Assembly: GCA_964057225.1 (NCBI GenBank)
Contig: OZ059900.1
Location: 10,540,001 to 10,604,000 of the forward strand
Direction: 5' to 3'
DNA: 64,000 nt
Source of the DNA: Auanema rhodensis
Taxonomy: Eukaryota > Animalia > Nematoda
Made by a program: the position numbers and the translations under genes. Under the pieces are notes generated by a model. That model did no database searches. It saw nothing but the letters and a program-made list of their open reading frames with translations, and was not told the DNA's origin. Below, piece by piece: positions 1 through 64,000 of this stretch; within the stretch, counting starts at the first letter, position 1, and every line of letters begins with the position of its first letter.

Positions 1-198
1 GAAAATAGTGGCGTACTTATAGATTGGTATCGTGGATGATACAAATCCTGATAATAATCTTTAACAATATTGAAAACTCAAAGCCTATAGTTTACTACAA
101 CAAGGATACTTCAGTTAATTTAAATTATAAACTCTTAGCATTATAGTTAATATGAGAAAATAGTGGCGTACTTATAGAATGGTATCGTGGATGATTCA
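1..198. repeat. Direct repeat of ~43 bp (GAAAATAGTGGCGTACTTATAGA[T/A]TGGTATCGTGGATGAT), period 155 bp; may be the end of a tandem array that continues left of the window
   Basis: Near-identical copies begin at 1 and 156. Confidence 0.7.
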
Positions 199-2759
199 GA
201 ATCTTTAGACTATTTGACTACTAGGAATATGAATGAGATAGAAACATTTCGGTTGATGTAGAGCCAAGCACATGTTTAATTTCACATAATATTACATAAG
301 AAACAAGAATAACGAAATAAATACATGTTGTGATTAAATAAAAGCTATAATATAAATGAAATATTAATAAAGGATGTAAATGTTGCATAAAGTTGTATAA
401 ATATCTGAATTAGGATAAACAGAATGACAAAGCGAAAGCAATTTGAATGTACAGTATGGCGTAAACATATTGTTTGTATTTTGAACACATTTAAATTATG
501 TATTTGATCTATATAGTGCTCAATAGTATCCCATAGGCATTTGCTTTCTTTTTTGATTTTTTGAATTGATTTGCTACATAATATTTGGTAAAAAATAAAT
601 GCTTGTTCTTTGATCATTTGACATAAAAAAAATAATTTATAATAATTAAAATGAGAAATATTAATAATTGCTCAATATAGTATGTATAAGATTTTTCTTC
701 TGTTTTTCATTGAACTTTATTTTTAAAATCCAATTATTAATTAAATTATTAATTAGTTGAAATTATTAACTATGTAGTTTTTTTAAACAAATTTCCGATT
801 ATTTGGATTTGCTTCATACTCGTCATTGATATAATATAATTGAATTTTTTGAATTTATGTAATATTAATACTAATTATCAGTCTTTTACGTTTTTTTTTG
901 ACTATTTTTTACTATTTTATTAGAAAATTATTTGAAAAAATATTTATTAACAAATGCTAATTAACACCGAAACTGAATCAAGCATATAAGTTTCACAACG
1001 TTTTATGAAAAAATAGATAATATAATAAGACAAAACAAATAAAAAGTAAGAAATTATCCTCATTTCTTTATATTTCAAAGATGTACACACAAAAAACAAC
1101 ATCAAAACTAATACTTTAATCTACATGCCCTCTATTTCTAAAATTTGCGGTAAATTCGTGGAAAGCGTGTTAAAATGCGAGTTGTTCACCTTCAGAATCA
1201 AATAATATCGAGGTTGTTTCTAAGATTTTATTAAGGCTGTTTCAAGGATCCCCATATCTTGATAATAATGGATTGTAGTTGTAGAAACCATAGAAAAAGA
1301 GAAAAAAAGAAATGAAAGAATAAAGTTATTTTAGGCAAGAGTTGGTGAGATGGCTGAAATTAGAACGTGGAATATTTGACATTGTTTCATGACAAGCAAA
1401 GATAAATAGTCGTGTACTTTGCCGGACAGTTCTCTACAACCTCACATCTGCGGACTCTCTAGTACAGCGGTAAAGACTATAACCTCCCCCGCTCTTCAGT
1501 GACAAGTCGGTATTTGCTCGCACAAAAGACTACGAGAAGTCAAGTTGATGGACGTTTAATAGACCACCCGTAAACATTAATCAATGACACATCAGTTTTG
1601 CAAGGGCAGAAAGTATAGCTATCAACGTTTCCGAAAAGCGATTAAGAAGAAAACAGAGTATGAAAAGATGAAGAAGAAGATAAAAAAATAGATTTGATGA
1701 CATACAAAGAGAAATTCCGAATTAGTGAACAAACGTGAGATCATACAAAATGAAATTCGAAAATCTATTCGTAATATCTTTCAAAACAATAAAACTTTTA
1801 TATTAGTCTTGAACTTATTATTAATTTAATTGTAAAGACAATTAATTATACTAACTAAAGCTTGTATTTGGCTTTTTTATTCAAACAAATTGATTATTCT
1901 TGAAAAATAGCTCTCAAATGTTTTTCTTCTTTCATAACTTTAAAGTTCCAAAACCTTTTTTATAACCATTACTTCTAAGAAAATGAAAGCTTTCAACATT
2001 TAACTGTCCATCTCTCATTAGCCTTCCCTTCAATTTTTAAAGGTTTTTAGCTTTTTTCTTGTTGGATAGAACAACTCGCTCTTCAAAAAAGTCTAAATGC
2101 TACAATTATATAAACACATGTTAATAAATCAATAAATCAATTCAATATAATTAGAAAAAATAGAAAAAAATACTATATATTATCTTTTTGTATTATAATC
2201 CACATATTCACATACATCATATGTGTATTCATTATCAATTCTGTAGATAGGTCAGACAATATAAAATGAAATGTATTCTTATAAATAATTATATGAAAAC
2301 TATTTAAAGTTGTTTGTCCCCTTCTGCTTTACTTGGTGGTGGCTTTCATCTAATGCTAGCTAACCTCAAATAATGGTCGAATAGTTTTCTTTTTCTCATC
2401 TTTTCTATCTCTCACGCTGTTTTACTTCACAAATCTTTTCTCTAATGATGCAAACGCTTTTAGCTTATGTATTGTTAAAAAAATAATGCTCTTTCATCAT
2501 TTCATTATTCAAGTTCATTAATAACTATTGTTTCAATTAAGTTTAGATTGAATTCAAAAAACAACTTGAAAAGTTTTAAAATGAAATTTATAATTTTCTT
2601 CATATATATATATATATATATAAATTTTAACCATACCCCGTTCTTATCTCTAAAGCTTTTCCTTACTCCTGGTCTGTCCCTCTGTCTATCTTCTACAATC
2701 ATTTGGTGAGCTTTCTTTCTATAGCATTCTTTATCACTATATGAATATTTTTCTTTCCT

Positions 2760-2760
<1 letters not shown>

Positions 2761-2820
<60 letters not shown>

Positions 2821-2822
2821 TT
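2761..2822. repeat. (CT)n microsatellite
   Basis: Directly visible, nearly perfect CT run. Confidence 0.95.
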
Positions 2823-5800
2823 CCCTGCCGACCTATGTCTCTCTTGTTCTTATTTCATCTTTCCTTCTTTTGGCTATTTCCTTTTCCTGGTGACAAAAAA
2901 TGTATAAAGAAAAGCATAGAGGAAAGAGCGCAAACTAATGAATATAAAGAGATTTGTATATAATATAGTTAATATATTTATATCTCTATATACATATGCA
3001 TATTATATTTATATTTATATATGTATCTCACACTTTTAATTCTAAATTCTCACACACAAATGATATATCTTCATCGCTTTATCTCTATCTCTCTTTATTA
3101 CTTTCTCTATCTTCCTCTCTACTTTAGCAGTCTTCTTCCGTTGCTCATGTGCGCATTTGCTCTTTTCTCATCCTTTCATCCTTAATTCCTTTAGTTCTCT
3201 TTTTTAAATAATATCTAGTCTTGTATCTTAGTCTATCATCACATTTTTCAAAAAATTGATTCACTATTAATATTTCTCTCCTTATTATTAATATTCATAA
3301 ATTGACCTTGGTCTCTCAAATATTCCTTTTAATCTTCATTTCAACTCCCTCGCTCTGTGTTTTCTCATCGTTCACGTTTAATCCAAGAACATTATGTATA
3401 TTTCCTGTTTCCTCAAGTTTTCAAAATATTCATATCTTGATCACATATTATTAGTTATGCTAAAATTTATTATATCTTCTTTATACTTGCTATATACGAC
3501 ATTTATGACATCCATGTATGTTGTTTAGTGCATGAAATGATCTCATCGAGTCCACGCATTTCATCTTCTGCTCTCTTCAACTTATGATCTCACTATGTAC
3601 ATTGCACCATTTTGTGCATATCTCTCTTTTCTTCTCTACCTTGTATTTTGTTCTTCGTCTTTCCTCCATTTTCTCTCTTATAGTTTTAAAGGCATTTTTC
3701 CTCTCTCTGTTTTTCAATTTCTTACTCTATTAGTTTCGTTTCTTCTCCCATCTTCATTGAATAATATCATAAACTCTTTGAATAATTTTTCTACATATAT
3801 CTTTGGCTTGTGAACATTTCCATTCATTCCCTCATTATCTTGTCTTTCTTATATATCTTACTTTTTTTGTGTGTTACCTTGAAATAGTTTGACTTGTTTA
3901 GTCAGACTTCGTTTACTTGTTCAGTATACTTGATACATCTACTTTTTCAATTTTTGAATGTACAACTGTATCCAGCCAAAATATGTTATCTTTCAACAAG
4001 ATGGTGAGAATCTTTTCATAAAATCCGAGAGAAAAAAAAGCTATTTGAAAGACACTGGTCCCTTCTCTATATCGAAAAGCAATTCGTCGCAAATCCCTGC
4101 TATTGCATTTCGTATTTTGAACTTATTCCATTTATATATGCTCTTATTCATCTGAATCACAAAAAAAAAAATTTGAAAAAAGCGTTTTGCATTTCTTCTC
4201 TGAATAATCTGACCATTGTATTCATTTCCATATATAATTCAACATGATTAAAATTCAAGGTATGAATCAAAATCTCAAACAGATGACGTTGGCAGAGACT
4301 ATTTCTCACTAACTCAGCGTCTTTCTCTACAATGACCTGCTGTCAGCATCCGTGTCGACCACATGCATCCATATATACATATCTGATATCTTATGTCTTT
4401 TTTCTTTCGCTATATTCTTTTTCTCTCGGTCTCTCTATCTTGCTTTTTGCTTACGTTTTCTTTTTTTCTCTGATTCTCTTATTTTTCAGCAATTTTCGTT
4501 TCTTTATCTAACTTTCTTAGTTTTTACTTATATTATATTGTTGTCATAATTTTTTGTTATGTTTTTCTTAACCTCTACTATGCCTTTTACTGATCCGAAC
4601 AGATCATCTGATTCAACAGACCATACGGAACGATCGTAAATCATGCTCCTCCCTCCTCCTAACGATTCGTGTGAATCTGGTGCCAGTGTACAGCATGTGT
4701 CTGTATTAGAGTGCGTATGCATTCTTGACTGTGTCTAAGCAAGTGTGTATATGTGAGTTTAGGCGCATCTGTGGGTTTGGTCATTGCATATGTAAGAGAG
4801 ACTCCCGATATACATGTGTACATACATCAACATCAACATGTGTCTGTATGTGAGTGAGTGCATGCAAGTATTGCAAGTATGCTTGTGCATGTGTGCGCGT
4901 TTATATCTGTGTATGTGTGTAGATGCCAATGTGTTTTGCTCAGCCTAGTATACTAAACTGTGAGAGAGGGCAGCAAATCGAAATAAAAAGAGAAAGATCG
5001 GATAAAGAAATGAGAGAAAAAAGACCACATCATCGCTTTCATGTGAATTTACATCTGGCAGAGGTCGGTTTATGTCTGTATCTGTTGTGCCCCGTGATCT
5101 TCCATATTTTCTTCATTTTACGATAACCTTCTTTAAATTTTCAGCCACAATCTATTTGTTTCATTGACTCATGTTATCCTCTTTTTTCAACTGTTTCCCT
5201 GATATCACCATCACATAGTGCAATTTGTCAAAATACTTCTATTATTCTTCAGAACTCTGTTTTCAAATCCCAATTGAAAAGTACCGTTCTGATCGTATTT
5301 ACTTTTTTTCATTACCAGATGTAGTTTATTATGGGAGGGGGGGGGTGAAAGATTCTATTTTTCTTGAACTTTTTCTCAGTCTTTATCGTATTCTCGTTAT
5401 TTAAAGACAACATTTAACATATTATAGAAATTTCTTTTGGATGTAATTCAATCTTTTTCAAAAATCAAAATTTAGGCTTTCAAATCGTAATTTTTACTTG
5501 TGTTTCTATACATATTATATCATTTCAATGATGCGAATATGTACCCTATCCTTAGCTAAACAACCCATAAAATAGCCAAAAATCGTTTATCTTCCGAATA
5601 TTTCATCACATTTAATGACAATTTTTCTCACACTCAGTGTTATCTATTAGCTTCATAAGCTAACGTTTCTAGAACTATGCCGAAATAGCCGAAACATTCT
5701 CCATAGATATCATTATATTCTCCTTCATGCTGTCTTTAATTTGTTAAATTTTGAAGAAAAATCATACAATTTTATCTTTTTTCCCCACAAAGTTTTTGAA

Positions 5801-6802
5801 ATATTTTTAAAATTGCGTGTTTCGGCCAAAAAATAAAATATATATACATATACCAGCTATTATCTACGCATGTCCTTCAAGATTAGTTTCAACAATAGCT
5901 TGCTGATACTATTGAAATGTAATATATTGCATCACGTTTGCTTGTTATTATTCAATGCTTTTTAGAGTATGAACATCAATTAGGTTTACTTTTTTCCTTC
6001 TTTTTTTTTCTTTTAATCTCATATCAAATACAGAAATTGAAGAATATATTCGCATTCATCGTTTAACGCAAATTACATTCAGTTTTTTATGATTTTTATC
6101 TTTTTTCTATAGCTAATACTGATATCGAACGCACATTTATACAAGCCACAAGTGTTGTCAGCAATACACTTTGTCTTTTGCACTTACATGTAGTTGAAAA
6201 ACCGTTCGACAATTTATGAGTTTAATCTGGTACATAGATGTCTAATAGGTGTGATCAAACATCGTGCCAGCTTTTCACGGTTTGAAGAAAGTGCATATCA
6301 TTCTTTCGTTGAATCTGTTCTCGTCTTTTTCTATTTTCTATTGGAAAAATTATTTTCGAGCAGAATACATGAACTGTATATTACTTCTTCGGAAATAATC
6401 TAAAGTCAACATAATCAAATTGAAAACGAAGAATATTATTCTAGAAAATACAGGAAACAGCAATTATAAAACAAACTACATACAAATCGTTATGATTGTA
6501 AAAACCAAAAAATGCACAAAACTGTTATTCATTTCATATCCTTCTTTATAGTTTGTGAACAACCCCCATAACTCTTATGTCAAAGTCAATCGTTAAATCT
6601 ATTTATGTGTGAACAGTCAAAAAAGAAATTATTTTGTTTTTTTCATTGTATTTTGTATAGATATCTTTCTATGTATATGTACTATAATCAATAATTGATT
6701 ATATTTTATCATTTTCATATTTATCGATAATAGATCTCATGAACATCTTTTATTATATGTAATTCTCTAATATTTATATAAATTTATATATAATATAAAG
6801 GT

Positions 6803-6862
6803 ATATATCTATATCTATATCTATCTCTCTCTCTCTATCTCTCTATCTCTCTCTCTCTCTTT
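6803..6862. repeat. Compound (ATCT/CT)n microsatellite
   Basis: Directly visible. Confidence 0.85.
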
Positions 6863-8541
6863 CTATTTATATAAATATATATAAGTCAGAACAAAAAACA
6901 TTTTTTTAAAACATTGACTCAAATTATGTAAAATTATATATTTTTGAAAAATAATAAATTTATTATTATTATTATAGTTATTTATATAATTTTATAATTT
7001 TAAATTTTATTTAACACCATTTTATTTAATATCAAATTATTATCAAATTATTTGTCTGACTGGGTGGTAATGTAAATTAGATCTTATCTTCTTCCTATAA
7101 TTTTCTTTCATTTTAGTTTTAGTCGTACTCTTCTCTCTGTCGTTATCTCTCTTCACCTTCTTTTTATCAATCTCTCTCTCATTCTCTCTCACTCTTTCTC
7201 TCTCTTTCAGTGAATAGCAAGGCTTCTTCTAGACTACTTTCACGTTTTCACGTACTATTTCAATTATTTCGTCTTTATATGATTCGATTTCTCTTCGATG
7301 TTTTGTATCATCTTTCAATCTTTTAACCTTCTATCTTTTATCACGGAGAGAAATTGAGACTTATCAGACAGGCTTATTATGCTTTATCTAACAACTTTTA
7401 CAACTAAGCTGTGCGTAGTTAATAACTGATATTTCATTTTGGACTATGTGTATACAACAACACAACAGGCTGACCAATGATATGAACATCTTTACTATTT
7501 CAAAGATCTTTAAAGAAGATTGAAGACATTACTTCACAAAGTATAATAGAATACAAAAAGAGAGAATTTCTTAAAGTGTTCAGCTGAATAAGACTGAAAA
7601 TCTGGGGTGTGGTATGAGATGAGAAAGAAGGAATACTTGAGTTTAGAAATTGATGATGCAGATGAAGAGGGCGGTCATGAAATGGGTAACCTGAACAGAG
7701 AGTAGAGAGACAGGCGATGATTTGACAACATCAACAGGAAGAGTCCGTAGGCACTTTTCCGCGGTCATCGTTTTTCGCTTATATTTTGTTTTCCCTTTTT
7801 CTCTTTTTCTCTCTCTATCTCGCTCTTTCGATTTTCCTTTCTCTCACCCCTCTTCATATGTTTGTATCTTTTTACCTCTATTAATCTTTTCTTGCAGCCA
7901 TTTTATTACATACTACCGAGCAGATTCAGATCCTTTAATTGGACAATTTTGCATTCATGTTAGATGGCTTTTTAAAGCCATCTTCACGTTTGAACTACTT
8001 TTGACTACATCTGTTCAAATCTCTTGTACTATGCGGTGCATCCGCCTCACACTCTCTTATTTGCTCTTACTTTCATAAATCGTCTCATGTTGTTGAATCC
8101 GTGTTTTTACCTGTATATTGTCTTTCCTATGCCCAAGTTTCTATATGTTCTCCGCTTCAATCTCTATAGTTTCCTATCTTCCTTTACTGAAATATTTCTT
8201 TCTCTCTCTCTCCCTCTCTCTCTCTTTTTCTCTCAATTGCCGCCTCTACCTCTAATTATTTTTGTCATTTCTGACAACTCTTTTGATTTTTCTATTTTTT
8301 ACAAATAAAATTTATATATCTTATATCCTAAGCTTTTTATCCCTATATTCAGTGAATCAAACACAAGCAAAAGCTCTTGCAATAAGATTTGTAGACAATG
8401 CACTTTATTTTGTGTAGCATCTTTCACTCCTGGTCAGTAACTACATGTTGACATTGTTTGCCTTCCGTCTCCAATCAAACATTTTTCTCGAATACAAACT
8501 ACTTGTGACAACTTATCGCTATTTACTTCACTAACCACTCA

Positions 8542-8544
<3 letters not shown>

Positions 8545-8579
<35 letters not shown>

Positions 8580-8585
8580 TTCTGT
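8545..8585. repeat. (CT)n microsatellite
   Basis: Directly visible. Confidence 0.9.
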
Positions 8586-9113
8586 CTATATCCCTCTTCC
8601 TTTCGTTCTATAGAACCACTCATATACTCCATATATATCTTTAATCTTTCTCTCATTTTCTCTAATACTCAGCGTGCTTCTCAGTTATTTTTCTACAATC
8701 TCTTATTTCTTATTGTCATCACTGGTCACGGTTTTTGAACTTTAATTCTCATGCGTTTGAAACAGGCTATCCCTTTACTTGATTATTTTTTTCTTTTTTT
8801 CTCGTACCAATCATATCAAAAACCTATAGATAGCATGATGGATAGTTTAAATAAATGTTTGTTTTACTATATAATTTTTACATATTCTATATTTATTAAA
8901 ATTAGTCAGTTTTACTGACAAGTTTTCTGAAACATTTTCATTTTGTATGCGAGAAAATGATAAAAACAATGTAATTATCATATCATTTAAAGTTTTTCTA
9001 TAACTTTTATAACTTTTCATAACCTTTACTATTTGTTCTTTGCTGTGTTTCGTTAAATTTCTTCTTAAATATGTATAAAATTATTGCCAATATTCAGACA
9101 ATCGACGAGAAAT

Positions 9114-9448
9114 ATGACTGCTGCCGATATTGTTCGTAAACCAAAGCCAGAAGCTGTTCCAGAGGTTATATCTTATACTGTGTTGACTTGAGTCAATTAG
9201 TATATTCTTTCAGACTTCAATTCCAATTAAGATTTCCGGCGTACATATGTCTCCTAATGGTTGTAGATATCTCGTCGTATATAAGGTATTCAGCTTAGAC
9301 ATTGCTTGCTATCAAGCCTTAATTGTAGAATGATCGTCCAAAGCCACGATGGGTCGATGAGGCTGATCTCCAAAGAGCTGATCTTATCAGAGATTTTCAA
9401 AATTTCATGGCTCTATTCGATGGTGATTATCGTGAGCTTGACTTGTGA
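9114..9448 (+). CDS. 80-aa chromo/chromoshadow-like single-domain protein (3 exons: 9114-9164, 9214-9285, 9329-9448)
   Basis: TATTCAG acceptor at 9091-9097 precedes the ATG. Two GT-AG introns (49 and 43 nt), both phase 0, give an open frame: MTAADIVRKPKPEAVPETSIPIKISGVHMSPNGCRYLVVYKNDRPKPRWVDEADLQRADLIRDFQNFMALFDGDYRELDL*. The pattern KI-G...YLV-YK...W--E-DL...LI-DF resembles chromo-family folds. Confidence 0.7.
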
Positions 9449-10808
9449 ATGTGACAAATCATTTGACTGTCGCATCTGCTCTTCCGGTAAGAGCTCTAGC
9501 AACTTTTTCTCTCGTACGACAAAATCTCTCTAATTAAATTATTTTTTTTGCAATAGAGTCGAGTGAGTATATGATTTTTTTAATTATAGTAGATAGAATT
9601 GATTGCATCTCAGTTTTATTACAATTAATATTCATTCCGATTATTTACAAACTGATTCAAAAACTACAACTTTCGTATCTCGTGGTGCAGTATATGCATC
9701 TGTATATATTCTTTATACTTTAATCATCTAGATGTTAGACTTATCATAGTACTAATTTTCCTTTTAATGATGTAATAAATAAATGCATGTGTATTGTTGA
9801 GCAGACAGTTAATACTTACTAGCTATTCAATATCCGTATCTTTAGCCGTTTTCATTTCATACCAGATTTGGCTTCTTAGTATGACAGATCAGTCAATTTG
9901 TTAAACTTTTCCATACTTTGCCCTTTCATAACATACATCATCACAACATTTCTCTTTATCATATTCGATGTCCTTATATTTTTGTTTTAACTTCTCTTCT
10001 CTCTATCATCATCAACATTCAATTGTTTTTTTTTTTCAATTTTACGTTCTATTGCACAAACGAATAACAAAATAAAATTATTTTCTGACTGCTTTTTCAG
10101 TATTTCATATTGAAATAAATAAAAAACGTTATTGAAAATTTGGAAAAAGAAAAACATATATGTTTCTGTAATATTTCATATATACTCAGCTATTTCTTGA
10201 ACTAATTATTGTGGCATAGTTCATGACATAACAACAATAACAAGCAACATGTTAATCGTGTAACATGTGCAAAAGATAGAGAGCAATAGAGAGAAAGGAT
10301 TATAAAACGATAATTTATTTCCTACATTCATAGTTATTACACAAACTGTTTTGAGAAAAAGTTACATTTTCATGATATTGAGATGACAACAAGAATTTTC
10401 TTCAAAGAATATGAAGGCGGACGAGCTAAAAAAGCCCGAAACGGAAATCACAAGCACACATATACAAGTTAGTTGTGCTACTACAAAGTATCATAATTAC
10501 ATTGATTTTGATGAGTAAAAGTAGAGTAAGGAATATATTTCTCAATGAATGTTAATTATTAGGTCAAACATAGCATAATTTTATATATAAACTGATTCTT
10601 ATTCTATTTTTTTTTGCTTTTTGTCTTTAAGTTTTTTTGTCAAGTTTCATAACAAAAAATGCAACGAATCGAACAACTAGATATTAGTACAGATAAATTA
10701 ACTGAATAACACATACACACATATATATGTATATATATATATATATTATGCTTGTTTTTTTCCTTTTTATGTTTAAATAGAATCTGCTTTATGGTTTTGA
10801 TTTCTTTT

Positions 10809-13424
10809 TCAGAAAAACGCCACTGAATCAGGCTTATCATAAGGTGTAGTAGTTCCATTAGTTTGATCAACACCAACAGAATCGGTTGAAAGAGTTGCGG
10901 AAGTGATAGGAACCTAAAATATCAGAAAAATATTTTTGCACAATGTTTTAGCATCAGCGATTTCTCCTGCAGAATCAAAAAGTTGAAGAACTTGCAAAGT
11001 TACCTTTGTTATATCATATTCCAAATGTGATTCAATGGCATGATTAGATGAAGGTGAGGAAGTTGATGATGAAGACGAGGATGATGATGATTCAATTTCA
11101 TGTTGAGTTTCTTCTTCATTTGTCTGCAAAATGAATTTAAAAACCGCATTAGATACGTGCAAATGTGAAGAAAAAAGTTTGGTGAGTGCAATGTTTATTC
11201 CGAAAAAATAACATAAAGATTGAAAATGTTAACGAAAATCTATCTCTGAATTGTGTATCAAGCTCATGAGTTTCGATCTTCTTTTTCGATGAGTAAATAT
11301 GATAAAATATCTTAATTAATGTACTTCTATGTGACTCGCTGTTGTTGTTAGTGAGTATGGTCCTGACGGTATTCGGCTCATATCAATTCCTGGCATATTG
11401 TAAACTGCTCTGTCTTTTGCTGTTATTGATGAACTACGTGGTAATGAGATTTCACTGGTCATCGATCTGTAATAGTAAGTCTCATAAACAATACGGTATT
11501 CAGGCAGTTAGTTTAATTTTATTCTCATTCTGTACTAAATTTATCAAATATCAGCAAAATGTTTGACAGAACAAAAAACTGAAAAAGTAAATAATTCAAA
11601 ACCTGTTATCTGGTTCAAATGCTTTTTTGAAACTGAATCGAGCAGGTGATGATGTTGGACTATTACTAGTTTTAGTGCTGCCATCATCCATATCAGATGT
11701 TGACTGACCAAACGCCATCACATTCATATGTCCATGTTCAATTTCGACTCTGAAAAATAGAACATATAATTGAAACACTCAGTTCTACTATTAGAATACA
11801 GAACATATAGTATAATATTAATTTTCAAGCAAAATGTTCACAAAATTCTGCACAGACTATATGTAAATGATCTTTTTCGGCTGTAAACTGCAAAGTGCAC
11901 ACAAAGTGATTATACAGTTTGTTTTATGAAAAAATATTTTTAGAATTTTTTATATATATATGTAAACGATCATTATTTTGACTTAAAATTTCCAGATAGT
12001 ATATTAATCGTTATTTAAACATTAATTATGTAACAGTATTGATTTGATTTCATAGGGCATATAATAAAAATTTTAAAAAATAATTTGTGAATTTTTGTTT
12101 CTCCACATATCACGTGATATGAAACTTTTTCATCAGCTGATGTTGCTTGAGATTCGATCATCAAGTGTTGTTCTAACTCTAGAGAAATGTTTTTTTCAAA
12201 CTTTTGTCTTGCAAAAGTAAATAAAAATTTAATGCTTGAACATCAGAGACTGTCTTACTTTTGATTAGGAGATGTATTCTGCACAAATCGAATTGTTCGA
12301 TTTTGACGTAAATAACATGCTAAAAGCAATAACACAGTAAGAGTTACAACAATGCACATGACGGTAACGATATACATCCATCTGAAAACAATTTGTTTGT
12401 ATTAATTTGTATATTTCACTATTATTTGTTCACGATTGCATCATTGTACTGATGACAATCTCAACTCACACTGGAATAACGTTCTTGATAGTTTCTGGCA
12501 TGCTGGTGGTATTAACATCATCAGTGGCGATCTCTTCTGTTGTCTCATCAGTAGAAGTGATGCTATCCTGTAAATGAATATTTGATTGTTACAGTAATTT
12601 GGATTTGAGTTATATTACCTTGAATGGATCAATGATACTATCACCCAACTCTTCTACGCATTTGTTCAAGCCAGCCATGTAACCCTTTTCAGTGAAAAGC
12701 TTCATATGCTGATTCAAATAGCTATACACTTGATCTCGATTCACTTCTAAATCTTCACCAGTCTGAATAATAATAAATATATCAACAGTTGTGCTTAGAT
12801 TGTCTGTTTACCCAAACTTTTATAGTTTTTCCTTCAACACCTAATAATAAAATATAATTTTTACATGGCTGGTTAGTTAATCCGAATGCTTGACTTAGTC
12901 CTTCTCCAAATAATTCCTGGAAAAAAAATACTTTTATCTGCTTTATTATATGAAACTATACCAAATCATTACTGGTGGTACTTTGATTTGATGCTGTATG
13001 AATTCGTTTAGCTAACATAATGTATATCTGAGGTGGCTCTGTTGAATTGCTACGACATTCTTCAGATGCTCCAGCTCTATAAGGAATATCAGCCTCCATG
13101 AGACCTGAAAGCGTGAAAGCATAGCAATAAACGTTTTTTCTCAGGCTCAATTTGATTAATTATTAAGCACGTACGTTCAACTTGATTAGTTAGGCTTTCT
13201 TGAATTGTTTGCCTCCATGAATCTGTCAGCATATGATCGGGATCACATAGTGTAGATCCTTCAGCTACATTGCATTGAGCATATTTCAGTCGAGGATTTG
13301 GGTATGTTGAAGGTTCCCATTGCTACAATTTTTATAAGATTTTTTGAACAAACTTTAAAAGCACCTCAGTGTCTGCTCGAAGAACAGTTCCTGATGCTAT
13401 AATCAGAGATAGAAGAGAGAGCAT
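10809..13424 (-). CDS. MOLO-1-like (TPM-domain) single-pass membrane protein, multi-exon
   Basis: Signal peptide MLSLLSLIIASGTVLRADTE. Exon QWEPSTYPNPRLKYAQCNVAEGSTLCDPDHML carries the W..YPNPR...C...LCDPD signature of the nematode MOLO1 family. TM segment WMYIVTVMCIVVTLTVLLLLACYL at ~12.32-12.38 kb. Ser-rich cytoplasmic exons end ...DKPDSVAFF*. Confidence 0.7.
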
Positions 13425-16177
13425 CTCCAGATGAAAATATTGTGAGAATACGCTCAATTAATAGATTTATATATTTCTTATTTATCTAAAAAATATTTTT
13501 CGTTACATAAAGGCAAAAAAAAGTGTCCGAAGAAAAGAGATGATGCAACAGTCTGAATTGAAATAAATTTGCAATTTGAAAGTACTACAATTCAGAAAAA
13601 AGTTCAATTAAAGTGTGAATTATCTTTATAAGTAAACTGAACGTTAGATATCTTGCCTCTGTTAAGGTCAAAGAGGTCATTATATTTGGTTTTCCGATGT
13701 CATTACGTTGTAAGTGGCTGAGGACAAGTGGATGAGCACACAGAACGCTTGGTGAGGAAGAAAGGTGGATGATAAATGAGTGGACAAAAGAAATAATTGG
13801 TATAGAGAAAAGAAGCATAGGAAAAGCTGGTCAGAATAGGGGAGAGGGTTAGAGGATATATGCCATACTGAATGATACTAATCATAGCTAATTGCCTTAC
13901 ATATTTTGATTTATAAACAGATTTCTCACGATGGAAAAGTTTTTTTTTTATTGAAAAGTTATTTTTTTGAGAATAAATGAAGCATTGAAAACAAGCGAAA
14001 TAGGAAACTGGTCATTGTCAGGAAAAAACTGATGATGTTTTAGCTGAGCTACTGTCGTTGACGACAACTTGTTCAACTTGACAACTATCAATGCAAGAGA
14101 AACAACGCACAAAACTTTCACTTTACGCCATTTGTACGATGATATTTTCAATTTTTTTTAAACATAACTATGAATACGACTCATATCAGTTAATTAACAA
14201 ATTATAAACGGCTTTTACGTAACAGTTTCATGGTAAACTATTAAACTTCGGCAATAAATAGCATATTGGATAAGAAACAGAACACTAAAAGTATTAATCA
14301 GCAGTAAATTTAAAACGGAAGCAGATATTAGAGCAGTATAGACAATGCTATGATGAAAAGATAATCAAGGATTCGTATTCAAGTGAAGAGCTCGAGGCCA
14401 ATCATCTCTTGTGTACGCTCTCGCAATCACAATATCTCTTATACATCTCTTTTCGGAGCCAAAAGCGTTAGTCTTCGCCTCTTACCTTTCTTTGCCTTCA
14501 CTACTCATCATCAGGGAGAGCCGTTACTTTCAAAAATCTCATCATATTCTTGTGTTGTCGTTAACTCATCGCATACAGTTTCTCTGTCTCATTTCTATCT
14601 TACCATCTCTCCCACTCCTTCATTCAATTATTTTCTTTCTGAGCATCTCACTATAGTATTTTTCTTTCTTCTCTTCCTATTTGTATCTCTTCAGATCTCT
14701 CATCAGACTTGAATATTCGCCCATTTCTATAGATGAGCACACTCCACGTGAGCTTCGTTCTTTATCTAATCTTACGCCCATACACGTACAAACGCATTCC
14801 TAGTTTTTTTAAAATGAACTTCGTTGACGATGATTCAATAAAAAGAATTTAAGTAAAAAGCAAATAATCAAATAGTTATTTTAAATGAAAACAGCTGAAA
14901 TGGGAAAACAGCAGCAGATCCCGGAACGAAAATGCTGCGGCAGATTCAGTTCCTCAACAGCAAATGTGAAAGATTTGAGAGCAATCAAGAAGTACAAAAC
15001 AACATTTCTAGGTAAAACTATGTATAAGAAATATAAAAAAGTAGATTAGCTGGTTAGTACAACTTATGCTTTTTGTTTCTGAGAAATGAAAAAAGTAGTT
15101 TTACTTCCTTCAATTTGTTTCACTGTACGTTTTTCCTTTCAGGCTTTGACAGCTGAATTTGATTGATTACACCTCATTTTCATTGAGAAAAAAACAAGAA
15201 ATTTGGTAATTAATTCATTACAGGAGAGTGATTAACTGTGTGGTATTACATAGAATATTTTTAAATTTTAACTTATGTTGAGTTCAATGTTCATGTTCTT
15301 TGAAACTGAACTGATTTGAAATATGTTAATTATATGATATAAAATATAATAATCGAATAATGTAAAGATAAACACATATTCTGAGCAACAAAACTAGATT
15401 TTATTGGAAAATGAATTCGGCTCTCATCTTATGAGATCTCTTGTATAATCTTAAACATCTCACTGTATGTGACTGTCCTTGATATATAATACATCTATAG
15501 ACAGTGATAATGAAACAGCTTATAATGTTATTGATTGAAATGAACAATATTTTCAAAAAATTATAAAATCAGCTTACAGATAACTAGCACATAAATTTAT
15601 TTTTTATACAACAAACAACACATGATAACTTTAAAATTTTAATAACTAATCTTCAAATATCTTATGAAGTTTCAATAATATCTCCTTGTTTATTTATATT
15701 CCTGAAAATTTCGATGCAACTTCATTCATTCTTCTCTCACCCTTTTCAGTGAGCTATTATGTGTTCATGGAAAGACGACGAAAAAATACAAGAAAATGAA
15801 AATGAAATTTTCGCTAACAAGATGCGCCGATTTGCTGTTGACCCAATTCCCAGTTTGTATATACATATCTAAGATCTACGTACCTGTTGTCGATTTCCTC
15901 TCATCTACATCTTCCATATACGCAAAAATCTCTTCATCTGGTAGTCGATTATCCTTCTATGCGTTGCCTAACTGGCTAGAAAATCATGAACTACAGATAT
16001 TTTTCTTTTTTATATCTTATTATATGGATACATGTTGCAAAAGCATTTGATGTACCTTGCTCACGTGAGTTCATTTGTTTTTTTTTTTCAAATTTTAACT
16101 TTTTTTCTTAAAGATTATCGATTTATCGATTTTTCGATTTTTCTCTCTTTTTGTTGTTGAAATAATCAATGTTTCAG

Positions 16178-18113
16178 AGAAATTAGTCAGAGAAAAGTGT
16201 GGTTACGATGAAGAATGCTATGGTGAGAACACCGTATGTCGAAACAACCGATGTACTTGTCCAACAAATTTTGAAGAATTTGATATTGATGAAAAAACAA
16301 TAATCTGTCGTTTAGGTATAGTACAAAGCTATTACAATTATTATAATTGAGTTGTTTTTGGTTTAAAACATTGGCCAATCTTGTTTTTTTTTAAATTTTA
16401 TCTTTACAGCTCCATCGAATATAGGCGATTCATGTCAGAGAGATTGTAAACCACCTCTACTATGTCGTGATGGCCGTTGTGAATGCTTTGGTGGATCTAT
16501 TATTAAAGGAGCCTGTCGTGTTGGTTTGTAATAAAATTCATCTAGTTTAACTAATGCTGCTAACAATTTTTTCATTTTTCCATTTTCAGCCTGTCCACCT
16601 GGTCAGCAACTCTATGGTGTTGAATGTCAACGTGTTGCTCATTACAGTCAATCCTGTGAAAAAGTAAGTGCTAGTTTAATTCTTTCCATTTATATAATAT
16701 TTTTTTAGGATAGTCAATGTGTGGATCCATTCAATACATGCACTGCTGGAACATGCCAGTGCTCTCCGGGCACTACACGTGATACAAAAAAAAACGTCTG
16801 TTTCGCAGGTTTGCAGTTCCTGATTTCTTTCCTCAATTTGCATTTTTTCCTCAGTTTGCCCTGATGGCATGAGACCACATCAATCCTGTCGACGTCTCTT
16901 TATCAACGACATTGATATGCTAGAAAGTGCTGCTAATACTGACAGCTGTCCATTGGGCTATAGATGCGCAACTTACGGAAGTCCTCATGTAGGACATTGC
17001 TGTCGTTTACGATGTCCCTATGGCGAACCTGATTTGAGGTTCGTTTACAATTAAACTTTCATTTTAAATTTGACAATTGTTTCTCATTTACATTTGTCAG
17101 CATAATGCATTATCGTGCACATTCACCTACGCATAGGAAATTTTTCAAGTTGCGAATGTCTGAGTTAGGCGGAAGTGTCTGACTTAATTTATGATGCAAA
17201 ATTCTAGTTTTAGCCTACGTATACAAAATTACAACTTCAATTCAGTTTAAAGACATTTGTGATAGTTCAATGTATATTTCACATGAATTGAACTGTAATT
17301 TGATTGATCCCACATAAAATCCATCAAAGTTTGAAACTTTTGTGACATTGCAGCCAATCTTGTGACGCAGGAGCACCAGTAGAAACAAAATGTCGTCCAC
17401 TAACTCATTTCTGTTATACAATTAGCGAACCAGGGTATGAAGTATTGGTTGGCGAAGGTATCACGACTATGCTTATAGATGGAAGACATCCCTCTGTTGT
17501 CCTCGACCTTGTAGAGATCCAACACCCTTATATGTTAATGGGTCATGCTTATCTATTGCTCATCGCGATGATCCATGCCAAATTGATCAACAAGTAAAAC
17601 AAAAAACAATATTTATTCTTTATTTTGAAATTTTAGTGTGAAGGAGGAATAACAATGGGTTGCATTCTTGGTACATGTCAATGCAAGCTAGGATTTCAGA
17701 AGGTGAGCATATAAATTCTACAATTATACCTGAGCTCAAAGCATGAATATTGATTTTGTGCAATTTAGAATAATGATGGGCGATTTCCAACTTGCGAGAA
17801 AATCTGTGATTCTATTAATGAGGTTCCATCTAATGAGATATGCTTGCCAAAAGCCAAATTAATGCAAAGATGCTTAAGTACAAAACAGTGCCCGAATTTC
17901 GCCGAATGTCACTTCGGTCACTGTCGTTGCTTATGCGGATATCAACAAGCATCGGTATATATAACTGAGTAAACCACAGTTCTAATTTTCCTTCATGTGT
18001 TATAGGATAACATACTTGGAGCTCGTTGTACTAATCCAGAAGATCCTCTGAGCATTAATACTATTCTTACCGGAGTTGAGCAACTGTTTGGAAATAGAAG
18101 ATCAAAACCATAA
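16178..18113 (+). CDS. Cysteine-rich EB-module/WR1-type extracellular protein, multi-exon (5' end uncertain; a phase-compatible candidate exon lies at 14885-15011)
   Basis: Spliced exons read KLVREKCGYDEECYGENTVCRNNRCTCP, CQRDCKPPLLCRDGRCEC, CPLGYRCATYGSPHVGHCC, CLSTKQCPNFAECHFGHCRCLCGY and so on, ending ...LFGNRRSKP* (TAA 18111-18113). Introns are canonical and short. Confidence 0.8.
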
Positions 18114-18873
18114 TATAAAGAAGGAGAGTCGATATATACGGGTTTTTAATTGTTTTAAATCATGAACATGATGCATAAACATGATTAAATGCATTGAAAT
18201 ATTATAAGTTTATGATATTTTACTAAAGAATCGAATCAATAAATAGTTAATAGTAATATAGAAAGTGATGCCAGGAGCGAACTATGCGGTTTTTCTAAGT
18301 TATAGCTAAAGGAAAAGTCGTTAGTTATTGAAAAGCTTCAATTTTGAGCTTTTATTCACAGGTTTGTAGAAAAAACTGTAAACATATTTCCCATAATCCC
18401 AAGCAGATTTTTTTATTTTTTTATAATTTTCGAATCTAAGATGAAATTAGCTATTGGATTATTCAGAAGTTGTAATCTCGAATAATTTCTGAAATTTTAC
18501 TAGTTTATATTTTCATTTAATAAAATGATACAATTTAAGTGCAATATACTATATTTGTTAAAGTTATTATTTACACAAATGAAGCTAAGTACAAGCTGAT
18601 TATGAAATAGGGCCAATCTTTCAATTTTGATTGAGACAAAAATAATAAGAAATATTTAGTTAGAATTTAGAGACATGATATTGTATGTTAGAGTTTCTGA
18701 AAATCGAATAAAATTTGATGTGAACTCCTATTTAGTTCAGCAATAGTAGTTTATTAGTTTGTGCTTTTTCTATAAGCATTATTTTTTACGATATATTTCC
18801 TATTTTCTTAATTTTTTTCAGTTTTTATTGAATATTTTATAATTTTTAAATAATAAAATGTGCTAATTAATTA

Positions 18874-21800
18874 TTACATGATTAAGTTGGCTAGTCTTGA
18901 CAAAGCAAAACTTAATAATATGGCAGTGAACAAGTTTGAAACAGCAGATGAATTTCTTCTGGCTGGTCGTTTTGTAGTTGTGCTAGTTGGAGCAGCGGTA
19001 GTGGTCTCACTTTCGAATAATCCAATGACTAATTCTCCCTAAGATTTGGAAAATAAATTGCAATTCTTCAGCAACTTGGACAAACCTGGTCGTTTCCAAA
19101 TCCACTATCAGCTGGATTTCCAGGTACGCAATTGACAGTGTCACCAATAACCAAGGTGAAGAGTTTATCGTCACAGACACAAGTTGTTCCATTGCAGTGT
19201 GAATCCAACAAGCATTCTTGTCCATGAGTACATTCTCCTCCTGGATAAGCGACACGATCCTCGCTAAGTAAGCGTCCAGAACCACCTGCAGAGTCACGTG
19301 GGCTTGGAATTTCTTCGCTGTAAATAATGTTATTGAAATTCATATGGCAGTATTTACATACGCAGTGAAAGGTGTTCCTTGTCCATCCCATCCAATGTAA
19401 GCTTGATCAATTTCATTTTGGTTTTGAAGCCAGCTGATAAGTGGCTCATAGTACTCAAGCAATGGAGTGACATCCAATTCAGCTGTGAAAATAGTTTCTC
19501 ATACCAATTTCACTGTAGTAGCTTACCTTTTCCGGTGATTAATTCCAAGGTATTCAACCAGCTAATAGAAGATCCCTTCTTCATAGCGGTCATCAACTTT
19601 TCGGTTGTATCTTCAGACAGAATACATCCTTCACTCTTAAAGCGTATACTTGAAAATATCCAATTAAGTTATTGAAATCGTACCAGAATTGCTCCTTGTG
19701 GGCAGACAGACTTGAGAATTTGGAATTGAGCAATATAAGTAATTACATCTCTAATAGCTGGTGTATGTTTCTATAATTTGTTTCACTATTATAGTCTGTA
19801 GTTGATTACTTGGAATACCTCAGCTATAAGTGGCATAACAAGAGCATCCAAGTTGGATGAGTTGTATGGTTGAGGAGCACGAACTCCATCATATTCCTTG
19901 CGAAGTTCCCACCAGCGATCATTCATTTTGGGAGTTGGTACCTTGCCTTCGAAAAGCTCGTACCTCCAGTTATCAGCGGCTAATTGCAATGGGATCTTGG
20001 CAACATTTTCAAGAGCTTCTCTATAATAATAGAAAATGAATCATCAAATTACGGTCATGTTAATTAATCTTACTTGTATAGTCTGTTGATGACTACTGAA
20101 TCACGAATCTCAAGATGATCAGCTGGAACAAGTTTTTGAGCGTACAAGTAATGTGGATTGACCGATAAATGAGAGAAAACATTTGCGATAGCTTCGTTGA
20201 TTGAAGATGAAGCAGGCTCTCTGAAAATTTTAAAGATATGTAATCAGATATGTGATCAGTTTTCTGTCAAAAAAGCCAATTATAAGATAATTTGCCAGCA
20301 AACACTCAGTGTGAAAATATACCTGAAGAGAAGAGGCTGCTCACGGTAGAGGTATTGATAGTAAGTTTGCGCCATCAATGAGTGGGCTAATTTGAAATCA
20401 GAATCACCAATTTGAGCGCAGACTTTAACTCTATAAGTAAATTAATTAGATAAGGTTGGTTATATGCAGTTTCACATCAAACTGCTAATATTTAATAGGA
20501 TTTACCTGAAATCTTTCTCGTCTCTCATATCAATGGCTGCTGGTGGATTGCAAATCATGTCGCGACTCCAAACACGAACAAAGACAGAATTAGTCCAAAA
20601 TGTTTTTGGAAGAGTTGGGAATCCAACAGATTTGAAATAACGATAAGCCTAAAATCACTTATATAATGTGATTAACGATAATTATCATAAATTAATGATA
20701 ATTGAATCGTCTAGACGTTACACATACCTTAACAAACATCTGTTTAGCAGTAATATTCTGCGATTGGAAAGTGGTCATTAAATCTTCAGTAATGAGATCC
20801 TTGTCATCGAATGGCTTTGTTTGCTCGTAATGAACAGCCCAATCTCCATCAACAGATCCTAGCAAATGAGCTGGAATCATGGAGTCCTTGCTAAGATCAC
20901 GGGCATCTTTGTAAATTCCTGCTAATTGTCTTCTGATATAAGCGTGAAGCTGAAAGAAGATGCGAATTCAATTTGAAAATTTCGATTTATTTCAAACCTG
21001 TTGATAAAATGGTTGAAGTTTTTCGTTGATTTGCTTCATTAATCCCTTAATGTCAATCTTGGGTTTTCCGCTTTTGCCAGATTGATCAATAGCACTAATC
21101 CACATAGATCCACCGTCAGCGAAACCATTGACTTTACCTCCTTAAAGAGATATGAAAAGTAAATTCAGTTTCATTCATTCTTGAAACATGTTTGTATTTT
21201 CACAAACCTTTGTTAGTTAAATCAATAAGCTTCTGATAGTTCTGCTTAGCTCCAGCAATAGCCTTGGAGTAATTAACAAAAAGAGCTGAGAGACGGGTAG
21301 CGTTCTTATCATTTTGGAAAATGCTCTCCAGATCAACTTTTCTTAAATCCAATTAATGATGACATGTATGAAGATAACTATATACCTAAGAGCACATGGT
21401 GGGTCAACATCAGCGTCGCAAATTGGAGCATTATGAATCAACTGGTTGATCTGCAAAGACGTCAGAACTAATATTCATTTTGCACTGCAAGATTAATCTT
21501 ACGTTCTTGTTAGCTTTAGAAAATTGGGTAAAATCAGCATTTGAAAGAGCAGACATTCCTTCAAAAGATACGCTCTCAAGTTGTTTTTTCAAAGCTTCAT
21601 CCTTAATTTCGGAAGTATCGAACTGCTTAGCTTGCATGGAAGTAGATTTAACAAACAGAGCCAAAACCTATAATATGAAGAAAACTATAGCTTGCAATTA
21701 AATAGATTAACATACATCTTCAGCTTCATCAAGAGAAGCTTTAGCTCCAGGTGATGCATTTGTGACGTATGTCCAACTGGCCTTAGCGATTTCTCTCAAA

Positions 21801-22366
21801 ATCTTAAATGCGATTTTTTAATTGATGCAAACAGGTTGTGATTCTGAGTTGTCTACCTTTTTAGCCTCATCTTGGTACCCGTCAAGCCAGCTTGCAAGTT
21901 TTTTCTCATCCTTAACTGAACCTGCTTCCTATAATTGCGATTTTATTGAGCGACTATTTTATACAACACTCACTTCAATTCCGGTCATATCCCAGTAACT
22001 GCTGGAATTAATAAGAGCAAATGCATGAGGATTAGCGTGAACAGTCTTGTTTGACTTAGGACCCTAAAATATAACAAAATGAGATTCACTCTGGAGCATG
22101 TCTCTCGAACAGCAATGGATCCAGTATTCAAAAATTTGTTGACGAGTTCTTCGATAATCTCATCGTTGACGGCATCAGGAATAGCATTTGCCTGAATTTG
22201 ATAATAAACGCTAAAAACACCGTTATGATCATACCCCAGCTTCAGTTACATCTCCATAATCTTCCGAGTCTATGTTATCAAATTTGATTGCAGCTTCTGG
22301 AGCTTCTTCAGCTGCATATACCACCAGTATAAACGGTAATAGCAGCAACGTCTTTGATATCCACAT
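18874..22366 (-). CDS. acn-1: ACE-like non-peptidase (peptidase M2 fold lacking HEXXH), multi-exon
   Basis: Signal peptide MWISKTLLLLPFILVVYA. M2-family motifs IPAHLLGS, WRYELFEG and RWWELRKEYDGVRAP. The HEXXH site reads AHSLMAQTYYQYLY, as in nematode ACN-1. C-terminal EB-like Cys module and hydrophobic GPI-like tail. ATTTCAG acceptor just upstream of the ATG. Confidence 0.93.
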
Positions 22367-25300
22367 TGCTACTGAAATATAAAAAATGCTATAAATAAAT
22401 TTTCGAAAAATGCTTTCCGAAATAAAATAAGGTAACAAGCAATCACGAGAACTAAAAGTGCGAGTTGAACTAGACCGGTGAAGACCAACTGGCTTGATCT
22501 TGATTCTAGTTGGAACGATGACGTTAGACGAACAAATGAGGTCATTTCTGTTCTGCCGATTCTTGGTGGTAGACGGTAGTGGTGGTGATGAAGGGAGGGG
22601 AGTGTTGACTGGGTACAGAGAAATAGGGGGGATAGGATAACAATCAATGTTAAACGATTTATACTTAAGGATGAGAAAACTATCATGTTCTATAAAGCCG
22701 ACAAGAACTTTTATTATGAGTTGATAAAAAAACAAGAAAAAAATGATGGTCGAAAGACGTGAATAAAAGAATGAATGTTCTCTATAAAATTAGAAAATGT
22801 GGAAAGTTCGGACAATTGAAGCAATTTATAGACGGTAATATGATGAGAGTCAATGAGAAAGGTCTGAGGTCAGGAAAAAAACAAGATTTTAAAACATAGT
22901 TTTTCGAAAAAAAAATGTAAGTGAAAATGTAAAAAGAGCTAACAAAAATAAGGATAAATTGATAGAGAGAGGTATGCATTAAAGCTATGAGGTGATACAA
23001 AAATGTGATTGAGTTAGCATTTCATCACAACTTTTTGTACAAAGATTTTTTGAGAACTGCTTCTGAATCGGGTCACGCAGTTGTATAAGTCTTTTACATG
23101 AACGATGTAGACGAACGACACTGATAACTGATGAAAACAAATTCAAGTAATTGCGTTTGTTATAGTTCATCATGTTCATCTTTTCTTTTAATTTTCAGTA
23201 ACAATGGCAAGATATGGATGTAGGTAATCACCACATATTGGTTAAATAATCAGTATTAATTAGCTATGACATGTGGACAAATGAATTTGCATCCTTTTTT
23301 TTGACCGAAAATAACATGAAATGTTTGAAGTCAACTAAATGTAAATAGAAAGTGGTAGCTAAACGTTTTGTGAGTGTCTAACGCAATTCAGCTGAAGAAA
23401 AGGACGATTGACGAAAGAACCAGGTCAGCCTATTTTGCCGATTGCTGGAAGGGGGAAAGGGGAGGATATGATGAAATGGTAGGAAGAGCGCTCTGATTCA
23501 AATGAGACAGACAGTTTAATGAATGTGCGGGGGATGGGGAAGATACGGCTGTCTCAGTCTCGCCTTGACCGTTCAAAGGCTATGTCCTTGACGTTCACTC
23601 ATCCGATATTCGCATCTCAAACTAATGTGAAATTCCTATCATCAGTGCGATAGAGCAAGAGAGGTAAAAGAACTTGGAGAGGTAGACTATTCGAAAGTGA
23701 AGAAATGACTATGAAAGATAACATAATGAAAAGACCCCCTCTGGTCAAACTTAAATGAAGTGAGAAGAGCAGAAAAGGAGATAAAAAGAGGATTTATGGA
23801 TAAAAAATGAATTATTATTTGTATAATCTGTCTGGAAGAAATAGTTGATTGTGAGATGTATTAGACAGAATATGATGATCATGCTGCGAATAGAATTAAG
23901 TTTTCATTCGTATACAGTTAAATAGAACATTAGGATAAAGCAGTAGAGACGTTGCAAATGAATTAAAAGAGAGAGGATGACGGGGGAGTGGGGTGATCTG
24001 AGAGGCTAACTATAAGATCTACAGCTAAAACTTGTTGCAGTCGTTTACAATGAGATGTGAAGCATATTGGACAATCATCATATATAATAAATAAAAAAAA
24101 ACAAAAATGAAATGAAAGAAGCAACAATCTCTTGTTAATCTTGTTTTATAAATAGTTTTATCTACGATTGACTGTGTCACACTTGAATGAAATAACGAAG
24201 TTTCTCTTGAATATTCAATTCATTTGGACAGATTTGTTATAAAAGAATATGTTTGATGATGAGATTGAGACAAAGAATCTTAAACTTTTTATGCAAATTC
24301 AAAAAAACTGTCACTTGATTGAGAAAGTCAGTTTGCTTTTCAAATTAGCATTTAAGATTTGGAATATGTATTGCTTTAATCAGTTTCTTGCATTGGTTCC
24401 ACTTAAATCAAACAGATTAAAGCTTTGAGATGGATGCGAAATCGGTTGTTCGAATCATTTTTTATGCCATTTTCGTTTTATAATACTAGTATAGATATGC
24501 AAATTGTACTGTTGCTTCCAAATTGTTCCATATACTTGTGTTCAAGTGAAATGATCTATGTCTATCTTTATTGATAGTTGCAAGTAGTCGAAAAAAGATT
24601 TTTACACGTCAGAATTGGCTATTGATATCAAACAGTCTGACCTAGATTGGCTGTCTCTTCTCTGTTAAAATGGGTCAAGCCGATTGATGATCACGCCAAA
24701 CAGTATGACGATGGTGATGGTTTGGTTGGAGGGAAAGAGGGGAGAATCAAACGCAAAGGAAGAAGATTAGATAGATGTTCGTAGTTATCTGCATGTATAT
24801 GCGTATGTGTGTTCGTTGAATACAGATGTAATATTGTATATACTCATCAATCGCAGACAGTCAATCCTTCTTGATGCTTGACAGATAGAACGAGAAAAAA
24901 GAAAGAGAGAACAGCAGAGATAAACGAATCAGAGGAATAAGATTACAGATCTTGTTTTTCCTGCGTTTCATCTGTGTATATGAAAAGTTGAATATAACAA
25001 TAAGATCACGAGATCAATTTCGAAATCTTCCGAAAGAAGATGAAAATGAATTTTTTCGAATTTAAAAATAATCCTTTTACAATTTTGATAAAACTGGTTC
25101 TTAAGTTATATTAAAATAGTTTATTTCAATAAAAAAATATATTTTACTTGGATAATGTGAGAAGAAGAATAGAAATCGAATTTAGATTATAATTTGAGAA
25201 TATGGTTTTGCTTTCTTTTCTTTTGATGTTTTAAGTATTTGTTTCTGTTGTTCTCTATCAAAATAGTTGTTTTATTCAAGAAACTTCATTGTGCCAAATG

Positions 25301-25734
25301 AAAAAGATATGTGAAATACATTATACATTTGTTAATTAAATATTTGATATAAACCAAATAAATACACAACACTTGAAAACAAAACATTTTATTTCGTTTT
25401 ATCACTTATAGTTGTGTATTGATTTTATTACATTCTTTATACAATGTGATATTTGTAAGATGGTTAACCATACATCACTTGAAAATGCATATGTATAATC
25501 TAAAATATCATTATCATTTCTGAAAAAAATGCTCTAATAGAGCACGTTATATGTGCAGACTCAATCATAGGTTAGATCAATGATACGTTTAAATGAAGCA
25601 AAAACCTCATGAAAATATTATTTTCTCCGGGAAAAAATTATTTTGAATAAAAATGGCAAAATTCAAACTAATTAATTTGGTTTAAAATGGATTGGTAGAA
25701 AAACAGTTGCGTAGTTACTTCGATTTCACATTCA

Positions 25735-26206
25735 TCATTGTATGTAGAACTTTTGGCACCGAGCTAGATTTATTGGAGGATGTACCTGCATAAATAACAT
25801 AGTTATAGCAATCATAGTTTGTTCTTACAAATATTATATCTCGTTTAGTGATTCCTAGACTTACTCCACTGTCGCTTCGTTTAATAACGGTTCCATGATA
25901 TGTTAATCTAAAAAAATATTGCATCATGTTCAGAAAAAATTCATTTAACTCACGTGAGAGAATTTACATCACGGTTTAATTTATTGGCAATTTTTTCATA
26001 AGTGTCATACATTTGTGCACCATAGTTAATACGAATTTTAAACAAAAATCGAGCCTTAATAATAATAAAGTAAAAATTTTAAAAAAGGAACTTACTCCAC
26101 TGAGAATATATACATCAACATATGTAATAGCGTACAATCGTTTTCTAAATTCAGCATTTGCTTCATATTTCTGGCGAGCTTCACGAAGTTGCAATCTAGT
26201 AATCAT
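25735..26206 (-). CDS. ~113-aa SUMO-like/ubiquitin-fold protein without C-terminal GG (exons 26206-26096, 26054-25954, 25907-~25829, ~25785-25735)
   Basis: Introns of 41, 46 and 43 nt keep the frame: MITRLQLREARQKYEANAEFRKRLYAITYVDVYILSGARFLFKIRINYGAQMYDTYEKIANKLNRDVNSLTLTYHGTVIKRSDSGVSLGITKRDIIFVHPPINLARCQKFYIQ*. The segment NSLTLTYHGTVIKRSDSGVSLGITKRDIIFV parallels SUMO [31 protein letters not shown]. Confidence 0.7.
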
Positions 26207-28089
26207 CTTTTAGTACAACTTGGAGAACAATTACAGATCGAGACGCTCAGCCAAAAAAAGCACAAATGCTAAAGAGGTACAGATGCTGCGCGACACAGTG
26301 ACACTGGGGGGTTAGGTCAGAGAGTGGATTAGCAAGCCACCAGCCAAGACAGGCTATAGACAATAGAGCTCAGACTTTCGGAGAGAGGTTCTTCAACAAT
26401 TATAGTAGCACCTGTCGTCCAAATTTATGTTGAACGATCTGAAATAATCCTTTTTTGGTAAAAATATTATATGTATATACATCTAACGATCTATAAGTAT
26501 GTACATAAAGACATAAAATTTGTAACTTGATACAAGATTCACATATAACTATACTATATTACATCATATACATATTAAGAGAGTATTTAGTTAGATTTCA
26601 GAAACAGAAATATTGAAGAGAAGAAAAGCATAAATATGTTTAGAAATATGAATTTGTTTTATTAATTATGTAAAAAACGGCAATTTCTTACGTTAAATAT
26701 ATTATATTACTGATTATTAGTATTTAGTTTACAGGTAACGGGGTTCTAAGTAAATATAAACCGAGTATTATTTGTGCTTCTTAACCTATACACCCTATAT
26801 GCACAGTAAGAGGTTGAATAAAAAGTCTTACACGAATAACATCAGTTCATATCTTCATGTGTGAAACATGCTAATGTGGTGCTTGATACTGGCAGAGTTA
26901 AATTTATTATGACAGAAGCCTTTTATTTCATCATCGATGAGACACCTAATAAAAATATTGATTGAGAATTGGATATGCGAAGCTTGCATGAATCCCAATA
27001 ACAGCAGAACACCCTTAACTATGAATGTTTGTCATTAGATTAAGAATTCAAAACAATGTTATATATGATATTCATAATTATATGAACAGTTTAAATATTA
27101 ATAATCCAAACAATATTAATCAATTTATATTCAATATACGTGAATCTAAGTGTATATACGTCTTATAAAATATAAGAAAATAGAATCGTCATCTGAAAAA
27201 TATAGTATACATAGATTATATCATAAACCTATCAAAATTATTATATATTATAGTTCACACAATTAGATATAATCAAAAAATTTACAATATGTATGTGACT
27301 TATGAAGAATGGCTCGCATATATCATATAGATATGAAGCAGATGATATTACATCATTAGATAAGATTTAGCTAATCTGAAAAAGATTAGGGAACAATAAT
27401 GGAATAAACCAAAGCGTTTATCATATATCTGTGATCAACTTTAACATTATAATAACCTAAATATGTGATATTTGATGAATCGAATTCACAAAATTGCTGA
27501 AAGAAGACAACATAATGGCTTCTGTTGACTGTTTGTAGGATACAGAATGCAGAGGGCAAATGCAATGTAACGCTTCTATTTGAATGAGAAACATATAAAA
27601 CTTGAAACAATGTTTAAAATAAAATGTTATATTAGGCTTGTAATCAAAAGAAAAAATTGAAAAAGACAGTAATCAGCTATGAGCTAAAATACTGAAGCGA
27701 GTACTGGCGAACGAGAAAAGATTAAATGAAATAGATCAATAAAAAGTAGCTGAAAGAGACGAAAAACACTGCAAATTATGAGAGAGGGGAATCGAGAGAT
27801 TTATAATTTTGAATGAAGCGAAAAAAAAATAAAAAAAGAATAACAGGTATAAAAGCAAATTGGAAAAAATTATGCTGATACGAAGAAAAGAGATGACCTG
27901 TTCACAACAGAATTTCTCGAAACTTATTTAAAATTTTAAATGAATTTGTGAGATGAAAAAAAATTGTGCAAATGTAGTTAACTTCATGTAAAAGAAAACA
28001 GGTTAAATATTATGAAAAGTTGTATATTACATACATTTATTGTTTGAAAAACATGAGCAGCTATAAAACAACCAAGTGAAGAAAACTGA

Positions 28090-29792
28090 AAATTTCATCA
28101 AATATTTGAAATTTCAATTAAAGCCAAATACTAAATGAGAAAGAAGCACAAAAGATAACGTTTGGAATAGTTAAACAGATGAGCTATTATTATTTTTATT
28201 ATAATTATTAAAATTTCTAATTAAATTAGAATTATCTGTGTTAACTGCATCATTCGTATATTGATTATAATCATTATTGGGAATATATTGGAACTGAGAA
28301 GCTGCTTGGTGATTTGGTGCTGTTCGAGAGATTTTAGTTGCTATATCAGCAGATTCACTTTGATACTCCTTGATATTGAATGGATAACTCTGAAAACATT
28401 GATACATCTTTGCCATCTCTTGGAATCAGATACCTCATTTCGTTGCATCACTAAATCAAATATGTAAACACCAACCATGAGGAACTCCAAGACCTGAAAG
28501 AAATTCAAAGAAAATTAGTAAAACGTGATTCTCAATTACAGCAGCTGCAATCCATTGTCCACGAATATGACCTGACCCTCTTCCTTGATAATTAACCTAA
28601 TAATGAAACTGTTGTTTAAGACGTTCAGTTAAGACAACCTCAGGATCATTTGTGAGCACAGCCATCCAAGTTCCTAACAAACCACAGATAAACATAAGAA
28701 TTATTCCAATCAGAGCATAAACTCTTTCCTGCAAATTATAACAAAAATAAAGATGATTGGATATATCACATACAAGTGCTAGTGTCATTCCACGTAAAGC
28801 TCTATGGCCATTTATGGAAAATAAGAGAAGAACAATAGCACAAAACAATGATAAGGCCAAGAATATTATAAGAACAAACACCTAAAATAAGGGAAAATTT
28901 GACTTTTTTGACAAATAACTCTTAATTCCTTACTTGTCCTAAAGCTGTATAACCAAAAACATTCATAATCATTGTACAAGCATCACCACCACATGTGATT
29001 TGAACAAGCCATTGTAGGATAAAGAACATGACCTAATAGTTCAATAAGAAGTTAATATTATCGATTGAATTCCCTACCAATTCAAAAATTCGTAAAAGAC
29101 CCATTGGATGTAGCCACATGCCTGGAGTACATTCAATATCTTGATCATCATCATAAATCTATTTGAAGAGGTAAATATACAATGGAATACACTATCTTAG
29201 CAACTTACCAAGTTCTCTTCAAATTCTTCTACTTGTTCTTGTTCCTCTTGTTCTCCAACATACCTTTCATTGTATTGGGACATATTCTAAAAAAAACAAA
29301 TTTTGAATACAAATTCGGAAAAATCTTGAAAATTGAGAGTTGAAAGAGAAACAAATAAGAAAGTTTCATATTAATGAAAGGTGAACGAGAAAATTAAATT
29401 ACATTGTTAGCTAACAACTCATTCTTATCAGCAACTACTATTAAATGCTCTTTGATAAGCTTGTTTGCATGTATTTCGTATCATCGATAAGTCATTTGAA
29501 TGAAATTATGAGTCGAACCAGCTTCCTCGGGTTTCAATTGTTTCCTGACAGAGTAACCGGTGTACACTATTCAACACAGCTAATTTCAAAAAAAAAATTT
29601 ATTGAAAATGAAAATTCACAGGTGCGGTGAGTAAAAAAACGTCGATTATCATATTGGTCTGAAGAACAACATTATCGTTTGGATACTTAGAAAAACTATT
29701 TACTTACAAAAAATTTATAAAAATAAAAATTTGAAACGAAGAACTATGGTTGCAACCAGTACAACTTGGAGAATTGTATTGTCATGCTTGAG
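28090..29792 (-). repeat. Left arm of a ~1.7-kb inverted segmental duplication (partner 38874-40516)
   Basis: Reverse-complement identity with only a few SNPs and small indels. The left arm carries an extra ~60 bp near its inner end (~29715-29777). Confidence 0.95.
28171..29283 (-). CDS. MARVEL-like four-TM membrane protein, copy A (8 exons)
   Basis: Spliced product MSQYNERYVGEQEEQEQVEEFEENLIYDDDQDIECTPGMWLHPMGLLRIFELVMFFILQWLVQITCGGDACTMIMNVFGYTALGQVFVLIIFLALSLFCAIVLLLFSING...ERVYALIGIILMFICGLLGTWMAVL...WIAAAVLEFLMVGVYIFDLVMQRNE...NNNSSSV*. Four hydrophobic helices; the GLLRIFEL and W-AAA...Y--D motifs are MARVEL-typical. Confidence 0.75.
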
Positions 29793-29891
29793 CTGGAAAG
29801 ATGAATTAACGTTTGAAAATAGATAATAAGAAGATCTTACATGGTAAACATTTGGTTCAACACGAGAGATCATAGCGACACTTTAGAAGAA

Positions 29892-32800
29892 TCAAAGAGG
29901 TGGCATAACTGCCTTAGTGGTTTTCTCCATATCTCTGGTGAACAAATTGGCGGAACATTTGAAAAACAATATGGAAGTTTCCCGAACAGTGATTAGATGA
30001 TAATCTTCTTTAAGCTGTAATCAAGCTGGTGTTTTAGATATGCTTGCAATATAAATACCGTGGAATAATATCTTCTGATTGCTCTTTTAGTGAACTTATC
30101 TTCATGGTTTTCATAGAGAATTACTCGACTTGATTGAAGAAACATTCTTCGATAAATATATGAATCATGAAATGCAGGATATTCGAAATAGAAATCTGGC
30201 ATATATTTTTCCAATAAAGATTCGAATGTTGTATCCTCTGTAATGTTTCCGAAAAACAACACAGTATCACATGGACGATAGCTAAAAATCAAAAAATATA
30301 GTAAATTCTGCAAATTGAATTACTGAAATGATAAGGATTTTAATAAAAAAAACATACGAATAGATAAAGTTGATATACTTTGCTGTTTCGTATTCTATAC
30401 ATAGATTCACTGTATTTCCAGAATGACTGGTAATCGGTACTACAACTGGTAGATTTTTCTTTGAATAAGAATTCTCATCAATTGCCTGAAAAACTTCAAA
30501 TAATCTATAATCTATCTCAAATATTCACTTTTTCATAAGCATTTTTGGTGATTTTGAATAAAGCTTGAGTAGAACATCCATTTCTGATAGCAATGCGTAA
30601 GCCCATTAGCAAAGATAAGCGAATCATTTTCTCATCGTTGTTCTAAAACATTAGTAATTAAGTTTCCAGTAAACAATAAATTTTATTTTGATATTACCTC
30701 ATGTCGTCTAAGCCTAATTAGTTCTTTTTGAGAAAAATATTCTAACATATTGAATAATTCGATTAAAGTATAGTCGTTATACGTCTAAAAATTCAAATAA
30801 TCAAAATAGAAAAAAAGATTAAAGTTCATTTACCGGGGTTAAAGTTTGACGATAGTCCGATAAAATTTTGTAACACATATCATTGGTTGTGACATGTTCC
30901 AATGACAGTAAAGCTCGACCAAGTCTATTTACAGTTTTAAGTTGAAACTCTATTGAGTAGGAACCAATGATTGATAATAGATAAATTACCGCCTAAAGAA
31001 GGATTTTCCATGTTTTAGAATGAAAAATGGATACCTGCTCTAGTTTGTCCACATCCTTTAGTACACTTATATCAAAGTCGTTGTATAATCGCATAGTTAA
31101 CAGAGTGAAAATTGATAGCTCACGTATTTGATTCTGTACAGATTGACGTTACAAATCTTTTTTTAAAATTTAAATAACAAATAATCTTATTTCTCTCAAA
31201 ACAGTTGAAACTTACAGCTTTATTGATTTCGTTTCCCTCATATTGGTATTCATTACTGATGTACTTGTCGCATATCGTTTCATTCATTAAAGTACTTAAG
31301 TAGAATTCTATTTGATCCGGGAATGATTTAGGATACTCTTCTCTTAGTTTAACATGTAAAGTATGCGGAATCTAATGAAAAAGCTTAATCTTTCAATTAT
31401 TCTAATATAAACTTACTTTTCTCAAATCATCATAAATGCTGAATAATGCAAGTTTTTTCTTTAATAGAAAGAGTTTTGGTAAAGCTACTTCTGTTTTTTT
31501 CTCTGGAATCTGGAACCCTTCAGGAATCTCCGTTTTCTGTGCACTACATGGTAGTTCAAGCTTTTGAGATGGAAGAGCACAAGGTTGTTCGTAACTACCG
31601 ATGCTTGGCAACTCTGCGGTGTATTTCGGATCATCAAATAGCTTTGACAGATTTTCCAAAGATTTTTCGTTGTTTGTTTCAGTCGAACATAGCTTTTCTT
31701 CCAAAGTCGAAGCAGATTGCTCACTACTAATTGTTTTAGCAGAACTGTGGGGAGAAGAAATATCCACCTTCTCCTTTTGAACCTTGAATATACTTTCGTT
31801 ATCAGATTGTGGGACTTCATCTGATGTGAAAATACTTGACTGTAGATAGTTGTTTTTGACTTGATGCATGTTCATAAGTGTTATGTTTTTAGGTCCAGAC
31901 TGCTTATACGGTGTAGCTATGAACGCTTCTTCTATGCATAATTCTTCATGGAGAACTTCTTCAGATCTTATTGTTCCGTTCTGAACTTGTACTGTATCGA
32001 AAACTTCAGGGATAGAAGAATATTCTTGTTTCTTATTGCAATCTTCTTTTTTCTTTATGCTAATGGATTCTGAAGTGAGACTGTCTGTCTAAAAATTCAA
32101 ATAATCAAAATAGAAAAAAGATTAAAGTTCATTTACCGGGGTTAAAGTTTGACGATAGTCCGATAAAATTTTGTAACACATATCATTGGTTGTGACATGT
32201 TCCAATGACAGTAAAGCTCGACCAAGTCTATTTACAGTTTTAAGTTGAAACTCTATTGAGTAGGAACCAATGATTGATAATAGATAAATTACCGCCTAAA
32301 GAAGGATTTTCCATGTTTTAGAATGAAAAATGGATACCTGCTCTAGTTTGTCCACATCCTTTAGTACACTTATATCAAAGTCGTTGTATAATCGCATAGT
32401 TAACAGAGTGAAAATTGATAGCTCACGTATTTGATTCTGTACAGATTGACGTTACAAATCTTTTTTTAAAATTTAAATAACAAATAATCTTATTTCTCTC
32501 AAAACAGTTGAAACTTACAGCTTTATTGATTTCGTTTCCCTCATATTGGTATTCATTACTAATGTACTTGTCGCATATCGTTTCATTCATTAAAGTACTT
32601 AAGTAGAATTCTATTTGATACGGAAACGATTGTGGGTTTTCTTCTCTTAATTGAATTTGTAAGGTTTGTGGAATCTAAATAAAAAAAGTTGAATCTTTCA
32701 ATAGTTTTAGTATTGACTTACTTTAACCAACGGATCAAAATTGTTAAAAAAGGTTAATTGCCTTTTTGCACTAGCTGGTGTAGCCGGAATCCCTGTTTGA

Positions 32801-34641
32801 CTTCTTTTGGGAGTCATGCATTCGTAAAATTCTACACGTTGTCTGCTACAAGATCGTGAGATCTGATCCCGCAGAATCAGATTTGGTCGTCGGCAATGAC
32901 TTCTAGCTCTTGGCAAATATGCAGATACAATTTTTCTTTGAGTGTGAGATTGTTCAGGGGGTGTTATTGTTGAAACTTCTCTTTCGAATAGAGGCAGAGG
33001 TAATATTTGTTTTAAAGTTGGTGATGTTTCCTCAGTATCTAATATATTAACTGCTTTGTTGATGCTAGAAATTTCAACTTGTGCACCGGAACGAGCTAGG
33101 CTTTGTCCTGAAGGACATCTGTTCCAAGAACTCACAGGAGTTATAGGTATGCAGACGTCAGAAATTGTTTGTACTGGTTCCAAGTCAAGTTGCGGTACTG
33201 TTGGTGTCTGCTTCAATTCATTGAAAACAAATTTTTTTGTTGAAGCAGGAGTTCTCAGTAGTTCATCTTCAGGAGTATTTGTTTCCACCGCATTTTCAAT
33301 AGTCAGAGGTTCCAATACGGTAGTACATTCCAGAACCGACTTTGTAATTGGCATAGCTGTTCCCTGTTTTACTGGTTCCAGGTCAAGTTGCGGAACTGTT
33401 GGTGTCTGCTTCAGTTCATTGAAAACAAAATTTTTCGTTGAAGCAGGAGTTCTTAGTAGTTCATCTTCAGGAGTGTTAGTTTCTGCCGCATTTTCTATAG
33501 TCAGAGGTTCCAATTTGGTTGTACATTCCAGAACCGACTTTGTAATTGGCATAGCTGTTCCCTGTTTTTCTTCTGCTGAATCCGCTTGAACTGGAAGTTC
33601 CAACATGCTTTCTTTTTCCACCGTAGTTGTACTTTCACATTCAACTCTTTTTGAAACGTATGCTTCGGAACATATTTCAATTTTGTGAGTCTCTTCTTCT
33701 GACGATTTCCTAATATTACAATTCTCATTCAACAAATTAGATGAAGGAATACTTTTGGTACAGGGATGCTGTTTCCTTTTGGTAATATTACGAATGTTAG
33801 GATGTGCAGAAACATGATTGTATTGCTTAACTGATCGGCTCCGAGTTTGATTTTCTGGCTTTGGAAGTGGTACAACAACAGGCTTATCCTTGTTTCTTGC
33901 TGAGCTAACACTGCGACTAACTAGAAAGTCTCTCACGCGTAGATCTCTTTTCAATCGTCGACTGCGAAGATTTTCTGTTGCAGTAGGAGATGGTTGAGGT
34001 GGTTTACAAATTGTTGGTTGCTCAATAATTCTCCTCATGCTAGTACTACGACTAGTTAACAGACGGCGTTGTTCATCACGATTTTCTGGTCTGCTTCTTG
34101 AGGGCTCCTTGACTTGTGAGGTTGTTGCTTCTACAATTTTCGTCTTGTCCTCTTTCTTCGTTAAATATTCTCTACCAGTAGAGTCATCTCGTACAACACT
34201 ACTTGGTCGCGAGTGTCGAGACGAAGAAGTTGGAGGTGAGCTGCAGCTACGCAACATCAAACTTTGATTTAATGAACGCGGTAGACGAGAATTAAACTTT
34301 CTTGTGGTGACGGAAGTAGGAGTACCACGCATAACACTTAAACTCTGACCAATACTGTCACATTTAGTAGTCGAGGAACGAAGAGTTTGATGAGTAACAG
34401 ACGATTGACAAGTATTATTTTGCAGTAAATTGGAAACCCGAGCAGTATCGCAAGATTTAACGTTTGAAGACAATTTCAAAAGATATAATTCTTTTGCTAT
34501 CTTTTCTTTTCTTGACATGCTTGAAGGATAACGTGAATTTACCTTCCGCGACTTGATTGGATCAGGAGACACTCTTAGAACTTCAGCGGAATCAGTGCGA
34601 TGTCGGCGACATTGAGGAGCAGAACAAGTAGTACGACCCAT
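29892..34641 (-). CDS. ~1,360-aa multi-exon protein: long basic S/T-P-rich disordered N-terminus, duplicated helical module, C-terminal degenerate tyrosine-recombinase-like domain
   Basis: TTTTCAG acceptor at 34668-34674 and ATG (MGRTTCS) at 34641. Exon 1 (34641-32722) comprises most of the 679-aa ORF. GT-AG splicing keeps one frame through the 672-nt exon 32088-31417 and on to the stop at 29892 (...KTTKAVMPPL*). Domain identity was inferred by eye. Confidence 0.7.
30783..32619. repeat. ~535-bp near-identical direct repeat (30783-31316 vs 32087-32619) duplicating three coding exons and their introns; similarity continues at lower identity for ~100 bp more
   Basis: Base-by-base match apart from ~1 SNP and an A-run indel. 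Confidence 0.95.
33172..33567. repeat. 2 x 198-bp in-frame coding tandem repeat (66 aa, KQGTAMPITK...QLDLEPV)
   Basis: Visible twice in the 679-aa translation with a few substitutions. Confidence 0.95.
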
Positions 34642-34775
34642 TTCAATAGTAAGATTCAAGCAGATATCTGAAAATAAATCCTGTGACGATCTAAGCAACA
34701 ACAAAAACAATTGAGAAATAACAAAAAAAAATATGTGTGATATCAAACGAAGAAAAAATATGAAAGTGAGAACGA

Positions 34776-35155
34776 TTATAGTATATCAAAAGCTTAGATA
34801 ATGTAAACAACAACGACAACTAAGAAGTTCTGTATTAGAATAGGATAGTATGAGTTAGGTATCGAAAATGGAAAAAATAATTTTAACATAAAAAGAATAT
34901 GCGTAATAGCTAAGTATAGAATATAGGTTATAGTATATCAAAAGCTAAGATAATGTAAACAACAACGACAACTAAGAAGCTCTGTATTAGAATAGGATAG
35001 TATGAGTTAGGTATCGAAAATGGAAAAAATAATTTTAACATAAAAAGAATATGCGTAATAGCTAAGTATAGAATATAGGTTATAGTATATCAAAAGCTAA
35101 GATAATGTAAACAACAACGACAACTAAGAAGCTCTGTATTAGAATAGTATGAGTT
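34776..35155. repeat. 152-bp tandem repeat, ~2.5 copies, directly upstream of the large minus-strand gene
   Basis: GTATATCAAAAGCT recurs at 34781, 34933 and 35085; units are nearly identical. Confidence 0.95.
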
Positions 35156-35213
35156 ATATTGTTATGACAAATGCAAATAAAGTAATCATTAAAAAAACTC
35201 GGGGATGATAAAT

Positions 35214-35449
35214 ATATTTAGGCATTGAACTGAAACCGCGAACCATTTAAATTGTAGATCATCTATTGATCTTCTTACCTCATCGTAGATCTTGTTATTA
35301 TAACTATAACATAATATGACCTACCATTTATTTAATGTCTTACTTATGCCGTTTTATAATATGTTTTTAATTTTTTTTGTTTTCTAGCTTTGTTCTTGAT
35401 CATTAAATCTGCGAGTAGATTTTGATTTTTCTTTTTTTTTCAGTTCCCT
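35214..35449. repeat. ~230-bp direct repeat, copy 1 (partner 38653-38875), ending in a strong + strand TTTTTTTTCAG acceptor
   Basis: Shared ATATTT.GGCA.TGAACTGAA...GCGAACCATTTAAATTGTAGATCA...GCGAGTAGATTT...TTTCAGTTCCCT, roughly 90% identical. Confidence 0.9.
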
Positions 35450-35733
35450 ATGCTCAATCCATAAACGTTCTCAAAGTCTCTGCTGGATACAAAAAAGCAA
35501 GAAAGTTAAACTCGTGTTTTTCTTAAAAAAATGTTACAGAAAGATCGTATAAAAACCCGTATAAAATGATCAGTCAGAATATTTCATTGAACGTAAAATT
35601 TTGTGGTACTGCTGTAGGACCTAGTGAACTCAAAGACACTGGTTGTCGCAAAAACATTCGTCATATACAGAGAACCTTTCTTGTGTGAGCTCAGTTAGAA
35701 ACAAGGATAAGTTTGTCGTGCCGAATCGTAAAC

Positions 35734-36775
35734 TTAGAAAAGTGTCAGAAGATGAAATTCACCGAATTGAGAAATGTATACGTTCCGAAGAGAGCTGAAT
35801 GTCAAAGTGCAAATACGGTGAAAAAGGAAAATATGTTGGAACTTTAGAGTCCAATTGGATTCAACAGAAGAAAAACAGGGAACAACTACGCAAGCTACAG
35901 CTAAACAGGTTTTCAATAATATTAACACATTTTTCATTCAAATAACATCACTTTTCAAGCCTAAAGGTTTAGGATGATCCACTTTTTTTGACTCTAAATT
36001 TTCCTCTCTTTCAACACATTTTTGTCAATTTCAAAATTTTTTCATAATAATAGAGGAAATTCCACGAAGACCTGCATGAGATGTTGTTGCCCTTTTTTGC
36101 AAGCATGTAACGCTTAACGAGAAACGAGAAGTGCTGTTAAGATTTATTCACAAAGATAAAAAAAACAATAGCAACAAGTCTAAATAATTACTTGGGTTTG
36201 GCAGTGCAGCTTCGTTCTGTATTGGGGGATAGGATTTTGTAGATCTATGAAGAACTGGTCAAAGGCATCGTCACTCCAAATCTGTTGAGCTCCGTTGCAC
36301 CACAGTCGTTTTCTCCCACACATGTTTCCCAATTCAACGTTGTTGACGATCGTAAACGAATTCAAAGGAAAATCAGCCTGAAAGCAAATTTTCTTTTTTT
36401 TCTTCTGGAGAAATATCTTTCTTAAACATTTTATGAAATGAAGATTATATAGCAAAAGTGATTACACCATGTGAATGAACATTGCAAAATAGCAGATTCA
36501 TAATCTGCAATTCCAAACGAGATTAAAAAATTACTGCATTCAACGTTCAAAATTTGAATTTTATATGGCAATAATTCAAAAGTCTCGTTCAAGTTTGACT
36601 CTGCGCTTGTTTTCTATTTGAACTGATCAAATTTACTCCTAACCTTTAGACGTGCGAGAAAATCGGCATCGGACTCGTCGTCGTGTTCAAAATCGAAGTA
36701 ATATCCTTTGGTATTCTTAAATAGTTGTAAAATTAAAAGATAACGTTGACTCTCTCATGCCTTTTGTAGGGTCAT
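35734..36775 (-). CDS. Putative orphan gene (~130 aa), unknown function; start uncertain
   Basis: Frame-compatible exons NTKGYYFDFEHDDESDADFLARLK / ADFPLNSFTIVNNVELGNMCGRKRLWCNGAQQIWSDDAFDQFFIDLQNPIPQYRTKLHCQTQ / HFSFLVKRYMLAKKGNNISC / SSLRNVYISQFGEFHLLTLF*. The candidate first exon MTLQK needs a GC donor. Confidence 0.45.
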
Positions 36776-37492
36776 GGCTGATTTGCATTGCTTTCCTACT
36801 CCTTGCCACTCGCATAGCAGATGAATACAGTTGGAAGCATCCATGACTAATTTTTGAAAATATGGCAAGGCGACAGAAGAAGAAGAAAGAGAAAGAGTAA
36901 GAAGGATCAACAGCGATAGATGTCCCATTGCCACACACTGACCAATGACTTCATATACATCAGGGCGGAGCCTTGTATTTTTATTTTGCCAGTGGGCCTC
37001 TCTCTTTCTGTCACGATAATGAGCAAGGCCAAAAGAGACTGATGAATTGCAATGATAAGAAAAGACGGAACGAGAAAAAAAGTCGAATTGTACAGTTGAA
37101 GAGAGATAAGGGAGTATTTCTCGGATCAGACCGAAAGATGCATATTCGTTATTATATGGAATCGAACATAAAATAATTCCAATGAATACAGATAAGTTTG
37201 TATGGTATATGCACTTATACCAAACCACATATGTAAAAAATTTTTGGAAATCAGATTTCTTAATTTATTCAGTTTTATGTCATCTTCACTTGATAAATTT
37301 TGTGAAAATATGAGCGATAATCAATTTTTAATAACTATAATATATTATCATTCTAAAGATTTATTCGAATTAATGAGAAACAAGGTGTATATCGTTACAA
37401 TCGTTTGAAAATAATAATTCATTCGAAAAATTTAAAGAAACTAGTCTTGGGAGGATTAAAATGTTTTATGATAAACTGAGGGGAAAAAATTG

Positions 37493-38549
37493 TTAGAGAG
37501 CGCTGTCGCAGCATATCCTCTGTCCTCTAATCGAGTAAGGTATCGACTTGTCTATCGGACATTGACTATTGAAGCTTTTTATAGCCCCAATGATCGTCTG
37601 AGACAATTCTTTCATACGTCCCTGAAATGTTTTTTTCTTAAGATAAATCAGAATTTAGCTTACCTTTAAATATTCTTCTTCTGCCGCTGCTTCTACAGCA
37701 TTGTCGGCATTTCTGCCTAAACGAACCCGGCCAACGCAGTTATGAAGATTTCCGCCACAATATTGGGTTTTCACCCATTCGCAATTCTGAAACAAAGAAC
37801 AATATCAAGAACCACTGTAAGTGTACAGTATGCCTTACCTTTTTTATAAAAAAATAATCGAGTAAGGTATCGACTTGTCTATCGGACATTGACTATTGAA
37901 GCTTCTAATAGCTCCAATGATTGTCTGTGACAAGTCTTTGATTCGTCCCTGAAATGTTTTTTTCTTAAGATAAATCAGAATTTAGCTTACCTTCAAATAT
38001 ATTTCTTCTGCCGCTGCTTCTGCAGCATTGTCGGCATTTCTGCCTAATCGAACCCGGCCAACGCAATTAAAAATATTTCCACCACAATATTGGGTTTTCA
38101 CCCATTCGCAGTTCTGAAACAAAGAACAATATCAAGAACCACTGTAAGTGTACAGTATGCCTTACCTTTTTTATAAAAAAATAATCGAGTAAGGTATCGA
38201 CTTGTCTATCGGACATTGACTATTGAAGCTTCTAATAGCTCCAATGATTGTCTGTGACAAGTCTTTGATTCGTCCCTGAAATGTTTTTTTCTTAAGATAA
38301 ATCAGAATTTAGCTTACCTTCAAATATATTTCTTCTGCCGCTGCTTCTGCAGCATTGTCGGCATTTCTGCCTAATCGAACCCGGCCAACGCAATTAAAAA
38401 TATTTCCACCACAATATTGGGTTTTCACCCATTCGCAGTTCTGAAACAAAGAACAATATCAAGAACCACTGTAAGTGTACAGTATGCCTTACCTTTTTTA
38501 TAAAAAAATAATGATAACAGAACATGAATGAGAACATTAAATAACTCAT
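37493..38549 (-). CDS. Small Cys-rich, possibly secreted protein gene with its exon 2-exon 3 block triplicated (full form ~102 aa)
   Basis: Exon 1 MSYLMFSFMFCYHYFFIKK; exon A NCEWVKTQYCGGN(IF/LH)NCVGRVRLGRNADNA(A/V)EAAAEE(I/E)YLK; exon B GR(I/M)K(D/E)LSQTIIGAI(R/K)SFNSQCPIDKSIPYSI, followed by IFL* in the 5' units or RGQRICCDSAL* in the 3'-most unit. GTAAG donors and TTTCAG acceptors, all phase 0. Confidence 0.6.
37528..38511. repeat. 3 x 327-bp tandem repeat, each unit containing two exons and two introns
   Basis: TAATCGAGTAAGG recurs at 37528, 37855 and 38182. The two right-hand units look identical; the left unit differs at 19 exonic sites. Confidence 0.95.
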
Positions 38550-38616
38550 TGGTCAATGTAAAAATAATGATTACAGAACATGAATGAGAACATTAAATAA
38601 CTCATTGGTCAATGTA
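38505..38616. repeat. 2 x 56-bp tandem duplication covering the start codon region of the Cys-rich gene
   Basis: AAAATAATGAT(A/T)ACAGAACATGAATGAGAACATTAAATAACTCATTGGTCAATGTA occurs twice. Confidence 0.9.
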
Positions 38617-38652
38617 TGCCATCAGTTATAATAATAAGATCATACATGGCAC

Positions 38653-38875
38653 ATATTTGGGCACTGAACTGAAGGCGCGAACCATTTAAATTGTAGATCA
38701 TTTATTGATCTTCTTACCTCATCGTAGATCTTGTTATTATAACTATAACATAATATGACCTACCATTTATTTAATGTCGTTTTATATTATGTTTTTAATT
38801 TTTTTGTTTTCTTGATTTGTTCTTGATCAGCAAATCTGCGAGTAGATTTGATTTTTCTTTTTTTTTCAGTTCCCT
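38653..38875. repeat. ~225-bp direct repeat, copy 2 (partner 35214-35449), abutting the right inverted arm
   Basis: See copy 1. Its terminal CT overlaps the first bases of the inverted arm. Confidence 0.9.
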
Positions 38876-40516
38876 CAAGCATGACAATTGACTATTTTTT
38901 GTAAGTAAATTCTTTTCTAAGTATCCAAACGATAATGTTGTTCTTCAGACCAATATGATAATCGACGTTTTTTTACTCACCGCACCTGTGAATTTTCATT
39001 TTCAATAAATTTTTTTTTGAAATTAGCTGTGTTGAATAGTGTACACCGGTTACTCTGTCAGGAAAGAATTGAAACCCGAGGAAGCTGGTTCGACTCATAA
39101 TTTCATTCAAATGACTTATCGATGATACGAAATACATGCAAACAAGCTTATCAAAGAGCATTTAATAGTAGTTGCTGATAAGAATGAGTTGTTAGCTAAC
39201 AATGTAATTTAATTTTCTCGTTCACCTTTCATTAATATGAAACTTTCTTATTTGTTTCTCTTTCAACTCTCAATTTTCAAGATTTTTCCGAATTTGTATT
39301 CAAAATTTGTTTTTTTTAGAATATGTCCCAATACAATGAAAGGTATGTTGGAGAACAAGAGGAACAAGAACAAGTAGAAGAATTTGAAGAGAACTTGGTA
39401 AGTTGCTAAGATAGTGTATTCCATTGTATATTTACCTCTTCAAATAGATTTATGATGATGATCAAGATATTGAATGTACTCCAGGCATGTGGCTACATCC
39501 AATGGGTCTTTTACGAATTTTTGAATTGGTAGGGAATTCAATCGATAATATTAACTTCTTATTGAACTATTAGGTCATGTTCTTTATCCTACAATGGCTT
39601 GTTCAAATCACATGTGGTGGTGATGCTTGTACAATGATTATGAATGTTTTTGGTTATACAGCTTTAGGACAAGTAAGGAATTAAGAGTTATTTGTCAAAA
39701 AAGTCAAATTTTCTCTTATTTCAGGTGTTTGTTCTTATAATATTCTTGGCCTTATCATTGTTTTGTGCTATTGTTCTTCTCTTATTTTCCATAAATGGTC
39801 ATAGAGCTTTACGTGGAATGACACTAGCACTTGTATGTGATATATCCAATCATCTTTATTTTTGTTATAATTTGCAGGAAAGAGTTTATGCTCTGATTGG
39901 AATAATTCTTATGTTTATCTGTGGTTTGTTAGGAACTTGGATGGCTGTGCTCACAAATGATCCTGAGGTTGTCTTAACTGAACGTCTTAAACAACAGTTT
40001 CATTATTAGGTTAATTATCAAGGAAGAGGGTCAGGTCATATTCGTGGACAATGGATTGCAGCTGCTGTAATTGAGAATCACGTTTTACTAATTTTCTTTG
40101 AATTTCTTTCAGGTCTTGGAGTTCCTCATGGTTGGTGTTTACATATTTGATTTAGTGATGCAACGAAATGAGGTATCTGATTCCAAGAGATGGCAAAGAT
40201 GTATCAATGTTTTCAGAGTTATCCATTCAATATCAAGGAGTATCAAAGTGAATCTGCTGATATAGCAACTAAAATCTCTCGAACAGCACCAAATCACCAA
40301 GCAGCTTCTCAGTTCCAATATATTCCCAATAATGATTATAATCAATATACGAATGATGCAGTTAACACAGATAATTCTAATTTAATTAGAAATTTTAATA
40401 ATTATAATAAAAATAATAATAGCTCATCTGTTTAACTATTTCAAACGTTATCTTTTGTGCTTCTTTCTCATTTAGTATTTGGCTTTAATTGAAATTTCAA
40501 ATATTTGATGAAATTT
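38874..40516 (+). repeat. Right arm of the inverted segmental duplication (partner 28090-29792)
   Basis: Reverse complement of the left arm. Confidence 0.95.
39323..40435 (+). CDS. MARVEL-like four-TM membrane protein, copy B (same predicted protein as copy A)
   Basis: Same 1,113-bp span and exon structure as 28171-29283. The one coding difference noticed is synonymous (GGC/GGT). Confidence 0.75.
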
Positions 40517-40884
40517 GTAGTATACACTACTATAGTTCCCAATATTTAGTTACTGTCATTAGTATATTTTTGTTATGTTAAATTGAAATTATTGTACTTT
40601 AAAGCGTTTGTATTGCTTATTTCTACACATTCTTCATGAATATAATTTTCTTATATCTTAGATTTGAAGCATTGAACTCGTAGACTCGTATTGCTGCTGT
40701 TCATTCTTTGCTGTTCATTCTAACCATATGTGTAATTCGAGTCTCTGATGTTGTATTGTTTCTTGTCATATTCTTGTAAAACAATAGTTTAGAAATATTT
40801 GACTTACTGCTACTATGTGATGTCAAAAGATAGTGCTTATGTCAATATACTATATTACTCTTTTCCTGTCTTTTTATCTTCCCC

Positions 40885-40940
40885 TTTTCTCTTTCTCTCT
40901 CTCTCTTTCTCTCTGTCTCTCTTTCTCTCTTTCTCTCTGT
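40885..40940. repeat. Degenerate (CT)n microsatellite
   Basis: Directly visible. Confidence 0.8.
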
Positions 40941-42805
40941 TCCTCTTACTAGTAATCTCACTCTCTTTATTCATTTTTCTCTCATTTAGAAAGTTTATTT
41001 TGTTTATTCAGTATTTCATGATTAATTAACTCGTTTTATGATCTTTGGAACATACGAGATTTTTTAAATGAATACTATACCACACACATGCGTGTGATAT
41101 CCTCATGTTACAAAAAAATGAGCCCAATGAGTCCAGACATAGATACAAAGTTTTATTTTGTACGTAATAATGTTCTCAGTCCTCATATTTTTTGTATCGT
41201 TTTCTATTGTCGCTATCTCATCTCAACTTAGTGTTTTTCTTTTTTTTCTTCACAGTTCAATGACGCTAAGCGCAGCATATCGAACGCAAGCGTTTAACTT
41301 TACCCGTTCAGTGAAAATTTCATTTTTTGACAAAGTGGATTGTCGAACAAAAATATTTACCCTATTTGTTCATTGAGAACACCGCTTCAACATTTACACA
41401 CGGTGAGATGGCTAACAAGCAGTCTTCTCAATTCTCTCTCATCATTCCTTTTTTTTTCACAATCTAAATATCTGTCTTTCTTTTCTCGTCTTGATCTCAA
41501 TATCTTTCTTTCCTCTCTGGCGATCTGAGGCTCCGTAGGCTAGCCACGTCCATATGTGTATTTGTGTGTGTGTGTGACTGAGTTTGTGTGTGCTTATGCA
41601 TTGCTCAACATAGTAATGCGAAAACCTCATCAATGACTTGTTTTTTGTGAGCAGCACAATACCTCTAGAATAATCTGAGTTACTCTGACATTTTTTTAAA
41701 CTCATAACTTTTTTTTTAGATTTTTTAACTTTCAAACTATAGTTCCGCACGCGCTCTTTCCTAGGTAAAAGTATAGATTTATTGTTACCGGCGTAACTGC
41801 ATTATCTTGTTCAATAATGTCTTCTTTCTTCATTTTTTATAGAAAATTGTTCCTTAATCAAAGTTCCAAGCCTTAGAAAACCAGAATAACAGGATATTGG
41901 CAGCGTTAAGTTTAAGCTCTTTTCATCTTCTTAGTTCCACATTCATATATTTATTTAAAACTTTCCTTGAATCGCTTTTCGAGCTTATTACGACTCACTT
42001 AAGAGAGTAATAAAATGTCTCATTTGTTGAAGGTCTTCTGTCATATACTATGCACACATAGATTGGAAAATATGCTAATATACAAATATTCTTTACGTGA
42101 CATCTTCTCTTAATAGAATAATTTCTTCTTTCTTCTTATAAGTCAGTTATACTTCCTGCGTCAGACGCCTGTCGTGTCCGCTCACAAATCCACAGCTATT
42201 TCCTATATTTTTTTTAACAGTCGCTTAGCTTCTCCTTTTTCTCTGAATCACGCTCTGCTTTTTTTATCTATCTGTCGTTTGCCGTTTTCAATTTTGTCTA
42301 ATTCTTCTATATCAAATCGAAAATTTAGCATTTCGTTTGCACAATTAATTCAAAATGTCACCATCTTTCGCAAATTACTGCCGCAATCAGTAACGTCTAG
42401 ACAAGTTTAATATCAATCTCACCTACGTGAACGACAATGACGACGTCGTATTCGAAATGTCCAGTATTTGCTTAGCTGTATGACCGTCAGACCTCCTACG
42501 TTCTTCGACCATCTAGCCAACTTTTCAACACTTATGCTTCAATGTCCATTGAAGTGACCCTTATCCGGTCTAACCTCTTCACGTGCTTTCTCATTTCATA
42601 TCTTTTCGTCCCTCTTTTCCCCTTTATTCTCCTGAGTTGTCAATGCAATATGTTCAATTTGCTCTTATGACGGTAACATACATATGCTTACTTCACTATT
42701 CTAACTTATAAATATCCATATTACTATACGAAAAATATGTAAATTATTTATTTCTTTAATTTTCTATCTATTATTTTCTTTAGAAACAACAGCATATATT
42801 GTAAA

Positions 42806-44089
42806 ATGTCGCGCTGGGACAGTTTACCAATCAGCACGCAAGAGCAAGATATGTTATCAGCAGCTACAACTTATCCGTAAGCTATATACATTATTTCTAA
42901 ATTATATAATAAGTTACATGCATTATTTAATTTCATAAATAATAGATAAATATATTACATAAACTTTTTTCTATTTCTTTTTCACAAAGGTTTAGTTAAC
43001 TTTTCGCCAATGTTTATTTGTTTAGTTCAACGCAATCGTCTGATTATATTTTACGAAACGCTATCAATGGATTAATACGACAGGAAATGTCAGGTAACTT
43101 GAATAAATATAATTGGAAACGATACAATTTTCTAAGGAAATTATAATTTTAATTATGAAAAAATTATCGTTCATATGTTTTTTATGAGAAGGTTTGAAAG
43201 TGTTTAGCTTTAGCGTTATGTTTAGCCTGAAAAAATAAAATAATTTGAAATTAAAATTTTTTTTTTTAATTTTTATACTAATTTGACAGATTCCGGACAG
43301 AATATATGCTATTATCAGCGTATTGGCAGCCGAATACCAGTTCCATATGTATGCAATCTTGGTTGTTGTAATCACGGATGTTGTACTGTTGCAAATTTAG
43401 CCGCGTAAGAACTTTTTTTTTGAAACAATTATACAAATAATGTCGATTATCCGTTTGAGATACAAAATGAGCAAAGAAAACAAAAAAAACAACGCACTTT
43501 AGCTCTTATCCCTCACTTTCACGAGAACATAGATGTTGTTGGTTTAAAATAAGAAAAAAACCTTCTGATCTGAATAGCTAAAGCCTCTCAAAATGATATA
43601 TTATTTCATCGGATAGTTGCTCAATTTTTTACTAGCCTTTATAGACTACTCTATTTATCTTTATCATATTTTTCTGGTATTGAATTCTCTTGTAACCCCA
43701 ACTCAACAGAAATAACCAAAACAGTATATTAATACCTGAGAAACTGAAAAGTGTTTCAAAAATTGAAAAAAATATGTTTTCACTTTCAAAGAATTGAATT
43801 GTTATTAAATGTTATTTCTGAATTTAGAACATCAAATTCATTTGGATGGGCTATCGGACTACTATGCTTGTTGATAATGGCTGTAATCTTAGCTATTTTG
43901 GCGATTGGAGCAGTATACTACCTGAATAAGCAGAAAGATCGTATCCATAAGCAGCAGTTACATGATCAAACGGATGGTTCATCTGTCAGTCAGGTTAGTT
44001 TATCAATAGCATAAGCAGAGAATAATGTTTTCATTACAAGTTCAACTAAAAATATAATTTAGGGAAGTGCTTACCGAGATACCTATTGA
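42806..44089 (+). CDS. CX-module-like single-pass membrane protein (5 exons)
   Basis: Spliced MSRWDSLPISTQEQDMLSAATTYPSTQSSDYILRNAINGLIRQEMSDSGQNICYYQRIGSRIPVPYVCNLGCCNHGCCTVANLAATSNSFGWAIGLLCLLIMAVILAILAIGAVYYLNKQKDR...GSAYRDTY*. The C-Y...C..GCC..GCC cluster precedes a TM helix, and intron phases are consistent. Confidence 0.7.
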
Positions 44090-45360
44090 TGATATGACAA
44101 ATCAGACAATACGACAACTTGTCTCTAACCTTGTCCCAACTCATTTTCCTCCAACAACACTCATATTATTTCTCATATTATACTGCGTACTATATGAGAA
44201 TATTTAACTATATGCTGGATATATATTGTACCATAAATCTCATTCTAAAAACATCATACTGCATTATTAATAATCATTATTTGTTAATTATAAATAATAA
44301 CAATGGAAATTTAAATAAAATATTTTTAATTTATAGTTTTCTACTACATCATGAAATTAGAAATAATATTTTTGTCTTGATCAAGTCAAAGGTTTTTAGC
44401 AAAACTTTTACAGATTCGGAGTTCAGCCTAATATAATTTTAGAAATTCAAGTATCCCTCAGGAGGATTTTTATCAATCTGAAATGTAACTGCAGAATTAT
44501 TTTTTTGAAGCGGATCTTGTATTTCTGAATCTTCTGATTTCTTTTCAAACAAAGTTTTTCAATATCAAAATATATTTTTGTTTTTCATCCAAATCTGAAT
44601 ATGTGCAGGACGTAATATCAGCTAGCTTTCTATCGTATTTTCTTTGAACATATTACTAAGGTAAATGAATATTTTAAAAAAATACACTGAGGCTGTATCG
44701 ATTTATAAATCTTATAAGAAAATATCGTATTTACATATAACCTGTGAAGAATATAAGCAATTAAGTATTATTAAAGCCGTATATTAGTTGCATTACAAGT
44801 TATTCATTATAATTGGAGAAATTATTGTTTTCCGATTTATTCTCTTAAGTGAATTAACAACAAAATTTTTAAAATGTCACCTCAATATCAAAGATCATAT
44901 GAATCAGACTAACAACAAAACATTTATAGATTTTTTTTCTTTTTTTTTGGCTGTTTAGTATTTCCTAACAACGACGTTACCAATCAAAAACTATTTCCGT
45001 ATTGATAAAGATTGTGTTGAATTTGTTGGAGAAGCAATGCATGTGATATACACTTATGGAAGCCTTATTACATAGTTTTAACCTCCAAAGAAAATTCACT
45101 TATAAAATTGTGGCATCATACTATTATTCCTCCAGTTTTGCGAATGTTACCTTGTTGTTTTTGCAATAAATAATATATTTACCCATTCGCACACATATAC
45201 GTAGACAATCGTTCAAATACAACAAGTAGATTTCTCAAAATTTATAGATAGGGTCCGTATGGATTGTCCAGTAGAACTCAAAAATAATTAAAATAGCATG
45301 ATGAAGTGGCATTTAATAAAGAATTAACTGTTTTTTCTTACTATTTGAAATATATTTCAT

Positions 45361-46341
45361 TTAAGCGGGCATCTCGAATTTTCTGTTGACTTGCAGAACT
45401 GAAAACAAAAGAATAGAACGTAAATGGGAAAGATTATGATGCATAGGAATGACACATACCTTGAGTGACATAGAGATAGAAGAAATCGGCGTAAAGAACA
45501 GTTTGAATAATACCGGCAACAACAGCGATAGGGTCGAAAAAGCTCTCAGTGTAGAATCTGTAAAATGAAATAAGTGGAATGGGACTCATGTAGTGTATGC
45601 TTTTCTAATATTTTAATTACATAATTAAAATACAAACCTGTAGATCCAGTTCACAATGTAAAGAGCGCGATAAGATCCGAGAGCAAAGAGATAATGTGCA
45701 GTGATTGTTTCAGCATTCTTAGTACGAGAAAGCATGAAGAGTTGTGGCATAATTGCAACAGCTTCAAGATAGATGGAGAAAGTCCACATAACCTGTAAGC
45801 AAATCATTAATGAAGTTCATATTTAACTTCACGTACCTCCATAACGGTGAATTCATGATTTATCAATAAAGCAAAAAGAGCACATGGAGCGATGAGGAAT
45901 TCAACACGGAACGTATCATTATTTCTAAAAATATCCAGGTTAATAGTCATTCCAAACAAACTTTAATTATATTATTATTACCTATCGTAAGTAGCCTTGA
46001 ACTTATGCATAACAAGATATACAGTTCCAATTGATGTAGCCAAGAAAAATACCTAAAAATGTATTGAATAAACAACTTTTTCAAAGGGTATATTCAGATC
46101 ACCTTCATCAAAGTATTATAAGCTGAAACAAAGTTAGAGAAGATGTCCAAATAACGAGCAACGAAGACTAAAGAGAACAACAACTGTGATCGGCCAGAAA
46201 TTCCTAAACATTCATCATTATTATAATATAATTTTGAATATTTATTATACCTTCACAACTTCTCGACTTCCATATCTTATGCAGAAGAACTGCAATAGCC
46301 ACCAAGTGAGCAATATCCGCAGATAAACGGAAAATATTCAT
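45361..46341 (-). CDS. erd-2: ER lumen protein-retaining (KDEL) receptor
   Basis: [52 protein letters not shown]...[51 protein letters not shown]...[13 protein letters not shown]...FEMPA*. These are hallmark ERD2 motifs. Confidence 0.97.
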
Positions 46342-49300
46342 AGCTATAATTACTGAAAAATAAAATTTAGTACTATTATTTAAATATTAAGATAAAAATT
46401 ATTTTGAGAAAACTAGAAAACAATGAAACAAATTCGAAAAAAAGTGTTAACATTTAAGGAAAAACGCAGGAATAAATTTGAATTTCAAGTTATAGTTGTG
46501 AAAGATATTTACTATTTCTCAAGAACATGAAAGGAAACATTGTAATGGAATGAATTACATGTAATCAATTGATTAATTATATAATTAACAACAAAAAATG
46601 TTTTTAAAAACGAAAATAATAAAAACATATCTCAAATACAACAATGACGCGGATTTCCACGTCACATATAGCTCGTTTTATATTTAGTGGTCTCGACACG
46701 GCCTCTTAGACCTTTAAAAGTTTTCATCTGCTGTTTGTAATGGAGCGTCGTATACAATATTGAATAATTGCTCACATATCAAACAAATTCAATTTTCATC
46801 AAACTATAAACTATATATGAAGTATTAATATGAAATAATATAGAAATACGTTGTAGTTGAAACATTAATCAAACAAATTAGGGCAGTTGTGTGTTGAAAA
46901 ATGTGTTAACAGTGACAGAAATATATAGTATGATTACAGCGAATGACCTATTGTAAACACGAGAAAAAAAGACGCGGTTATCTATTGATTGATATCAATT
47001 ATATAGTGACAAGTTCGAACTAAGAAGAAGTTTTAAGAGATAGAAAGAAAGAGATCAAAAGAGAGAGGAGTAGAAAATGAGAGAATACAGGGCCAAATTA
47101 CACAGAGAAATGGTCTAGATAGCGCAAAAGATGATAAATCAGATAAATACCTAACGTCTGGGAACAAATAAATTATGAAAAACAAAAACTATTCAGAAGT
47201 AAATATGCTTAGTGATTTCTTTTTCTTGTCACTATGATTTCTTGATATTTTTCTTGTTAGTTTTGCTGCATTTTCAAAACTATTTGAAAGGAATGAAGAA
47301 AATGTATTGATGAGATAATTTTGAATAAAATAAGACATTTTTCTATAAATTGGTTATCTTGTGATACATTCAAAATGATAATAGACCATACTTATCATCA
47401 CTATCATGATTAGATGAAGTTATCCTAAAAGACTTTGAACAAAAATTATAAAAAAATGAAGAACGGAAAAATTGATTGAAGATGGGAGTGGAACTGAACT
47501 AAAAAATTGAAAATAGAACAAATCAGGATCATATTAGCCTTTGCTATATTCGAATGAGAACAGCAACGCAAAAAGAATTGCAATAAAAATAGCTAGGTAT
47601 ATAAGTTGGAGAATAAGGTCGAGTATCGTTAATTGAACATTGAATTCATCCATTTCATATTAAAATGACATATCAATATTTTCGAATAAAAACTTTCATA
47701 GATAGAAAGCAAAAACATATCATATCATCTTTAATAAGTCACAAGGAAAAACGCTGTTTAAATACCGCTTCAAAATTATTTAATAAATGCTATTAATCAT
47801 ATATTCGTGGATGAATCATGACACAATTTTTTATATTTTCATTTTTACTTTTAAATATTCTAATTTTACAAGACTGATGAAGTTTTTGATGAAGTTTCAG
47901 CTAGTATGTCATCATAATTATGTAATTTCAATTCATTTATGTGGAGAATCTTTATGTGATCTTTGTCTCTTTCTGTTAAGGAATCAGAAATTAAACTTTT
48001 TTAAGCTCATGTTCACGTGGTTTTGTTTAGAAGTACATTTTTTTGTTTGAATTAAGCAAAAGAAGCAAATTCCACTTTAACTTTATTTCAATAGGGTGCG
48101 CTTGACCCTGACAGACATTTAAATCTTTTTTGTAAACATCTGTAAATAATAACTTGTGAAATAATTCTGAAAAGGGAAATAAAAAAAGAATATATTTGTT
48201 GAAATTGTTATGCTCATATCACTCTATCCCTTTCTTATATCGTTATATAATGTATATTTCCGTTTCTGTGTCAATGTTATGTAATCTTATTTTGGGTTGA
48301 TGTGGATTAAGACGATATGAAACAGCATAACGATCACATCATTCTGCTCATCATGCTCTTCTCATCATTGAATACTATAATTGGGTCTGGAGTTGCTGAA
48401 TTGACCTATCCTATAACAAGCTGATGATGCGATCATCTTTATATAGAAAGGAAAGAATTGGAAGAGCCTAGAGAAGATATAGAAGATTATACGTGATTAT
48501 CCAAAGGATATGTACAACAGAAGAAAAAGAGAGAAAAAGCTAGGAAAAATAGATGAAGCAGACGATCTCTGTAGAACAAGATGTAGAGCTGCTCCTAATT
48601 GTATGTGTTAATGACTTATGCGTTATTATAGGGATATAAACTTGCCTCATAGTATCATAAGAGAGTATGCCTGGTGCTAATGATGATTATTATGAGATGA
48701 CCTTGTTATAATTGTTATATAATGATGTCAACAAAACTAATTTTTCAATTATTTTCAGCTGAAACTTATTAATTGGAGACAATCTGATTACATCGTCAAA
48801 GATTAAAAATTTTAAAAAATCATTGATACATCATTTTTCAAACTTTAGTTTTAGTTTTGTTCATGGTTTCCATTAATCAATTGAAAAAAACAATGTAAAT
48901 CCAACAACAACACATCAAAATAATAAAACATACAATCCAATTTATTATAAAATTTCAAAACAAGTTATCATACTAGCTGTATAGTTATCACGCCGTGTGT
49001 TCCCATATCACTGTTTATCATATTTCCTCTTCTGTTTTCACATTTTTTTGTCTAATGCGGCATTTGAAGTAAAATGACAAAATAGTACTAAAAACATAAT
49101 TATAGTTAAGTTCTTTATGAGTTTCAATATTATGCCTATTATATTATGTTATTAATATGTTTTTATTATATAATATATCTGACTTTTAAAATCTGTAACT
49201 ACTTATATATATAGTTAAAGTTACAATATACTTTTTGAATAAAATAACTTCAAGTTAGCCTTACTGATGTTGCAAAATGAAAATATCGGAAATGCTATAA

Positions 49301-49430
49301 AATGCTCTCACAGAAGTTAATGACCATCTGGCCAAATAACAATGTAATTTCATGAGAGAAGAAAAACGAAGTATATTGGGAAACTAAAAGTATGTAAGAG
49401 AATTAAACTGAAGAAAGAGAATAAGACCTA

Positions 49431-49480
49431 TAGAGAGAAAGAGAGAGAGAGAGAAAAAGAAGTGGAAAGAGAGTGAAAGA
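49431..49480. repeat. (GA)n-rich microsatellite
   Basis: Directly visible. Confidence 0.7.
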
Positions 49481-50556
49481 TACGGAGAAAATGAACACGA
49501 GACCCACACGTTGTTGTATTTGGTTGAGCCTATATGGCTTTAGTGTTTCACAACCCAATTGCTAAAGTAAGCTGGTGCAATTGCCGTTAGGACGAATTGT
49601 TCTCTTTTCGTTTTCGAACATATTCTGGAAGATATTCAAGTTTATCCAATTTTTTTATATTGAAATCTTTGGCTCAAGTTGTATAATTATTGTGTTATCA
49701 AAATGCATGTCTTGAATTTAAATAAAGTTATTCAAACAAGACTTACTGAGCAACTGCTTTTAACTTTGCTAAAAAAACTTTGTTATCGATTTCACTTTCC
49801 TTTGCTAGCTCTTCCACTTTTTGTCTGAAACGTGCTTTTCTATCTTTTTTTATTTCTACCAGTCCGCCTTGATTATCTTTAATTAACTCGAGTATTAGAA
49901 GACAAAAGGTTTGAAGATGGCAGAACAAAATGAGTCTGATGAAAAGTTGGGATAAAAATGCTTTGTTTTCCAATTGTCTCATTATACCATTGGTGGAGAA
50001 GAGCAGTAGATGAGCCTGCTGACCAGCTCAAAACTAGCATTTATCCAGATATTGTTCATTGAGTTTATATGTATCCATGTAACTATCTTGCATTCTTCTT
50101 TCTTTTCTTCATTTAATAGAATAAAAGGCAGGATGAAATTGTTTTCTCTTAGAAAGTGCCATATGCCCATATTCAAGCCAAAGAAAAGAAAAGAGTCACA
50201 GAGCTAAGCAGTAACTAGAGGCCGAGACCCTGAACAGGCAGAAAGACCTTGAAGACAAGAAAAGAGCACAACCGATACAGCCATAGCAGTGCTGTTTTGC
50301 TGTTTTGTGCCCTCCGTCGGCGAGATAGCATATATGAGAGAGCGAGACTGTTAGAGGGTCACAGACAGCAGCACATGTGGAGCAGGCAGCCATATAAGGA
50401 CATGCATAGTGAGAGAGACATAGACATCTGCACGATGAACGAGAGAATAAGCAAATGGGTAAGAGTGCCAGATGTATACGGTAATGTTGAGAGCTGATTG
50501 GGCGTAAGCGAGCGGCGGAGGCGGAGCTAGTTGCAATTTCGGCCGATTGGCTTCTA

Positions 50557-60729
<10,173 letters not shown>

Positions 60730-63700
60730 CCATATAAGACTAATTATAAAAAAAATAAAGTAAAAATGATGAAAACACAAAAAAAAATAATATTCAAATA
60801 ATATAATAAGCACAATGTATTATAAAACTAGTCAATTGTCAAGAAACAAGCAATAAAGTTATTTATCCTGTCGTGTTCTTAAACTCTCCTACTTCTTGTT
60901 ACATTCCATTCTACCCAATTCCATTGAACTTGATGCTCTTATTCAGAGTTGTAATATATAATTATCTCAAAATTCCTTGCCAAATTATTTATTCTTTTTC
61001 CATATTTCCATTTCCAAGCTCAGTCTACTATTATTCAATAAACTATACAAGTTTGTGTGTGTCGTATCATTCATTTATTGATTTGTACAATTTTATATTA
61101 TCAAATGTTAAGGTTTATTGTATGTACTTACCATTTGTTTTTATTCAATGTAATAAATCTCTCAATGAAATTGTTTAATTTTTTTAATCCACAAACTCTA
61201 CAGTAATTTAAAATTGAAAATAAAAGCATTTGAATCATACCAACAACATTTAGGAAAATAAACTATTTTCTTTACTTTCTCATTAAAACAAGTTTTGTAA
61301 AAACTATTCAAACAGTATTATGATAGTAATCGGAAAATTCAGAGAAAAAATTTTAAAAACTAAATTGAAATATCAAGATCTTAATGATGAAATCATTTGC
61401 TTTCCCAATCGTGTTATAGAAGAACTTCATAGGAAAACGAGAAATTTCAAAAAGCCTAATGAATGAAGCGGAATTGAATTAAAAATTTGAAAAATTACGA
61501 TTTTCGTCTCAAAGAAATTCATTTGCACAATTGGCAATGATATGGTAAATCTTTGATTTGAAATGTCCAATTTCGAGCTCATTTCGTACATTGAACTTTT
61601 CAAATTAAACTATAAATTAAACAATATTCTATATATAGAAGAATGGCGTCAATACGTTTAGTTGCTCTTTTTTTTGTTCTTTTTTTACCTTTATTTAGAA
61701 TGAAATTCATATGTCTACTACTAAACCTATCATATATTCGAAAGGATAACTTCATCAATCTCTATTTTTATATGATTAGATGTAGTTCAATCAAATTAAC
61801 CTTTCTTGAATATTATTTTAGGAGAAATAAATGTTTTGGTAAATGCTGCTCAATAGAATGCTAGCCAGCCAATATATGAATATGAATTGTATTATTTAAT
61901 GTCATTCTTCCTTTCTAACCTTTTTCTCAGTCACAGAAAATATATGCTATGATGATTAACAGAAGTTTCAAGGAAAAGCAAATTGTAAGAGAATATAATA
62001 TTCGTTTTCATTCGTAATTTATAGTATTTATGCTGATATTTGTTTATTAATTGTTAATTTCAGATACAACACCATATATGAATTTCAAAGTTTTCATTGA
62101 AATGTATTCAAGAAAAAAAATTATAAAATTTATTTTGCGTTTATTACATTTGCTGACCAAACAGCAATCAAAACTTCAAAGTTTGATCAAGAAATATCAA
62201 AATTATTTCAACAAATGTTGTCTTTTGGTTGCTTTGAAGGTGGAGTGATGTCATTGTCTTTTGAGAAAACATTTTTAACTTAGCTTCCATTCATTCATAT
62301 GTAATATGATTATAACATCTGAATATTTTAATTTAATTTTATAATCTACTTCAACAGAATTTTTATTTTTAACATCAAATATAAAATAATATGAACAATA
62401 CAATCAAACGTATGATAATCTATTTAAATGAATTATTATAATCTAAAAATCTAAAATAAACTTGTATGTATAATCCTCTAAGAAATTGAATGTCATAGCT
62501 ATTATAGAACAACTGAATACTGCGAATACGTTTTAATTCCGGTAATCTATTCTATCAATTCTTTCTCAACTGTTCGTTTAAGCAAAAATATTTCAAAAAA
62601 CTCAGAACACTATGTGTATATTAAGTATAATATTTTAATATGTAAAAGTAGGTAAAAACTGAAAAAAAAAAAGAATAAAAAAATATAAAAATTCTGTTTT
62701 TTCCTGCTAGAAAATAATCGATACTCGTATTTTTTATTCGTTTATTTTTTTTATTTAAGCAAACTGTAACAAATAAAATATTATAAAAAGAGAGAAGAAG
62801 ACAATGCAAACGACATTTTTAAAATTCATATGAACATATTTATAACATATTTATTTCTATTCCTAGAATAGATAGATATACATATATAGTATAGTATAAT
62901 ATAATAAACTATATGTATATATTTAGTCTTATTATGATGTGTGCAAGAGAGTATATAGATATACATATCATAATGAATATCATGAGAGCTTACTAACTCA
63001 TATATCTCATCTTTCCTTTTACTTGATTCAACTTTATTATTTGTAGTTATATTAAGGCTTTCTCACTCTACTATTAGAAAGTAAACCTTATTCCACCTAT
63101 CGTCATTGCAATCCTATTCTCTCTCTTTCTTTTTATCCTTCTTCTACTTGCAATCAGTCTCACTTTCTTAAACAACATCGCGATTTCCTTTCAATTTCCT
63201 TATTTTGTGTTAAATTAAGAGCCCGACTCAGAACAGAGTATGTTCATCATTCCATCCATCCTTATAACTAATTTTACTCTCAATATTCTATTCTATAAGC
63301 TGTCCTCACACGATATAGTTATAAGAATCATACTTATCAATCTGGCTGTAGTCATCCAGCTGTGATCTCATCTATCTAAACCACACCCTTTATTCATTTT
63401 TTTGTGAAATTTCTTCTCGCTTTTGAAATTTTTTTCAAATATTTCATCTATAGAATCTATACATATTTTTAACTATATTCAATAGACATTTTTTCAATTT
63501 AGTCAATTTATCGTCTACTTTTCAAATAATCAAAAGTTTAGGCTTCACAGAGAGAGCGAAATAGTTAGTAAAACTGAGAGAGCAATAAAGAATACTAGGT
63601 AGACTGTGACGATTGAGCAACTCAGACTAAAGATTGCTGACTGTATTTATAATAGTTTAAAAACCTTTTCAAAACATTCTAAATAGTTTTCACATACAAT

Positions 63701-64000
63701 TGGAAGATTAAATTAGTCTGTATATCGCTGCATGCGAGAGCTTTGTGAATGCCTCTCCTGAAAAAAAACCTATTCTCCACTTTTGCATTGTCGTCAGACT
63801 GAATTTTGAAGAAACTTTTGATATTTTACATTGAACCATCAATTATAAGTTAAGTAAATGAATTTCAAAGAATCTTTTTAGTTCAAATCTACAAACATTG
63901 AAAAGAAAACAGGTATTTTGAAGAAATGTCAACTACTTTCTTGTTATTTTATCTGATACGCTAACGTTTTACCCATTTCCCTTACCTCAGTTTTCAGTTC

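Follow-up and report, generated by a model that had tools for sequence, protein, structure and literature searches.

The window analysed here is a stretch of 64,000 nucleotides of the Auanema rhodensis genome (contig OZ059900.1, positions 10,540,001 to 10,604,000), and the positions given below are counted from its first letter. The assembly was obtained from PacBio HiFi and Hi-C data on an inbred line, with more than 100-fold coverage, and spans 180.9 Mb (bioRxiv 10.64898/2026.08.27.747507). Near its middle, the window contains an inverted repeat with a gene in each arm, and a spacer that holds a large orphan gene (gene B), a relic of the first exon of that gene on the opposite strand, and several repeats (Table 1). 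The flanks carry ordinary conserved genes, as had been predicted from the letters of the sequence: a peptidase of the M2 family, a KDEL receptor and a COE/unc-3-type factor. Since conserved somatic genes lie on both sides of the island, we infer that this interval sits in the DNA that is kept in body cells.

Table 1. Features of the inverted repeat, its spacer and its flanks (positions in the window)
Feature	Position	Strand	Remarks
Peptidase_M2 (ACE-type) gene	19.8-22.2 kb	-	flank
Left arm	28090-29714	-	1,625 bp; matches 38894-40516 in inverse orientation at 99.4% identity
Left membrane-gene copy	28171-29283	-	8 exons, 262 codons; ATG at 29283, stop at 28171-28173; all splice sites present
Gene B (orphan)	29993-34641	-	12 exons, 1,345 codons; begins at 34641
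Gene B, last exon	30281-29993	-	the tail originally described as "YR-like"
Gene B, internal module copy 1	30783-31446	-	exons 6-8; pairs with 32087-32751
Gene B, internal module copy 2	32087-32751	-	exons 2-4; pairs with 30783-31446
Gene B, exon 1	34641-32722	-	640 codons, rich in Ser/Thr/Arg/Pro
198-bp tandem repeat (x2)	33166-33568	-	within gene B exon 1; 66-residue protein repeat
Tandem array of 152-bp units (x2.4)	34726-35197		between the 5' end of gene B and the inverted relic
Region upstream of the relic	35214-35449	+	90% direct copy at 38653-38875, adjoining the right arm
Relic of gene B exon 1	35458-35884	+	inverted, frameshifted pseudogene fragment, opposite to gene B
Low-copy fragment, non-coding	36166-36653		83% identical to C4:12378869-12379328
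Tandem array of 327-bp units (x3)	37528-38508	-	unit resembles two small minus-strand exons with GT-AG introns
56-bp tandem repeat (x2)	38504-38616		
Right arm	38894-40516	+	1,623 bp; partner of the left arm
Right membrane-gene copy	39323-40435	+	8 exons, 262 codons; intact splice sites and stop
Right copy, exons 1-4	39323-39397, 39448-39528, 39574-39672, 39725-39832	+	
Right copy, exons 5-8	39878-39967, 40010-40066, 40113-40172, 40217-40435	+	
KDEL receptor gene	45.4-46.4 kb	-	flank
COE/unc-3-type gene	51.5-60 kb	+	flank; COE1_DBD and TIG domains

The comparison of the window with itself delimits two arms with sharp ends, which align over 1,625 columns with 7 mismatches and 2 one-base indels; their divergence is 0.43%. 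The near-identical inverted arms, set apart by a few substitutions and indels, are thus as originally described, except that their size is 1.62 kb rather than the proposed value of about 1.7 kb. A search of the whole 181-Mb genome returns exactly two copies of the arm, and they are the two described here: they lie on the same chromosome in opposite orientation, head to head and close together, 9.2 kb apart, on either side of a spacer of 9,179 bp (29715-38893). The duplicated unit begins about 430 bp (429 bp) before the start codon and ends about 80 bp beyond the stop, and the copy was made at the level of DNA, since all seven introns and the upstream and downstream flanks are common to both arms at the same 99.4% identity as the exons. 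Past the arm ends, all that we found by way of older homology is a match of 15 bp on the inner side and, on the outer side, low-complexity matches; nor is there a target-site duplication at the arm ends, where the flanks read GAAAACTGA / GTAGTATAC.

The gene in each arm is complete and faces outward, which agrees with what had been anticipated, and the two copies encode identical proteins. Their coding sequences are one synonymous base apart (39799/28807), to be compared with 6 substitutions and 2 indels in the non-coding DNA of the arms, among which a variant of the UTR (40441/28165) also distinguishes the copies. The hydrophobic stretches encoded by exons 2/3, 4, 5 and 6/7 are predicted to form four transmembrane helices, and both this number and the length of the protein correspond to what is expected of a MARVEL protein (about 150-260 residues). 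To obtain the fourth helix, intron 5 must be spliced, and its donor is weak and non-consensus (GTTGTC): without this splicing, the product has 164 residues and three helices. In a feature search of the ESM Atlas, MARVEL clusters come at the top, with a score of 0.86 that has the value of a lead. The Pfam profile PF01284 (MARVEL) matches neither the gene, exon by exon, nor anything genome-wide, in a search that is uninformative when it is run on exons; all spliced proteins went into the searches one exon at a time, a procedure that could miss distant family membership. Word searches returned no relative of this gene or of gene B, with a length window that could miss full-length kin of single exons. 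An older paralog of the arm gene, with the same exon structure, is found at C8:5.62 Mb, on the same contig; exons 2-5 are collinear at 36-47% identity and exon 6 matches weakly (E 0.28). The arm gene is probably a lineage-restricted, four-helix, MARVEL-like gene.

The spacer is dominated by gene B. Its 11 GT-AG introns measure 42-82 nt, their phases all fit, the sole stop is the terminal one, and the probability that its 692 open codons arose by chance is about 8e-24. The model is coherent and well formed as that of a single gene, which, like the membrane gene, is presumably expressed, and it is single-copy in the genome. The "YR-like gene" that had been delimited at 29892-30642 as a gene of its own is the 3' end of this 12-exon gene. 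A THAP-like start ("CSAPQC") was considered and discarded: it finds support neither in Pfam nor in the PDB, and a match to Tako8 is a repeat artefact. The idea that the left membrane gene is co-transcribed with gene B in an operon is weak, because about 700 nt separate the stop codon of gene B from a splice acceptor just ahead of the start codon of the membrane gene.

Gene B contains a pair of internal modules whose identity is in two tiers: there are 2 differences over 30783-31316 (534 bp, 99.6%), then 38 in the next 130 bp (about 71%). This pattern points to recent ectopic gene conversion, a process that is plausibly active at the locus and whose trace would be visible within the spacer; arm-to-arm conversion, which the original prediction put forward as a relevant process, is hinted at, in an indirect way, by the presence of this tract next to a much more diverged stretch. 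The large exons that precede the two modules also align collinearly, in a weak manner, with a score that is reached by 7 of 300 shuffled sequences.

Opposite to gene B lies a relic of its first exon, which matches residues 18-84, 245-256, 327-349 and 351-362 collinearly, in three different frames and with an internal stop; at the DNA level, the inverted pair 33541-33724 / 35723-35899 (gene B exon 1 and relic) is 76% identical. The remainder of the spacer consists of repeats and of a stray fragment. The fragment at 36166-36653 is non-coding, since its similarity to the copy on C4, another chromosome, is alike in all six frames; the C4 piece that neighbors this copy matches the spacer at 38563-38659, with 88% identity. 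The units of the 327-bp array lack a start codon and have an in-frame stop in the second of their two exons. At least six duplications had been noted in the spacer, and we count more: 327 bp x3, 152 bp x2.4, 198 bp x2, 56 bp x2 and three dispersed pairs. Scans for tRNA and Rfam families over 22-46 kb returned nothing, and Pfam, run on all spacer ORFs and exons, gave no family. The spacer had been described as holding unrecognised genes only: this holds in that no Pfam family is found there, but the gene content is different, namely one orphan gene, its relic, arrays and a stray fragment.

We argue that the island consists of one complete gene unit that was duplicated as DNA in inverse orientation, the duplicate being either young or homogenised, within a fast-evolving interval, and we give this reading a probability of about 0.7. 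The two copies are close together and opposite, they were copied as DNA and both are structurally complete, which is what characterises a young inverted segmental gene duplicate. An 8-exon MARVEL-like gene unit would have been copied in inverse orientation between the conserved ACE-type and KDEL-receptor genes, possibly by fold-back or template-switch repair, as has been proposed for other young inverted duplicates. The likeness of the arms may then reflect either a recent duplication (0.43% divergence) or recent homogenisation by ectopic gene conversion; since the module pair in the spacer shows a conversion-type tract, it may be conversion, rather than recency, that makes the arms so similar. 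Homologous recombination between the arms may also flip the spacer; as the arms are equivalent, such a flip would not obviously affect function.

The island is real but ordinary, and structures of its kind are known from other rhabditid nematodes. In C. elegans, newborn duplicates frequently lie side by side in opposite orientation, and their median span of 1.4 kb (PMC2728529) is close to the 1.6 kb of the A. rhodensis unit. The young adjacent inverted duplicates of C. elegans (Katju and Lynch, as summarised in PMC2728529) are like the present pair in that they are kilobase-scale DNA copies of whole genes, on the same chromosome, in opposite orientation and with near-zero synonymous divergence; unlike them, the Auanema copies are not strictly adjacent, being 9.2 kb apart with another gene in between. 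A classic case of an inverted repeat with genes in its arms is the hsp-16 locus of C. elegans, which is attributed to gene conversion (PMC3966223). The arms that carry hsp-16.1 and hsp-16.48 (Russnak and Candido 1985, cited in PMC3966223) are also near-perfect, including their non-coding DNA, but they measure 1.9 kb, carry two genes each and flank a centre of 416 bp, whereas here there is one gene per arm and a gene-bearing spacer.

Two observations count against the preferred reading: the donor of intron 5 in the arm gene is weak, and the mirrored, inverted relic of gene B hints at a palindrome that was older and larger than the present arms. An ancestral inverted duplication would have taken in both gene B and the membrane gene, after which the inner part would have decayed to 76% identity and become pseudogenised, while the outer arms were continually homogenised by conversion, perhaps under selection for two working copies. 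We consider this credible, yet on the whole unlikely. It would account for the fact that the frameshifted relic lies on the other strand and mirrors the order of gene B and the arms, and it is consistent with the conversion-type tract in the internal repeat of gene B and with the sole exonic difference between the arms being synonymous. If the island lies on the X, it would also be favoured by the fact that, in A. rhodensis, this chromosome undergoes no recombination in either hermaphrodites or males (PMC6469403). On the other hand, the symmetry axes are several hundred bp apart (about 34,300 for the arms, about 34,700-35,000 for gene B and its relic), there is no decayed homology past either arm end but the short inner match, and two independent duplications explain the same data. 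Regarding sex linkage, the genes of the C. elegans X are distributed in A. rhodensis over three linkage groups, LG5X, LG2 and LG4 (PMC6469403); as they are spread in this way, C. elegans X orthologs next to the island do not imply that the island is sex-linked.

A more specific proposal, which we regard as doubtful, is that of a miniature palindrome of the sex-chromosome type on the X of a nematode with three sexes, a chromosome with little recombination, where conversion would preserve the lineage-specific MARVEL-like pair while gene B and its relic decay, or else that the membrane gene and gene B form a selfish element. The palindromes of primate sex chromosomes have arms that are more than 99% identical, intact arm genes and a unique spacer, and conversion is a candidate for their upkeep. 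The island resembles them in its high arm identity, its intact arm genes and its unique spacer, and conversion is likewise a candidate for its maintenance, but its arms are ten to a thousand times shorter.

It is very improbable that the locus is selfish in the way of a toxin-antidote pair such as peel-1/zeel-1 of C. elegans, in which case a new membrane protein with four helices would be paired, between conserved genes, with an orphan that evolves fast. The orphan status of gene B, the apparent restriction of the four-helix gene to the lineage and the many local rearrangements would fit; however, the membrane gene does not look like a de novo toxin, in view of its MARVEL-like signature and of the older paralog, whose exon structure it shares, and orphan genes are common in rearranging intervals.

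The original prediction had also raised the question of whether a tyrosine-recombinase-like protein, encoded between the arms, drives the island as an invertible or mobile cassette. In favour of this, the tail of gene B contains, when read by eye, "LLMGLRIA" and a C-terminal "RRYY", which loosely recall box I and the catalytic tyrosine of recombinases. When the catalytic order R...K...H-x-x-R...H/W...Y is sought by eye, in a tail that gives no reliable alignment, one finds the GLR motif and the terminal RYY, but the candidate box II reads H-D-S-Y, not H-x-x-R. An AlphaFold2 model of the last exon has a pLDDT of 43, too low for a fold to be read from it. A genome-wide scan with Phage_integrase (PF00589) has no match at the island and detects at least 31 true recombinase genes elsewhere. 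None of the gene B exons has a Pfam match at E values up to 10; among PDB sequences the best match, to an unrelated protein, has an E value of 0.6 and is not significant, phmmer finds just two matches in 1.84 billion representative proteins, both to spurious repeat proteins, and the ESM Atlas search with the tail exons returns no hit. The DIRS-type retroelements of this genome show how a true recombinase gene is built here: their ORFs are intronless, measure 413-438 codons and occur in many copies, match PF00589 at 32-53 bits and are adjoined by RT/RNase H ORFs. Nothing of this kind is seen in the tail of gene B, and its exons score no better than shuffled versions against a local profile of the DIRS recombinases, so there is no demonstrable likeness. 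The presence of a recombinase-fold gene, which made the island look special, is not supported by any of these searches. The description of the island as a mobile unit is not supported either, since the arms exist in two copies, gene B in one, and neither a target-site duplication nor a transposase is present; for the same reasons, a transposon with terminal inverted repeats, or of the foldback type, was rejected (no target-site duplication, no further copies, no transposase domain). The spacer does not amount to a cassette equipped with machinery of its own, and we hold an invertible or mobile element to be extremely unlikely.

An assembly artefact, in the form of a falsely duplicated or chimeric arm, is just as improbable: the 9 arm differences are spread along the length, in a pattern unlike that of a chimeric fold-back, the window contains no N, and HiFi reads are long enough to span 12.4 kb, so that the whole structure fits in single reads of a deeply covered inbred line.

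Should the arms prove to evolve in concert on the X, the preservation of genes by conversion within palindromes would extend to a nematode chromosome with restricted recombination, and distortion in crosses would point to a selfish element; neither is indicated so far. Read as a young or homogenised inverted duplicate, the island neatly illustrates, in fully resolved form, how new gene copies and orphan genes come about in rhabditid genomes: its 12 kb combine a gene duplicated in inverse orientation and still intact, a large orphan gene whose internal repeat is homogenised, and the decaying mirror of the first exon of this gene.

Self-comparison of the window reveals a single dominant inverted pair, 28090–29714 against 40516–38894, the arms of which align over 1,625 columns at 99.4% identity (seven mismatches and two single-base indels). 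They enclose a spacer of 9,179 bp (29715–38893), within an island of 12,427 bp. The window corresponds to C8:10,540,001–10,604,000, and the arm occurs in exactly two copies in the genome (180,911,798 bp, 112 contigs). The near-identical inverted arms of the original prediction are real and were well described. The arms end abruptly: their outer flanks share no homology, and on the inner side only a 15-bp identical stretch reappears past an indel of about 60 bp.

Each arm carries one copy of a four-helix, MARVEL-like membrane gene (the arm gene). The right copy, on the plus strand, has 8 exons and 262 codons, introns of 42–52 nt and a TTTTTTTTAG acceptor three bases upstream of the ATG. All exons and splice sites are present in the left arm; the sole exonic difference between the arms is synonymous (39799/28807), the remaining six substitutions and both indels being non-coding. 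The two genes are thus complete, as had been claimed, and their predicted proteins identical. In the predicted protein, hydrophobic segments in exons 2/3, 4, 5 and 6/7 give four membrane helices, and a tail rich in Asn and Gln follows. The last of these helices requires the splicing of intron 5 (39968–40009 and 28638–28597), which has a non-consensus, weak GTTGTC donor in both copies; if this intron is left unspliced, an in-frame TAG ends the product after 164 residues, before that helix. The arm gene belongs to a small older family, since a paralog at C8:5.62 Mb is collinear over exons 2–5 (36–47% identity) and matches exon 6 weakly (E 0.28). Exon by exon, the arm gene has no Pfam match, and no kin turned up in a word search, which covered a limited range of lengths; MARVEL clusters come top in the ESM Atlas (0.86), a ranking that offers a lead but no proof.

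The spacer had been described as holding novel genes. Its content is indeed unrecognised (no Pfam family matches any spacer exon or ORF), but instead of separate genes it holds mostly one orphan gene and debris. This gene (gene B) runs on the minus strand from 34641 to 29993, with 12 exons, 1,345 codons, a single terminal stop, 11 GT–AG introns of 42–82 nt and a TTTTCAG acceptor 26 nt upstream of the ATG. The pieces that join in phase to form it are a 679-codon ORF, duplicated 0.66-kb units, a 224-codon open exon and the exons previously called 'YR-like'; at the local base composition, 692 codons would all be open by chance with a probability of about 8e-24. In exon 1 (640 codons, Ser/Thr/Arg/Pro-rich) a stretch of 66 residues is repeated in tandem (198 bp x2), and exons 2–4 and 6–8 are two copies of one three-exon module. 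Gene B is single-copy in the genome. Word searches with exons 1 and 5 found no relatives, and phmmer, run with the last exon over all 1.84 billion representative proteins, gave two matches only, both repeat proteins, which we take as spurious. The spliced models were checked locally for phase, splice sites and stop counts; the arm gene (262 residues) and gene B (1,345) were searched exon by exon, so that distant family membership may be missed.

The two module copies of gene B, 30783–31446 and 32087–32751, differ at 2 of 534 positions over 30783–31316 (99.6%), and then at 38 positions in the next 130 bp (about 71%, still clearly homologous), similarity being lost beyond. The switch occurs inside an exon, within one continuous alignment, and looks like a clear conversion-tract boundary. 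The large exons in front of the two modules can be aligned over their whole length, but weakly (the score is reached by 7 of 300 shuffles). The pattern fits an old 1.3-kb tandem duplication, the distal part of which would have been recently overwritten. Two tiers are also seen in the inverted direction, where gene B and the relic (an inverted fragment of its exon 1) are 76% identical, against 99.4% for the arms; the latter may therefore have been duplicated recently, or they may be older copies that were homogenised not long ago. Mutation rates estimated in Caenorhabditis and Pristionchus are roughly 2–3e-9 per site per generation, so that, with a divergence of 0.43%, the two arms would last have shared a common sequence on the order of a million generations ago.

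Since its matches to exon 1 are spread over three frames and include a stop, the relic is a pseudogene fragment. The 327-bp array has identical units 2 and 3. Units 1 and 2 differ at 19 positions, all of which fall in the 233 nt of the exon-like pieces, the intron-like 94 nt being free of differences (chance about 0.002). Another spacer fragment has a partner on C4 that adjoins ORFs with a cysteine-rich 'CGCWGCGCFSCHTGC' motif (C4:12377369–12380828, positions 2–361 and 766–1401). This motif resembles a retroelement envelope-like protein, and the shared fragment may therefore derive from the non-coding end of a mobile element.

Features of the island, its flanks and the DIRS-type recombinases (window positions unless prefixed)
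Feature	Position	Strand	Remarks
Peptidase_M2 (ACE-type) gene	~19.8–22.2 kb	minus	conserved flank gene
152-bp tandem array	just upstream of gene B		
Relic's upstream region, direct copy	35214–35449 = 38653–38875		90% identity; second copy abuts right arm
Inverted relic of gene B exon 1	35458–35884	plus	collinear match
327-bp x3 array	37528–38508		two exon-like pieces per unit; start codon absent; second piece with in-frame stop
Non-coding fragment	spacer and C4:12.379 Mb		83–88% identity
56-bp x2 repeat	spacer		
Right arm gene exons	39323–39397, 39448–39528, 39574–39672, 39725–39832, 39878–39967, 40010–40066, 40113–40172, 40217–40435	plus	
KDEL-receptor gene	45.4–46.4 kb	minus	conserved flank gene
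COE/unc-3-type gene	51.5–60 kb	plus	COE1_DBD + TIG; conserved flank gene
DIRS-type recombinase examples	C1:12974802–12975278, C8:25845349–25845825		

[quoted passage not shown] Since, in addition, conserved, somatically needed genes flank both sides of the island, we infer that it belongs to the DNA that body cells keep. The C. elegans X genes are spread over three linkage groups in A. rhodensis (PMC6469403). Scans of 22–46 kb for tRNAs and Rfam families were negative. Several cysteine-rich exons (16100–19400) lie left of the ACE-type gene, and ORF 19068–19391 matches the EB module below threshold (19.0 bits vs a cut-off of 24.3). An 88-codon open segment (43748–44011), which follows the island and precedes the KDEL-receptor gene, encodes one clear membrane helix and has no Pfam match. 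Intergenic (CT)n/(TC)n-rich low-complexity tracts (2730–2950, 7100–8650 and 40790–41030) yield long spurious Leu/Ser ORFs.

Homologous recombination between the 1.6-kb arms could flip the spacer. Such a flip would change little, since the arms are equivalent, and nothing suggests programmed switching. The inverted repeat is unlikely to be an assembly artefact: nine differences distinguish the arms, the window is without N, and HiFi reads are long enough to span the whole 12.4-kb structure. The APS4 assembly of 180.9 Mb combines Hi-C with PacBio HiFi reads of an inbred line, at a depth of more than 100-fold (bioRxiv 10.64898/2026.08.27.747507).

A recombinase-fold gene had also been proposed between the arms, from the last exons of gene B. 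These exons give no signal for PF00589 (Phage_integrase, tyrosine recombinase) even at E 10, and have no PDB relative and no ESM Atlas match; tested with a profile built from the genome's own recombinases, they do no better than their shuffled counterparts. The AlphaFold2 model of the last exon has a pLDDT of 43, too low to justify a fold search. By eye, the tail shows 'GLR', a terminal 'RYY' and a box II candidate without its arginine, which we treat as a resemblance only. The genome contains at least 31 PF00589 matches (32–53 bits), none of them at the island; they sit in intact, intronless ORFs of 413–438 codons adjoining RT/RNase H ORFs, and are of the DIRS type. Several DIRS-type copies form nearby inverted pairs, for example at C1:12.975/12.998 Mb. 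A transposon is excluded by the two-copy arms, by the lack of a target-site duplication at their outer flanks and by the lack of a transposase. We conclude that the island very probably encodes no recombinase, and that it is not mobile.

In C. elegans, young duplicates often lie next to each other in opposite orientation, their median span being 1.4 kb (PMC2728529), and conversion has been invoked to explain the gene-bearing inverted repeat of the hsp-16 locus (PMC3966223). On its sequence, the island appears to be a further case of this kind, from which it differs in that its spacer is longer and bears a gene: an ordinary mechanism, with a neat signature of conversion.
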